From: Bacteroidales bacterium
GTDB taxonomy: Bacteria > Bacteroidota > Bacteroidia > Bacteroidales > WCHB1-69
Assembly: GCA_016285145.1 (NCBI GenBank)
Contig: JAEEQE010000004.1
Coordinates: forward strand, 45,022 to 109,021
DNA length: 64,000 nt
Direction of reading: 5' to 3'
Shown: in pieces, positions 1 to 64,000 of the stretch
How the letters are laid out: every line of letters begins with the position of its first letter
Position numbering within the stretch: the stretch's first letter is position 1
The notes under the pieces: model-generated
Database searches by the model: none
What the model was told of the DNA's origin: nothing
Seen by the model: only the letters and a program-made list of their open reading frames with translations
Program-made: the position numbers and the translations under genes

Positions 1-1488
<1,488 letters not shown>

Positions 1489-1947
1489 TCACCTTGCCCA
1501 CATGACAGCCACATTTCACCACATACACGCTCCGACGGATAAGGGCTCATGTCAATCCGTTCGCGAGAGCTTGTCAACGGCATACCATACAATAAATTTG
1601 CCGAAAGCATCAAACACCATCAGACTCGTGACTTTGGTACATTCATTGATATCAAAGCGGCTTTCCTGTGCCTGCACAACCATCCCGGCCATGCACAACA
1701 GAAGATCGAGGATTAAAAGTGTAATTTTTCTCTTGGTATGTTGAGTATATTTTTTGAGTGTATTTTGTAAAACAGATCATCTTTCGTTTTTCCTTTTAGG
1801 GAATCGTGCCGAAAACATAGCTGTTTATCTCCAGTTTCTTAAGATTATCCGTCATCTCTCACAAAATTTTTCCACTTTATAATCAACAAGTTAACGAATA
1901 AAATCAAAAAAAATTCAGCAAAACCATTGACATATTGAAAAAAAGTG

Positions 1948-1955
1948 TATTTTTG
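1948..1955 (+). promoter_or_regulatory. -7 promoter box TATTTTTG upstream of tRNA-Gly
   Basis: gtgTATTTTTGcagcc lies 16 nt before the tRNA 5' end and matches the Bacteroides TAnnTTTG consensus. Confidence 0.45.
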
Positions 1956-1970
1956 CAGCCGAAATCACAA

Positions 1971-2043
1971 GCGGAAGTAGCTCAGTTGGTAGAGCACAAC
2001 CTTGCCAAGGTTGGGGTCGCGAGTCCGAGTCTCGTTTTCCGCT
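1971..2043 (+). tRNA. tRNA-Gly (anticodon GCC)
   Basis: The cloverleaf can be read directly. Acceptor GCGGAAG pairs with TTTCCGC, the D arm is TAGCTCAGTTGGTAGAGCA, the anticodon loop is CTTGCCAAG with GCC, and the T arm is GCGAG-TCCGAGT-CTCGT. No CCA is encoded. Confidence 0.93.
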
Positions 2044-2048
2044 CAAAA

Positions 2049-2085
2049 AGAGGCGATAATTTTATGATTATCGCCTCTTTTTTTG
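2049..2085 (+). terminator. Rho-independent terminator after tRNA-Gly
   Basis: A perfect 12-bp stem joins agaggcgataat (2049..2060) to attatcgcctct (2067..2078). The loop is 6 nt and a T7 run follows. Confidence 0.8.
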
Positions 2086-2103
2086 CAAATCTCACAGCTT
2101 CAG

Positions 2104-3174
2104 TTACAATTCACCATTCAAGAATTCCAAAACATCATTGAAAGATAGAAATTCCGAGGTGGCCAACCTGTTGTAGAGGCCTGGGAGTAACTCGGACAAC
2201 TCCTCGTTTGCCATCTTTTCCAACTTCTGCTCCAACTCATAAATTCTTTTCTTCAACGGTGTCAGCTGATGTTGATAGGACATTCTGGTGACTTTAGCCT
2301 CACGGAATTGCCGTTTGAGTTGCTGCTTCTGCAACCTCAGCGATTCCAGCACCTCTTTGCCCTCCTCCTGCTTCCTGCAGTAGTCGGCATACCAGTTCGT
2401 GAGAGCGTCGCGATTGCATTCTAAATAGGCCTTCAAGAGGGTGCGACGCATCCTCTCCGTCTCCTTGGCCCCAGCCTCACGGGTGTCAAGTATCTTCTGC
2501 CGTAACATCTGATTCTCCCTTTGGCAGAAATACAAATTCCTTTCGGTCAATGATTCACCCTTGTCGTTGGCCTCCAGCAGCTTCACCACCTCCTCCAGCG
2601 AGTAGGCCTCGTAATGCTCCTTGGCCTCATCATAACGCGTGTTGACATCCACGAACGGGGCCCAAATGCCATTGAACGGCCTGGGAAGGTTTTCCGACCG
2701 GCATTTCCCATTAGCGTTGACGATGCCGCAGCAGTTGCAGCCCGACAGCGGACTCCCCGCAATATAATACACAAGCCAGGTATCCTCATATTGGTTTATG
2801 ATGGCAGGGACGCACGTCATCCACCATTCGATATAGACACCCAATGTAGGGCGTCGGAATCCGCTGGTGCCGGTGTAGGCGATGCCATTCTGTACGGGCA
2901 CGGGGGCGAGGAACATGCGGCTGTCGCTGAGGATTTGCTCTCGGTGGTCAAAGAGGAAGAAGACATGGTCGGTGAAGAATTTCACGGCCTGCTTGCGCTG
3001 CTCCTCCACTTCCGGCGGAATAGGTTTTACGACGGGCTTCCGCCGCCCGACAGTGAGGTACTGTCCCGTGGTGTCGAGTTTCATTCGGTTGTCGATGGGC
3101 TGTACGGGTTCCACTTTCGGGAAACACAGCAGTTCGCGACCGTTGAGCAAGGTGATTTGATGGATTTTTTTCAT
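2104..3174 (-). CDS. Hypothetical protein (about 356 aa from MKKIHQ) with an unrecognised N-terminal domain and a C-terminal coiled coil. It lies downstream of rtcB on the same strand.
   Basis: The track ORF 2104..3342 begins at a TTG. I prefer the internal ATG at 3174 because a -7 box and a structured RNA occupy 3175..3347. The C-terminal 120 aa are heptad-like and rich in K/E/Q/L. I recognise no family motif. Confidence 0.55.
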   Translation of the reverse strand: MKKIHQITLLNGRELLCFPKVEPVQPIDNRMKLDTTGQYLTVGRRKPVVKPIPPEVEEQRKQAVKFFTDHVFFLFDHREQILSDSRMFLAPVPVQNGIAYTGTSGFRRPTLGVYIEWWMTCVPAIINQYEDTWLVYYIAGSPLSGCNCCGIVNANGKCRSENLPRPFNGIWAPFVDVNTRYDEAKEHYEAYSLEEVVKLLEANDKGESLTERNLYFCQRENQMLRQKILDTREAGAKETERMRRTLLKAYLECNRDALTNWYADYCRKQEEGKEVLESLRLQKQQLKRQFREAKVTRMSYQHQLTPLKKRIYELEQKLEKMANEELSELLPGLYNRLATSEFLSFNDVLEFLNGEL

Positions 3175-3339
3175 CTTTCGGTTCCGGTTGCCTCTACACC
3201 GGAAGGTTCTATGCCGAAGATGAGAAACGCGGTGCCCTTTATCGCTAAAGAACACCGCGTATGGCAGGTTGTTATTTAGCGCGTTTTTTAGAGAGGTTGG
3301 CAATTTGACATAAATCCGTTCCTCTTTCTCATCCGGCGG

Positions 3340-3347
3340 CAAAAATA
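3340..3347 (-). promoter_or_regulatory. -7 promoter box (TATTTTTG on minus strand) between rtcB and the downstream gene
   Basis: Plus strand caaaaata sits within ggcggCAAAAATAcatc, the same GC-clamp plus box arrangement seen at other minus-strand genes here. Confidence 0.35.
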
Positions 3348-3385
3348 CATCATTTTTTCAAATAAGATATTTTTGCTAATAGCAA

Positions 3386-4558
3386 TCACCCTTTGATCAC
3401 GGCAATGGGCGTTAAAGCCACCTTGATTCTCACCAGATCCATCTGATTCTCCATCACTTTGTCAATGTCCTTGTAAGCGGTGGAGGCTTCTTCCAAATCT
3501 TTTTGCACCCGAATGCCGTGCACGATGTTCAGAGCATCCAATTTTGCAATCTCCGTTTTCAGCGACAGTGTGTTGACCGCTTCCGTACGGCTCATACAAC
3601 GGCCGGCACCGTGTGATGAGCTGAGGAAGCTGTCGGGATTGCCCAAGCCTTCCACAATGTAGGAACGGGTGCCTTGTGAGCCGGGAATAATGCCGACCAC
3701 CCCTTCTGCGGCGCGCACCGCCCCCTTACGGTGCACAATGACGTTTTTGTCGAAATGGTGCTCCCATGCCGCATAGTTGTGCGCAATGTTGATCATCGGC
3801 TCAAACTGCACATCGGGAAACGTGTCGGCAATCACCTCCTGAATCCATTGCATCATCAAACGGCGGTTGGCCAGGGCAAAGTCCACACAGTATTGCATCT
3901 CCGTCCAATATTGCTTGAATTCCGGCACGCCAACGGGCAGAAACGCCAGATCCATGCTCGTGTCCACACTTGAGAACCATTTCTGGTTCAAGTTTTTGGC
4001 AAGCGTTGCGTAATAGTCGCAAACCTGCTTGCCAATATTGCGGCTGCCACTGTGCAACATAATCCACAGATAACCCTCCTCGTCACGCTGGAATTCGATA
4101 AAATGGTTGCCGCCACCCAAAGTGCCAATCTGCTTCAGAGCAGCTTCATACTGCCTTTTAACCACTGTAGTGCTGTCAACATCGTAGCCTTCGGGCATTA
4201 GCGATTCATCCTGGGCCGTCTTGTGGTGCTCCATTCCCAAGGGGATGCGTTTGCGCACGCCGCGCATCAGTTTTTTGCGCAACACCTCATCCGGAATGTC
4301 AACCACCGGCAGATTGGTCTTCACCGCACACATCCCACAACCGATGTCCACGCCTACCGCGTTGGGAATCACAACATTGTTCGTGGCCAGTACCCCGCCA
4401 ATGGGCATACCGACACCACCATGCGCGTCGGGCATCAGCGCCACATGGTGAAACACAAAAGGAAGGGAACACAAATTCCCCAATTCCATCCACGCCTTGT
4501 GGTCAAGCTCACGTGCCCACATCTTGACAGGCGTTCCATTCAATAAAAATTCTTTCAT
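3386..4558 (-). CDS. rtcB: RNA-splicing ligase RtcB (3'-phosphate/5'-hydroxyl RNA ligase)
   Basis: 390 aa with the hallmark metal and GMP-binding motifs: ALMPDAHGGVGMPIGGV, VGVDIGCGM, GGGNHFIE, HSGSRNIG and SSSHGAGR. Confidence 0.95.
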   Translation of the reverse strand: MKEFLLNGTPVKMWARELDHKAWMELGNLCSLPFVFHHVALMPDAHGGVGMPIGGVLATNNVVIPNAVGVDIGCGMCAVKTNLPVVDIPDEVLRKKLMRGVRKRIPLGMEHHKTAQDESLMPEGYDVDSTTVVKRQYEAALKQIGTLGGGNHFIEFQRDEEGYLWIMLHSGSRNIGKQVCDYYATLAKNLNQKWFSSVDTSMDLAFLPVGVPEFKQYWTEMQYCVDFALANRRLMMQWIQEVIADTFPDVQFEPMINIAHNYAAWEHHFDKNVIVHRKGAVRAAEGVVGIIPGSQGTRSYIVEGLGNPDSFLSSSHGAGRCMSRTEAVNTLSLKTEIAKLDALNIVHGIRVQKDLEEASTAYKDIDKVMENQMDLVRIKVALTPIAVIKG

Positions 4559-4582
4559 TTCTCTCTTTTTTTATTCACGCCG

Positions 4583-4590
4583 CAAAAATA
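4583..4590 (-). promoter_or_regulatory. -7 promoter box (TATTTTTG on minus strand) for rtcB
   Basis: Plus strand cgccgCAAAAATAtaat lies about 25 nt upstream of the rtcB ATG at 4558. Confidence 0.45.
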
Positions 4591-4606
4591 TAATGCCACT
4601 GCGCAG

Positions 4607-4624
4607 TATTTTTGCGTACTTTTG
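4607..4624 (+). promoter_or_regulatory. Two tandem -7 boxes (TATTTTTG, TACTTTTG) for the WYL regulator gene
   Basis: cagTATTTTTGcgTACTTTTGcagc is divergent from the rtcB promoter. Confidence 0.4.
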
Positions 4625-4650
4625 CAGCAAGTAAAAATATTTTTCTATAT

Positions 4651-4665
4651 AACTGATTATCAGTT
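4651..4665. promoter_or_regulatory. Perfect inverted repeat AACTGAT-T-ATCAGTT, a candidate operator in the rtcB/WYL divergent region
   Basis: A 7-bp arm palindrome read directly from the sequence. It lies between the + strand -7 boxes and the WYL gene ATG at 4697. Confidence 0.4.
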
Positions 4666-4696
4666 TAATAAAATTCAAATAAAATACATTATAATA

Positions 4697-5722
4697 ATGC
4701 CGGTAAACCGAAACGCCCTTATCCGTTACAAGACCATCGACAATTGTTTGCGCAACCGATATCGCCGTTGGACATTGGATAATCTGATAGAAGCCTGTTC
4801 TGACGCTTTAGCGGAATACGAAGGCATCTATAAAGGGATCAGTCGCCGCACCATCCAGGCCGACATCCAGATGATGCGCAGTGAGAAATTAGGGTACAAT
4901 GCCCCTATCGTTGTAATAGACAAAAAGTTCTACACGTATGAAGACCCCAACTACAGCATCACCAACTCGCCGTTGTCGGAAGGCGATATCACCCGCGTGG
5001 GCGAAGCTTTGGAGGTGTTGAAGCAGTTGAGCGGTTTTGCGCAGTTTGCGGGAATGGACAGTCTTGTCAGCCGCTTGGAAGACCGGGTATGCGTCACACG
5101 CCAACAACGGGAACCTGTCATTTATCTTGAGAAAAATGATGATCTAAAGGGCCTGCAGTATATCCGCATTCTTTATGATTATATTGTTGATAAAAAAGTA
5201 ATTAGAATTGGATATCTGCCATTCTCCGCCCGTCAGGTGCGCGAGTGGGTCGTTTCGCCCTATATCTTGAAGGAGTATCGGAACCGTTGGTTCCTTTTGG
5301 GCAAAGTGAAAGGGAAGAACGGGCTGCGCATTATGGCCCTTGACCGGATTGAATTTGTGAAAAACACCTACGGAGAAGAGTATGAGATCTTGCCAAACTT
5401 CAGACCTGCCACCTTTTTCGATGATGTCATTGGTGTGACCAAATCGTTGCAGGACACACCCACCGAGATTGTTTTCACGGTCATTGGGGATCAGGCCCAA
5501 TATGTGCTCACCAAGCCGTTGCATCACAGCCAGAGGATCTTGGAGCGCCACAAGAAAGACCGTTCCATTACCTTTTGGATGAAGGTGGTGATGAATTACG
5601 AGTTGGAACGTCTGTTGTTAGGTTATGGTGACAACATAAAAGTACTGCAGCCCGAAAGTTTAGCCAAAAGACTTCGGGAAATCCATTTGCATGCGGCGGA
5701 ATTGGAATGCGGGAAAGAATAA
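4697..5722 (+). CDS. HTH-WYL domain transcriptional regulator
   Basis: The track ORF starts at 4622. I prefer ATG 4697 (MPVNRNALIRYKTIDNCLRN...) because the promoter boxes and palindrome lie inside the extension. There is an N-terminal wHTH-like region and a WYL-type core (IRIGYLPFSARQVREWVVSPYILKEYRNRWFLLGK...ALDRI), followed by a C-terminal extension. Confidence 0.85.
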   Translation: MPVNRNALIRYKTIDNCLRNRYRRWTLDNLIEACSDALAEYEGIYKGISRRTIQADIQMMRSEKLGYNAPIVVIDKKFYTYEDPNYSITNSPLSEGDITRVGEALEVLKQLSGFAQFAGMDSLVSRLEDRVCVTRQQREPVIYLEKNDDLKGLQYIRILYDYIVDKKVIRIGYLPFSARQVREWVVSPYILKEYRNRWFLLGKVKGKNGLRIMALDRIEFVKNTYGEEYEILPNFRPATFFDDVIGVTKSLQDTPTEIVFTVIGDQAQYVLTKPLHHSQRILERHKKDRSITFWMKVVMNYELERLLLGYGDNIKVLQPESLAKRLREIHLHAAELECGKE

Positions 5723-5776
5723 GCCTTATCCTGGCTATGTTTCTGTTCTAAGAAGTATTACAGGATTTTAATCGGG

Positions 5777-7354
5777 TTAGATGCAGGCTTTAATAAAGTC
5801 CAAGAATAAAGGATGAGGATGCAGGACGGTGCTGGAGTATTCCGGATGGAACTGCGTGCCGATAAACCAGCGATGGTCGGGCAGCTCCACAATCTCCACC
5901 AGCTCGTTCCCCGGATTCACACCCGTGCATTGCATGCCCTTGTTTTCATATTCCTCCTTATATTTGTTGTTGAACTCATAGCGGTGACGGTGACGTTCGC
6001 TGATTTGGAGCGTGCCATAGATGTCCGCCACGCGGCTGCCCGGGCGGAGAGTGCAGTCGTATGCCCCTAAACGCATGGTGCCGCCCATATTGGTCACGGA
6101 TTTCTGCTCTTCCATCAGGTCTATCACATTGTGAGTGGTGGCGGCATCCATCTCCGCCGAGTTGGCATCATGGTATCCCAACACATTACGGGCAAATTCA
6201 ATCACCATCATCTGCATACCCAAACAGATACCGAAGACGGGAACATTGTGGGTGCGCGCATACTTCACCGCCGAAATTTTCCCCTCAATGCCACGCTGCC
6301 CGAATCCGGGACATACCAACACACCCGCCACGCGGGAAAGTTTCTCATCCACATTCTCATCCGTGATATTCTCGCTGTTGATGAACTCGATCTTCACCTT
6401 CACATGGTTGTAGGTGCCCGCTAAGGAAAGGCTCTCCCGGATGCTCTTGTAGGCATCCTGAAGGTCGTATTTGCCCACTAACCCTACGCGCACCTCCTTT
6501 TGGGCGGTCTGCTGCAACTCTAGGAAATGATGCCATGCCTTCATGTCGGGGGTCTCGCCCACCGGCACGCCGAACTTGCGCAGGATGGCGGCATCCAATC
6601 CCTGCCGTTGCATATTGACCGGCACCTCATAGATGCTGGGCAGGTCCTCGCTCTGCACCACACACTCCAAATCCACGTTGCAGAAGGAGGCCACCTTCTG
6701 GCGTATGCTGTCGGAGAGATGCTTCTCCGTGCGCAGGACGAGCACATCGGGTTGTATGCCAGCCCCCTGCATCTCCTTCACAGAGTGCTGTGTGGGCTTT
6801 GTCTTCAGCTCGTCGGCGGCCTTCAGATAGGGCACGTAGGTGAGGTGTACACTCACGGCGCGAGTGCCAAGCTCCCATTTCAGCTGGCGGATGGCCTCCA
6901 GGAACGGAGCCGACTCGATATCGCCGATGGTGCCACCGATTTCCGAGATCACAAAGTCAACATCATCCTCGCGCAGCATCCGGCGCTTGATCTCATCGGT
7001 GATATGAGGCACCACCTGGATGGTCTTGCCCAAATAGTCGCCGTGACGCTCCTTGTCAATGACGGTCTTGTAGATCCTGCCCGTGGTGATCGAGTTGTCA
7101 CGGGTGGCTCGGATTCCCGTAAACCGTTCGTAATGGCCCAAGTCAAGGTCGGTTTCCATGCCGTCCACGGTCACATAACATTCCCCATGTTCGTAAGGGT
7201 TCAGCGTGCCGGGATCGATGTTGATATAGGGGTCGAACTTCTGGATGGTGATAGAGTACCCGCGGTCCTGCAGCAGTTTGCCGATACTGGCCGAAATAAT
7301 GCCCTTGCCTAACGAGGATACCACTCCTCCTGTCACAAAAATATAGCGTTTCAT
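5777..7354 (-). CDS. pyrG: CTP synthase
   Basis: 525 aa. The N-terminus is MKRYIFVTGGVVSSLGKGI, and the glutaminase domain carries GICLGMQ and the HRHRYEFN motif. Confidence 0.97.
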   Translation of the reverse strand: MKRYIFVTGGVVSSLGKGIISASIGKLLQDRGYSITIQKFDPYINIDPGTLNPYEHGECYVTVDGMETDLDLGHYERFTGIRATRDNSITTGRIYKTVIDKERHGDYLGKTIQVVPHITDEIKRRMLREDDVDFVISEIGGTIGDIESAPFLEAIRQLKWELGTRAVSVHLTYVPYLKAADELKTKPTQHSVKEMQGAGIQPDVLVLRTEKHLSDSIRQKVASFCNVDLECVVQSEDLPSIYEVPVNMQRQGLDAAILRKFGVPVGETPDMKAWHHFLELQQTAQKEVRVGLVGKYDLQDAYKSIRESLSLAGTYNHVKVKIEFINSENITDENVDEKLSRVAGVLVCPGFGQRGIEGKISAVKYARTHNVPVFGICLGMQMMVIEFARNVLGYHDANSAEMDAATTHNVIDLMEEQKSVTNMGGTMRLGAYDCTLRPGSRVADIYGTLQISERHRHRYEFNNKYKEEYENKGMQCTGVNPGNELVEIVELPDHRWFIGTQFHPEYSSTVLHPHPLFLDFIKACI

Positions 7355-7379
7355 ATACCGATTATTTTATTTTAATGTT

Positions 7380-7387
7380 CAAAAATA
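7380..7387 (-). promoter_or_regulatory. -7 box (TATTTTTG on minus strand) upstream of pyrG
   Basis: Plus strand caaaaata lies about 26 nt upstream of the pyrG ATG (7354). Confidence 0.35.
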
Positions 7388-7401
7388 ATTATTGTTAATT
7401 G

Positions 7402-9174
7402 TCACTCAGTTCTCCAGTTCTTCTCATACCAGTCCATAAAACTCCGGCAGGCGAGACGGGTCCCGCCTCTTGTGGGATAATGCCCTGAGAAGTACCAGTC
7501 GCCCGGATTGTCCGGAATAGCTTTGTGGAGACCTTCCAACGATTGGAACACCAATTCTATCGGGCAATCCACTTCCTCAGGCCGCAGCAATTCAACCATT
7601 CTCACATTCAGCTCTTCCGCCGAGAAGGGTTCGTACAGTTGCCGGAGCGCATCCATGCGCATCTGTCGGCAACCTTCATACACCTCATCCACCAGATGCT
7701 CCATCTTTCTCTCTTTCAGCAAGGAGATGCAGGCTTGGAAAGCGATGAACTCTTCTATACGTCCCATGTCGATGCCGTAAAAGTCGGGATAGCGGATTTG
7801 CGGGGCGGAGCTCACCACCACGATTTTCTTCGGTTGCAGTCGCCCTAAGATTTTCAGGATGCTTTCCCGCATGGTGGTTCCCCGCACAATGCTGTCGTCC
7901 ATGACCACCAGATTGTCAATGCCAGGCCGGATGGAGTTGAAGGTTATGTCATAGACGTGCGCGGCCAGGTCGTTGCGAGTGCTGCCTTCGGTGATGAAGG
8001 TGCGGAGCTTGATGTCCTTCCACACCACCTTCTCGGCCCGCACGTTGGGCGCAATGGTACGGATACCTTCCACCATGCCGTGGTACGCCACTTCCGCCGT
8101 ATTCGGAATGTAGGAGAACACCGTGTTTTCCACATCGCCGTTGATGGCTTCCAGGATCCGGTCGCGAAGTTGGAACCCTAACCTTTTCCGCTCCTGATGG
8201 ATGTCGCAGTCGTTGCCTCTGCTGAAATAGATCCGCTCAAACGAGCAGGCGGCGAATTTCTCCGCAGGCAACACCTGTTCCAATCGGATTTTCCCTTTGC
8301 GATTGATGATGATGGCCTGTCCCGGCATCAATTCACGCACAGACAACTGCTGCAGGTTGAAAGCGGTTTGCAGGACAGGGCGTTCGCTGGTGATAGCGCA
8401 GATCTCGTCATCCATGTAGTAGAAGGCGGGGCGTATGCCCCAGGGATCACGCATGGCGAACATCTCTCCGCTGCCCGTCATGCCGCACATCACATAGCCG
8501 CCATCGAAATGCGAAAGCGTGGATTTCAAGACGTTGCACATGTCCACGTGATTGTCAATATACTCGGTCACGGCCTGGCCATCCAAACCTTTCGCTACAG
8601 CTTCCCGGTAGCAGCGTTCCGCCTCGCGGTCAAGGCGATGCCCCATCAGTTCCAACAGGATGTAGGTGTCGCTGTAAACACGGGGATATTGTCCTTTGGA
8701 GATGAGATAGTCAAACACCTCGCTGATATTCGTCATATTGAAATTGCCGCAGAGGCACAGGTTCTTCGCCCGCCAATTGTTGCGGCGGAGGAACGGGTGC
8801 ACGAATTTCAGCCCGCCCTTCCCCGTTGTGGAATAACGAAGATGACCCATGAACAACTCGCCGTTGAAGGCGGGACCTGCGCATGGGTCATCGGGGTCGG
8901 GGGTTGTTATCTGGCGGTGGATCGTGTCGAACACCTTGGTGATGGCGTCCTTGCCCTCCGCTTTCTCGCGATACATGTATTCGTGTCCGGGGCTCTGGTG
9001 GATATTGACGCAGGCCACGCCGGCGCCCTCCTGGCCCCGGTTGTGCTGTTTCTCCATCATCAAATAGAGTTTGCCCAGGGCATAGTGGCGGTCGCCATAT
9101 TTGTTTTCGTAGAATTCCAATGGCTTAAGCAAACGAACCAAGGCAATCCCACATTCATGTTTCAATGCTTCCAT
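7402..9174 (-). CDS. purF: Amidophosphoribosyltransferase, long Bacteroidota form (class II Ntn glutamine amidotransferase plus PRTase)
   Basis: MEALKHECGIALVRL carries the Ntn Cys after a short propeptide. RGQEGAG and the PRPP loop VVMDDSIVRGTT are present. I chose the start at 9174 because a -7 box at 9197..9204 lies inside the longer track ORF (to 9219). Confidence 0.85.
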   Translation of the reverse strand: MEALKHECGIALVRLLKPLEFYENKYGDRHYALGKLYLMMEKQHNRGQEGAGVACVNIHQSPGHEYMYREKAEGKDAITKVFDTIHRQITTPDPDDPCAGPAFNGELFMGHLRYSTTGKGGLKFVHPFLRRNNWRAKNLCLCGNFNMTNISEVFDYLISKGQYPRVYSDTYILLELMGHRLDREAERCYREAVAKGLDGQAVTEYIDNHVDMCNVLKSTLSHFDGGYVMCGMTGSGEMFAMRDPWGIRPAFYYMDDEICAITSERPVLQTAFNLQQLSVRELMPGQAIIINRKGKIRLEQVLPAEKFAACSFERIYFSRGNDCDIHQERKRLGFQLRDRILEAINGDVENTVFSYIPNTAEVAYHGMVEGIRTIAPNVRAEKVVWKDIKLRTFITEGSTRNDLAAHVYDITFNSIRPGIDNLVVMDDSIVRGTTMRESILKILGRLQPKKIVVVSSAPQIRYPDFYGIDMGRIEEFIAFQACISLLKERKMEHLVDEVYEGCRQMRMDALRQLYEPFSAEELNVRMVELLRPEEVDCPIELVFQSLEGLHKAIPDNPGDWYFSGHYPTRGGTRLACRSFMDWYEKNWRTE

Positions 9175-9196
9175 TTGTCCAACATTAAAAAAAATG

Positions 9197-9204
9197 CAAA
9201 GATA
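9197..9204 (-). promoter_or_regulatory. -7 box (TATCTTTG on minus strand) for purF
   Basis: Plus strand atgCAAAGATAcatc lies about 23 nt upstream of ATG 9174. Confidence 0.4.
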
Positions 9205-9296
9205 CATCTTTTTAACCATAAAATGTAAGATTTAAAAAAACGAATTTTGTTTTTTTCCTGACAAAAGATTCCGCTGTTTTGTATTTCATTTTTTTC

Positions 9297-9304
9297 TATT
9301 TTTG
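9297..9304 (+). promoter_or_regulatory. -7 box TATTTTTG for the lipoprotein gene
   Basis: tcTATTTTTGccat lies 40 nt upstream of ATG 9344. Confidence 0.4.
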
Positions 9305-9343
9305 CCATAAAAATTCACCAATCAAAAGGATTACCAATCTACT

Positions 9344-10501
9344 ATGACTAAAAGAATTACAGCATCCCGGATCATCCATGGTTTTTTTTCTTCCACCGCC
9401 GCTTTTTGTATAATGCTATGCCTGATTCTCACTCAAGGTTGTAATCTCGAAATAACCCCCGTGGTGACCACAGGTGAGGTTTCCGCCATTGCCAGTACAA
9501 CAGCCACCTGTGGCGGAACCGTGTCCAACAATGGGGCATCCGTCACGGTACGCGGCGTGTGCTACAACACTGCCGGACGGCCCAACATAAACGACCCTCA
9601 CACCACCGACGGCAGCGGCAGCGGCGATTTCAGAAGCTATCTGACCGGATTGCAACCCAACACCACTTACTACGTACGGGCATACGCAGGCAATGGCGAT
9701 GGGATCTCATATGGTGACGAGGTGAGCTTTTCCACCACAAACGGAGGCGAGGATCCGGGCAACCCGGATGTTCCTTTCACAATTACCACACAAGAAGTGA
9801 CGGATATCACTTATAATAGTGCTCGCTGTAGCGTGATTTTTACGGGCAATACTGAGAATGTAACAGAATATGGTGTTTCTTATAACACAACAGGTTCTCC
9901 CAACACAAACGACAATCATGGCATTCCCGATGGTGGGTATAATTTCAATCTTGCAAACCTGCAACCCAACACTACTTACTACGTGCGAGCATACGCCATC
10001 AGCAACAATTATGTAACCTATGGAAATGAAATCTCTTTCACCACATCTTCTACGACACCAATGACGCTGTTAACTATCCCTCGGGGATGGGTACTATCCG
10101 CTGCCACATCCACTCCTGGATATGTACTGGCGAATGGCACAATACTAACGGATTTGATGAATGGTTATTTGTATGATTTTGAATTAGATGACATTATTAT
10201 TTTTTCTCCGAATGGCACTCACAGAGTGCTTCCTGGCTTGTTATACAATTCTGAATTCGGATATACTGCAGAAACCAATCTCGGCCAATGGTATTTTGAC
10301 AATTCAAGTAATCCGACCTATTTGCACATGCAAATTCCTTTCTTTTATGGAGAAAATGATCATACGTGTAGTCCAGAACTGGAAGTGTGTCGTATTATAA
10401 GTTTAACAACTGATATGCTGAAAATTGCATACACCTTTAACGATGACGAACCAGTTAAAACAACCTATACGTTCACATTAACATACGTTCCGGCGAATTA
10501 A
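9344..10501 (+). CDS. Putative surface lipoprotein with two tandem Fn3-like repeats and a C-terminal lipocalin-like domain
   Basis: It has a signal peptide with lipobox-like LILTQGC. There are two roughly 100-aa repeats (...GVCYNTAGRPNINDPHTTDG...LQPNTTYYVRAYA...YG.E.SF.T). Confidence 0.7.
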   Translation: MTKRITASRIIHGFFSSTAAFCIMLCLILTQGCNLEITPVVTTGEVSAIASTTATCGGTVSNNGASVTVRGVCYNTAGRPNINDPHTTDGSGSGDFRSYLTGLQPNTTYYVRAYAGNGDGISYGDEVSFSTTNGGEDPGNPDVPFTITTQEVTDITYNSARCSVIFTGNTENVTEYGVSYNTTGSPNTNDNHGIPDGGYNFNLANLQPNTTYYVRAYAISNNYVTYGNEISFTTSSTTPMTLLTIPRGWVLSAATSTPGYVLANGTILTDLMNGYLYDFELDDIIIFSPNGTHRVLPGLLYNSEFGYTAETNLGQWYFDNSSNPTYLHMQIPFFYGENDHTCSPELEVCRIISLTTDMLKIAYTFNDDEPVKTTYTFTLTYVPAN

Positions 10502-10554
10502 AACCTTATTTTTGTGCTCGAAATAACACGGTGGTTGTCAAACCATAATTTTTA

Positions 10555-10562
10555 TACTTTTG
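10555..10562 (+). promoter_or_regulatory. -7 box TACTTTTG
   Basis: taTACTTTTGgaaa lies 26 nt upstream of ATG 10588. Confidence 0.4.
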
Positions 10563-10587
10563 GAAAATATTTTACACGACAATCAAT

Positions 10588-11277
10588 ATGGAAAATAAAA
10601 CCGCACAATTTTTGGAACGGTACCGCGAGATTGAAGAGTGGGTGCTCAACAACCTGAATATCACTGATATGAAAGATCTGGAGCAGATGCCGCAGTACAA
10701 GAGTCTGCGCAGCAACCTTGCCTTCTGCCGCCTTCTTCGCAACCTGCTTTCGCACTATGACTGGTCGAAGGCGGGCAACGACATGATCATCGTCACCGAC
10801 CAGGCCGTGCGGCAAGTCAACAACCTCTACTACGCACTCAATCCCGTAACACTGATGCGCTTGGCCATCCGGGCGGGCCAGATCTTCGCACCCTCCCCTG
10901 CCGATTCGGTCCTCAACGCCATCCAGGTGATGCACCGAAACGACTACTCCTACATTCCCATTGTGGACAACCATCAGATCGTCGGCGTGTTCAGCACCAA
11001 GACGATTATCAGCCTGATAGCCGAGAGCAACACCTTCCAACTGGCCGACACCATGACCTTCCAAAACATCACCAACCATATCCGCTTGGCCGACGAATCG
11101 AACGCGCACTACGGTTTCATCGACCCCAACGCCACTGTGGAGGATGTGTCTATAAAGTTCCAACGTTCCAAAACGCGGAAAAAACGGTTGGACATGCTGT
11201 TCATCACCGACAACGGACGTTACGACGGGCGCCTGCTGGGTATGATCACACCAAGCGACCTGATGGGGACCGTTTAG
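10588..11277 (+). CDS. CBS-pair domain protein with an N-terminal helical domain carrying an Rx4H (HEPN-like) motif
   Basis: Two CBS-like units are present (SVLNAIQVMHRNDYSYIPIVDNHQIVGVFS; ...LDMLFITDNGRYDGRLLGMITPSDL). The N-terminus contains FLERYREIEEWV...CRLLRNLLSH. The opposite-strand ORF 10552..11163 looks like a shadow. Confidence 0.7.
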   Translation: MENKTAQFLERYREIEEWVLNNLNITDMKDLEQMPQYKSLRSNLAFCRLLRNLLSHYDWSKAGNDMIIVTDQAVRQVNNLYYALNPVTLMRLAIRAGQIFAPSPADSVLNAIQVMHRNDYSYIPIVDNHQIVGVFSTKTIISLIAESNTFQLADTMTFQNITNHIRLADESNAHYGFIDPNATVEDVSIKFQRSKTRKKRLDMLFITDNGRYDGRLLGMITPSDLMGTV

Positions 11278-11322
11278 CGAACCGATGACAATGTGACAAT
11301 GATGAAATTGGCATAATTTTTG

Positions 11323-11330
11323 TACTTTTG
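11323..11330 (+). promoter_or_regulatory. -7 box TACTTTTG for secA
   Basis: tgTACTTTTGcggc lies 29 nt upstream of ATG 11359. Confidence 0.45.
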
Positions 11331-11358
11331 CGGCTTTTAAAAATAGAACGTATAAACT

Positions 11359-14657
<3,299 letters not shown>

Positions 14658-14658
<1 letters not shown>

Positions 14659-15764
14659 TGAGACGCGCTATCCTCTCTGTCACCAACGACCTCTACACGG
14701 ACCCCCGCGTGGACAAGGTTGCTCTTTTCCTCACGCGGAATGGCTTTGATGTCACGCTGGTAGGTCGGCGGTACGGCGATTCTCCATCCTTGGAACCCCG
14801 GAAATACCACACCCACCGGATGCGCCTTCTCTTCCGGAAAGGCAAGTTTTTTTACGCAGAATATAATCTGCGGTTGTTTTTCTATTTATTACTAAAAAAA
14901 TGTGACATTCTGATTGCCAACGACTTGGATACGCTGTTACCCAATTTTCTCATAAGCAAGTTGCGGCGTAAGAGATTGGTTTATGACAGTCACGAATACT
15001 TCTGCGGCGAGCTGTCGGTGGTGAGCAATCCCGTGGCCTTCCAGGTGTGGCTTGCCATCGAGAAATTCTGTTTCCCGAAGTTGGAAACAGTGATTACAGT
15101 CAGCCAGTCCATTGTGGACCAATACGAGCAGGAGTACGGCATACGTCCCTATTTGGTGCGCAACATCCCGCCCGCGGGCACGCCGCCCATTACGGAAACA
15201 CGGGAATCGTTGGGTATGCCCGCGGGCAAGTTCGTCCTGATCCTGCAGGGCAACGCCATCAACGAGGGACGCGGCGGCGAGGAGTTGGTGCAGGCCATGA
15301 CGCTGCTGCCTGACGCACATCTGATGATTGTAGGCAACGGCACGGTGCTGCCAGTATTGAAAAAGATGGTGAAAGACTTGAGTATTGAAGATCGCGTCAC
15401 TTTTGTGGGCCGCCAAAACCAGCAGATGCTGTTCAACTACACGGCGTTGGCGGATGTGGGCATGGCCCTTGACCGCGACATCAGCGAGAACCTGCGTTTC
15501 AGCCTGCCCAACAAGATCTTCGAGTACATCAAAGCGGGTACGCCGCAGGTGGTATCCAACTTGGTGGAGCGGGCCGCCATCGTCCGGCATTATGGTGTGG
15601 GTGTGGTGGCCGAATCGCTGACCCCCGAAGCCATCGCCGCCGCCGTGAAGGAGTTGCAGCAGAACCCCGACATCTACGCCAATTGCAGGGCCAACTGCCG
15701 CACTGCCGCCAAAGAACTCACTTGGGAGAATGAGGAAAAAGTGCTGGAGGAAATTTACTTGTAA
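14658..15764 (+). CDS. Glycosyltransferase, GT-B fold (family 1/4-like)
   Basis: I prefer the start at the ATG overlapping the secA stop (TAATG at 14656..14660). It shows a typical GT4 pattern with a C-terminal E-x7-E-like region (LPNKIFEYIKAGTPQVVSN). Confidence 0.8.
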
Positions 15765-15775
15765 ATATTGCCGAC

Positions 15776-16909
15776 ATGAATGGCGAATCCCTTTACCTGC
15801 TGCTCTGCTTCGTTTCCGGTTTCACGCAATGTGCGCTGATCGGCTGTGCGGTGCTGTTGTTCCGGCACCACCGCACCTACCAGTTCCAGAAACTCTTCGC
15901 GGCGGTTTTGATGCTGCATGCCTTCGGCTTTTTCAACAATTTCGTGGTGGCCTCCTGCCGGCACCTGCCGTTCTCCGAATTCCTGAATCTGCTGCTCATC
16001 TTCTATGATTACATCATCGTGGGTGCCTATATGATGTTTGCCGTATCGCTGGTCTTCCCCAACCGGTTCCGCATCGGACAGCTGCTGCTGATGGAAATCC
16101 CTTTCGTAGGCGCGATGCTCCTGTTCGCCATCACGAAAAGGCCCTGGGTGTATCCCGTCATGCAGATCTTCACGCTGGCCGCCTCGTTAGCCCTACTGGT
16201 TTCCCTTCTGATTTCCATAAAGAGATACACTGCCATGCTGCGCGACAACGTAGGTGACATGGAATACTTCGACCTCCGCTGGAGCGCCGTCCTATGCATT
16301 CTGCTTTTTGTAATCCAGCTGCTGTGGGCTTTTGAAAGCGTTTCGCAACAGACCTGGTTTTCCGCCCCACAAGCCGACAAAAACCTGCTCTTCGACACCC
16401 TCTACTGCTTGGTCACCATCGTATTTGTCATCTTCGTGACACGGAAAATCGTACAGCAGAAAGTGTACTCCATTTCCAACGAAGGAAATGAAATCATTAC
16501 CACATTCCAAAATGTCAGTGCGAAAGATGGAACTCCAACCGATGCGGATGCGGATCGGGCTTCTTATCATGAGTCTTTAGTGGACAAAAACATCGAAACC
16601 ATCATTCGCGATAATCGTTATTATTTAGACAAATCGCTGACATTAAACAAGTTGGCATCGGTTTTGGGAACCAACAGGCAGTATCTGAGCAATTACATCA
16701 ACCAAGAAAAGGCGATGACCTTCTACGACTTCATCAACGATTTCCGTTTGGAAGAGGCCAAGGCCCTGTTAGATGCCCACGATGAGGAACATTCGCACTC
16801 TTTGGAAGAGATTTGCAAGATGGCCGGTTTCAACTCCTACTCCACGTTCCTGCGTTCCTTTGCCAAGAAGTACGGGCAGACGCCATCCATGTACATGCGT
16901 CGGAAATGA
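15776..16909 (+). CDS. Membrane-anchored AraC-family transcriptional regulator
   Basis: The N-terminal roughly 230 aa contain about six hydrophobic helices. The C-terminus has an AraC HTH (LNKLASVLGTNRQYLSNYIN...ICKMAGFNSYSTFLRSFAKKYGQTP). Confidence 0.8.
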   Translation: MNGESLYLLLCFVSGFTQCALIGCAVLLFRHHRTYQFQKLFAAVLMLHAFGFFNNFVVASCRHLPFSEFLNLLLIFYDYIIVGAYMMFAVSLVFPNRFRIGQLLLMEIPFVGAMLLFAITKRPWVYPVMQIFTLAASLALLVSLLISIKRYTAMLRDNVGDMEYFDLRWSAVLCILLFVIQLLWAFESVSQQTWFSAPQADKNLLFDTLYCLVTIVFVIFVTRKIVQQKVYSISNEGNEIITTFQNVSAKDGTPTDADADRASYHESLVDKNIETIIRDNRYYLDKSLTLNKLASVLGTNRQYLSNYINQEKAMTFYDFINDFRLEEAKALLDAHDEEHSHSLEEICKMAGFNSYSTFLRSFAKKYGQTPSMYMRRK

Positions 16910-16944
16910 GCGGTGTCTATCGTTTCCCGTATCGTTTTTTTAAT

Positions 16945-16952
16945 TATTTTTG
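16945..16952 (+). promoter_or_regulatory. -7 box TATTTTTG
   Basis: aatTATTTTTGcattggc lies 44 nt upstream of ATG 16996. It sits inside the longer track ORF that starts at 16813, which argues for the 16996 start. Confidence 0.4.
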
Positions 16953-16995
16953 CATTGGCAAACAAAAAAGTCAACATATTAAAATACAGACTATT

Positions 16996-18672
16996 ATGAA
17001 ATATGTCATCATCGGCGGTGTGGCCGGCGGAGCCTCCGCAGCCGCGCGCCTCAAACGCATCCAGGAAGATGCCGAGATTGTCATTCTTGAGAAGGGCGAG
17101 CACATCTCGTATGCCAACTGCGGCATGCCCTACTACATCGGCAACACCATCGAGGAACGCAAGAAGCTCTTTGTGCAGACGCCCGTCTCCTTCGGCAACC
17201 GCTACGACGCGGATGTGCGCACCCTCAACGAGGTGACGGCCATCCATCGTGACCGCAAGACCGTGTCGGTGAAAAACCTGCGCAACGGCAAAGAGTATGA
17301 GGAGGCCTACGACATCCTGCTGCTGTCGCCCGGCGCCGAGCCCATCATCCCGCCCGTGCCCGGCACAGACCTGCCCAACATCTTTACCCTGCGCAATGTC
17401 AGCGACTGCGACCGCATCAAGGCCGCCGCCGCGCAAAGCCTGTGCGACGGGACGGAAGCTGTCATCATCGGCGGCGGCTTCATCGGCCTGGAGATGGCCG
17501 AGAACCTCCACAAGCTGGGCTACCGCGTCACCGTCGTGGAGAAAGCGGACCACATCCTCACCCCGCTCGACTGGCCCATGGCCGCCATCGTGCAGCAGCA
17601 TCTGGCCGACAAGAGTGTACGTGTCATCACCGGCAACGGGCTGGCCGCCTTCCAGCAAGAGGGTGACGCGCTGTCGGTTACGCTGGACGATGGTACCACG
17701 CTGCCTTGCCGGCTGGCTATCCTCAGCATCGGCGTGCGCCCCAACACCCGCCTGGCAGAAGCGTGCGGACTGAAAATCGGAGAGGCCAAAGGCATCTGGG
17801 TTAACGAATTTTTGCAAACATCCGACGAGTGCATCTTCGCCGTGGGCGATGCCATCGAATACCCGCATCCCATCACGGGCAAGCCGTATTGTAACTTTTT
17901 GGCCGGTCCCGCCAACTTGCAGGCCCGCATCGCAGCCATGAACATGGTGTATCCGCAGACGGTCCGTTACCAAGGCTCCGTCACCACGGCCATCGCCAAG
18001 ATCTTCGACCTCACGGCAGCCAGCACGGGATTGTCGGAAAACATGTTAAAAAAACATAATATCGAATACCAAACCGTCATTGTGCATCCGGCGGCCCACG
18101 CCACCTACTATCCCGGCGGCTCCCAAATCCACTTGAAGCTTAACTTTCACCCGCAAAACGGCATGATCTTAGGCGCACAGGCGGTGGGTACGCAGAACGT
18201 GGACAAGCAGATTGACGCCATCTCCCTGATAATGAAGCACCAGGGCACCATCTTCGATTTGGTGAACAGCGAGCATGCCTACGCTCCGCCTTACGGGTCG
18301 GCGAAAAGCCCGGTGATGTTTGCCGGCATGGTGGCCGAGAACATCATGGCCCACCTGATGAACCCCATCCAGGCCGCCGAGCTGGACGAACTTCTGGACA
18401 AAAAAGAGGATATCAACCTTCTGGATGTACGTGAGATACAGGAATTCAAGACCGGCACGATCGAGGGGGCCGGGAACTACCCTGTGGATGAATTGCGCGA
18501 ATTTTTGGACGACATCGACCCGGACAAGAAGACGGTGGTATTCTGCGAGGTGGGCCTGCGCGGCTACGTGGCCTCGCGCATCCTGATGCAGTCGGGCTTC
18601 GAGGAGGTCTATAACCTCGTCGGCGGCATGAAGACCTACCGGTTGGTGGGGAGACATTTTGAGAAAAAATGA
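16996..18672 (+). CDS. CoA-disulfide reductase / NADH oxidase-family flavoprotein with a C-terminal rhodanese domain
   Basis: MKYVIIGGVAGGASAA is the FAD GxGxxG motif and SYANCGMPYY holds the redox Cys. A second dinucleotide fold is IIGGGFIGLEMAE. The C-terminal rhodanese active-site loop is VVFCEVGLRG. Confidence 0.85.
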   Translation: MKYVIIGGVAGGASAAARLKRIQEDAEIVILEKGEHISYANCGMPYYIGNTIEERKKLFVQTPVSFGNRYDADVRTLNEVTAIHRDRKTVSVKNLRNGKEYEEAYDILLLSPGAEPIIPPVPGTDLPNIFTLRNVSDCDRIKAAAAQSLCDGTEAVIIGGGFIGLEMAENLHKLGYRVTVVEKADHILTPLDWPMAAIVQQHLADKSVRVITGNGLAAFQQEGDALSVTLDDGTTLPCRLAILSIGVRPNTRLAEACGLKIGEAKGIWVNEFLQTSDECIFAVGDAIEYPHPITGKPYCNFLAGPANLQARIAAMNMVYPQTVRYQGSVTTAIAKIFDLTAASTGLSENMLKKHNIEYQTVIVHPAAHATYYPGGSQIHLKLNFHPQNGMILGAQAVGTQNVDKQIDAISLIMKHQGTIFDLVNSEHAYAPPYGSAKSPVMFAGMVAENIMAHLMNPIQAAELDELLDKKEDINLLDVREIQEFKTGTIEGAGNYPVDELREFLDDIDPDKKTVVFCEVGLRGYVASRILMQSGFEEVYNLVGGMKTYRLVGRHFEKK

Positions 18673-18716
18673 AAAAGCAAAGAAGTGTTATTTTGTAAAT
18701 CATAAAAACTGTTATT

Positions 18717-19679
18717 ATGCCGTTGAAGCCAATGATAAAATACAGGGGAGGAAAATCAAGAGAGATTTCCACTTTAATATGGCAAATACCTCATTTCCGA
18801 GGACGCTATATAGAACCTTTTTTCGGAGGGGGAGCTCTTTTTTTCCATCTTGAACCTCGTGAAGCCATCATTAACGATATCAACAAGAAATTAATGGGTT
18901 TTTATGACGGTGTCCGTAATCAATATGACAGCCTACGTAAAGAATTGGATGAGTTAGAAGAGTTGTATGCTATAAATCGTGCGGAATTTGACAAATTGAA
19001 AGTCAAACACCCTAATGAGAAAGTTGAAGACAGGAATGAGGAACTTTATTATCATTTACGAAATCAATACAATGGGATAGAAAAAAAAATGTATTCGGAG
19101 GCGCTGCTTTATTACTATATAAACAAAACAGCTTATTCAGGGATGATTCGGTATAATGCACAAGGTGATTTCAATGTCCCTTTCGGTCGTTATAAAAGTC
19201 TGAACACAAAAAGTGTATCATTGTTACACAGTAAGTTATTGCAACGTGCTTCGTTGTTCAACTTGGATTATAGCGAGATTTTCAACATGTCTGAAGATGA
19301 TGATTTCATATTCCTTGACCCTCCTTACGATTGTATTTTCTCCGACTATGGAAATGTGACCTATCGTGAAGATGGATTTAACGAGGACGAACATCGCAGA
19401 TTAGCTGAAGATTTTAAAAACTTGTCTTGTAAAACCCTAATGGTTATTGGGAAAACCCCACTTACTGAAGAATTATATCGCAACTATATTCAGGATGAGT
19501 ACAAAAAAAACTATGCAGTAAACATACGTAATCGTTTCAAATCCAGTGCCACGCATATTATTGTGGCCAATTACAAACGTGATTTAGCTCATTTGGAACC
19601 TGTTGAATATGAAAATATTCCTGAAATAACTCAACTGTTGGCATTTGAAAAACAAAAAGAATATGGCAAGCGTAAGTAG
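18717..19679 (+). CDS. Dam-family (D12 class, alpha-type) N6-adenine DNA methyltransferase
   Basis: KYRGGKS, motif I EPFFGGGALF, NDINKKL and catalytic motif IV FLDPPYD appear in Dam order. The gene is visibly AT-rich relative to its neighbours. Confidence 0.85.
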   Translation: MPLKPMIKYRGGKSREISTLIWQIPHFRGRYIEPFFGGGALFFHLEPREAIINDINKKLMGFYDGVRNQYDSLRKELDELEELYAINRAEFDKLKVKHPNEKVEDRNEELYYHLRNQYNGIEKKMYSEALLYYYINKTAYSGMIRYNAQGDFNVPFGRYKSLNTKSVSLLHSKLLQRASLFNLDYSEIFNMSEDDDFIFLDPPYDCIFSDYGNVTYREDGFNEDEHRRLAEDFKNLSCKTLMVIGKTPLTEELYRNYIQDEYKKNYAVNIRNRFKSSATHIIVANYKRDLAHLEPVEYENIPEITQLLAFEKQKEYGKRK

Positions 19680-21339
19680 TCAATTGTTGTTTCTTACAAC
19701 TTCTCCTCGCACTCCAGAAAAAATGGTAGCGGAGATTGCTCTTTTAATAGAACAATTCAATGGGTTGGTATGGAATAAAGATTCCCAGACAGCTTTTATG
19801 AAAGCGTTAAGAGAAGCTGATTTTTATCAGGGCATCGGGGAAAACGACCCGTCCTTCAGTGCAAGAGACAGGATAAACAGAGCTCCTAAATCATTAGGTT
19901 TTGTGACCCTTAAGCCTAACATTCAACTTACGCCCGCGGGTCAACAGCTTTTATCCGCAAAACGCAAAGACGAAGTGTTTCTACGGCAAATGCTGAAATT
20001 CCAAATTCCTTCTCCTTATCATAAACCGACAGAAAAGGCAGCATACTTCTGCGTCAAGCCGTATCTTGAATTGCTACGGTTAGTGCGCACCTTGGGGACA
20101 TTGAAATTCGACGAGTTGCAAATATTTGGTATGCAACTTACTGATTATCATAAATTTGACACTATAGTTGAAAAAATCGAAATATTCAGGGAGGAAAAAG
20201 CCAAACACAATGGGAATTATCGTAAATTCAAAGCAGAATATTTGCGACAAGAGCTTTCCTCCATCTTTCATGAAAGAATTTCAAAAGGAGACCTCAAAAC
20301 AAGAGAAAGTGACAGCAAATCTCTAAACAAATTTTTGGATACACAGGCAAGCAATATGCGGGACTATGCGGATGCCTGCTTCCGCTACTTTCGCGCAACA
20401 GGCCTTGTTGCCGTATCTCATGTTGGAAAATCGCTGTCTATCGTGCCGGAACGCACAGCTGATGTGGATTATATCTTAAAAAACACATCTCGAGAACCTA
20501 TCGTTTTTTCTAAAGAAAATGAATATGCCGATTATCTTGGCAAAGCAGAAACCCCAAAATTGCTAACCGATGACAAACAACTGCTTGTCAAAAAAATCAA
20601 GACAGATTTTCCAAATATTAAAAATTCAGAAAAATCCTCTCTTTTTGAACTCAAAGATTTGTTAGCCGATTTGCTTGAAAAACGCAAGAAAGCAACATTG
20701 TCTTCGCAAATCACAAAACTAAAAGACTATTGTTTTTATGATGATATACAAAATACCTTTGAACAAATAAAGAACAATAAAATCTACGATGCTCCGCTAA
20801 TAATGGAATGGAACACTTGGCGGGCAATGACCATGCTTGACGGAGGGGATATTAAAGCCAATATCAAATTCGATGATTACGGGAATCCCCTTTCCACAGC
20901 ATCTGGAAACATGGCTGATATCGTTTGTGACTATGGTGATTTTTACGTTTCTGTAGAAGTCACATTATCGGCAGGCCAACGACAATACGAGACAGAAGGG
21001 GAGCCAGTGTCACGCCATCTCGGAAGATTGAAAACAAGCACAAACAAACCCTGCTATGGTTTGTTTGTCGCTCCAACTATCCACGATGCCTGCATCAGCC
21101 ATTTCTATTTGCTTCATCACCTGAATATAGTGTTATATGGTGGCACATCAACCATTATTCCTCTTCCATTGAATATTTTTCAAAAAATGATTGAAGACTC
21201 CTACAAAGCCGATTATGTACCAAATCCTCAACAAGTCAAAGACTTTTTTGAATTCTCCAATTTGATGGCAAAAAAATCTGGCAATGAAAAAGAATGGCAT
21301 GAGAAAATCATAAACAGAGCCTTGAACTGGCTACATTGA
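19645..21339 (+). CDS. Type IIS restriction or nicking endonuclease, AlwI/BstNBI/MlyI/PleI family (start could be ATG 19663)
   Basis: From my recollection of Nt.BstNBI, the motif series matches along the whole length: TSPRTPEK, FNGLVW, FSARDRINR..LGFV, FLRQMLKFQIPSPYH, MRDYADACFRYFRATGL, MEWNTWRAM, DFYVSVEVTLSAGQRQYETEGEPVSRH and LFVAPTI. The gene overlaps the methyltransferase gene end. Confidence 0.65.
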   Translation: MKNKKNMASVSSQLLFLTTSPRTPEKMVAEIALLIEQFNGLVWNKDSQTAFMKALREADFYQGIGENDPSFSARDRINRAPKSLGFVTLKPNIQLTPAGQQLLSAKRKDEVFLRQMLKFQIPSPYHKPTEKAAYFCVKPYLELLRLVRTLGTLKFDELQIFGMQLTDYHKFDTIVEKIEIFREEKAKHNGNYRKFKAEYLRQELSSIFHERISKGDLKTRESDSKSLNKFLDTQASNMRDYADACFRYFRATGLVAVSHVGKSLSIVPERTADVDYILKNTSREPIVFSKENEYADYLGKAETPKLLTDDKQLLVKKIKTDFPNIKNSEKSSLFELKDLLADLLEKRKKATLSSQITKLKDYCFYDDIQNTFEQIKNNKIYDAPLIMEWNTWRAMTMLDGGDIKANIKFDDYGNPLSTASGNMADIVCDYGDFYVSVEVTLSAGQRQYETEGEPVSRHLGRLKTSTNKPCYGLFVAPTIHDACISHFYLLHHLNIVLYGGTSTIIPLPLNIFQKMIEDSYKADYVPNPQQVKDFFEFSNLMAKKSGNEKEWHEKIINRALNWLH

Positions 21340-21370
21340 AAATTGAAACATTTAAAATTTAATACACGTT

Positions 21371-22975
21371 ATGAAAACCAGACTTTTACTTTTAACACTT
21401 TGTGTGGCAGTCCTCTGCCTCCCGCTCAAGGCCCAGGAGACCGAGCTCGTGGGCGCCAACTGCACCTCCATCATGGTGGGCTGCAAGGCCTCCACCGACG
21501 GCTCCGTCATCACCTCGCACACGTGCGACAGCAAGTACCGCACCTGGGTGACCATGGAACCCGCCGCCGACCACAAGCCCGGCACCATGCATAAGGTCTA
21601 TAAGGGCACCATGCACACCAGCACGCCCAACGCCATGGAAAACGTGACGCTGGCCGGCGAGATTCCCGAGGCGGCGCACACCTACGCCTACATGAACACT
21701 GCCTACCCCTGCATGAACGAGAAACAGCTCGCCATGGGCGAGAGCACCTTCTCCGGACCCGACACCCTGCAGAACGAAAAGGGCATGTTCCTCATTGAGG
21801 AACTGCAGCGCATCGCCCTGCAACGCTGCGACAACGCCCGCGACGCCATCCGCCTCATCGGCGAGCTGATAGCCAAGTACGGCTACGGCGACGGCGGCGA
21901 GTGCATCACTATCGCCGACAAGAAAGAGGTGTGGCAGATGGAGATCTTGGGCGAGGGTCCCGACCAGATCGGCGGCATTTGGGCCGCCCAGCGCGTGCCC
22001 GACGATGAGGTGGCCGTGAGCTGCAACGTGGCCCGCATCGGAAAACTCGACCGCAAAAACAAGGATTATTTCATGTGCTCTGACAATATTGAGAAGGTGG
22101 CTAAGAAATTCGGCCTCTGGGACGGCAAAGGCGATTTCATCTGGTGGAAGGCCTTCCCGTCGTCCTATTCCGGCAAAAAGAATTTCAAGGAGCGCGAGTG
22201 GTACATCTTCACGCAACTTGCACCATCAAAGCACTTTGCCTTGGACGCCGACGAGCTTCCCTTCTCCATCAAACCGGATGAGAAAGTATCGCCGCAACGG
22301 GTGATGGAACTCTTCCGCGCCAACTACGAAGGCTGTCCCGAACTAGACCAGACCAAGAACCTCCTCTACCCCAAGAAGCGCAAGACCGAAAGCGGGGAGA
22401 TTGTCTATGACACCATCGTGTGCCCCAATGCCAACCCTTGGATGGACGGCAACGAGCGGGCCATGTACAACATGCTGAAGCCGGGTGCTGTGACCTTCTA
22501 CCGGGGCGTGGCCATGTCGTGGTGCTCCTACTCCACCATCATCCAATGCCGCAGCTGGCTGCCCGATGAGGTGGGTGGTCTCTGCTGGTTCTCGTTAGAG
22601 AATCCGGGCCAAAGTCCGCGCATCCCCATCTATGCGGGAAGCACCAAGATGCCCGCCGGATTCAACATCTGCGGCCATTTCGGCTACAACGACAACGCCG
22701 TGCTCTGGCACTACCGTAAGGCTAATAAACTGGCCCAGATCCGCTGGGGCGTCACCAAGAAAACTGTGTTGGACAACGTGGCCCGTTTTGAGACCAAGGC
22801 CTTCAACGAACTGCCGGATTTGGAACGGAAAGCCGTGGGGCTGATTCAAGGTGGGAATGTCAAGGAGGCCCAGAATGTTTTGAACCAATATTCCGCCGAT
22901 TTCGCCGGTGCCACCCGCCAGGTTTGGGAGGAGATGGAGCACAAATTCTGGGAGATGTTCTGGACAGGTTTCTAA
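21371..22975 (+). CDS. Peptidase family C69 dipeptidase, secreted
   Basis: It has a signal peptide followed by the N-terminal nucleophile context GANCTSIMVGCKASTDGSVITSHTCD, which is typical of C69. Confidence 0.85.
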   Translation: MKTRLLLLTLCVAVLCLPLKAQETELVGANCTSIMVGCKASTDGSVITSHTCDSKYRTWVTMEPAADHKPGTMHKVYKGTMHTSTPNAMENVTLAGEIPEAAHTYAYMNTAYPCMNEKQLAMGESTFSGPDTLQNEKGMFLIEELQRIALQRCDNARDAIRLIGELIAKYGYGDGGECITIADKKEVWQMEILGEGPDQIGGIWAAQRVPDDEVAVSCNVARIGKLDRKNKDYFMCSDNIEKVAKKFGLWDGKGDFIWWKAFPSSYSGKKNFKEREWYIFTQLAPSKHFALDADELPFSIKPDEKVSPQRVMELFRANYEGCPELDQTKNLLYPKKRKTESGEIVYDTIVCPNANPWMDGNERAMYNMLKPGAVTFYRGVAMSWCSYSTIIQCRSWLPDEVGGLCWFSLENPGQSPRIPIYAGSTKMPAGFNICGHFGYNDNAVLWHYRKANKLAQIRWGVTKKTVLDNVARFETKAFNELPDLERKAVGLIQGGNVKEAQNVLNQYSADFAGATRQVWEEMEHKFWEMFWTGF

Positions 22976-23013
22976 AACACGCAGGGGGGCTGTTTTTGTA
23001 TTCAAAAAAAGTG

Positions 23014-23021
23014 TATATTTG
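23014..23021 (+). promoter_or_regulatory. -7 box TATATTTG for the EF-G paralog
   Basis: gtgTATATTTGcgccc lies 54 nt upstream of ATG 23075. Confidence 0.4.
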
Positions 23022-23074
23022 CGCCCCTTATTAAAAACAACAAGAATTTATAAATCAAATAATTAAAATCCCCA

Positions 23075-25204
23075 ATGAAAGTTTATCAGACGAAAGAAAT
23101 CAGAAATGTTGCCATCATCGGTGGTAACCGTGTAGGTAAAACCACCTTGGCTGAAGCCATGGCCTTCCACGGAGGCGTTGTCAGCAGACGCGGAACGGTA
23201 GAAGATAAGAACACCATTTCAGACTATCGCGATGTGGAGTTGGAGAGACAGCAGTCCATCCAAAGCACCGTGATGTATGCCGAATATGAAGGCAAGAAGA
23301 TCAACATGATTGACTGTCCGGGTTTTGATGACTTTATTGGTGAGACCATCGGCGCTCTCCGCGTCATGGATACCGCCCTCATGGTGATCAACTCCCAGAA
23401 CGGTGTGGATGTGGGTGCCGAGATCCAGTGGCGCCGCACCAAGGAGATGCACGTTCCCGTCATGTTTGTTGTGAACCAGCTCGACCACGAGAAGGCCAAC
23501 TTCGACGAGACGCTCCACCAGCTGAAGGAGTACTTCGGCGGCAGCGTGATGCCCTTCCAGTTCCCGGTGAACGCCGGCATCGGCTTCGACTCCGTCATCG
23601 ACCTGCTTCAAATGAAGCTCCTCAAATTCCCTGCCAACGGTGGCAAGATGGTTGTTGAGGATATTCCCGCCAACCTCGCCGACAAGGCTGAGGAGATGCA
23701 CAGCGCTCTCATCGAGGCCGCCGCTGAGAACGACGAAGCCCTCATGGACAAATTCTTCGAAGAGGGAACCCTTTCCGAAGAGGATATGGTGAAAGGTTTG
23801 AAACTCGGTATCGCCAACCGCGGCACCTTCCCGGTGATCTGCGTGGCCTCCAAGACCGACCAAGGTGTTGACCGCCTCATGGACCTCGTCATCAAGAACT
23901 GCCCCACACCGGACGAGGCTCCCGCGATGAAGGCCACCAACGGCAACGAACACAAATGCAATGCCGCCAATCCGTTCACGGGCTTTGTTTTCAAGACCGC
24001 CATCGAACAACACCTCGGCGAAGTTGCTTTCATGAAGATCGTCGATGGCGAAGTGGTGAAGGCCGCCGATTTGACCAACAGCAACACCAACACTAAGGAG
24101 AGAGTCTCCCAGCTGTTAGTGTTTGCCGGCAAGAACAGAGTGGAGGTTGAAAAGGCTGTGGCTGGCGACATCGTGGCCACCATCAAGCTGAAAAACACCC
24201 CGACAGGCACCACTTTAGTGGCTAAGGGTGATGACATCATCGAACCCACCGTCTATCCGGATCCCAAGTTCCGTACCGCTGTCCGCGCCAAGAACAGCGC
24301 CGACGACGAGAAACTCGGCCAGGTGCTGAACGAGATCCGCAAAACGGACCCGACCTTCCTGATGGAACAGTCCAAGGAGCTGAAGCAGATGATCATCTCC
24401 GGTCAGGGCGAGCAACACCTCAACATCGTGAAATGGATGATTGAGAAGCTCAATAAGATCGAAGTCGAGTACTACGCTCCGAAGATCCCGTATCGTGAGA
24501 CCATCACGAAATCCGCAGAGGCCATGTACCGTCACAAAAAGCAGTCCGGTGGTTCCGGCCAGTTCGGTGAGGTGCACATGCTCATCGAGTCCTACTACGA
24601 GGGCATGCCCACCCAGACCAAATACCCGATCCGTGCCACGGAGACCTACGATCTGCCTTGGGGCGGCAAGCTCATCTATAACAACTGTATCGTGGGTGGT
24701 GCCATCGACGCACGCTTCATGCCCGCCATCCTGAAGGGTATCATGGAGAAGATGGAAGAGGGTCCGCTTACCGGTTCCTATGCCCGCGACATCGTGGTCA
24801 ACATCTACGACGGTAAAATGCACCCGGTTGACTCCAACGAGTTGGCATTCAAGTTGGCTGGCCGTAACGCCTTCAAAGAGGCCTTCAAGAACGCCGGTCC
24901 CAAAATTCTGGAACCCATCTACGATGTGGACATCTTCGTGCCCGCTGACCGTATGGGTGATGTGATGACCGACCTTCAGGGCCGTCGTGGTATCATGATG
25001 GGTATGGATGCCGAAGGCGCCTTCCAGATGATCCACGCCAAGATTCCGTTGGCAGAGATGAACAAATACTCCACCACGTTGAGTTCCATCACCTCCGGCC
25101 GTGCCTCCTACAGCATGAAATTCGCCGAATACCAGCAGGTTTCCGCCGATGTTCAGAGCGAAATCATCAAGAAGTACGAAGAGGAACACAAAGACGAGGA
25201 ATAA
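23075..25204 (+). CDS. Elongation factor G paralog (EF-G2-like) with a non-canonical G3 motif
   Basis: 709 aa with five-domain EF-G layout. The P-loop is GGNRVGKT. G3 reads DCPGF (F84, codon 23324..23326) instead of DTPGH. Confidence 0.88.
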   Translation: MKVYQTKEIRNVAIIGGNRVGKTTLAEAMAFHGGVVSRRGTVEDKNTISDYRDVELERQQSIQSTVMYAEYEGKKINMIDCPGFDDFIGETIGALRVMDTALMVINSQNGVDVGAEIQWRRTKEMHVPVMFVVNQLDHEKANFDETLHQLKEYFGGSVMPFQFPVNAGIGFDSVIDLLQMKLLKFPANGGKMVVEDIPANLADKAEEMHSALIEAAAENDEALMDKFFEEGTLSEEDMVKGLKLGIANRGTFPVICVASKTDQGVDRLMDLVIKNCPTPDEAPAMKATNGNEHKCNAANPFTGFVFKTAIEQHLGEVAFMKIVDGEVVKAADLTNSNTNTKERVSQLLVFAGKNRVEVEKAVAGDIVATIKLKNTPTGTTLVAKGDDIIEPTVYPDPKFRTAVRAKNSADDEKLGQVLNEIRKTDPTFLMEQSKELKQMIISGQGEQHLNIVKWMIEKLNKIEVEYYAPKIPYRETITKSAEAMYRHKKQSGGSGQFGEVHMLIESYYEGMPTQTKYPIRATETYDLPWGGKLIYNNCIVGGAIDARFMPAILKGIMEKMEEGPLTGSYARDIVVNIYDGKMHPVDSNELAFKLAGRNAFKEAFKNAGPKILEPIYDVDIFVPADRMGDVMTDLQGRRGIMMGMDAEGAFQMIHAKIPLAEMNKYSTTLSSITSGRASYSMKFAEYQQVSADVQSEIIKKYEEEHKDEE

Positions 25205-25229
25205 TCCTATACATAATATATATTATGAA

Positions 25230-25261
25230 AGAGACGGTGCGTTGCACCGTCTCTTTTTTTT
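25230..25261 (+). terminator. Rho-independent terminator after the EF-G paralog
   Basis: A 10-bp stem joins agagacggtg to caccgtctct. The loop is 5 nt and a T7-8 run follows. Confidence 0.8.
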
Positions 25262-25296
25262 ATTGTCGCAGACAAAAAACTATTGTCAAGAACGCC

Positions 25297-25329
25297 AGAA
25301 AGAAATGTCTCTTCGAGACATTTCTTTCT
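25297..25329 (-). terminator. Perfect 15-bp hairpin overlapping the stop codon of the 3082-aa gene (possible terminator)
   Basis: agaaagaaatgtctc-ttc-gagacatttctttct. There is no clear U-run on the minus strand, so its function is uncertain. Confidence 0.45.
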
Positions 25330-28300
25330 ACTTCTTTATCGCTTTCCGCACCGTCGCAATGCGACCTTCCGCTATTATTTCCACGAAATAGATACCCTTA
25401 GCATACGGGGTAAGGTCTATCTGCATGATTTCTGAAGATATCGGAACCGATTGCAGCAACTTGCCGTATGCGTCATACAGGAGAATGTCGGTTGGCAGTG
25501 CACTGTAATGCGAGAACCTTACATTGAGAATGTCGTTTGTAGGATTGGGATAGATAATGACATTATTGTCGAGCAGATAATCGTTCACGCCCACAGAGAC
25601 GGAAAGATGCAATGTCACGATACTGTCGCAGCCGTTTGCAGCTTGCAAGGTTTGCATGTAATCACCTGAAGCACAATATGTTTCCGTGTTCCAATGGTAG
25701 CACGAGTCGGGAGTGGCAATGGTAAAGTCGGAATAGGTGGGGGCAATCACGTTAACCGGATGAGAAGCTCTTTCGGAACATCCGTTCTGGTCCGTGACGG
25801 TGACGGAGTAGCTTCCGGCATCACTGCCCGTAATCTGGTTGGTAGTGGCACCCGTGGACCACAGGTACTGGGTACCGCCAGTAGCCGTCAACGTGAACAT
25901 GTCGCCTTCGCAGATTTCGTTGTCACCGGTAATGGAAGGTGTAGGCAACGGTAACACAGTCAAAGTGAGGGTTATAACACTATCGCAGCCATGAATTGTC
26001 GGCACCGTGTCACGATAAACGCCCGCCGTGGTGAGCGTTGTTCCGAGGAAGTTGTAACTCTCGCCCTGACAGATGGTATCTGCCATTGAGCTGGATGTAG
26101 CGTGATACAGCGTAAGGTGGAGCGTGACTACAGAATCGCAACCATTGGCATTGGTTAATGTTTGCGTGTAAACGCCTGACTGCGTGTAAATGGAATCGTT
26201 CCAGGTATAACTATTGCAGGCAACATCTGTAAATTGCGTTGATGATGACGGGTTAATAGTCAAATGAAGCGTTACGATACTGTCACAGCCATCCTCATTC
26301 GATAAAATCTGTGTATAATCGCCACTTTGTGTATAGGTGGAATCATTCCAAGTGTAACTGTCACAAGCAACTTGAGTAAATGTAGTAAATGAAGAGCTGT
26401 TGATGTTCAGATGGAGCGTGACTATGGAGTCACAACCATTCGCATTGGTGAATACCTGCGTATAATCGCCGCTTTGTGTATAGGTAGAATCATTCCAGGT
26501 GTAGCTGTCACAAGCAATTCGGGTAAATGAATGGGTGGTGGGCGTGTTCACCGTCAACGATAGGACAATAATGCTGTCGCAAGCATGAATAGACGACAAT
26601 GTATCGCGGTAAACGCCCGTCGCGGTGAGGTTATTGCCAAAGAAGTTATAGCTTTCGCCCTGGCAGATCTCCGCCGCCACCGGCGTTTCATACACCGGGT
26701 TCACCGTCAAGGTCATCGTCACGATGGAGTCGCAGCCGTAAACGGTTTGCAGGGTGGCTATCTGCGTGCCCGCGGCCGTGAAGGTCTTATTGTTCCATAC
26801 TATCGGAAGCGCGCTTTCGCACACGCTCCGTCTGTCGGTGACATTGTAGGTGGAATGCACCGTCAACGACAGGATGATGACGCTATCACAGCCATGAATT
26901 GTCGGCAACGTGTCGCGATAAACGCCCGTTGTGGTCAGCGTTTTGCCAAAGAAGTTATAGCTCTCGCCTTGGCAGATTTCCGCTACTACCGGTGTTTCGT
27001 ACACCGAGTTCACCGTCAAAGTCATCGTTACGGTGGAGTCGCAACCATAAACGGTTTGCAGGGTGGCCGTCTGCGTGCCCGCTGCCGTGAAAGTCTTATT
27101 GTTCCACACTATCGGAAGCGCGCTTTCGCAGACGCTCCGTCTGTCGGTGACATTGTAGGTGGGATGCACGGTCAACGTCAGAGCGATGACGCTGTCGCAA
27201 CCATGAATTGTTGGCAATGTGTCGCGATAAATGCCCGTCGCGGTAAGCGTTTTGCCAAAGAAGTTATAGCTTTCGCCCTGGCAAATCTCCGCCGCCACCG
27301 GCGTTTCATACACCGGATGCACGGTCAGCGTCAAAACGATGACGCTGTCGCAACCTTTTACGGTCCGTAATGTGTCGCGATAAACGCCCGCCGTGGTGAG
27401 CGTTTTATTAAAGAAGTTGTAACTCTCGCCCTGGCAGATCTCTGCCGCCATCGGCGTTTCATACGTAGGATGCACCGTCAACGTCAGAACGATGACGCTA
27501 TCGCAGCCATGAATTGTCGGCAACGTGTCACGATAAACGCCCGTTGCGGTGAGCATTTTACCATAGAAATTATAGCTCTCGCCTTGGCAGATTTCCGCTG
27601 CTACCGGCGTTTCATACACCGGGTTCACCGTCAAGGTCATCGTCACGGTGGAGTCGCAGCCGTGAACAGTTTGCAGCGTGGCCGTCTGCGTGCCTGCCGC
27701 TGTGAAGGTCTTATTGTTCCACACATACGGAAGCGCGTTTTCGCAGATGCTCCGGCTATCGGTGACATTATACGTGGGATTGACGGTCAGATTCAGCGTG
27801 AAAACGCTGTCACAGCCGTGGATGGTATGCAACGTATCTGTGTAGAAGCCTGCCGTGGTCAGCGTCCGCCCAAAGAACGTGTATGTCTCGCCCTGACAAA
27901 TCGTATCATGGATTGCCGTCAGCATGGAGAAATAAAGGGTAAGGTGCAGCGTAACGGTTGAATCGCAACCATACCTGTTGGTAAATGTCTGCGTGTAATC
28001 GCCACTTTGGGTGTAAATGGCATCGTTCCAAACATACTGGTCACAGGCGGTGTCTGAGAATTGGGTGAATGAGACAGGATTAACAGTCAGTGCGAGGGTT
28101 ACAATGCTGTCGCAACCGTGGCTGGTCAGCACCGTGTCGGTGTAGAAGCCCGCCGTGGTCAATGCATTCCCGAAGAACATGTACGTCTCGCCCTGACAAA
28201 TGGTGTCAATCAGGCTGGTGAATTGGGAATAATTGACGGTTAAGTGCAACGTGACGGTCGAATCGCAGCCGTTGGCATTGCGGAGTGTTTGGATGTAATC

Positions 28301-31300
28301 ACCCGACTGCGTGTAAAGGGAATCGTTCCAGCGGAAGCTGTCACAAGCTGTTGCGGTGAAGGTGTTGAATGAGAGCGGATTCACCGTAAGGTAAAGGGTC
28401 ACGATGCTATCGCAGCCGGCAGAGGTCTGAAGCGTGTCGGCGTAGGTCCCGCTTTCCGTAATCACACGATTGTGGAAAACATAGCTGTCGCCTTGGCAGA
28501 TTTCACGGATAACACGGACAGAAGGTGTCACATGCTGCAATATCTCGCTCAGCATAAAGCTCTTTTCGAGAGACAATCCTCCAATATCCGTTGTCCGTAC
28601 CCGTATGGAGTATAATGTTTGGGGACTACAGACGAACGTGGCGGCCGTTCTCAACTGGTTGCCATCGATAGTAAACAAGGCGTTATCCGTATCGCCATCG
28701 CCGCTCACCAACTCATATACGAAGGGCAGGTTCACATCATTGTCCAACGTGTAGAACTCGCCCACATAGCTGTTGACAGGACCATATTCATAGAAGGAAT
28801 TACCGTTCAACACAAGGTCAATGGGCGGCTCGTTGTAATTGACGGAAGTGTCAGCCAAGGGCTTGAAATCCTCTTTGTTGCCCACATTGTCGGTGGCGAT
28901 GGACATAAACTGGTAATAGACACCATTTTCGAGGGTATATGAAAATGTGCTGTCCGGGTGGGTGCTGCCGATAAGCGTGTAGGCGGCATTGTTGACAGAC
29001 ATATAAACGCCCACTTCGCGCACACCCGACCCGCCTGCATCGTCTTGGGCCTCGAACGAAAAGGTGCAATAGAGGGAATCCTGTGCATTCAGATCCGCAT
29101 GGAGCATGGAGGTGGGTGCCACGGCATCAAAGGTGTTGGTCCACACGTTGGTACCTATCGCAGCGTTGTCGTCAAACACGATAAGGGCCTCGGCCCCGAC
29201 GGTGTCGCCAGTATGGACATTGGCCTCCGGATTGATGTAGAAACTGACATAACCCTGCCCGTGCTCCAAAGAGTCATTGATGGGCAGGAAACCCATCTGC
29301 GAACTGACAGGTTCCGCGCCAGTGGCGGGATCTATACTCTGGAAAATCCAGAACAGCTGATGGTTCTGGATGTCAATGCCGGCATTCACATCCACCCAAA
29401 CGCCCAAAGAATCCGACACATCCAAACGCTGGCTGTAGGACGACGCATTGGAGGGAACATTGAAGATGAAGCTTCCGAAACCGAAATCCGCCAGACGGAA
29501 AGAGGAGATTTTCTGCTGGTCCGGCACATCATAGGTAATCTTCACGCGCGAGGCGGGTGCCATAGCGAAATCCGGATCGTTTTCAAATTCTATGGTGTAG
29601 TTCATCTTGTCGGTGGCGTTCACAAAACGGTTCTCATCCGAATATCCGTTCGGACCCCGAATCTCATTCGGGTCCTTGGCACACTCCAGTTTCTTGGCCC
29701 AACCATCCAACGTATTAGAAGCCTGAGCGTTATTCGCATCTGTAACAGAGCAGGTAACGCTGAAATACCCTTCAGAAGGGGTAATGGTTTTGACAGCCGA
29801 TGTGTTGCTTATCTGCCGCCATCCATGGAAACTGTATGGCTGCTTTCCTCCCGAAGCCGAGGCCGTGAACGTGACACTTGGAATGCCGTTGCAGCCTCCT
29901 TGCACGTCGGTGGGTCCTGTCACTTTCACTTTCAAATCACAATCCTTCTTCTTGGTAACTTCTACCGTTTTCTTATAGAACACCACGTTTGTGAATTGAT
30001 TGTGCTTCACTTTTACCGAATAGGTTCCCTTGGATAAACCCGTCACGTATGGGGCATTCGAAATAAGACTGTTATCCTTCCTCCATTCTATAACACATTG
30101 GCCTCTGATTTCTTCTGGAATATAAATAGACACTTCCCCATCCTTCCCCGGATCACAGGATTCTTCTTTCTCCATTCTAGCATACATACAGTTCTTGTCG
30201 CCGTCTTTCTTTTTGATGGTAAGATGCAAGGTCGTAGTACTTTCACAGCCATTTTCATTGAAATATCTATAGACATAGTCCCCGCTTGACCTATAGGTGA
30301 AGCCGGTGGCCGCCCAAGTATATTTGTCAAAGGCCGTTTCATAGATTTCATCATCCGTGCCTTTAAAGATGGTCAAGTGCAACGTCTTGCTGCTGGGACA
30401 TCCATGGGAGTTGGTGTATCGGAACACATGGTTGCCACTTTCCGTATAGGTCTGGCCATTGACAAGCCAGAAATAGGAATCACATTCCGAAACGGTTTCT
30501 TCTTCTATATCTCCCTCATGGATAGTAAGATGCAGGATTTCCGTGACGGCACATTGGTTCTCATTAAGATAGGTATAAGAGTATGTACCACTTTCCGTAT
30601 AGGTTTGATTATTGACTGGCCACATATAGGATCCGCATTTTGTGACAGAAGATTCGTTGGTCTCCTCATGGTTGATGGTCAGAATCAATGTATGCATACT
30701 CTCACATCCCGAATCATTCATATATGTATAATAATATTTACCGCTATGTGTATAGGTCTCACCCGTGACATTCCATCGGTAAATCTCGCAAGCGGTAACC
30801 TCAACGGAATCTTCAGAACCTTCTCCCACAGTCACAGCAAACGAGGCGGAGTTGTGGCAGTTGTTTTCGTCAGTACCCGTTACCGTATAGGTGATATTGT
30901 CGGTGGGCTCCTCCAGAATAGTCTTGGATGTGCTACCGGTAGACCATACGTATGTCTTTGCTCCCGAAGCGGTCAGTTCCGTACTCTCCCCTTCGCAAAT
31001 CATATCATCACCACTGATGCTCACAATGGGCAATTCGTTGACCGTTACAAAAACAGAGGCAAAACTGCGGCACATGTTGGCATCCACACCCACTACGGAA
31101 TAGGTGGTGCTGGCGGTGGGGCTTTGTGTGATGCTGTTGCCCGCGCTACCCGTATTCCACGAATAGCTTTGGGCTCCTGTGGCCGTGAGGGTGACACTCT
31201 CCCCCTTGCAGATCATGGCACCGCCGAGGATGAACACACTCGGCAGGGGATTGACAATCACCGAGGCGGTGGCCGTGGCCGTACAACCGTGGATATCCGT

Positions 31301-34300
31301 ACCCGTCACGGCATACGTCATGTTGCTAGAGGGCGCATCGGTGAAGCTGGGGCCTGTAAAACCATTGCTCCACTGGTACGTTTGGGCACCCGCAGCGGCC
31401 AGCATGACACTTTCGCCGCTACAGATGGACCCGCCACCCGAAATGCTCACCTGGGGTAATCCGTAAATGGTCAGATGCAGGGTTTGGGAACTGGGACATC
31501 CGTCGCTGTTGTTATACTCATACACATGGTTGCCACTTCTTGTATAGGTCTGACCCGTTGCAGCCCATGTATAGGATTCACATTCCGTGATGGTTTCCTC
31601 TGTATGAGTGCCGTGATGGATGGTGAGATTCAAAATCTCGGTGGTCTCGCACTGGTTGGCATTAGTATAACTATACGTATAAGTGCCGCTTTCCGTATAG
31701 GTCTGCCCATTGACCGGCCACGTATAGGATTCATCACATCTGGAAATAGACGTGGTGTGCGTCTCGTTGTGCGTGATGGTCAGAATCAGCGTGTGCGTAC
31801 CCAAGCATCCTGCGCTATTGGTGAACGTGGTGGAATAGGTGCCGCTTTCCGTATAAGTCTGCCCGTTGGCGTACCAAGTGTAGGATTCGCAGGCGCTGAC
31901 ATTGATGGTGTCAGACGTACCCTCGCCCACGACTACGGTGAACGAGGCGTTATTCGAACACCCGTTCCCGTCCGTACCCGTCACCGAATAGTTTGTGTTG
32001 ACGGTAGGACTCACGAGGACCGTCCGGCTGGTGCCGCCGGTGGACCAGACGTAGGTCTGCGCACCCGAAGCAGAAAGTTCCGTACTCTCGCCTTCGCAAA
32101 TGGAGGTCTTGCCGGCAATGTGGACCGTAGGCAATGGATGCACGGTAACCGAAACAATCTTTGTGGCTGTAGCCTTACAGGATCCTTGTGAAACCGTGGC
32201 AGTCAAAACATAATTACCTGATTGATTTGTTGTTGCATTTGGAAGTGTAATATGATCGCTGGTGCTGGTGAACTGGTTGGGGCCGGTCCAGCTATATGCG
32301 ATGTCCCCATTGCCTGTGGCGGATGGGGCGATACTGATAGTCTGATGCAAGCACACGGACACGGGTGGGATGTTGCCGAGGGTGACAGTGGGTTTGTGGA
32401 TGGTGAGATTCAGAATCTCGGTGGTCTCGCACTGGTTGGCATTGGTATAACTATACGTATAAGTGCCGCTTTCCGTGTAGGTCTGTCCAGTGACCAGCCA
32501 TGTATATGATTCACATTCCGAGATGTTGGTGGTGTGCGTCTCATTATGGTTGATGGTCAAAAACAGCGTGTGCGTACTCAAACATCCTGCCCCATTGATG
32601 AACGTGGCGGAATAGACGCCGCTTTCCGTGTAGGTCTGCCCATTGGCAAGCCAAGTGTAGGATTCGCAGGCGCTGACGCTGATAGTGTCATCTGAACTCT
32701 CGCTCACGATTACCGTGAATGAGGCATTGTTGGAGCAGCCGTGGATATCCGTACCCGTCACGGCATACGTCGTGGTGTTCTCAGGCGCATCGCTGAAACT
32801 GGCTCCTGTAGAGCCATTGCTCCACTGGTATGTTTTGGCACCCGTAGCGGCTAACATGACACTTTCTCCACTACAGATGGAAACTCTACCCGATATGCCC
32901 ACCTGGGGTAATCCGTAAATGCTCAGATGCAACGTTTTGGAACAGGGACAGCCGTCGCTGTTGTAGTACTCGTACACATGATTTCCGCTTTCCGTGAAGG
33001 TCTGACCTGTCTCAACCCATGTATAAGATTCACATCCCGAGATGGTTTCCTCCGTATGGGTGCCATGATGGATGGTAAGATTCAGAATCTCGGTAATCTC
33101 GCATTGGCTGGCATTGGTGTAACTATAAATATAGGTACCGCTTTCCGTGTAAGTCTGCCCATTGACCGGCCAAGTGTACGTTTCGCATTCCGATATTGTG
33201 GTGGTGTGTGTCTCGCTATGGGTAATAGTCAAATGCAGCGTGCGCGTGCTTTGGCAGCCGGCATTGTTGGTATATACAGAGGTATAGGTACCGCTTTCCG
33301 TATAGGTCTGCCCGTTGGCGTACCAGGTGTATGATTCACAGGCCGTTATGCTGATGGCGTCATCCGTACCCTCGCCTACCGTTACGGTAAACGAGGCGTT
33401 ATTCGAACATCCGTTCTCGTCCGTACCCGTGACCGAATAGTTTGTATTGGCGGCGGGACTCACAAGAACCGTCCGGTCAGTACTGCCGTTGAACCAGACG
33501 TAAGTCTGTGCCCCCGAAGCGGAAAGTTCCGTGCTCTCACCTTCGCAAATGGAAGTTTTGCCAGCAATGTGGACAGTAGGCAATGAATGTACCGTAACCG
33601 ATATGTCCTTTGTGGCTGTAGCCTTACAGGGACCATCCTTGACAATGGCGGTTACAGTATAATTACCTGACATATTTATTGTTGCATTTGGAATGGTAAT
33701 ATGGTCGCTGGTGCTGGTGAACTGGTTGGGGCCTGTCCAGCTATATACAATGTTTCCATTACCCGTGGCATTTGCAGCAATACTGATGGGTTGATGCAAG
33801 CACACGGACACAGGTGGAATGTTGCCGAGGGTGACAGCAGGTGTAAGAATGGTCAGATGCAAGGTGTCGTTATGCGCATGCCCTTGTGCATCGGTATAGG
33901 GATGTATGTATGTACCGCTTTCTGTGTAGGTCTGCCCAGTGGCCGGCCATTTATACTCATTGCACTCAGTAACATAAATGGTATAGAAAAACAATTTTAT
34001 GTGTATGATGCTGTCACACCCGTACATGGTGCGATAGTTCAAAGAGAAAGAGATTGAATCCGGTGTGCCAACGCCCAATACAGTGTCTCTGTATGTATAG
34101 GGCAGCTGGCTTTGCGAAATCCGGATAGTGTCCCATGTCTCGTCGGGAATGCAGTTGGTGACGAAGCGCACTTCCTCGCCGTATGCCGTACCCACGCTGT
34201 TGGTCGCGTAGGCGCGCACATAATACTCCTGTCCCGGGATCAACCCCTCTATGGAGCTGTTAAAGGTGCCTATGCCGCTACCGTTCACCGTATGGCTGTC

Positions 34301-34576
34301 GTCAATGGTGGGATTGGGCGAGGTGCTCCAGCACACGCCGCGGGCCATCACCGTTGAGCCTCCGTCGGTGAGCACCCGACCACCAGAGGTTGCTGAGGTC
34401 GAGGTAATCTGGTTTACCGCCTTGGTGGATACGGAAGGCAGAAAGGCATTTGCCTGTAGGAAAATGCCACCCGGCCCGCCACCCCGGCTTGCTATCGGGG
34501 CAGCGTTCCCAGCCATTCCTGACAGGAACAATGATATGGTTATTAGCTGAAAGAGAATATGGTTGATCTTTTTCAT
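25328..34576 (-). CDS. Giant (3082 aa) secreted repeat protein with a T9SS type-A C-terminal sorting domain
   Basis: It has an N-terminal signal peptide and an Fn3-like domain (ARGVCWSTSPNPTIDD...EYYVRAYATN). It contains many Ig-like units (LPTVHIAGKTSICEGESTELSASGAQTYVW) and dozens of roughly 45-51-aa Cys-bracketed modules (C.SYTW..NGQTYTESGTY...C....L.LTI / ...GCDS.VTL.LTV). The C-terminus is a typical CTD: IIYPNPTNDILNV...AKGIYFVEIIAEGRIATVRKAIKK. Confidence 0.85.
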   Translation of the reverse strand: MKKINHILFQLITISLFLSGMAGNAAPIASRGGGPGGIFLQANAFLPSVSTKAVNQITSTSATSGGRVLTDGGSTVMARGVCWSTSPNPTIDDSHTVNGSGIGTFNSSIEGLIPGQEYYVRAYATNSVGTAYGEEVRFVTNCIPDETWDTIRISQSQLPYTYRDTVLGVGTPDSISFSLNYRTMYGCDSIIHIKLFFYTIYVTECNEYKWPATGQTYTESGTYIHPYTDAQGHAHNDTLHLTILTPAVTLGNIPPVSVCLHQPISIAANATGNGNIVYSWTGPNQFTSTSDHITIPNATINMSGNYTVTAIVKDGPCKATATKDISVTVHSLPTVHIAGKTSICEGESTELSASGAQTYVWFNGSTDRTVLVSPAANTNYSVTGTDENGCSNNASFTVTVGEGTDDAISITACESYTWYANGQTYTESGTYTSVYTNNAGCQSTRTLHLTITHSETHTTTISECETYTWPVNGQTYTESGTYIYSYTNASQCEITEILNLTIHHGTHTEETISGCESYTWVETGQTFTESGNHVYEYYNSDGCPCSKTLHLSIYGLPQVGISGRVSICSGESVMLAATGAKTYQWSNGSTGASFSDAPENTTTYAVTGTDIHGCSNNASFTVIVSESSDDTISVSACESYTWLANGQTYTESGVYSATFINGAGCLSTHTLFLTINHNETHTTNISECESYTWLVTGQTYTESGTYTYSYTNANQCETTEILNLTIHKPTVTLGNIPPVSVCLHQTISIAPSATGNGDIAYSWTGPNQFTSTSDHITLPNATTNQSGNYVLTATVSQGSCKATATKIVSVTVHPLPTVHIAGKTSICEGESTELSASGAQTYVWSTGGTSRTVLVSPTVNTNYSVTGTDGNGCSNNASFTVVVGEGTSDTINVSACESYTWYANGQTYTESGTYSTTFTNSAGCLGTHTLILTITHNETHTTSISRCDESYTWPVNGQTYTESGTYTYSYTNANQCETTEILNLTIHHGTHTEETITECESYTWAATGQTYTRSGNHVYEYNNSDGCPSSQTLHLTIYGLPQVSISGGGSICSGESVMLAAAGAQTYQWSNGFTGPSFTDAPSSNMTYAVTGTDIHGCTATATASVIVNPLPSVFILGGAMICKGESVTLTATGAQSYSWNTGSAGNSITQSPTASTTYSVVGVDANMCRSFASVFVTVNELPIVSISGDDMICEGESTELTASGAKTYVWSTGSTSKTILEEPTDNITYTVTGTDENNCHNSASFAVTVGEGSEDSVEVTACEIYRWNVTGETYTHSGKYYYTYMNDSGCESMHTLILTINHEETNESSVTKCGSYMWPVNNQTYTESGTYSYTYLNENQCAVTEILHLTIHEGDIEEETVSECDSYFWLVNGQTYTESGNHVFRYTNSHGCPSSKTLHLTIFKGTDDEIYETAFDKYTWAATGFTYRSSGDYVYRYFNENGCESTTTLHLTIKKKDGDKNCMYARMEKEESCDPGKDGEVSIYIPEEIRGQCVIEWRKDNSLISNAPYVTGLSKGTYSVKVKHNQFTNVVFYKKTVEVTKKKDCDLKVKVTGPTDVQGGCNGIPSVTFTASASGGKQPYSFHGWRQISNTSAVKTITPSEGYFSVTCSVTDANNAQASNTLDGWAKKLECAKDPNEIRGPNGYSDENRFVNATDKMNYTIEFENDPDFAMAPASRVKITYDVPDQQKISSFRLADFGFGSFIFNVPSNASSYSQRLDVSDSLGVWVDVNAGIDIQNHQLFWIFQSIDPATGAEPVSSQMGFLPINDSLEHGQGYVSFYINPEANVHTGDTVGAEALIVFDDNAAIGTNVWTNTFDAVAPTSMLHADLNAQDSLYCTFSFEAQDDAGGSGVREVGVYMSVNNAAYTLIGSTHPDSTFSYTLENGVYYQFMSIATDNVGNKEDFKPLADTSVNYNEPPIDLVLNGNSFYEYGPVNSYVGEFYTLDNDVNLPFVYELVSGDGDTDNALFTIDGNQLRTAATFVCSPQTLYSIRVRTTDIGGLSLEKSFMLSEILQHVTPSVRVIREICQGDSYVFHNRVITESGTYADTLQTSAGCDSIVTLYLTVNPLSFNTFTATACDSFRWNDSLYTQSGDYIQTLRNANGCDSTVTLHLTVNYSQFTSLIDTICQGETYMFFGNALTTAGFYTDTVLTSHGCDSIVTLALTVNPVSFTQFSDTACDQYVWNDAIYTQSGDYTQTFTNRYGCDSTVTLHLTLYFSMLTAIHDTICQGETYTFFGRTLTTAGFYTDTLHTIHGCDSVFTLNLTVNPTYNVTDSRSICENALPYVWNNKTFTAAGTQTATLQTVHGCDSTVTMTLTVNPVYETPVAAEICQGESYNFYGKMLTATGVYRDTLPTIHGCDSVIVLTLTVHPTYETPMAAEICQGESYNFFNKTLTTAGVYRDTLRTVKGCDSVIVLTLTVHPVYETPVAAEICQGESYNFFGKTLTATGIYRDTLPTIHGCDSVIALTLTVHPTYNVTDRRSVCESALPIVWNNKTFTAAGTQTATLQTVYGCDSTVTMTLTVNSVYETPVVAEICQGESYNFFGKTLTTTGVYRDTLPTIHGCDSVIILSLTVHSTYNVTDRRSVCESALPIVWNNKTFTAAGTQIATLQTVYGCDSIVTMTLTVNPVYETPVAAEICQGESYNFFGNNLTATGVYRDTLSSIHACDSIIVLSLTVNTPTTHSFTRIACDSYTWNDSTYTQSGDYTQVFTNANGCDSIVTLHLNINSSSFTTFTQVACDSYTWNDSTYTQSGDYTQILSNEDGCDSIVTLHLTINPSSSTQFTDVACNSYTWNDSIYTQSGVYTQTLTNANGCDSVVTLHLTLYHATSSSMADTICQGESYNFLGTTLTTAGVYRDTVPTIHGCDSVITLTLTVLPLPTPSITGDNEICEGDMFTLTATGGTQYLWSTGATTNQITGSDAGSYSVTVTDQNGCSERASHPVNVIAPTYSDFTIATPDSCYHWNTETYCASGDYMQTLQAANGCDSIVTLHLSVSVGVNDYLLDNNVIIYPNPTNDILNVRFSHYSALPTDILLYDAYGKLLQSVPISSEIMQIDLTPYAKGIYFVEIIAEGRIATVRKAIKK
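26560..27800 (-). repeat. Near-identical tandem coding repeats with a 153-bp (51-aa) unit in two alternating flavours, giving a roughly 306-bp super-period
   Basis: Direct comparison shows, for example, that 26683.. (ccaccggcgtttcatacaccgggttcaccgtcaaggtcatcgtcac...) recurs at about 26986 and about 27600 with few substitutions. Confidence 0.85.
31300..33850 (-). repeat. Large internal duplication (about 1.45 kb / about 484-aa unit) within the 3082-aa gene
   Basis: The block TPAVTLGNIPPVSVCLHQPISIAANATGNG...(aa ~245) recurs as KPTVTLGNIPPVSVCLHQTISIAPSATGNG...(aa ~729), and the following several hundred residues are collinear. Confidence 0.8.
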
Positions 34577-34603
34577 ATACTTGTACTTTCCTTTTTTATC
34601 TTT

Positions 34604-36010
34604 TTATTCGCATACGTCGCCGATGCCGTTGCTGTTAGAGTCTGTTTGGTCGGGGTTGAACATATCAGGGCAATTGTCCAACTCATTCGGGATGGTGTCG
34701 CCGTCACGGTCGGGGTCGCACACATCGCCCACGCCGTCGCAGTCCGTGTCGTTCTGGTCCGGATTGGGAGTGTCGGGGCAGTTGTCTTCGCTGTCGGCCA
34801 CGCCGTCACCGTCGCGGTCCTTGTCGCACACATCGCCCACGCCATCGTAGTCGGTATCCTCCTGGCCGGGGTTGTAGCGCAGCGGACAGTTGTCGCACAC
34901 ATCGCCGAGGCCGTCGCCGTCGCTGTCATCCTGACCGGGATTGTAATGATAAGGACAGATGTCCACGTGGTTGGGGACATCATCCCCATCCATATCTTCA
35001 TCCTGATCGTTGGGAATGCCGTCGTTATCAATATCATCGTCACATTCGTTGCCCACGCCGTCATGGTCGAAGTCGAGCTGGCGCGGATTGGGTATGTACA
35101 TGCAGTTGTCGCAGCTGTCGCCAAGACCGTCGCCGTCACTGTCTACCTGATCGGAATTAGGACGATAAGGACAGTTGTCGCACACATCGCCTCTGCCATC
35201 CTTGTCAAAGTCCTCCTGTTTGGGGTTGGCTTTGGCTAGGCAGTTGTCGCACACGTCGCCCACTCCATCGCCGTCCTGGTCCGCCTGGTCAGGATTGACT
35301 CTGCAGGGGCAGTTGTCCAAACTGTCCACCACACCGTCGCCGTCATAGTCGCTGCCTGTGAGGAGGTTTTGGAAGGGTTTCTTAAATAAAAACATCAACA
35401 CATTGGAAACTATGGACGAGCTGTCCATCCCAATAGTCGCATACCAACGGTTGTTGATTTTTTGCATGATGAATGGGAGAAAATCCACTTTGGGAGTGTT
35501 CGTAAAACAACGCACAAAGGCGATGGTTTTATCCCCCGATTCAAAGGTAAGCAAAAGTTTCATGTACTGGATCTGCCCCACATAACTGAGGTAGCTTTGT
35601 CGAATCGTGTCATTGCTAAGCAACCGATCAAAAACGGAGGCATCCGAGGGACTATACTGCTGTTTAATGGCCGCAAGATCCCCCTGATGGTAGGCTTGCA
35701 GCAGGCGGCACAAAGTGGCGGGCAGCGTGGTGCCCTGCGTTGGATTGGCCGTGCCGCCGGTCAGCGCAATGATTCGGCTGTCATCGTCCGACGGCTGCAA
35801 ACCGTGGACAGAGTATGAGAACACTTTGTCGCAGAGGCAGTGCGCAGTGTCGGCCATATGGAAGTTCACCGTATCCATCTCCATATCAAATGTCAAGGTG
35901 TAATTAGCAGGCTGATAGGCGGGAAAACGGCAGGTCTGTGCCTGAATATACTGGGTGGCAACAAAGACAACCACCAAAAGTACAAAATAGCGTATTTTTT
36001 TCATCATCAT
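34604..36010 (-). CDS. Secreted thrombospondin type-3 (TSP3) calcium-binding repeat protein with no OmpA-like domain
   Basis: It has a signal peptide ([25 protein letters not shown]) and an unrecognised N-terminal domain of about 210 aa. About 250 aa of D.D.DG.GD.CDNCP..NPDQ.D repeats then run to the C-terminus. Confidence 0.85.
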
Positions 36011-36018
36011 ATCAGTGC

Positions 36019-37329
36019 TTAATTATTATTATTGTTGTTATTTTCCCTTGCCCTTTTATCAAATAAAGTAATAGAACCCATATCCAGGATCCATTGGACG
36101 CTCGCCAGACTTTTAGCCGTTATATCAAAAACAACAGATAAAGACACCGGAATGCCGTTTTCAAGTCTGTTATCCCATTTTACACCCTCCTTATTTATCA
36201 CAACAGCTCCTCCAAATGAAACATGGACCACACATTTGCCGGATGCTTCAAGGGCATCTCCTAAAAATTCTATTTTCGGACCGCCGAAAACATCAACGAA
36301 AAATTCCATGGGAACTTCCAGTCTGCTGCATTCCCAACCCCGGTATTTCAGTTCGAATTTTTTTATATTTATGCCAACTTGGGCTCCTATGTTCATTTTA
36401 ATATTGGGAGGAAGCATTGGAACGACCGCGGTAAGGGGAAAATCACATTCCCCCATAATGGCAAATGTCAAATTAGGAGCACTTAAGTTATAGGCATCCA
36501 CCTCATCACCCCCACAACAGGATTTGAAGAATAGGGGTAGAGGAATGTCCGCAGAATAATTCAAATCCAATTTGCAAGGACTCAAACCTGGAGGCGCATA
36601 GTTCTTTATTAGCTCTACTATATCATTTATCTGTTGCGCCTTTGCTTTCGCCGTCTCAATCATCCTGTAAAATCCCAAAGTATTCACATTGATTGAGAAG
36701 CTGTTTGCAGGTTCATCCTTATAAACCTCTACCTCAACCTTCTTTGTGGTAGTGTGACCTCCACGTGTTAAGGAAAATGTCAATTCCTGCGGTGCATGTT
36801 GGACAAATGGATTAGAGATTTCCCCTTCAACACCAACATTTGTAAAGGGAATCTGCCCATTAACGGGAAGAATCGGTTGGATTTGTGCCACATTGGGACT
36901 TATTTTAACAAAGTCTTCAAAGCCTGCCGGGACGGTAACAATGATAAAGTCCTCTTTTGTTATCGTGTCTCCTTTAATAAAACATCCTTTTGGGGTTACG
37001 CTTACGATGGAAATAGTGTCCACAACAGTGATGATAACCTTCTCCTCCGACACCCCGCAGGAATCCACCCTGCGGACACGGTATTCATTTTCTCCGTCAT
37101 GTGGTCTTATTCTTATTTGGGGGAGCGTATTATTACTTTGGATTCCGGGCCCTGACCATTCATACGTTGCATTGACTTCCAATGGGTTGTAATTTTCAAC
37201 GCCAATGAACACCTCCATGCTGTCGGATGTCCGCATAAGAACCTGGTCTTCGCCCGCCCACTGGGCCATCGCCGAACAGACAGAGAGGAACAGGAAAACA
37301 AATGTTGTCAGTAATCGTAAAGGTTTCAT
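36019..37329 (-). CDS. Hypothetical secreted protein (436 aa), AT-rich, ending in a poly-Asn tail
   Basis: It has a signal peptide ([23 protein letters not shown]) and no motif I recognise. The C-terminus is ENNNNNNN, encoded by 36022..36042. It sits 15 nt after the upstream gene and 8 nt before the downstream gene. Confidence 0.7.
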
Positions 37330-37344
37330 ATAGTTCGTATTTTT

Positions 37345-40300
37345 TTATTCTTCAACAGGTTTAATGGTAAACATCAGGGCTCCCGATGTATAGGTGTAAA
37401 TATTGATGCTTCCGTAGCTACCCGGACGGAGCAGGCCCTGCGGCTCGCCCTCAATGGTGAGCGGCACCCGCAGTACTACATTGTTCTGGCTCACACCTTC
37501 CGGAGTCAGGGCGATGGGCGAGCCGCCAAGGCTGGTGATCTCCAGCACCTGGTCGTGCAAATCGACATTGCCGGTGTTGCCAAACTCCAACAGCATCACC
37601 ACACTTCGGTTGGGACGCGGCGAGCTGGGGAAGACCAAGTTGTAAGACACATCCATAGGCTGGCCATTCTCAATGGTAAAACCATTGTGCAAGGTGGCCT
37701 CGCCCTCGCACAGGGTGAGGGCATGCACATCATATACGCCCGGAGTCTTACCCGCCAGATTGAAACGGGCAAACGCCTGATAATAATTGACATATATCAG
37801 CGTGTCGGCAGTGATCTCTTCCTGAGCGTTGCGCAGGCTCACAATCATGTCGGGACGGAAGCGCGAGCCGGTCAGCTCCACCGTTACCTCACCCGTGTTG
37901 CCGCCATGGTTGTCGTTGACGGCATGCAGCTCAAACGGCAGTATGTCGGCACGGATGACCGTATTCTGGGAATTGCCCGCCGGCGTGGAACCATAAACGT
38001 TCACCCCATAGTAGCCCGGCAACGTGGACGGGATGTACAACGTCGGATTGGCCGTATATTGTCCAATGGTGGAATAGTTGTAGTTGAGATTGTCACCAAT
38101 GTCATTGTGGGTGGTGTAAATCATGTTCACCGCATTGGCCAAAGAATCCTCCGAGGTCAGATGGATACGGACGGTCTGATTGACATTGCCGTCCACATTC
38201 AAGATGAAATCCGAAGGCTCGTTGTTGACGAGCGTGTCCGCCACATCGGTGTTGAACGGCAAGGTGCGGATGGCAACCGTGAACGGCACGGTGGTATGTC
38301 CACTGTTGTTGTTCTCATCCACCTCGTTGAAGGCGTTGGTGACATCCGTTTTGACAATAAGATAATAGTTGCCAGCCTTCAAACCGCTGATGCGTCCGTT
38401 CAATCCCATAGGCATGGACTGGTCCATCGGCAGGTAGATGGCGTTGGTAATGCTGCCTAACAACCGGTCGTTGACATCGAAAACGGTGTCGGCGGATATA
38501 TAGACCAACGAACGCAAGCCATTACCCGTCAGTGTGTTATCACCAATATTCTGGAGCGTCCATGTAACATGCAGCACCTCACCCGACACGACCGAGCTTT
38601 CGCTGGAGATGTCTTTTACAATCAAATCGCCTGGCGGCGGCAGCACCACCTGTACAGGTACACCCGCTATATTGTTGTTCTGATTGGTCTCGAACATATT
38701 GTTGTCGAGATTTGTCGTCAGCAGCAAATGGAAGTTGCCGTTCTTGGGCAGCGGCACGGTGAACGCGAGCGTGTCACGATAGGATTCGTTCACCGCTAAC
38801 GACATCCGACTGCGATTCTGGGTCAGCAACAGGTAATCATCATTTTCGTAACTACTGTTGACCGACAGGAATAATCTATCGTTCCACGACTGGTTTACAA
38901 TAGGAACCTCGCCCACATTGGTCACCTTGTAGGCTATGCGCGACGGCTGGCCACTGAGGACATCATCCAAGACTTCCACCTCCCCGATAGCCAAATCCGG
39001 AGTGGGTATGCTGTTGATAGTCACGACTTTCATCTTCGAATTGTTCGTCGGATCAATATCCGGGTTGACACTGTTGAAGTCGGTGATGGCAATCAGATAG
39101 ACGGAGGATGGGGTTCCCAATGGGATAGTCACCTGTAAGTCGGTCCAATAGTCGGCTCCGGCCTCCAAGACGGCATTGTGCGCTACCGGCTGCATCTGCT
39201 GGTCGGAAGGATTCAGCCATTGGTCGGGCGACAGGTAGATCACATCGTGCCAAGGTCTTACCAATGTCGGCTTCGTGGATGTGTTCACAACGTGCAGACG
39301 ATATGTGGCCGTCTGACCCCATTGCAACACATCCGGACCATCGATTTCCGTCACCTTCAAGTCAAGCTGATAGACGCTGACCGTGGTGGCGTTACTGATC
39401 TTCTGGTTGTTGTTTTCCCCGTTATGTTCATATAAGTGATCGTTGGCATCCGTCACAAGATAGACGTAATATTGGCCGACCATCTCATTGGTTGGAATGG
39501 CCGCGTATGTTGTAAGTGCCACCGAATCGCCCACCGCCAAGTTGAGGACATCGTTGACGGAGGCTAACAGCTTGGTGGTATCGTAACTGATGGGCGACCG
39601 CGAATAGTAGAACTTCTGCGTCACCGTAGTGCCTTGCAACGCCGCAACACCCTGGTTCCGGATGACGTAATTCAACTCGAACTCCGCACCCAAGTAGGTC
39701 TGTGCGGGAATGGCCAGCTGGCTGACGACAAGGTCCGGCGAAGGGCTGAGACTCACCTCAATGGGTCCGTAGTGGGCGTGGTTGTTGCTGTAGTTGCCGT
39801 TTTCGCAAATGGCGGTATCCGCATTACATACAATATGATAATAATAGGTTCCGCTGATGCCGTTGGGCACCGTGACGGTACACGTGTAGTCAGCAGCTCT
39901 ACCCACCGCAAGGTTCACGTTATGCGTGTAACGCCCGATAAGATCGCTCTCCTGATAGGAGGTCGGAGAGGTGCTGAGGTAGAAATAATCCGTCACTTGT
40001 GTGTTGGTGATGGCCTCGGAGCCCGTATTGGTCACAATGTACGACAACACAGCGGACGTGCCGCTCCAAACGTCGGTATCCTGAGTGGTAAAGCCGGTCA
40101 GAGCCATGTCGTAATCCTTCATCGTCAAAGTCAATGTCTTACTGTTATTGTTCTCATTGCTTTCGCCGACAAGCTGGGTATAGTCGGCAACAATGGTGAG
40201 GGTGGATCCGTTGCCGCTCGGACAAGGAAGCTGCAGGTTGACCGTGCGCACGATGGAATCGCCCACCGCAATACTGAGATTGTTCACGGTTATCTGGTAA

Positions 40301-43300
40301 TCCTCCTCATTGTTTAAAAAGATACGGTCATAGAAGGCTCGGCTGATCAAGTTGCCAGGACCGTTGTTGCGCATGGTCCAGCGGATAGTGGTGGGCGCGT
40401 TGGTGCTTACCTCATCCGGAACATAGATGTTGGCGACTTGCAAATCCGGCAGCAGAATGGTTTCCGCTTGTGTATAAACGTTGTTGTTTTCCGCATTATA
40501 TTCAAAAACAGCATCATAATAATCCACCATGACAAACAGATACCCGTTGCCCGTAAGATAATTCGGGATTGTAAATTGGGCGGAAACGTTGTACGAACTT
40601 CCGGCATCCAAAACACCGGAATGCGGTACCGACACTAATTTTATGGCCGTTTGCGGATTAAATGTGGCCTCTTGGCAGAAATAGATCTCGTCTCTCCACT
40701 GGCTCACGTATGTAGGACTGCTGCCGTTGTTGGTGACGGTGAACGAACAGGTGTATTGGCCATTGGCATCCACCGCCGTCGGCATGGTCACCGCCGATAT
40801 CTCAAGGTCGGTAAGCCAGGACATCGTTACCGCGAGAGGTTGCGACATGCTTACATTATTCTGCTCGTTAATGCCTTCGTATAAGGTATTGTTGTTGTCG
40901 GTTATTACAATATAATAATAATTACCGCTGAGGAAATCCACGGGAATGGTCACCTGTTCGGAATGCTGGTAGCTCTCGTTGGCGGCAAGCGGACCGCTAT
41001 GGGTGTAGCGGACCAACCGTATATCATCAACCGTGCTCAAAACAGTGTCTCTGGACAGATACACCACATCGGTCCATTCACCCATTGCGGTGGCATCGCC
41101 CTGATTGGTTACCGTCCATGACACGTTGGTCTCATAGCCGGAAAGGGCATTGCCACCATGTACCACCGAACTGACGACCAAGTCTGGTGTGGGCGGCTGC
41201 TGGATGGTAATCACCTTATAGAAGAAGTTGTCCAATTCGTGGCCATCCACCTCTTTTATCTTGTTTCCCTGATCTTGGTGATCCGCACCTGAGAGATAAT
41301 GATATGGGATGTTGGTGGCACTGGGCGTATAAGGGTTGGGAGCGGTCTGTTGCCCGGTGGGCGAGAAGTCAATGTCGCGGGTATCGTGCTGGTCAGTCAG
41401 CACAAACAGGAAGTAGCTGCCCACGTAATCAGTGGGAATGGTTACCGTGACCGAGTTCTGATAAGATTCCCCGGCATTGAGAGATTGGACATTGGGCACT
41501 GTGGCCAACAGTATTTCTGACACATTGTACCAGAATCCGCCGCCCACACCATCTATAGGCGACAGCCAGATATAGTCGTTCCACGTTATGCCAGGAGGGG
41601 TGTTGCCCTGCCCGTCGTTGGACACTGTCCAGGTGACGGTCATCTGCTGCGTGGCCACCGGGGTGGAGTTGTCAATGGAAGAGACATGCAGGTCGGGATT
41701 CCAGTTCGCCTGCACTCTCATGGTGTCACTGGTCTTGGAGACACACTCGTTCCAGGCCACCACTTTCCAATAATAGACCTTGCCTGCCGAATAGTGGGGC
41801 AACGTCACATCATTCGCCATCGGCTGGGTAAGGCCGGACCGGGTGGGCGTGGTGGGCGCCTCTTCATTAGCCGCCCAGAGGTAGAAGTCGTAGGACGTGA
41901 CATGCTCCAACGCATTCCAAGAGAAGTCCATCTGGTTGGAGTATAGAATTTGTCCGTTAGTAGGCAGCATGTTGGAGAAATCCGACGGCGGTGTCAGCTC
42001 GTCCGGATTGCACTGGGTCTGGAAGTTGACGATGACAGAGAAGATGCTCGTCAGGCTGTTGTCGCAAATGGAGCGCACCTTGGCCGCATAATGGCGGTTG
42101 AGAGAGAGGTTCTGAATAGTGCAGAAGGTGTCGCTGACGGTCATGCTTTGCGTTTGTCCGCCCACCTCGCCATAGACGACCAGCCACTGTGTCTCGTTTC
42201 CGACAGGATGCCAGACCAACCGGGCACTATTGGTGGTGACGTTCTCCACCCGCAAGCCGATTACCGAAGGACAGTTGTTCTGCTCCTGCGCCTCCGAACA
42301 ACCGATATCCACTATGTTACCGTAGATACGCTGGCTGCCATATAAATCGAGATTGTCGGTCATCACACTGTTATTACCGATATTGACACAGGAAGAGGTG
42401 GGATGAAGCCGGAAGTCCTCCTGGTCGGGATCCATGAAGCGCACATAGTTCGCGGTCGGGTCGAAGCCATCGTTGGTGGACGCAAGCGTGATGTTGCCCG
42501 TGCCGTTAAAGCCATCCTCCACCGCACAATAGGTATAAGTGCCATACCCATACGGGTCATAGATGTTGTTGGAGACATAATTCGCCTTGTTGCCATAGAC
42601 GATACAGTTGGTGACAGTCGGGTAGCCGCCACCCCTGTTAATGCCTGCCCCGGATGTGTTGCTGATGGTTGTCGAATTGAAGATAATATCGCAATTCACC
42701 AGAGAACAGTTGCTGTTGTTCATATACACACCACCACCATTCTGGGCTGAATTGCCGTAAATAAGGCAATTGGAAAATTTTGTATTATTGTTGGCATAAA
42801 CACCACCGCCGCTTGCTCTCGGAGTGTTGTTATGACTGATTTCCGTGTGGCTGACAAAGATGTTGACGGCATAAATGCCTGCACCATTGACATTCAGGTT
42901 ATTCACATTTTCAACCGTATTGTTTCGGATAATACAGTTTTGAATGGAACCTGACCAACCCGTGGAGGAACTGTAAGCCCCATTTGCGTAAACGCCAGCT
43001 CCATAGGGAAGGAGCCAGGAATTGTTACTGGATTTGTAGTAAATGTAGTTGTTTTGTATGATACAATTCCGCAAGGAGGAATAGGCCTGCATATAAACAC
43101 CCGCCCCATTCTCATAGATGGCACCGTTCTGGATGGTGAAGCCGTCCCAAACCGCGGGGGTGGAGGATTGGAAATTCTCCGCCTGGTAGAGCACGCGGCG
43201 CAGGGATTGGCCGTCCAATATCGTGGCGCTGCTGTCAAGGTTGCGCAGGGAAAGGTCGTAGTTGGCGGGCTCGTTGCCGACGAAACCGCCATACGCGTTC

Positions 43301-46300
43301 ACTCCCTCCTTCATGGTAAAGGCATTATTGGAGTTGGTGTTGCCATAATAGGTACCCGCCGCCACCCAAACATCCGCACTGTATGTGGAGGCTACTTCGA
43401 GGGCCTCCTGAATGGAGGAGGTGGCGTTGTTCCAGTCTTCACCGGACTGGTTGCCCGACCCATGCTCCGTCACATAGATGATACTGCCGTAATTGGGCAG
43501 ATGCACGCCATTGTATTCCGATTCATAACATCCGATGTCAATGGTGTCCTTTTGGATTCGGGGATTGCCTGCCAGATCGGTGGCCCCCACATTGACATTA
43601 ATACCATGGTTGATACAGGGTGAACTGCTTGTCAGCCGCCAATCGGCATTGAGGGTAGTGTCCGACGAGCCCACCGTGTCTGACGGATGGACAAAGAACG
43701 GATAGAAGGGCTTGCTGCCGGTGTTTTCGGTTAAAATAAGAATGTTGCCTTCGCCGGCTTTTCCTCCTTCCACTGCTGTATAACTGCAAGAGAATGTTCC
43801 CGTGATGTTGGAGATTTTACCTTTGTTGCGGTTGCCCCAAACAATACAATTGGTCATATAGGTTCTGGAGGTATAGGAAGAGTAGAATCCTCCGCATGAG
43901 TTGCTGTACGTACTCTCATTGTTGACGAAGGTGCAGTTGCTGATATCGCCATAGCCGTACATACCGCCGCCATTTCCATAGGATGTGTTGTTGGCCACCA
44001 AACAGTTGGAAACTCTGCTGTATTCTGCCGTTAATCCGCCGGCATTGCTGCCTGACTTATTGTGGGTGAACGTGCAACAGGAAATGTTACTGGTATATGC
44101 GTATAAACCGCCACTATTGCTATGGGATGTGTTATGTGTAAAAGTACAATAGAGCAAAGAGCTATTAGAGGATATATAGGCACCACCACCGCTGCTGTTG
44201 GTAGTATTGTCAATAAAAGTGCAGTTTTGCAAATAGATGCTGTCTGTATAGCTGGAGTTATAACCATAACCATAGATGCCACCACCTGAACCTGTGGCTA
44301 AGTTGTGCGTTATGGTACAATTGGAAAGGAGAGAGTTTACGCGCAAATAAGCTCCACCGCCGGTACCGGAAATATAACCGTTCTGGATGGTGAAACCGTC
44401 CCACTTGGTGATTTTCTTGAAAGATTCCGTCTGTACGAGCACGCGGCGCGTGTTCTGCCCGTCTAAAATGGTGGGATGCGCGTCAAAGTCGCGTGTTGAG
44501 AGGTCGAAATCCTCGCCTTCGTTGCCCGCAAAGCCGCCATAGACGTTGATACCCTCCATCATCGTGAAAGCGTTGTAGCCGGTGGTGTCTCCGTAATAGA
44601 TACCTTCCGCCACCCAGATGTCTGTGTTGTACATTCTGGCGAGACTAAGAGCTGTGCCGATGTCACTGCAGGCATTGGCCCAGTTGTTGCCTTCGCGGGT
44701 GCCGTTGCCGGTCTGCGTCACATAGATGACGTTTCCGTAGTGGGGCAGCACAATGCCCTCATGGTCGGATTCGTAACAGCCAAGATCGACAATGCCATGC
44801 CGCACACGGGCGTTGCCGTCAAGGTCGGTGCTGTCGGGGATGGTCACTAACTCATTGCTCCCGCGGTTCACACAGATGGAGCCGTTCAACAGCCGCCAGC
44901 TGGTATTGGCGGTCGAATCCATATAACCCGCCGTAACCGAAGGATTCACAAAATAGGGGAAATAGCGTCCATTCTCGAAATCCTGAGGCAACAGAGAAAT
45001 ATTGTTCTCCCCCTGAAAACCGTCTTCCACAGCCGTATAAGTGCAGGTGATATTGGAATACACATTGCTGGATTCATCTCCCATACGATTGCCCCACACG
45101 ATACTGTTGTGCACGGTTCCGCTACCGTAAACGCCGCCGCCATTATAGCTGCTGCTCGTATAGGAGGCCATGTTACGGACAATGGTCGTGTTTTCCACCA
45201 CTGCGGTATAAGATCCACTGTAAATACCGCCACCGTATCCCGCTGTATTGTTTGCTATCAGACAGTTGGAAACGGAGTAGCTATTGCCGTTTTCAATATA
45301 GACACCGCCGCCACTGGAAGAATAGTATGTGGCCACATTGTACGTAACCTCACAATGCCGCATCATCGCGTTGCGATTTACGATACCACCACCGCCAGAA
45401 ACAGCTTCGTTGCGGGTGATAGTGCAATGGTCAAGAATACAGGCTTTTTCCGATGAATTGACACCATAGGCATAGACACCGCCACCATATTTGTCGGATC
45501 TGTTGTTTTGGATAATACAATGCCGCAATTCGGAATTATAGTACAAATACGCACCTCCACCATTTTCGGTGGAAGAACCGTTACGGATGATGAAGCCGTC
45601 CCAAAGGGATTTCTTGTTGAAGCCGTTGGGCTGAGAAAGCACGCGGCGGAGCTGTTTGCCGTCCAAGATGGTGGGATGCGCGTCAACATCACGTAGCGAG
45701 ATGTCGAAGGTTTCCGCCTCATTGCCCACGAAACCGCCATACACGTTGACCCCGTCACACATCACAAAGGCGTTTTCGCCGAGCGTGTCCCCATAATAGA
45801 CACCCTGGGCCACCCACACATCCGCACCGTACATGCCGGCGAGAATCTGGGCCAAGTTGAGATCTGCCATCGCATTGTCCCAACTGCTTCCGTTGCGACT
45901 GCCACTGCCGGACGGCGTTACATACACAATAGAACCGCTAAATGGTAGGGTTATTCCCAAAAAGCCGGTTTCGTAACACCCGATGTCCACCGTATCACGC
46001 TGGACACGGACATTGCCGGCCAAATCGGTGCCGGTGCTGTCAGCATGGGGGAGAATCGTGTTGCTGCCACGGTTTACACAAATGGAGCCTTGCTGCAGAC
46101 GCCAGTCGATGTTCGCGGTACTGTCCGTATAGCCTGCCGCAGCCGACGGCTGTACAAATTTGGGTGCGTAAAGCCCACCGAAGAGATCCTCCGACATGAG
46201 CGCTACATTACCCTCACCAGAAAAGCCCCCTTCCACTGCACTGTTCGTACAATTCAACAGGGAGCCGTTGTTGTAGATGCTGCTCACCTGATCGGCAGTT

Positions 46301-48849
46301 GTCCGGTTTCCGTAAATGATGCTATTGGCCATCTTATAGAGACCAGCAGCATATAAGCCCGCACCATTTTCCGTGACGGAATTGTTCACGATGGTGTTGT
46401 TCAATAAGAACGAAGAGTAAGAATCATTATATATACCACCGCCATTTTTTGCTGTATTATTGGCTATCAAACAATTATAAACACAAGCATAATTATTGTA
46501 AGCAGAAAAGATATAAATACCGCCGCCAAGTGTCTCGGAACGGTTATGGTCAAACACGCAGTTACGGGCAGCGGCATATCTATTGAATAAACCACCGCCG
46601 TAATTGGTGGCTGTATTGTGGCTGAACACACAGTTCTCAATAATAATGGGATTAGAACTGGAAGATCCGTCTGCATAAACACCACCGCCGTTATACCCTG
46701 TATTATGCAGTATTTTACAATTGTGGAGGGATGACATGTGCATCAGGCACGCACCACCACCATTGCCGGTGCTGTAACCGTTCTGAATGGTGAAGCCGTC
46801 CCATGTGGATCTTAAATTGAAATTGTCCGACTGGTAGAGCACCCGCTGGCTGTTCTGCCCGTCCAAGATGGTGGCGTGTGCGTCAAGGTCACGCAGATTG
46901 AGGTTGTAGTTGTCATCCTCATTGCCCACGAAACCGCCATACACGTTGATGCCATCCGCCATCGTGAAGGCGCTGGCGGAAACGCTGTCGCCGTAGTAGG
47001 TGCCTTGGGCCACCCACACATCCGGCGCATGTCCGAAAGTCCTCCGAATGGCCGCTGCGGTACTCAACGCCCAGTTGAGGTCACTGCAGGCGTCCGCCCA
47101 ACTCGATCCGGTGCCCGTTCCGTTTGTCGTGACGTACAGCTTGGAATAGTTTCTCGGCATTGTGGTGAACGTGATTTCCTTCCAATTGCTCGCCTCGGAG
47201 GAGCACAGCGAGCGGATGCGCACATTGTATCGAGTGTTGTGCATCAGCCCGGTCAGAAGAACCGTGTTGGAGGCTGTGGTGGGCAACGGGATATACTGGT
47301 CGCTGTCGGCACGCTTGTACTGCATCTCCCGTCCGATGGCCCCGTTACCGGATGCGATGGTGAATTGCGCCGAGGAGTCCGTCACATTCGTCACGATAAC
47401 GTTGGCACGGTCGCAACCGTCGGAGATGCACCGGCCCGGCAACCAGATGTTCATCCGGTAACCATTGCGCGAAGCGGACGTATATGGATTGGCCGGATCA
47501 TCGTTCATGTTATCACTATAGTGGTACAGACTGCTGTTGCTTTCTGATTGATGCCCGTAAAAATGGGCGTAACTACTCTCATAACTGCCCGTGTTGTCGT
47601 CAAAAACCACCACCAAATTGTCGGTGCCGTTGTAGGCGAAAGTGGTGTCGAACGGAATGGTGAACCAATAATTCTCCCCATTGTTGTTGAATGTGATGGT
47701 TCCGGAATAGACCTTGGTAAGATCGGCCAACGGCACCCAGTCACCACTAGTGGAGAAGGAACCTTTTTCGGTATGCCCCAAATAGATGTCCATCAAACGA
47801 CTCAAGGATGAAGAGTAAAAATACTGCACCGCTATCTGGTTGATATCCCGTACACCGCCGATTTCATTTGCCCTGTAAATCTGCTGGGAGTAGCTGTACT
47901 TGTAGTAAGGATTTGTCGGCAAGTAATTCATTCCGTTAGTTGTGTTGCCGATGACGATAGGCTCCGTGTTCCCTCCCAAACATCCCGTGGAGAACGATCG
48001 GGTGATATAACCGGAAAAGCCGTCGCTACAGAGGGCGCGCACACGCACCTGATACTTCGTTTGCTGCTGCAATCCTGTCAGCAAGAAATGCTCTTCGGTG
48101 AGGTTGTTCGTGGCAACTATCCAGTTCGTGGCGGTATCAGCCTTGTACGACAGTTCATAGGCGGAAGAATTGTCGGAAACAGGCGGCATCCATGTCACAA
48201 AAGCGGAACTGCCCATGATATCCGACAGCTGAAGCCAACGCGCACTGCAAGTGTCCATGTAGTTGACCGTGAAGGTGGTTTTGGGAATGAAATTCTGAGT
48301 ATACGCATAGGTAATGGCAGAAACACTATTGCTATTATTACCATAAATACTGCTAGATGAAGAATATATCCCATAAAAATAGGCTGTTTTGTAATTTCCC
48401 ACAGTTTCTGTGGCGATTTCCAAAAGCAAGTTTCCCCCTTCGTAAAGGAACGGATGGTCAAAGTGGATAGTCAGTGTGCTGTCGGGTGAAATCGCCATCG
48501 TACCCGTGTAAAGGGTCGTCATAGGATCGGTGAGATAGTCCCTTATAGCAAATACTTCGGTATTTGTGATACCCAATTTCACTTTAAAGGTGGCTGTCCA
48601 CGCCTCCGCAGGCAATGTCCTCAGGTAAAAGGTGATAGCGGAGATTTCCACATTCTCCATTTCTTTCAACATGGAGGCTGGATACACCACCTGCTCCCGA
48701 ATGTACTCATTCATATACATGCCATATAGGGGTATGGCACTATTAGAAACCGTACTATCAGCCACTGTGACAGCGGTTTGGGCCGACAAGGCTTGGGTTA
48801 TTAAAAGGATTAGAACAGCGAATAGAGGTATAACTTTTTTCATAAGCAC
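37345..48849 (-). CDS. Giant (3834 aa) secreted protein with N-terminal beta-sandwich/Fn3 pairs, four Pmp-like parallel beta-helix modules, nine CARDB-like repeats and a C-terminal region without a recognisable T9SS sorting domain
   Basis: It has a signal peptide (MLMKKVIPLFAVLILLITQALSAQ). Four roughly 390-aa modules each start ...(I/V)YVT..G.G...G..W..A...(D/T)VWVA.G.YYG...NAF.M..G(I/V)N.YGGF.GNE...RD.DAH.TILDG....RVL.Q....WDGF.I.NG and are followed by GGG(I/V)Y/NxxF turns. Nine repeats follow of the type PDL.V.......G....V.W.V.N.G. The C-terminus ...SGALMFTIKPVEE lacks the YPNP-type CTD. Confidence 0.85.
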   Translation of the reverse strand: MLMKKVIPLFAVLILLITQALSAQTAVTVADSTVSNSAIPLYGMYMNEYIREQVVYPASMLKEMENVEISAITFYLRTLPAEAWTATFKVKLGITNTEVFAIRDYLTDPMTTLYTGTMAISPDSTLTIHFDHPFLYEGGNLLLEIATETVGNYKTAYFYGIYSSSSSIYGNNSNSVSAITYAYTQNFIPKTTFTVNYMDTCSARWLQLSDIMGSSAFVTWMPPVSDNSSAYELSYKADTATNWIVATNNLTEEHFLLTGLQQQTKYQVRVRALCSDGFSGYITRSFSTGCLGGNTEPIVIGNTTNGMNYLPTNPYYKYSYSQQIYRANEIGGVRDINQIAVQYFYSSSLSRLMDIYLGHTEKGSFSTSGDWVPLADLTKVYSGTITFNNNGENYWFTIPFDTTFAYNGTDNLVVVFDDNTGSYESSYAHFYGHQSESNSSLYHYSDNMNDDPANPYTSASRNGYRMNIWLPGRCISDGCDRANVIVTNVTDSSAQFTIASGNGAIGREMQYKRADSDQYIPLPTTASNTVLLTGLMHNTRYNVRIRSLCSSEASNWKEITFTTMPRNYSKLYVTTNGTGTGSSWADACSDLNWALSTAAAIRRTFGHAPDVWVAQGTYYGDSVSASAFTMADGINVYGGFVGNEDDNYNLNLRDLDAHATILDGQNSQRVLYQSDNFNLRSTWDGFTIQNGYSTGNGGGACLMHMSSLHNCKILHNTGYNGGGVYADGSSSSNPIIIENCVFSHNTATNYGGGLFNRYAAARNCVFDHNRSETLGGGIYIFSAYNNYACVYNCLIANNTAKNGGGIYNDSYSSFLLNNTIVNNSVTENGAGLYAAGLYKMANSIIYGNRTTADQVSSIYNNGSLLNCTNSAVEGGFSGEGNVALMSEDLFGGLYAPKFVQPSAAAGYTDSTANIDWRLQQGSICVNRGSNTILPHADSTGTDLAGNVRVQRDTVDIGCYETGFLGITLPFSGSIVYVTPSGSGSRNGSSWDNAMADLNLAQILAGMYGADVWVAQGVYYGDTLGENAFVMCDGVNVYGGFVGNEAETFDISLRDVDAHPTILDGKQLRRVLSQPNGFNKKSLWDGFIIRNGSSTENGGGAYLYYNSELRHCIIQNNRSDKYGGGVYAYGVNSSEKACILDHCTITRNEAVSGGGGIVNRNAMMRHCEVTYNVATYYSSSGGGVYIENGNSYSVSNCLIANNTAGYGGGIYSGSYTAVVENTTIVRNMASYTSSSYNGGGVYGSGTVHNSIVWGNRMGDESSNVYSNITCTYTAVEDGFQGENNISLLPQDFENGRYFPYFVNPSVTAGYMDSTANTSWRLLNGSICVNRGSNELVTIPDSTDLDGNARVRHGIVDLGCYESDHEGIVLPHYGNVIYVTQTGNGTREGNNWANACSDIGTALSLARMYNTDIWVAEGIYYGDTTGYNAFTMMEGINVYGGFAGNEGEDFDLSTRDFDAHPTILDGQNTRRVLVQTESFKKITKWDGFTIQNGYISGTGGGAYLRVNSLLSNCTITHNLATGSGGGIYGYGYNSSYTDSIYLQNCTFIDNTTNSSGGGAYISSNSSLLYCTFTHNTSHSNSGGLYAYTSNISCCTFTHNKSGSNAGGLTAEYSRVSNCLVANNTSYGNGGGMYGYGDISNCTFVNNESTYSNSCGGFYSSYTSRTYMTNCIVWGNRNKGKISNITGTFSCSYTAVEGGKAGEGNILILTENTGSKPFYPFFVHPSDTVGSSDTTLNADWRLTSSSPCINHGINVNVGATDLAGNPRIQKDTIDIGCYESEYNGVHLPNYGSIIYVTEHGSGNQSGEDWNNATSSIQEALEVASTYSADVWVAAGTYYGNTNSNNAFTMKEGVNAYGGFVGNEPANYDLSLRNLDSSATILDGQSLRRVLYQAENFQSSTPAVWDGFTIQNGAIYENGAGVYMQAYSSLRNCIIQNNYIYYKSSNNSWLLPYGAGVYANGAYSSSTGWSGSIQNCIIRNNTVENVNNLNVNGAGIYAVNIFVSHTEISHNNTPRASGGGVYANNNTKFSNCLIYGNSAQNGGGVYMNNSNCSLVNCDIIFNSTTISNTSGAGINRGGGYPTVTNCIVYGNKANYVSNNIYDPYGYGTYTYCAVEDGFNGTGNITLASTNDGFDPTANYVRFMDPDQEDFRLHPTSSCVNIGNNSVMTDNLDLYGSQRIYGNIVDIGCSEAQEQNNCPSVIGLRVENVTTNSARLVWHPVGNETQWLVVYGEVGGQTQSMTVSDTFCTIQNLSLNRHYAAKVRSICDNSLTSIFSVIVNFQTQCNPDELTPPSDFSNMLPTNGQILYSNQMDFSWNALEHVTSYDFYLWAANEEAPTTPTRSGLTQPMANDVTLPHYSAGKVYYWKVVAWNECVSKTSDTMRVQANWNPDLHVSSIDNSTPVATQQMTVTWTVSNDGQGNTPPGITWNDYIWLSPIDGVGGGFWYNVSEILLATVPNVQSLNAGESYQNSVTVTIPTDYVGSYFLFVLTDQHDTRDIDFSPTGQQTAPNPYTPSATNIPYHYLSGADHQDQGNKIKEVDGHELDNFFYKVITIQQPPTPDLVVSSVVHGGNALSGYETNVSWTVTNQGDATAMGEWTDVVYLSRDTVLSTVDDIRLVRYTHSGPLAANESYQHSEQVTIPVDFLSGNYYYIVITDNNNTLYEGINEQNNVSMSQPLAVTMSWLTDLEISAVTMPTAVDANGQYTCSFTVTNNGSSPTYVSQWRDEIYFCQEATFNPQTAIKLVSVPHSGVLDAGSSYNVSAQFTIPNYLTGNGYLFVMVDYYDAVFEYNAENNNVYTQAETILLPDLQVANIYVPDEVSTNAPTTIRWTMRNNGPGNLISRAFYDRIFLNNEEDYQITVNNLSIAVGDSIVRTVNLQLPCPSGNGSTLTIVADYTQLVGESNENNNSKTLTLTMKDYDMALTGFTTQDTDVWSGTSAVLSYIVTNTGSEAITNTQVTDYFYLSTSPTSYQESDLIGRYTHNVNLAVGRAADYTCTVTVPNGISGTYYYHIVCNADTAICENGNYSNNHAHYGPIEVSLSPSPDLVVSQLAIPAQTYLGAEFELNYVIRNQGVAALQGTTVTQKFYYSRSPISYDTTKLLASVNDVLNLAVGDSVALTTYAAIPTNEMVGQYYVYLVTDANDHLYEHNGENNNQKISNATTVSVYQLDLKVTEIDGPDVLQWGQTATYRLHVVNTSTKPTLVRPWHDVIYLSPDQWLNPSDQQMQPVAHNAVLEAGADYWTDLQVTIPLGTPSSVYLIAITDFNSVNPDIDPTNNSKMKVVTINSIPTPDLAIGEVEVLDDVLSGQPSRIAYKVTNVGEVPIVNQSWNDRLFLSVNSSYENDDYLLLTQNRSRMSLAVNESYRDTLAFTVPLPKNGNFHLLLTTNLDNNMFETNQNNNIAGVPVQVVLPPPGDLIVKDISSESSVVSGEVLHVTWTLQNIGDNTLTGNGLRSLVYISADTVFDVNDRLLGSITNAIYLPMDQSMPMGLNGRISGLKAGNYYLIVKTDVTNAFNEVDENNNSGHTTVPFTVAIRTLPFNTDVADTLVNNEPSDFILNVDGNVNQTVRIHLTSEDSLANAVNMIYTTHNDIGDNLNYNYSTIGQYTANPTLYIPSTLPGYYGVNVYGSTPAGNSQNTVIRADILPFELHAVNDNHGGNTGEVTVELTGSRFRPDMIVSLRNAQEEITADTLIYVNYYQAFARFNLAGKTPGVYDVHALTLCEGEATLHNGFTIENGQPMDVSYNLVFPSSPRPNRSVVMLLEFGNTGNVDLHDQVLEITSLGGSPIALTPEGVSQNNVVLRVPLTIEGEPQGLLRPGSYGSINIYTYTSGALMFTIKPVEE
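38280..41700 (-). repeat. Array of about nine CARDB-like roughly 110-aa coding repeats (divergent at DNA level)
   Basis: Repeat starts can be read in the translation: NPDLHVSSID, TPDLVVSSVV, LTDLEISAVT, LPDLQVANIY, DYDMALTGFT, SPDLVVSQLA, QLDLKVTEID, TPDLAIGEVE and PGDLIVKDIS. Confidence 0.75.
42290..47130 (-). repeat. Four tandem roughly 1.2-kb beta-helix modules (coding repeats)
   Basis: Module boundaries are marked by the recurring DIGCYE/DLGCYE/DIGCSE and (I/V)YVT motifs. Confidence 0.8.
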
Positions 48850-48870
48850 AATATCTGATTATCCACGTTG

Positions 48871-48878
48871 CAAAAATA
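48871..48878 (-). promoter_or_regulatory. -7 box (TATTTTTG on minus strand) for the giant-protein operon
   Basis: Plus strand gttgCAAAAATAcaaa lies about 22 nt upstream of the ATG at 48849. Confidence 0.4.
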
Positions 48879-48922
48879 CAAATAAATTAGTTTTTTTGCC
48901 ACATTAGTTATGTCAAAATCAT

Positions 48923-48930
48923 TATTTTTG
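48923..48930 (+). promoter_or_regulatory. -7 box TATTTTTG for the divergent gene
   Basis: catTATTTTTGcagcc lies 19 nt upstream of ATG 48949 and inside the longer track ORF that starts at 48910. Confidence 0.4.
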
Positions 48931-48948
48931 CAGCCAAAATCCGAAAGA

Positions 48949-50031
48949 ATGAAAAAGAATCGAATATACCTGATAACGGCAGCCATTTTGGTGGTTATCT
49001 GTTTGATTATAATACTGTTTAAAACAGGTGTGCTGCACGGCTCCGGCCAAAATATCAAGTCCGACTTCTTTGCCGTGAAGGACACGGCTAACATCACCAA
49101 GGTCTTCATCGCCGACATGAACGGGGAAACGGTCTTGCTCACCCGCAGGGACAACAGATGGTATGTGCAGGATTCCATAGCCGCCCAACCCTCCAAAATC
49201 AACGTACTCCTCTCCACCATCCACAACATCACATTACAGCAGATAGTGGCCAAAAGCGCCCAGTCCAACATCAACAAGATGATGTCGGTGAACGCGGTGA
49301 AGGTGGAAATCTATCAGAATGCCCCCAAGTTCAAACTCTTCGGCATCCGCTTTTTCAACAAGGAACGGCTGGTGAAAACCTACTATATGGGTCCCGCCAC
49401 CATGGATAATATGGCCAACTTCGCCATTCTGGAAGGCTTCGACGAGCCTTGCATCGTGCATATACCGGGCTTCCGCGGATTTCTCACTCCCACCTTCTCG
49501 TTCAAACCCGTAGAGTGGTACAACTGTGACCTGTTCGAGACCAAGATCACTCGCATCAAAACACTGACCGTGCGTGACTACGACCATCCGGAAGAATCCT
49601 TCACCGTAGAAAAATCCGGCCCCCGTTTCTTCTCCCTGTATAATTACCAACATCAGCAGATTGCCGAATATGACACGATGAAACTGCTTGATATGCTCTC
49701 TGAATTTCGGGATAAGAATTATGAAACGTTTGTCGATTATCTGTCGGATGCGGAACGCGACAGCATCATCCAATACAACCAGTTCAGAACCATTATCTTA
49801 GTTGATGTGAACGACAAGGAAACCCGCCTTGATATGTATCGCAAGCTTACCCCCGATGTCATGTATCTGGATGCCATTGTGGGACGGGAAAACCAGGATG
49901 AGAATGCGCCGTACAACCGCGACAAGTTCTATGCCGTGCTGAACGGACAGACAAAAAATCTGGTGCAATGCCAGTATTACCATTTCGACCGGCAGATGCA
50001 GCCTCTTTCCTACTTTTTGAAACAAAAATAA
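48949..50031 (+). CDS. Membrane-anchored hypothetical protein, possibly DUF4340-like
   Basis: I prefer the start MKKNRIYLITAAILVVICLIIILF, a single N-terminal TM helix. The overall pattern (FAVKDTANITKVFI...NRWYV...) resembles DUF4340 family members, but the assignment is weak. Confidence 0.6.
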   Translation: MKKNRIYLITAAILVVICLIIILFKTGVLHGSGQNIKSDFFAVKDTANITKVFIADMNGETVLLTRRDNRWYVQDSIAAQPSKINVLLSTIHNITLQQIVAKSAQSNINKMMSVNAVKVEIYQNAPKFKLFGIRFFNKERLVKTYYMGPATMDNMANFAILEGFDEPCIVHIPGFRGFLTPTFSFKPVEWYNCDLFETKITRIKTLTVRDYDHPEESFTVEKSGPRFFSLYNYQHQQIAEYDTMKLLDMLSEFRDKNYETFVDYLSDAERDSIIQYNQFRTIILVDVNDKETRLDMYRKLTPDVMYLDAIVGRENQDENAPYNRDKFYAVLNGQTKNLVQCQYYHFDRQMQPLSYFLKQK

Positions 50032-50041
50032 TCACTATTTC

Positions 50042-51010
50042 GTGACAGAAGACGAACTCTATATGCGGCGATGCCTGCAGTTAGCCTCATTAGGCTTGGG
50101 CAGCGTGCAGCCCAACCCGATGGTGGGCGCTGTAATCGTGCATAATCACCAAATCATAGGAGAAGGCTATCATCATCAGTACGGGCAGCCCCATGCCGAA
50201 GTGAATGCCATCGCCTCCGTGCCCGACAAGTCCCTACTCAGAAAATCCACCCTGTATGTAAGTCTGGAACCCTGCTCCCATTGGGGCAAAACGCCACCCT
50301 GCGCCGACACCATCATCCAACACGGAATCCCTCGCGTGGTGGTGGGCGTGCGCGACTGCCACGACAAAGTCAACGGCGCAGGCCTCCAAAAGTTGATCGA
50401 TGCCGGAGTGGACGTGACCTTTCCCGTATGCGAAGCGGAATGTCGCGAACTGAACCGCCGTTTTTTCACTTTCCATCAAAAAAAAAGACCCTATGTCATC
50501 CTCAAATGGGCGCAAACCGCTGACGGATTCATGGATGTTGACCGCACCGATGCCTCACAAGTGCATGATTATTGGATTACCAATGAGGCTTTAAAGGTGA
50601 TTGTCCACAAATGGCGGAGCGAGGAGGATGCCATTCTGGTCGGCTATCGGACCATGCTCAACGACAAACCCCAGCTCACCAACCGGCTCTATCCTGGCAA
50701 GAGCCCGCAACGTTTTGTGATGCAGCGGGGTGAAGAAATCCTTTCGGAACTCCCCTATACAACGGTGCCGGAAGATGTGGAAGCGTGTTTGCAGATGCTG
50801 TACGACCGTCGTGTCCAATCCGTCATAGTAGAGGGTGGCCGTTGTACGCTGGATAGATTTATAAAAGCAGGGTTGTGGGACGAAGCAAGGGTACTGGTCG
50901 GCAGCCAATGCTGGGGCCAAGGTCTCCCCGCCCCGTCATTGCCGGAGCAACCCTACCGGACAGAATCAATAGACCATAATTCAATATTGTATGTTCGAAG
51001 ACACCTATAA
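50042..51010 (+). CDS. ribD: Bifunctional riboflavin biosynthesis protein RibD (deaminase/reductase)
   Basis: The CMP/dCMP deaminase zinc motifs HAEVNAI and LEPCSHWGKTPPC are followed by a reductase domain. The track start is GTG 50042, with an alternative ATG at 50063. Confidence 0.9.
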   Translation: MTEDELYMRRCLQLASLGLGSVQPNPMVGAVIVHNHQIIGEGYHHQYGQPHAEVNAIASVPDKSLLRKSTLYVSLEPCSHWGKTPPCADTIIQHGIPRVVVGVRDCHDKVNGAGLQKLIDAGVDVTFPVCEAECRELNRRFFTFHQKKRPYVILKWAQTADGFMDVDRTDASQVHDYWITNEALKVIVHKWRSEEDAILVGYRTMLNDKPQLTNRLYPGKSPQRFVMQRGEEILSELPYTTVPEDVEACLQMLYDRRVQSVIVEGGRCTLDRFIKAGLWDEARVLVGSQCWGQGLPAPSLPEQPYRTESIDHNSILYVRRHL

Positions 51011-51587
51011 AACGATTGCGGCACCGTCCGTGGGCAGCTACAGCGAGAAACGCAGCAAGTTCCTGGCCTATGCCTTCCCCGTGCAGACGGAGGCGCAAGT
51101 CAAAGAACGTATCACGGAAATCCAGAAAAAGCACAATGATGCGCGACACCATTGCTATGCCTACATCCTCGGCCCTAACAAGGATGCGTACCGCATGAAC
51201 GACAACGGTGAGCCTTCCGGCACGGCGGGCCGCCCCATCCACGGACAGCTTCTCTCCAAGGATTTGACCAACACATTGGTAATAGTAGTACGTTATTTCG
51301 GTGGTATTAAATTGGGAGTCAGTGGGTTGCAAAACGCATACAAGATTGCCGCCAAAGAAGCATTAGATGCCGCCACCATCATCGAAAAGACCATTGATGA
51401 GGTTTATAATGTCACCTTCGAATATTTGCAGATGAATGCTGTCATGCAGCTAATGAAAGACCCCTACGTGACGATTCTGCAGCAACAGAGCGATTTGAAC
51501 TGTACGATACGTTTCTCCATCCGCCGCCGCGAGGCCGATCGGATAGTAGAGGCCCTAAAAAAAGTGGGAACCGTAACGCTGGTTTAG
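50991..51587 (+). CDS. yigZ: YigZ / IMPACT-family protein
   Basis: KRSKFLAYAFPV...KHNDARHHCYAYILG...NDNGEPSGTAGRPI...VVRYFGGIKLG. It overlaps the ribD end by 20 nt. Confidence 0.85.
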   Translation: MFEDTYKTIAAPSVGSYSEKRSKFLAYAFPVQTEAQVKERITEIQKKHNDARHHCYAYILGPNKDAYRMNDNGEPSGTAGRPIHGQLLSKDLTNTLVIVVRYFGGIKLGVSGLQNAYKIAAKEALDAATIIEKTIDEVYNVTFEYLQMNAVMQLMKDPYVTILQQQSDLNCTIRFSIRRREADRIVEALKKVGTVTLV

Positions 51588-51603
51588 TGCCGTTGTTTCC
51601 TTT

Positions 51604-53673
51604 TTAATACTCGTAATACACCATGAAACGGAAGCCAAAACCCTGCATGGGATAATTGCGAATGACTTCGTAATTTTTATTCGACAGGTTAAGCAATTCC
51701 AGTTTGAGACCTAATGTGGAGGCTTTGATGGGAATATCGTGGCTGAGGATGATGCTGTGGTCCCGATAGCCAGCCACCTCGTTGGCTGGAATGTTCTGCC
51801 CCAACGCATAGCGTTTTCCACTAGCAACAAGAGAATAGGTAACTGTAATCCAAGGAGTTTGCACACCTATGCCCGCCGATCCCGACCACACCGGCGTGTA
51901 GGGAATCTGATGGTTGAAGGTTTTGCTCGTCGGGTCAGTGCGGTCAATGGCTTTTTGAAAGGTGACATTGCCGTTGGGCCGGAGATAAAATCCTTTTGCC
52001 ATGCGCCACTGCATCCGCAGGTTCCACTCCGCCCCGAACACATACACTTTGCCATAGTTGAGCATCGTCCAGGAAAAGAGATTGCGGGAAGGAAACGCCA
52101 CTATCTTATCCTTTACAATATTATAATAACCGTCCAAAGACGTGGAGAGCTGCACCTTGCCCGCACACAACAACGGCTGGTCCAACACCAACCCGATATT
52201 CATCTGGTGCGTCTTTTCCGGTTTCAGATTGATATTTCCTACTTCTCTGTAATACAGATCATTGAAGGTGGGCATTCGAAAGATGTTCTTGTAAAACGCC
52301 CGCAGTTTCAAATCTTTCACCAATCTCACGGAAAGCCCGATGGCAGGTGCTAGGTGAATGTATCGATGCACATCCACCTCCTGCACTAAGTTGTTGACCG
52401 TGGTCAGCAGCAAGAATCCGTTTACCGTGAACCGGTCGTTGCGGAAAACGCCGGAAAGCGAAGTCTGCGTGGTGAACCTCGCAGGATGAGCATAATCGAT
52501 ATTATTAGCATACAATATGTTATAAACCAAATCATTGGATAGGGCAAAACGAAGACTCGTCTTACCTCCGCGCAACAATGTGTCGGTGAGAGGGGAATAC
52601 TGGACCGTTTGCGACAGAAAACCCTCATACTGCCGGTAATGGTTGTCCAAATAGCCTTCCGCATTCAGATACTCGGGGTCATAATAGTGCGTATAGTCAT
52701 AATTAGCCTTCCCGTTGGCCTGATACGCCCATTTTTTTCCAAAATATTTGTGATAATGGATCTGCCCGAAGGTGTTCCGGTTCCCGAGGCGCTGCGAGGC
52801 ATCCAAATTGTAATAGATGGTGGCCGAGGGCAGTCCGCGTTCGGAATCGTAATAGTACCACTTCACCGAAAGTTGTTGGGTGTGATCCAGCTGAAGCAGC
52901 AGATTGGCTTCCGTATTCCAAACCAAAACATCGGAATTCTGTCTCCGTTCCCATGAAGTGCTGTCTGTAATTCCTCCATAATGAAGCAGATACGGATAAT
53001 TTCCTTTGGAGCGGGTAAAACCTGTCAAAAAATTCAGCAGAACATGACGTTGCGGTTTTTTCGAACTTTCCCAGTAGGAAATCCCCGACACCTGCGGCAC
53101 CACCAACCCGTAGGAGCCGATGGTTAGGGAGGTTTTCAAGCTAAAAGGTCGTTTGGGGATAGTGTTCAGGATGCGGACGGAAAGCAGACTGCTGTGGGAG
53201 AAGAGGCTTGCCGGTACGAAGATGTCCTCTAACACGCCAGTGGTCAGGGTAATGGACGACACATTGGTGAGGGATAGCTTCCCGATGTCGATTTGGCCGG
53301 TTTGGCAGTCGGTGAGGGGGATTCCGTCGTAGGCCACGCCTGTATGCTGGGTACCGAGGCCGCGCACGGCCACCGTCTTCATGCCGCCGGTGCCGCCGTA
53401 GTCGCGCACCACCACTCCGGACATGAATTTCAGTGCGTCCGACAGTTGCAGCGACGGCGTTTGGGCTATCTGTTTGGCTGTCAGCATCTGTACTGTGGCC
53501 GGACCCGTGGCGATGCGCGTGGTCTGCGCGCTCTCGATGTTCACCTCGTCCAAGCGGGTGGCCCGCGTGCTGTCACGCCCCGGCTGTGCCCACGTGCGCA
53601 CGGACAAAAAGAAAACCAGGCTGACAACCATCAGCCCGATTTTCCGGAAAATATGACTTTTAAATGTGTTCAA
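51604..53673 (-). CDS. TonB-dependent outer-membrane receptor (small, non-SusC type)
   Basis: It has a signal peptide and a plug domain (LKFMSGVVVRDYGGTGGMKTVAVRGLGTQHTGVAYDGIPL). A long beta-barrel ends in an aromatic residue (...FMVYYEY). Confidence 0.85.
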   Translation of the reverse strand: MNTFKSHIFRKIGLMVVSLVFFLSVRTWAQPGRDSTRATRLDEVNIESAQTTRIATGPATVQMLTAKQIAQTPSLQLSDALKFMSGVVVRDYGGTGGMKTVAVRGLGTQHTGVAYDGIPLTDCQTGQIDIGKLSLTNVSSITLTTGVLEDIFVPASLFSHSSLLSVRILNTIPKRPFSLKTSLTIGSYGLVVPQVSGISYWESSKKPQRHVLLNFLTGFTRSKGNYPYLLHYGGITDSTSWERRQNSDVLVWNTEANLLLQLDHTQQLSVKWYYYDSERGLPSATIYYNLDASQRLGNRNTFGQIHYHKYFGKKWAYQANGKANYDYTHYYDPEYLNAEGYLDNHYRQYEGFLSQTVQYSPLTDTLLRGGKTSLRFALSNDLVYNILYANNIDYAHPARFTTQTSLSGVFRNDRFTVNGFLLLTTVNNLVQEVDVHRYIHLAPAIGLSVRLVKDLKLRAFYKNIFRMPTFNDLYYREVGNINLKPEKTHQMNIGLVLDQPLLCAGKVQLSTSLDGYYNIVKDKIVAFPSRNLFSWTMLNYGKVYVFGAEWNLRMQWRMAKGFYLRPNGNVTFQKAIDRTDPTSKTFNHQIPYTPVWSGSAGIGVQTPWITVTYSLVASGKRYALGQNIPANEVAGYRDHSIILSHDIPIKASTLGLKLELLNLSNKNYEVIRNYPMQGFGFRFMVYYEY

Positions 53674-53682
53674 TGGATGTTT

Positions 53683-54777
53683 TTACACATATTTGTTGCC
53701 AAAATCCACCTGCACATCCGTCACATACTGGCGGATCTGTTGCTCTTCGGATTTTTTGCAGATCAGGAGCACATCATTATTCTCCACCACAATGTAATCC
53801 TCCAAGCCTTGGACCACCACCACCTTGTTTTTCGGCACGTGGATGATGCACTTCTCCGTGTCGTAGGTCTTCACATGGTTGCCCACGATGCTGTTCTTAT
53901 GAGCGTCTTTGGCGCGGAGTTCGTACAGCGAGCCCCATGTTCCCAAATCGGACCATCCGAAGTCGGCAGCTATAACTTTCACGTTCTGTGCATGTTCCAT
54001 AACACCATAGTCAATGGAGATGCTGCGGCAGATTTGGTAGATCTGGTCTATGAAGTCCTCTTCCTTGTCCGTACCGTACAGCCCTTCGCCCTGTTTGAAG
54101 AGTTCGTCCACATCGGGCAGGAAGGTTTCGAAGGCCTTTTGGATGGTGGGCAGCGACCACATGAAGATGCCGGCGTTCCACAGGAAATCGCCGCTCTGCA
54201 GGAAGCTCTTCGCCATTTCCAACTCCGGCTTTTCCGTAAAGGTCTTTACCGCATAGATGGTGGCGTTCTTGTCGTAGCTGCGGTCCTCGTCGTATTGGAT
54301 GTAGCCGTAGCCCGTGTTGGGCGACGACGGGCGGATGCCGATGGTGAGCAGCCAGTCGTTGTGGGAGGCAGCCTCCAAGCCCTGTTCAATGACACGAGTG
54401 AAGACATCCTCCTTCAGGATCACGTGGTCCGACGGGGCCACCACGATGGTGGCGTTCGGGTTGCGGGTCCGAATCTTGTAATTGGCATACGCGATGCAGG
54501 GGGCGGTGTTCCGGCGGTAGGGTTCCAGGATCACCTGCTCTTCCGCTATCTCCGGCAGCTGCTGCAGGGTGATGTCCTTATAGGCTTTGCTGGTGACAAT
54601 GTAGATATTCTCTTTGGGGCAAATCTGCGTAAACCGACTGAACGTTTTCTGAATCAGTGTTTTACCTTCTCCTAAAATATCAATAAACTGTTTGGGGGTG
54701 GAGCTGTTGCTCATGGGCCAGAAGCGTGCGCCGACGCCACCAGCCATAATGACGCAATAGTAATTCGGGTTTATCAT
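53683..54777 (-). CDS. manC: Mannose-1-phosphate guanylyltransferase
   Basis: CVIMAGGVGARFWPMS...PKQF is the nucleotidyltransferase N-terminus. At 364 aa there is no isomerase domain. Confidence 0.85.
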   Translation of the reverse strand: MINPNYYCVIMAGGVGARFWPMSNSSTPKQFIDILGEGKTLIQKTFSRFTQICPKENIYIVTSKAYKDITLQQLPEIAEEQVILEPYRRNTAPCIAYANYKIRTRNPNATIVVAPSDHVILKEDVFTRVIEQGLEAASHNDWLLTIGIRPSSPNTGYGYIQYDEDRSYDKNATIYAVKTFTEKPELEMAKSFLQSGDFLWNAGIFMWSLPTIQKAFETFLPDVDELFKQGEGLYGTDKEEDFIDQIYQICRSISIDYGVMEHAQNVKVIAADFGWSDLGTWGSLYELRAKDAHKNSIVGNHVKTYDTEKCIIHVPKNKVVVVQGLEDYIVVENNDVLLICKKSEEQQIRQYVTDVQVDFGNKYV

Positions 54778-54805
54778 ATATATGTTGTCTTTTTATTTAT
54801 TGTTG

Positions 54806-54847
54806 AGCCGCACGGCCGTTTTTGTTGAGCCGTACGGCCGTGCGGCT
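54806..54847 (-). terminator. GC-rich hairpin downstream of pgk, within a 19-bp imperfect direct repeat
   Basis: agccgcacggccg (54806..54818) pairs with cggccgtgcggct (54835..54847). tgttgagccg[c/t]acggccgt occurs twice, 22 nt apart. Confidence 0.5.
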
Positions 54848-54854
54848 TTACCTT

Positions 54855-56045
54855 TTATTCGTTCAACGCTTTCACGCCAGGAAGTTCCTTGCCCTCAAGG
54901 TATTCGAGCATGGCGCCGCCGCCGGTGCTGATGTAGGACACGAAATCGCCCAGGTCGTATTTGTTGATGGCCGCGATGGAGTCGCCGCCGCCGATGACGG
55001 AGTAGGCACCCGCCAGCGTGGAGGCCGCCACACTGATGGCTACCGCCTTCGTACCCTTGCTGAACTTCTCTAACTCGAACACGCCCACCGGACCGTTCCA
55101 CAGGATGGTCTTGGAATTTTTCAGTACCTCGGCAAAGCTGCGCTGCGTTTTCGGGCCGATATCCAAACCTTCCCAGTTGTCGGGAATGTTGTTGTCTTCC
55201 GTCACTAAAACGTTGGCGTCATCGCCGAACTTGTCGCCGCAGATGGTGTCGAGACGGCAATAGAAGTTTTTGCCGGATTTCTTCACTTGTTCCAGAATGT
55301 CCTTGGCCACGGGCAGCATGTCGGGCTCGAACAAAGAGTTGCCGATGGTGTAGCCCATGGCGGCGAGGAAGGTGTAGCTCAAGCCACCACCCACGATGAG
55401 GTTGTCAACCTTGGGAAGCAGGTTGGTGATGATGTTGATCTTGGTGGAAACCTTGGAACCGCCGATGATAGCGGTAAAGGGTTTCTCGCCACCGTTGAGT
55501 ACGGTTTCCAGGCTCATCACCTCATTATAAAGCAGATAGCCGGCAAAGGCCTTGCCCGGGAAATAACGGGCGATGGTGGCGGTGGAGGCGTGCTCGCGGT
55601 GGGCAGTGCCGAAGGCATCGTTCACATACACATCGCCCAAGCGCGCGATGGCTTTGGCAAAATCCGGATCGCCTTTCTCCTCTTCAGCGTGGAAACGGAG
55701 ATTCTCCAACATGGCGATGGAGCCGGGCTTCAGTCCGGCAATGATGGAAGCGCAGGAGTCGTCCAGCACGTCGCCGGCGAAAACAACCTCCCGACCGAGA
55801 ATTTCAGAAACCGTCGGCACGATGTGACGCAGGGAGTATTTGTCGTTGGCCTCGCCCTTGGGACGGCCCAGGTGCGACATCAGGATGACGGTGCCGCCAT
55901 CGTTGAGGATTTTCCCCACCGTCTCCTTGGTGCGGACGATGCGGGTGACGTCGGTCACGTTGAACTGGTCATCCAATGGAACGTTATAGTCCACGCGGAT
56001 AAGCACTTTCTGGTTGCTGAAATTGTACTGGTCAATAGATTTCAT
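54855..56045 (-). CDS. pgk: Phosphoglycerate kinase
   Basis: VLIRVDYNVPLD, ILMSHLGRPKG and STGGGAMLEYLEG are present. Confidence 0.95.
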   Translation of the reverse strand: MKSIDQYNFSNQKVLIRVDYNVPLDDQFNVTDVTRIVRTKETVGKILNDGGTVILMSHLGRPKGEANDKYSLRHIVPTVSEILGREVVFAGDVLDDSCASIIAGLKPGSIAMLENLRFHAEEEKGDPDFAKAIARLGDVYVNDAFGTAHREHASTATIARYFPGKAFAGYLLYNEVMSLETVLNGGEKPFTAIIGGSKVSTKINIITNLLPKVDNLIVGGGLSYTFLAAMGYTIGNSLFEPDMLPVAKDILEQVKKSGKNFYCRLDTICGDKFGDDANVLVTEDNNIPDNWEGLDIGPKTQRSFAEVLKNSKTILWNGPVGVFELEKFSKGTKAVAISVAASTLAGAYSVIGGGDSIAAINKYDLGDFVSYISTGGGAMLEYLEGKELPGVKALNE

Positions 56046-56103
56046 AATGATTTTAATTTTGATTTTATAATGATGATAAATTTCTTTGTTATGTTCTCTT
56101 TTG

Positions 56104-56898
56104 TCAGACCGCCACCTCCGCCTTAATGTGCGGGTGCGGGTCGTAGCCTTCCAGTTGGAAATCCTCGTAATGGAAATCGAAGATGTCCTTCACGTCAGGG
56201 TTGATGCGCATGACGGGCAGCGGGCGCGGGTCGCGGGTGAGCTGTAACTTGGCCTGCTCCACGTGGTTGGAGTAGATGTGGGCGTCGCCTAACGTGTGGA
56301 TGAACTCCTTGGGCTTCAAGCCGCACACCTGGGCCACCATCATGAGCAGCAGTGTGTAGGAGGCGATGTTGAACGGAACGCCAAGAAAGACGTCGGCGCT
56401 GCGCTGGTACAGCTGGCACGAGATCTCCCCGTTGTTGACATAAAACTGGAACAGCACATGGCATGGCGGCAGCGCCATCTTGTCAATCTCCCCCACATTC
56501 CACGCGCACACCATCAGTCGTCGCGAGTCGGGATTGGCCTTGATTTGCTGGATCAGCTGCGTGATCTGGTCCACATGGCCGCCATCGGGTGTGGCCCACG
56601 AGCGCCATTGCTTGCCGTAAATCGGACCCAGGTCGCCATGCTCGTCCGCCCATTCGTCCCAAATCGACACACCGTTGTCCTTCAGATAGCGGATGTTAGT
56701 GTCGCCCTGCAAAAACCAGAGCAACTCATAGATGATGGAACGCAAATGCAGCTTCTTGGTGGTCAACAAAGGAAAGCCCTCCGACAAATCGAAGCGCATC
56801 TGATGGCCGAAAATGCTGTACGTGCCCGTACCCGTACGGTCGGATTTGTACGAGCCTTTTGTCAAAATGGTGCGGAGAAGGTCCTGGTACTGTTTCAT
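56104..56898 (-). CDS. thyA: Thymidylate synthase
   Basis: 264 aa with [20 protein letters not shown] (catalytic Cys) and DAHIYSNH. Confidence 0.97.
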
Positions 56899-56910
56899 AA
56901 ACGGGAATTT

Positions 56911-57732
56911 TTAGGCTTCAAGACTTTCCAACATATCCAAAACATTGTCAAGATAGGAGACTTCCGCTTTCTCAATCTGTCCCTGGTCGGCCAAATGGGC
57001 AATTTCCGAATCGATGGGCATCTGGGCCAACAGCTTGATATTGAACTCCTCGGCCACCTCTGCAGCATGACTTTCGCCAAACACGCTAATCTTCTCGCCG
57101 CAGTGGGGGCATGTCGCATAACTGTAGTTCTCCACTAATCCCAATACCGGGATGTTCATCATGCCGGCCATATTCACCGCTTTACTGACAATCAAGGAGA
57201 CCAGATCCTGCGGGGAGGTCACCATGATGATGCCGTCCACGGCCATGCTCTGGAACACGGTCAGGGGCACGTCGCCGGTGCCGGGAGGCATGTCCACGAA
57301 GAGGTAGTCGATATTGTCCCAGATCACATCGGTCCAAAACTGTTTTACAATACCGGCGATCATCGGTCCACGCCAGATGACGGGCGTTTTCTCGTCACGG
57401 GTGAGCAGATTTGAGGAGATGACCTGGATGCCGGTTTCGCTTTCCACCGGCAGCGCACCGTCCTCATTGCCCGTGATCACCGTGTGCAGGTTGAACATTT
57501 TGGGGATGGAAGGTCCTGTGATGTCGGCATCCAAAATGCCCACCCGATAGCCTTTGCGGCGGAGGTGGACAGCCAACAGGGAGGTGACGGAACTCTTGCC
57601 CACGCCGCCCTTTCCGCTGACGATGCCGATGACTTTCTTAATATGGCTTTTCGGATGCGGATTCTCGCGCAAGTCCTTTTTCTCGCAATTCTGCTGACTG
57701 CAATGGGCGCAGTCGTGATTACATTCTGACAT
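56911..57732 (-). CDS. Mrp/ApbC/NBP35-family iron-sulfur cluster carrier ATPase
   Basis: It has the deviant Walker A GKGGVGKSS and CPHCGEK, plus a Cys/His-rich N-terminal tail. Confidence 0.9.
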   Translation of the reverse strand: MSECNHDCAHCSQQNCEKKDLRENPHPKSHIKKVIGIVSGKGGVGKSSVTSLLAVHLRRKGYRVGILDADITGPSIPKMFNLHTVITGNEDGALPVESETGIQVISSNLLTRDEKTPVIWRGPMIAGIVKQFWTDVIWDNIDYLFVDMPPGTGDVPLTVFQSMAVDGIIMVTSPQDLVSLIVSKAVNMAGMMNIPVLGLVENYSYATCPHCGEKISVFGESHAAEVAEEFNIKLLAQMPIDSEIAHLADQGQIEKAEVSYLDNVLDMLESLEA

Positions 57733-57785
57733 AAAAAATGAAGTTTAAATTTAGAGCGGCAAAGATACGGAAATAATCAACAAGA

Positions 57786-57810
57786 AGGGGTGTGCTAAAA
57801 CACACCCCTT
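57786..57810 (-). terminator. Hairpin downstream of ssb
   Basis: aggggtgtg-ctaaaa-cacacccct lies immediately after the ssb stop (57816). Confidence 0.55.
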
Positions 57811-57815
57811 TTGTT

Positions 57816-58268
57816 TTAAAACGGAAGATCGTCCGTATCCTGTTGCAGCGGCTCATAGGTGGGCTCGGGTGCGGGCGGCTGCGGTGCCGATGCCTGCGCA
57901 TTTTGCACCTGCGTGGCCACCGGGGTGCTTTCGCCCTCGTTCTTCGAACCCAGCATGGTGAAGGTGCTGGCCTCTATCTCCGTGATGTAGCGTTTCGAAC
58001 CGTTCTCGTCCCAGCTACGGGTGCGCAATTTGCCCTCCAGGTAAATCAGCTTGCCCTTCGTCAGATACTGCTCCGCCTTCTCCGCCAGATTGCGCCAACA
58101 GACGATGTTGTGCCACTCCGTATTCTCGATACGGTTTCCGTTCTTATCCTTGTAAATCTCCGATGTTGCCATCGTGAAGGATGCTCTCTTCGACCCTGTT
58201 TCAAAGGTCCTCATGTCGGGATCCTTACCTAACCGACCAATCAAAATAACTTTGTTAACTCCTGACAT
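57816..58268 (-). CDS. ssb: Single-stranded DNA-binding protein
   Basis: It has an OB fold (NKVILIGRLGKDPD...TEWHNIV.W), a Gly/Pro/Gln-rich linker and an acidic tail DDLPF. Confidence 0.93.
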   Translation of the reverse strand: MSGVNKVILIGRLGKDPDMRTFETGSKRASFTMATSEIYKDKNGNRIENTEWHNIVCWRNLAEKAEQYLTKGKLIYLEGKLRTRSWDENGSKRYITEIEASTFTMLGSKNEGESTPVATQVQNAQASAPQPPAPEPTYEPLQQDTDDLPF

Positions 58269-58292
58269 AATTTTTAGTTTTTAAATTCGCCG

Positions 58293-58300
58293 CAAAGATA
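58293..58300 (-). promoter_or_regulatory. -7 box (TATCTTTG on minus strand) for ssb
   Basis: Plus strand cgccgCAAAGATAtaaa lies about 25 nt upstream of ATG 58268. Confidence 0.45.
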
Positions 58301-58425
58301 TAAAAAATTTTGATATAATAAATCATTTTTAATAAAAAATTATTTTGATGCTAATTTTAACAATTGATTGTTAAAATTGACAAAGGTATAATCAAAATAA
58401 TTTTTCCACAAACTCCTCTTTTTTG

Positions 58426-58433
58426 TACCTTTG
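58426..58433 (+). promoter_or_regulatory. -7 box TACCTTTG
   Basis: ttgTACCTTTGccgcc lies 70 nt upstream of ATG 58503. Confidence 0.35.
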
Positions 58434-58502
58434 CCGCCTCATAAAAAACACCCAACTAACAACTAACTTATTATAAATTAGAAAATTAAAATAGAAGATA
58501 TT

Positions 58503-59057
58503 ATGAAAAAAATTAGTGTTTTTCTTCTTTTTACCATCTTGATTGCCGGCGCGTTGTTCCAAACTAACGCCCAAGCTCCGTATAAACACAGCCTCGGTGC
58601 CACTTTGGGTACCACGCAGGCGGTGTCGTACAAGACGTTCCCAACCGACCATTTCGCCATCCAATTGGATTTGGGTACCAAATATTGCTACGTTTATGGA
58701 ACACACACCTGGTCGTTCGAACTCGCCCCGAACTTCATGTACGAGGGTCGCCTTTATAAGGGTTTGTACGGATTTGTAGGAGGTGGCGGTAGTATCGGCT
58801 ACAATTGGCAGCCATTTCCTTGGCTACCGCGTGAGGGACAAAATGTGCATTGGGACCCCACGACCACCCCTTATTTGGTGAGCTATAATAACGGCAAAGC
58901 CGGATTGAACGGCTTTTTCGGATTGGAGTACAAGTTCGATATCCCGCTTACGTTGCAGTTTGATTTCCGCCCGGGTTATCGCTGCATCTTCATCCGTTAT
59001 GTTGCCTCCCATATTTTCGATTGGGGCCTGAATTTTGGCGTGCGATATACATTCTAA
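58503..59057 (+). CDS. Small outer-membrane beta-barrel protein (putative)
   Basis: It has a signal peptide (MKKISVFLLFTILIAGALFQTNAQA), alternating aromatic/Gly-rich strands and a C-terminal ...GVRYTF. Confidence 0.5.
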   Translation: MKKISVFLLFTILIAGALFQTNAQAPYKHSLGATLGTTQAVSYKTFPTDHFAIQLDLGTKYCYVYGTHTWSFELAPNFMYEGRLYKGLYGFVGGGGSIGYNWQPFPWLPREGQNVHWDPTTTPYLVSYNNGKAGLNGFFGLEYKFDIPLTLQFDFRPGYRCIFIRYVASHIFDWGLNFGVRYTF

Positions 59058-59070
59058 AACGTTTTTTTTG

Positions 59071-59078
59071 TACTTTTG
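59071..59078 (+). promoter_or_regulatory. -7 box TACTTTTG upstream of tRNA-Arg
   Basis: ttgTACTTTTGcaccc lies 13 nt before the tRNA 5' end. Confidence 0.45.
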
Positions 59079-59090
59079 CACCCGCAAAAC

Positions 59091-59167
59091 GGCCCCGTAG
59101 TTCAGCTGAATAGAACGTCAGATTCCGGTTCTGAAAGTCGTGGGTTTGAATCCCGCCGGGGTCACCA
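59091..59167 (+). tRNA. tRNA-Arg (anticodon CCG), with CCA encoded
   Basis: Acceptor GGCCCCG pairs with CGGGGTC. The anticodon stem-loop is TCAGA-TTCCGGT-TCTGA and the T arm is GTGGG-TTTGAAT-CCCGC. The discriminator is A, followed by CCA. Confidence 0.9.
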
Positions 59168-59172
59168 GAAAA

Positions 59173-59196
59173 GTCGGAATATTCCGGCTTTTTTTA
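59173..59196 (+). terminator. Terminator after tRNA-Arg
   Basis: The palindrome gtcggaat/attccggc is followed by a T7 run. Confidence 0.6.
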
Positions 59197-59209
59197 TGTT
59201 CCCAAATAA

Positions 59210-59257
59210 AAATCTTTCAAGATTAACCGTCCTTTCGAACGGAATCCTGAAAGATTT
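59210..59257 (-). terminator. Long hairpin downstream of the 639-aa gene
   Basis: aaatctttca (59210..59219) pairs perfectly with tgaaagattt (59248..59257), with an inner ccgt/acgg stem. On the minus strand UUUUAUUU follows. Confidence 0.55.
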
Positions 59258-59287
59258 TTCCCAATAGTAAAAGAAGATTCGGAGATA

Positions 59288-61207
59288 CTATCTCTTCACG
59301 ATTTTTCCGGTTTGACTACCGGCTTTCAGAATGTAGATGCCGGCCGGAAGGTCCTGCATGTTGATGCGCACCTGTGTGTCAGCGGCCACACCCGACCAAA
59401 CAAGTTGGCCAAAAGCGTTGCACAATGTCACCGTTTCGCCCATGGGCACCTGATTGACATATAATGTGTTTTGGCACGGATTCGGGTAAGCGATCACAGA
59501 AGCATCGCCCGGGATTTCATGAATAGAAGATGGGGTCCAGCCATTCATGACGGCCACACCGCTGAAATCGAAACCGCCGGTGCCGTTATCCGTAAAGTTG
59601 GTAGGATAGGGGTCATTGATGATGTGTCCATTCTTGTCGATGCTGGCGTACATCGGGTCAATAGTGCCCACCACATCCACAATGCGTACATGAGTGATAT
59701 TGTTGATATCCAGGTTGCTGTAACCAGCCAATTCAGCTAAATCGAACGGGGTGCCCCAGCCCACCATATATTTGCCGGCCAGGTTTTTCAGGTTAGTGGC
59801 ATCCACGCTTCCGGCATTAGCAATCTGTGTGGTTGTCTGCGTGTTGGACACGGACGGGAAGCGATAGAAATGCACACCGTCGGAGCTCACTTCCACAAAA
59901 GCCAACTCCAAGAACGTGCTGTTCAGGGCATTTTCAAACACAGCGAAATCATAACCTTCCCCATTGGAGATGGGTTGGTCGAAGGTTACGACAGCCACAC
60001 CCTGGTCGCCCAAGCTCACCACATCCGCCGTTGACATGCTGGAGGGACCAACGCCGGCGCTTTCATTGCCGTAGAAAGCCATCATGGTGGGACTGGCAAT
60101 GTCAAGGGGACCGCGTGTCACCGTACAGTTAGTGGCCCAGCCCAAAATGGCCGGGTTGTCGAACTTGATGGCTTGGCAGCCTTCCGAGCCCACAACGCCG
60201 TCAAATTGTTCCGTAGAAGAAGCCGGAAGAGCCACCGGCAGCACGGGATCCGTCCAGTAGGTCTGCCAATAGTCGTCCGTGACGCCGCACATCTCATCGC
60301 CGAATTTGATTACATCGCCGTTGGCCACTTTCTGCTGGTCATAGCCCAGCCAAGCCATGAATCCGTTGAGATTGTACAACCACCAGTTGCCCTGCAGGCT
60401 CAAGTGTTCATTGTCATCGTCAAAATGGATGTCATAGATCATGCCACTGCCGCCGGTATAGCTGAAGCGCGAGTCGTAGATGGCGATGGTTTGCAGCAGG
60501 TCGGCCACCAATGCGCTGTCGCCGTCATACATCACACCCCAAGCCTTGGTGGTGGAGGGGTTGCACCAGTTAACAGCCACAATGGCAGCGTTCTCGCCAT
60601 TGCCCACCCAGTAATGGACATCGAGCTCATCGATGGAGGCATCCGTAATGCTCGGGTCGAAGGGATAGTAAAGCGTATGATTGGCCAACGAATCAGGACC
60701 ACATGTCACCCAACTCGACCACATGGGGTCATTCGGTGAAACTTGCGTCAACTCAAAATAGTCGCCATTGGAAAGAGCATCACTCAACCCCGAGGCATAC
60801 GCTCCGTTTACATAGTACATGGCCGAGCCATCGGGAATCTGATAATTGATTGTCCCATTGTTATAACCTATGGAGTTCAGCCATCCTCCTGTGGCGGAAT
60901 AAACGAAATTGGGGTCAGCGGCAGCAATGGCATTGAACATATCAGCAATGGTGGCGCTGCCGTTAAAACGGTAGCCATAGGCGATACCAGCCGCATAATC
61001 AGCGCCGGCGGTATCCGTTGCGCAGAAGAAGAAGGCGGCCACTACCTCATTGAAGCCGGTGCCCACCCAGAAGCGGACATCGTTGGCGGAAGCTGTGCGC
61101 ATGCCGCGCACGGGCTGGTTGGTCTGCATGTAATGCCGCACCTGCTCGTTTTGAGCGGAAAGACTAAATGCTGCAAATACAAGCAATAAACACATAAATT
61201 TTCTCAT
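59288..61207 (-). CDS. T9SS-secreted protein (639 aa) with two N-terminal transcobalamin-beta-like (DUF4430-like) repeats; putative corrinoid-binding protein
   Basis: It has a signal peptide (MRKFMCLLLVFAAFSLSAQ). Two roughly 170-aa repeats contain GGWLNSIGYNNG...AMYYVNGAYASGLSDALSNGDYFE and GMIYDIHFDD...GNWWLYNLNGFMAWLGYDQQKVANGDVIKF. The T9SS CTD is VIAYPNPCQNTLYV...LPAGIYILKAGSQTGKIVKR. A cobalamin riboswitch lies immediately upstream. Confidence 0.8.
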   Translation of the reverse strand: MRKFMCLLLVFAAFSLSAQNEQVRHYMQTNQPVRGMRTASANDVRFWVGTGFNEVVAAFFFCATDTAGADYAAGIAYGYRFNGSATIADMFNAIAAADPNFVYSATGGWLNSIGYNNGTINYQIPDGSAMYYVNGAYASGLSDALSNGDYFELTQVSPNDPMWSSWVTCGPDSLANHTLYYPFDPSITDASIDELDVHYWVGNGENAAIVAVNWCNPSTTKAWGVMYDGDSALVADLLQTIAIYDSRFSYTGGSGMIYDIHFDDDNEHLSLQGNWWLYNLNGFMAWLGYDQQKVANGDVIKFGDEMCGVTDDYWQTYWTDPVLPVALPASSTEQFDGVVGSEGCQAIKFDNPAILGWATNCTVTRGPLDIASPTMMAFYGNESAGVGPSSMSTADVVSLGDQGVAVVTFDQPISNGEGYDFAVFENALNSTFLELAFVEVSSDGVHFYRFPSVSNTQTTTQIANAGSVDATNLKNLAGKYMVGWGTPFDLAELAGYSNLDINNITHVRIVDVVGTIDPMYASIDKNGHIINDPYPTNFTDNGTGGFDFSGVAVMNGWTPSSIHEIPGDASVIAYPNPCQNTLYVNQVPMGETVTLCNAFGQLVWSGVAADTQVRINMQDLPAGIYILKAGSQTGKIVKR

Positions 61208-61327
61208 ACTTTTTAAAATTTAAAAGTTAAACAATACGTCAATGTGTCATTGCTTTGGGAAAAGAGTACGGAGAGAACCGTTGCGGGCGTTTCTCGTGTA
61301 AGCCTACCTCCCGAAGCTGTGCACTAT

Positions 61328-61512
61328 TTGCGACTTCCGGCAGGTTTTCTGACTTGCCCTCCCTCGGACCGAACCTTCCCATTGGGCGTACCAACAGTGG
61401 TTTTTGCAGGATGTCCGAGGCGGAAAAGGGCTTACAGCAGCGGGTACTGTACAGGATTTCCACCTGTTTCCCTCTCACGGCTCCCTTGCGGGAGACCGCT
61501 CACCGGAAATCG
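61328..61512 (-). promoter_or_regulatory. Cobalamin (B12) riboswitch aptamer
   Basis: The minus-strand RNA reads ...GAGAGGGAAACAGGUGGAAAUCCUGUACAGUACCCGCUGCUGUAAGC...AACCACUGUUGGUACGCCCAAUGGGAAGGUUCGG...GGCAAGUCAGAAAACCUGCCGGAAG. This gives the GGGAA-GGUG-AAAUCC-CCCGC-CUGU core, the CCACUG...GGGAAGG element and the B12 box AGUCAGnnnnCCUGCC in canonical order. Confidence 0.85.
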
Positions 61513-61516
61513 GCGG

Positions 61517-64000: not shown

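Follow-up and report, generated by a model that had tools for sequence, protein, structure and literature searches.

The region considered here is part of a 64-kb window (the whole stretch of DNA that was analyzed) and holds an RNA ligase gene, a divergently oriented gene for a WYL-domain regulator and, on the same strand as the ligase gene, an orphan gene. These genes and their surroundings are as follows:

1-1416, minus strand: atpD, neighbor gene
1971-2044, plus strand: tRNA-Gly (anticodon GCC; ARAGORN; Rfam tRNA, 62.9 bits), a flanking gene outside both units discussed below
2045-2082, strandless: perfect 16-bp inverted repeat with a 6-nt loop (repeat search, 100% complementary)
2104-3174, minus strand: gene for the orphan 356-aa protein, no Pfam/NCBIfam family
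3386-4558, minus strand: rtcB, 390 aa, short RtcB-family 3'-phosphate/5'-OH RNA ligase (Pfam RtcB, E=3e-112, full length)
4697-5722, plus strand: gene for a YafY-family regulator, 341 aa (Pfam WYL, E=7e-10, 155-219; WCX, E=6e-10, 256-330)
5777-7354, minus strand: pyrG, neighbor gene

A gene for a GATase protein is also found among the window neighbors of the rtcB-WYL region. The inverted repeat at 2045-2082, which is bordered by A and T runs, separates tRNA-Gly from the convergent 356-aa gene and resembles a terminator acting in both directions. An earlier, sequence-only reading of this DNA described sequence features that are all present where it placed them, and it was right that rtcA, rtcR, archease, Ro and prfH are missing from the vicinity of the window rtcB.

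RtcB and the divergent regulator

Judged from its sequence, the RtcB domain of the window protein is intact, as are its catalytic motifs; VGVDIGCG, GGGNHF, HSGSR, AHN and SSSHGAGR align with those of T. thermophilus RtcB (2epg). The protein scores under the NCBIfam cut-offs for both the E. coli-type and the PrfH-type families. Fold analysis revealed no clear or strong terminator 3' of rtcB, so read-through into the gene for the 356-aa protein may occur.

The regulator is matched by PADLOC WYL models as well as by Pfam, and its homologues (n = 7941) are named YafY or HTH regulator ("YafY family," "HTH transcriptional regulator"). Its earlier description as an HTH-WYL protein holds for the WYL domain, to which WCX can be added; the HTH was not confirmed directly, since Pfam detected none at the N terminus (sole match, HTH_11, E=0.12), and we infer an N-terminal DNA-binding domain from the homologue names. 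Comparison with solved structures gave weak matches to PafBC and CapW, the closest being PafBC (E=0.0011).

The two genes share a 138-bp divergent control region (4559-4696), in which the back-to-back -7 boxes and perfect palindrome reported previously can be read:

4583-4590, minus strand: rtcB -7 promoter box TATTTTTG, TAnnTTTG type
4598-4607, control region: perfect palindrome ACTGCGCAGT
4601-4618, plus strand: candidate WYL operator GCGCAGTATTTTTGCGTA, 18 bp, GCGCA-N7-TGCGTA (cross-genus conservation)
4607-4614, plus strand: second possible -7 box of the WYL gene
4617-4624, plus strand: -7 box of the WYL gene TACTTTTG, conserved in the alignment
4651-4665, strandless: perfect 15-nt palindrome AACTGATTATCAGTT in the 5' untranslated region (UTR) of the WYL gene

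Alignment of four close orthologous regions showed that the GCAAAA core of the rtcB -7 box and the TGATnATCA core of the 4651-4665 palindrome are kept in all of them. The candidate operator sits between the back-to-back -7 boxes, and its right half-site overlaps the box of the regulator's own gene (4617-4624). Its consensus, [G/A]CG[C/T]A-N7-TGCGTA, lies 91 to 118 nt 5' of the WYL ATG in the window, in L109, L008 and L112 and in Parabacteroides (L007); the motif is also present in Dysgonomonas (L009), while Alistipes (L116) carries a variant plus a second copy within its rtcB cluster. Altogether, 6 of 9 distinct contexts have it 5' of the regulator gene. The site at 4601-4618 is the sole exact one in the window, and when GCGCA-N6-10-TGCGTA was searched for in 114 loci (>1 Mb), 9 loci matched, 7 of them through these same operator sites.

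The pair in other Bacteroidales

The rtcB-WYL pair, with a spacer of 136 to 138 nt, is kept in L008, L109-111 and L112-114, across which the regulator is 76 to 92% identical and RtcB 81 to 95% identical. The divergent arrangement was retained in all four close-relative contexts, with different flanking genes in every one. On the evidence of gene order, rtcB and the divergent WYL regulator gene are a two-gene unit conserved across Bacteroidales.

Orthologues of the regulator (55 to 58% identity) adjoin RNA repair genes in three further genera. In Parabacteroides, these are TROVE (Ro60), a YrlA-like RNA, RtcB, RNA_ligase and AAA_33 (kinase-like) genes, with the YrlA-like RNA (35.6 bits, E=5e-5) and a tRNA-like element (40.4 bits) lying between TROVE and rtcB; in Dysgonomonas, they are RNA_ligase and AAA_33 (kinase) genes, and in Alistipes, two rtcB genes. 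The orthologues of Bacteroides sp. 224 and Tannerella lack both the operator motif and repair genes alongside. The sequence-only reading had proposed that a WYL regulator is wired to rtcB in place of RtcR, and the conserved pair, the repair gene neighbors and the shared operator-like motif support this.

A neighbor with other associations

The same reading had tied the 356-aa protein to rtcB as a third member of an RNA repair module. Its description of the protein itself, with no recognized motif and a long coiled coil, was borne out: Pfam and NCBIfam searches matched no family, none of 1179 homologues is named, and the AlphaFold model has long helices at residues 208 to 329 (AF2 models gave pLDDT values of 84 and 81). 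The conserved N-terminal alpha/beta domain of ca. 205 aa carries the motifs DSRMFLAPVP, GTSGF..PTLGVYIEWW and GSPLSG, and the C-terminal coiled coil ends in YQxQLTPLKK. Fold searches of PDB and BFVD found no match, and no relative of the N-terminal domain was found by either fold or sequence.

Membership in the module fared differently. In our neighborhood survey, linkage of rtcB to the WYL gene recurs, but the orphan is absent from every other rtcB-WYL locus surveyed, and the three-gene linkage is not conserved outside this lineage. We therefore consider it very improbable that the three genes form one RNA repair module in which the coiled-coil protein is an RtcB accessory factor or effector under WYL control. 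The orphan gene does adjoin rtcB on the same strand in the window, the three proteins occur together, on contigs of identical lengths, in several samples of the same lineage, rtcB has no strong terminator downstream, and a LigT/2H phosphoesterase gene lies within a few genes of some orphan homologues. Nevertheless, neither rtcB nor this WYL gene lies within 8 kb at any of 80 homologue loci, relatives whose regulator is 76 to 92% identical have no orphan gene beside rtcB, the operator motif is absent upstream of the orphan gene (64-kb window search), and that gene is preceded by a conserved promoter of its own and by a leader common to unrelated genes.

Among the homologue loci, 20 have a NADAR gene on the same strand and 5' of the orphan gene, in most cases as its immediate neighbor; 17 have PARG, 11 a SAM-synthetase-N-like gene (immediately 3' in 9) and 8 an FGase(-like) gene (immediately 3' in 7). 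One homologue (P0080) is itself a NADAR fusion. The neighborhoods thus resemble those for ADP-ribose removal described by Iyer et al. (2022, PMC9503650), in that orphan homologues are fused to or directly follow NADAR and occur among microbial PARG, SprT-like and LigT genes. They differ in that the window has none of these genes and that neither sequence nor fold links the orphan domain to an ADP-ribose-processing family. The associations with NADAR, PARG and SAM-synthetase-like genes suggest a role in nucleotide or ADP-ribose/SAM-linked chemistry rather than in RNA ligation.

The position of the orphan gene next to tRNA-Gly, together with the many different genomic contexts of both units, could also mean that it and its leader, possibly with rtcB-WYL, arrived on a mobile island integrated at the tRNA gene. 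This seems unlikely to us: a search for direct repeats of the tRNA-Gly 3' end found none, in agreement with the lack of an attachment-site repeat reported previously, integrase and mobility genes are missing from the 64-kb window, atpD and pyrG are the flanking genes, and both the orphan family and the leader are absent from viral contigs.

An RNA leader resembling SAM-II

The following features lie between rtcB and the orphan gene:

3212-3333, minus strand: 122-nt ultra-conserved noncoding leader core in the orphan gene 5' UTR (cross-genome alignment)
3228-3259, minus strand: 14-bp hairpin (CGCGGUGUUCUUUA/UAAAGGGCACCGCG) followed by UUUCUCAUCUU (MFE fold; pair counts in 18 variants)
3266-3330, minus strand: SAM-II (long loop)-like hairpin with an A-rich/GCUAAA tail (Rfam RF01726)
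3340-3347, minus strand: orphan gene -7 promoter box TATTTTTG (sequence; alignment of copies)
3373-3385, strandless: palindrome TTGCTAATAGCAA directly 3' of the rtcB stop codon (sequence; upstream-region alignment)

The -7 box retains TA..TTTG in most aligned copies, with the two middle bases free (L001 and L020 have ATTG for TTTG). The 3373-3385 palindrome recurs as TGC-N5-GCA 5' of several leader copies in other contexts and could serve as an operator or an insulating hairpin. The leader core is exactly 122 nt long in 14 loci besides the window, with short insertions in the variants of L092, L093 and L103, and is 95 to 99% identical across genomes, versus 50 to 64% at third codon positions of the orphan gene. 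In L001, the leader stands in a different reading frame with respect to the ATG. It also travels: the leader lies 5' of other genes in L090, L092 and L100, and elsewhere heads an FGase-like gene, a member of the S-AdoMet_lyase family (PF23780, E=8e-9) and further orphans.

The 211-nt rtcB-orphan spacer folds at -73.8 kcal/mol (z = -5.1 versus shuffled sequence), as befits the structured leader claimed earlier. The hairpin at 3228-3259 could be a terminator or an expression platform, and the U-rich tail can alternatively pair with GGAUGAGAAA at the leader 5' end (3326-3334 with 3218-3226). Variation among 18 variants falls in loops or preserves pairing at 4 stem positions, with a register-shifted G-C to A-U compensation in L092; at fixed columns, no double-sided changes were found in these variants.

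The match to RF01726 in a 251-nt search scored 26.7 bits (E=0.0028), which is below the gathering score of 44; other leader copies scored about 25 to 27 bits, and RF01726 alone among 4227 Rfam families reaches E<0.01 in this stretch. Like SAM-II long-loop RNAs (Weinberg et al. 2010, PMC2864571), the leader occupies a Bacteroidetes 5' UTR after a TAnnTTTG promoter, has the P1 stem (AGAGG/CCUCU) and the motif order GAUUU..AUUGC..AACC, A-run, GCUAAA, and in one copy heads a SAM-lyase-family gene. Unlike them, it scores under the family threshold, has GCC/CGC where canonical Bacteroidetes SAM-II RNAs have the GCA/UGC pairing, forms part of a larger near-invariant element with an outer helix and the 14-bp hairpin, and precedes genes other than those of SAM biosynthesis.

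Discussion

Our interpretation, which we hold to be probable with its mechanisms included, is that the region consists of two autonomous transcription units, adjacent only in this species-level lineage: the rtcB-WYL pair, and an orphan gene with its own promoter and a traveling leader.

For the latter unit, we suggest that the leader acts in cis as an RNA switch in which a SAM-II-like pseudoknot precedes a hairpin of terminator type. Its ligand would be SAM or another adenosyl compound related to it, and it would control a small regulon made up of the orphan protein, a SAM-lyase-family protein, an FGase-like hydrolase and small orphans. Riboswitches are not usually so close to invariant over 122 nt, which counts against this reading. 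The element may instead have no metabolite-sensing role, being a small-RNA gene, a binding site for a regulatory protein (at the RNA or DNA level) or a sequence that gene conversion among several copies per genome keeps uniform. We regard this as the less likely account, even though the element lacks double-sided covariation, occurs in several copies per genome (L013 and L020; L015 and L019; L012), has a conserved palindrome 5' of some copies and contains a hairpin and U-rich tail that could terminate a stand-alone RNA of ca. 110 nt. The similarity to SAM-II is specific to that one family, SAM-related genes are associated with the leader, and its orientation is always that of a 5' UTR, at a roughly fixed distance from the next start codon. 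Moreover, within-genome concerted evolution cannot explain its conservation, because the leader is conserved across genomes whose linked genes have fallen to 61 to 78% amino acid identity.

The idea that WYL proteins control RNA repair is not new, having already been predicted computationally; in PMC9503650 and PMC7824862, WYL factors that sense RNA ends and regulate RNA repair are cited as an earlier prediction by Burroughs and Aravind (2016). As in the Rtc systems (E. coli RtcR-RtcA-RtcB and Salmonella rsr-yrlBA-rtcBA), the window RtcB is divergent from a dedicated one-component regulator with a ligand-sensing domain. Likewise, the Ro60, YrlA-like RNA and RtcB content of Parabacteroides is that of the RtcR-controlled Salmonella operon (PMC7790460). 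However, there is no RtcA beside the window rtcB, the ligase belongs to a short 390-aa subfamily, and, where RtcR is a sigma54 enhancer-binding protein with a CARF domain, the window regulator is a presumed HTH-WYL-WCX protein at Bacteroidetes-type -7 promoters.

With PafBC, DriD, BrxR, CapW and the YafY family, the regulator shares its WYL plus WCX architecture, divergence from its target and a palindrome-like operator over its own promoter, and by analogy a nucleic acid trigger would be expected. It differs in its marginal sequence similarity to solved members (E >= 0.001) and in its target, an RNA repair ligase rather than DNA damage genes or phage defense systems.

In the scheme that we propose, a regulator dimer would bind the 18-bp motif and, when unliganded, keep both promoters off. 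A nucleic-acid-derived ligand at the WYL domain would lift repression, inducing both rtcB and the regulator. Broken RNA would be the most plausible ligand, e.g., a tRNA or rRNA fragment ending in a 2',3'-cyclic phosphate or 3'-phosphate, and RtcB would then rejoin 3'-phosphate or 2',3'-cyclic phosphate and 5'-OH ends. Single-stranded DNA triggers DriD and PafBC to act as activators, and this precedent raises the possibility, which we rate as doubtful, that the WYL protein is a ligand-dependent activator whose liganded form recruits RNA polymerase to rtcB via the motif. PafBC is the closest solved sequence relative, albeit by a weak match, and the motif lies ca. 11 to 35 nt 5' of the rtcB -7 box, where class II activators also bind; on the other hand, a half-site over the regulator's own -7 box is what autorepressors such as BrxR and CapW typically show.

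We tentatively prefer the repressor scheme. In other Bacteroidales, the same regulator lineage would govern larger repair operons (Ro60, Y-like RNA, RtcB, RNA ligase and a kinase-like gene), and it would therefore be the functional counterpart of RtcR in this order. Our data support the view that, at rtcB, a WYL regulator takes RtcR's place.

Gene organization and the RNA ligase

The most unusual feature of this region is the structured leader that lies between rtcB and the next gene on the same strand. A sequence-only reading had placed both genes, together with a divergent WYL regulator, in a three-gene RNA-repair module in which the regulator and an unknown coiled-coil partner of RtcB stood in for RtcR and RtcA. 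Its observations (the genes, their control region, and the structured spacer) were confirmed, the gene map being borne out by the ORF list, the tRNA scan, and domain searches. Its interpretation was half right: the substitution of a WYL regulator for RtcR stands, and the coiled-coil protein as a partner of RtcB does not.

1971-2044, plus strand: tRNA-Gly(GCC) (tRNA scan)
2045-2082: perfect 16-bp inverted repeat, parting the tRNA from the convergent 356-aa ORF
2104-3174, minus strand: 356-aa ORF (ORF list)
3386-4558, minus strand: rtcB (Pfam RtcB, E = 3e-112)
4697-5722, plus strand: regulator gene with WYL and WCX domains (domain searches)

Both flanks consist of housekeeping genes, namely, atpD, pyrG, and one for a GATase protein. 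Nothing resembling rtcA, rtcR, Ro60, archease, or prfH was found near rtcB in the window, and a search for an att-like repeat of the tRNA-Gly 3′ end found none.

RtcB RNA ligases are GTP- and Mn-dependent enzymes that seal 3′-P or 2′,3′-cP ends with 5′-OH ends. The rtcB product of the window is predicted to be such a ligase. Its domain is full length (PF01139, E = 3.2e-112, with residues 27 to 390 covering profile positions 3 to 426 of 426), and in an alignment with Thermus thermophilus RtcB (2epg), the motifs VGVDIGCG, GGGNHF, HSGSR, AHN, and SSSHGAGR match up in both proteins. We take these motifs to form the active site, with the metal-binding Asp, Cys, and His and the GMP-accepting His of HGAGR, as in published RtcB structures. 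The protein is a short form (390 aa) that scores under the NCBIfam cutoffs of the E. coli-type and PrfH-type families.

To our knowledge, RtcR of enterobacteria is the only case in which bacterial sensing of RNA damage is understood. Whereas the canonical Rtc operon has the sigma54-dependent RtcR, with its CARF domain, adjacent, in the window the divergent gene encodes just WYL and WCX domains, and no other regulator was found within ten genes on either side of rtcB. The canonical operon also includes the rtcA cyclase gene; here, by contrast, rtcB is followed by a gene that matches no family, and the other neighbors are atpD, pyrG, and the GATase gene. The Ro60/Y RNA module, in which a TROVE gene and a Y-like RNA lie beside rtcB, is likewise absent from the window, although it is present in Parabacteroides at the orthologous regulator.

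Several features farther along the window deserve mention in their own right. A cobalamin riboswitch (95.3 bits; 61322-61522, minus strand) lies upstream of a 639-aa ORF (59288-61207, minus strand) that looks like an outer-membrane receptor. Two giant ORFs with signal-peptide-like N termini (25328-34576 and 37345-48843, both minus strand; 3,082 and 3,832 aa), with two ORFs of about 450 aa between them, probably encode large proteins that are surface located or secreted. At 18717-21339 (plus strand), a 320-aa ORF beginning MPLKPMIKYRGGKSREIS looks, by motif, like a Dam-type adenine methyltransferase gene; its end is overlapped by a 558-aa ORF, and the two together may form a restriction-modification pair.

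The WYL regulator and its association with RNA-repair genes

The regulator contains a WYL domain (PF13280, E = 6.7e-10) followed by a WCX domain (PF25583, E = 5.6e-10), both past their cutoffs. At its N terminus the sole match is a weak one to HTH_11 (E = 0.12, residues 47 to 71), and its homologues bear the source names HTH or YafY. There are approximately 7,900 of these homologues, with 55 to 58% identity in Parabacteroides, Bacteroides, Dysgonomonas, Alistipes, and Tannerella. In relatives whose regulators are 92%, 79%, and 76% identical to that of the window, the same 390-aa rtcB is found divergent at 136 nt, and the genes flanking the pair change from one relative to the next (an efflux operon, a Por-secreted protein, or HSP70/NspV). 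Judged by gene order, the rtcB-WYL pair is a conserved unit.

More distant orthologues of the regulator also stand beside RNA-repair genes. In Parabacteroides, the regulator faces a TROVE (Ro60) gene, which is followed, after a gap, by genes for RtcB, an RNA ligase (PF09414), and an HD/AAA_33 protein. The TROVE-rtcB gap contains a YrlA-like match (35.6 bits, E = 5e-5, under the gathering score of 69), overlapped by a tRNA-like element that scores above the tRNA gathering score (40.4 bits).

L007:4060-4265, minus strand: YrlA-like RNA and tRNA-like element (Parabacteroides timonensis LT669941.1)

Dysgonomonas has an RNA ligase and an AAA_33 gene upstream of the regulator, and Alistipes has two rtcB genes within 6 kb; no repair genes adjoin the orthologue in Bacteroides sp. 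224 or Tannerella. The proposal that a WYL regulator takes the place of RtcR is thereby supported and reaches across the Bacteroidales. It is not a new idea, however, since the literature already contains it as a prediction, in which WYL transcription factors act as sensors of RNA ends and as regulators of RNA repair (PMC9503650, PMC7824862, PMC4012209).

At these loci we also observed an 857-aa protein without a Pfam match after the P. timonensis regulator, an 87-aa ORF directly upstream of the Dysgonomonas regulator on the same strand (L009:5734-5997), and a gene-free stretch of 600 nt before that of Tannerella (L117:6406-7000).

A candidate operator in the control region

4583-4590, minus strand: -7 box (TAnnTTTG) of the 138-bp control region
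4607-4614 and 4617-4624, plus strand: -7 boxes of the same region
Within the control region (4559-4696): palindromes ACTGCGCAGT and AACTGATTATCAGTT
TGATTATCA: control-region element distinct from the half-sites GCGCA and TGCGTA

When four close intergenic regions were aligned, two blocks besides the promoter boxes were found to be kept, CTGCGCAnT.TTTTTGCGTA and TGATnATCA. The first has counterparts in Parabacteroides (GCGCAGGGTTTTTGCGTA), in Dysgonomonas (GCGCAAAGCTCTTGCGTA), and in Alistipes, where it occurs both upstream of the regulator (GCGCAGTCTTTTTGCGCA) and within the rtcB cluster (GCGCAATGTTTTTGCGTA). Across 114 loci (>1 Mb), the pattern GCGCA-N6-10-TGCGTA matched at 9 loci, 7 of which were these very sites. 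The exact site is single in the 64-kb window (approximately 4600-4618), and two-mismatch matches elsewhere in the window were not above chance. The TA of the right half-site doubles as the TA of the TACTTTTG box in the promoter of the regulator, and the site lies roughly 10 to 35 nt upstream of the rtcB -7 box. We regard this 18-bp motif, conserved in several genera and overlapping a -7 box, as a candidate operator.

Its position suggests autoregulation together with shared control of the two promoters: bound there, the regulator would govern itself and rtcB together, most likely by a repression that a ligand relieves. The main rival is that the regulator works as an activator. As to the ligand, known WYL biology and the published predictions would point to a nucleic acid, or RNA ends. 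A one-component WYL regulator found across the order, with its candidate operator defined, would provide a simple test system for RNA repair in gut Bacteroidales, in which one could look for the inducing signal and test if RNA ends are read by WYL domains.

The orphan protein family

The 356-aa protein has 1,179 homologues, none of which is named. We surveyed its neighborhoods by scanning one genome per species, which gave 179 matches in rumen and gut Bacteroidales, and kept the best 80 of these 179 loci. Neither rtcB nor an orthologue of the window regulator lay within 8 kb in any of the 80, and the protein was found at none of the other rtcB-WYL loci. This lack of linkage refutes the idea that the protein is a partner of RtcB. 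The three proteins do co-occur within the window's own lineage, on contigs of equal lengths; in the relative with the 92% identical regulator, the orphan gene is already missing at that place.

Among the best 80 loci, the company that the orphan family keeps is of another kind. A NADAR gene lies upstream on the same strand at 20, mostly directly adjoining, and one family member (P0080) is a NADAR fusion. Microbial PARG and a 575-aa AAA protein each recur at 17 loci, an FGase-family hydrolase at 8 (directly downstream in 7), and a 262-aa protein resembling the SAM synthetase N-domain at 11 (directly downstream in 9); SprT-like and LigT genes recur as well. The 262-aa protein (L042:3047-3835, plus strand, and 10 other loci, directly downstream of distant orphan-family genes) matches the N-domain of SAM synthetase only (E = 4e-8) and the phage family phrog_1569, of unknown function (E = 2e-63). 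These associations suggest, with low confidence, that the orphan protein is tied to nucleotide, ADP-ribose, or SAM-linked chemistry.

Searches with the protein itself gave no such clue. No Pfam- or NCBIfam-type family matched it, PADLOC and PHROGs returned coiled-coil-level matches only, and the family was not found in viral contigs. AlphaFold modeled it with confidence (pLDDT 84 over its full length, and pLDDT 81 with pTM 0.80 for the N-domain alone). When the full-length and N-domain models were compared by fold, the PDB offered no match (best E, 0.86 and 0.46), and neither did viral structures (best E, 0.18). At the sequence level, a profile run against PDB entries gave coiled-coil noise and no solved relative. 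Kinship of the N-domain with the SAM-lyase-like or SAM-synthetase-like neighbors was rejected (hhalign probability of ≤0.2).

In some family members (L001:8001-9503, P0040, and P0047), about 140 residues are added at the N terminus as a further domain that has two CxxC pairs and resembles a zinc ribbon. At L100:1-705 (minus strand), this domain is fused straight to the coiled coil of the C terminus, the central DSRMFL domain being absent; the coiled coil thus acts as a module of its own. Elsewhere (L056:2168-6807), the neighbor of a 439-aa homologue is another WYL-type regulator (311 aa), which shares 26% identity with that of the window. Genes for a 556-aa AAA protein and an FtsK-like protein come next, and the operator pattern occurs there once (5082-5099), at chance level.

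The structured leader

3212-3333, minus strand: 122-nt core of the leader

The 356-aa ORF is separated from rtcB by a spacer whose predicted fold has z = -5.1. The 122-nt core within it is free of indels in 14 loci besides the window, with short insertions in three further variants, and is 95 to 99% identical to the window copy, versus 50 to 64% at third codon positions of the adjacent gene. It is among the most conserved noncoding elements that one could expect beside a fast-evolving gene. Gene callers often take it in as an N-terminal coding extension (giving products of 412 to 419 aa), a reading that we rejected on conservation and frame. The supposed extension is nearly invariant in alignments in which the protein is about 75% identical, there is no variation at synonymous sites, and the frame of the core relative to the ATG differs where the protein has the extra zinc-ribbon domain (L001); the core is therefore noncoding. 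A 14-codon leader peptide was likewise unsupported, three of the four variable positions within it altering the amino acid.

A TAnnTTTG box precedes the core in most aligned copies, with variation only at the two free positions, and marks an independent promoter of the orphan gene; in two copies ATTG replaces TTTG. Immediately past the rtcB stop codon is a palindrome, TTGCTAATAGCAA (3373-3385). The same TGC-N5-GCA palindrome is seen about 35 to 45 nt upstream of the -7 box in L010, L011, L013, L015, L017, and L018, but not in all copies; a protein may bind the leader cassette at this site.

A metagenome scan added 19 copies of the leader, most of them before the orphan gene. It also precedes an FGase-like gene (L090 and L094, identical in element sequence), a 108-aa orphan with a zinc-ribbon/coiled-coil protein (one copy), and, as one diverged copy, a 309-aa S-AdoMet_lyase-family protein (PF23780, E = 8e-9). 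Its covariance model detected the leader neither before homologues with roughly 30 to 58% identity nor a second time in the window, and the leader was not found in viral contigs.

The one specific Rfam match, in a 251-nt search, was to SAM-II long loop (RF01726; 26.7 bits, E = 0.0028), below the gathering score of 44; five other copies also fell below it (25.3 to 26.7 bits). By cmscan (model positions 1 to 60), the leader and SAM-II have in common the P1 stem, the U-rich loop, and the A-run/GCUAAA tail in canonical order, and P1, GAUUU, AUUGC, AACC, the A-run, and GCUAAA follow one another as in Bacteroidetes SAM-II seeds. In the SAM-II pseudoknot, however, loop GCA pairs with tail UGC, whereas the leader has GCC and CGC there and would lose this pairing. 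SAM-II elements bind SAM and lie upstream of SAM or methionine genes; one leader copy precedes the PF23780 gene, and the others precede orphan or FGase-like genes. The leader is not a member of RF01726.

Over 18 distinct variants, the four proposed helices are 97.6% paired, and variation is confined to loops or preserves pairing; no double-sided covariation in fixed columns was seen among them. The outer helix of L092 has a G-C to A-U change with a shift in register. Given its likeness to SAM-II and this pairing pattern, we read the leader as a cis-regulatory RNA, probably a switch derived from SAM-II. An ultraconserved SAM-II-like leader at the head of a putative small regulon of SAM-related and orphan genes is the part of this region most likely to be new.

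A joint reading, possible but in our own estimate rather doubtful, is that the leader represents a new SAM-II-derived riboswitch class that senses an adenosyl compound and switches on this small regulon. Its binding-site nucleotides would be altered from those of the SAM-II pseudoknot, and it would respond to SAM or a related compound, such as a SAM derivative or breakdown product. The regulon, previously unrecognized and belonging to rumen Bacteroidales, would comprise the SAM-lyase-family protein, the FGase-like hydrolase, and the orphan DSRMFL/coiled-coil family, the last coupled elsewhere to NADAR and PARG. A SAM-II-derived switch with a new ligand would add one more riboswitch class. If true, the riboswitch reading would tie SAM status to ADP-ribose or nucleotide-modification chemistry, and such a switch would also be the first functional handle on an orphan family of more than 1,000 members.
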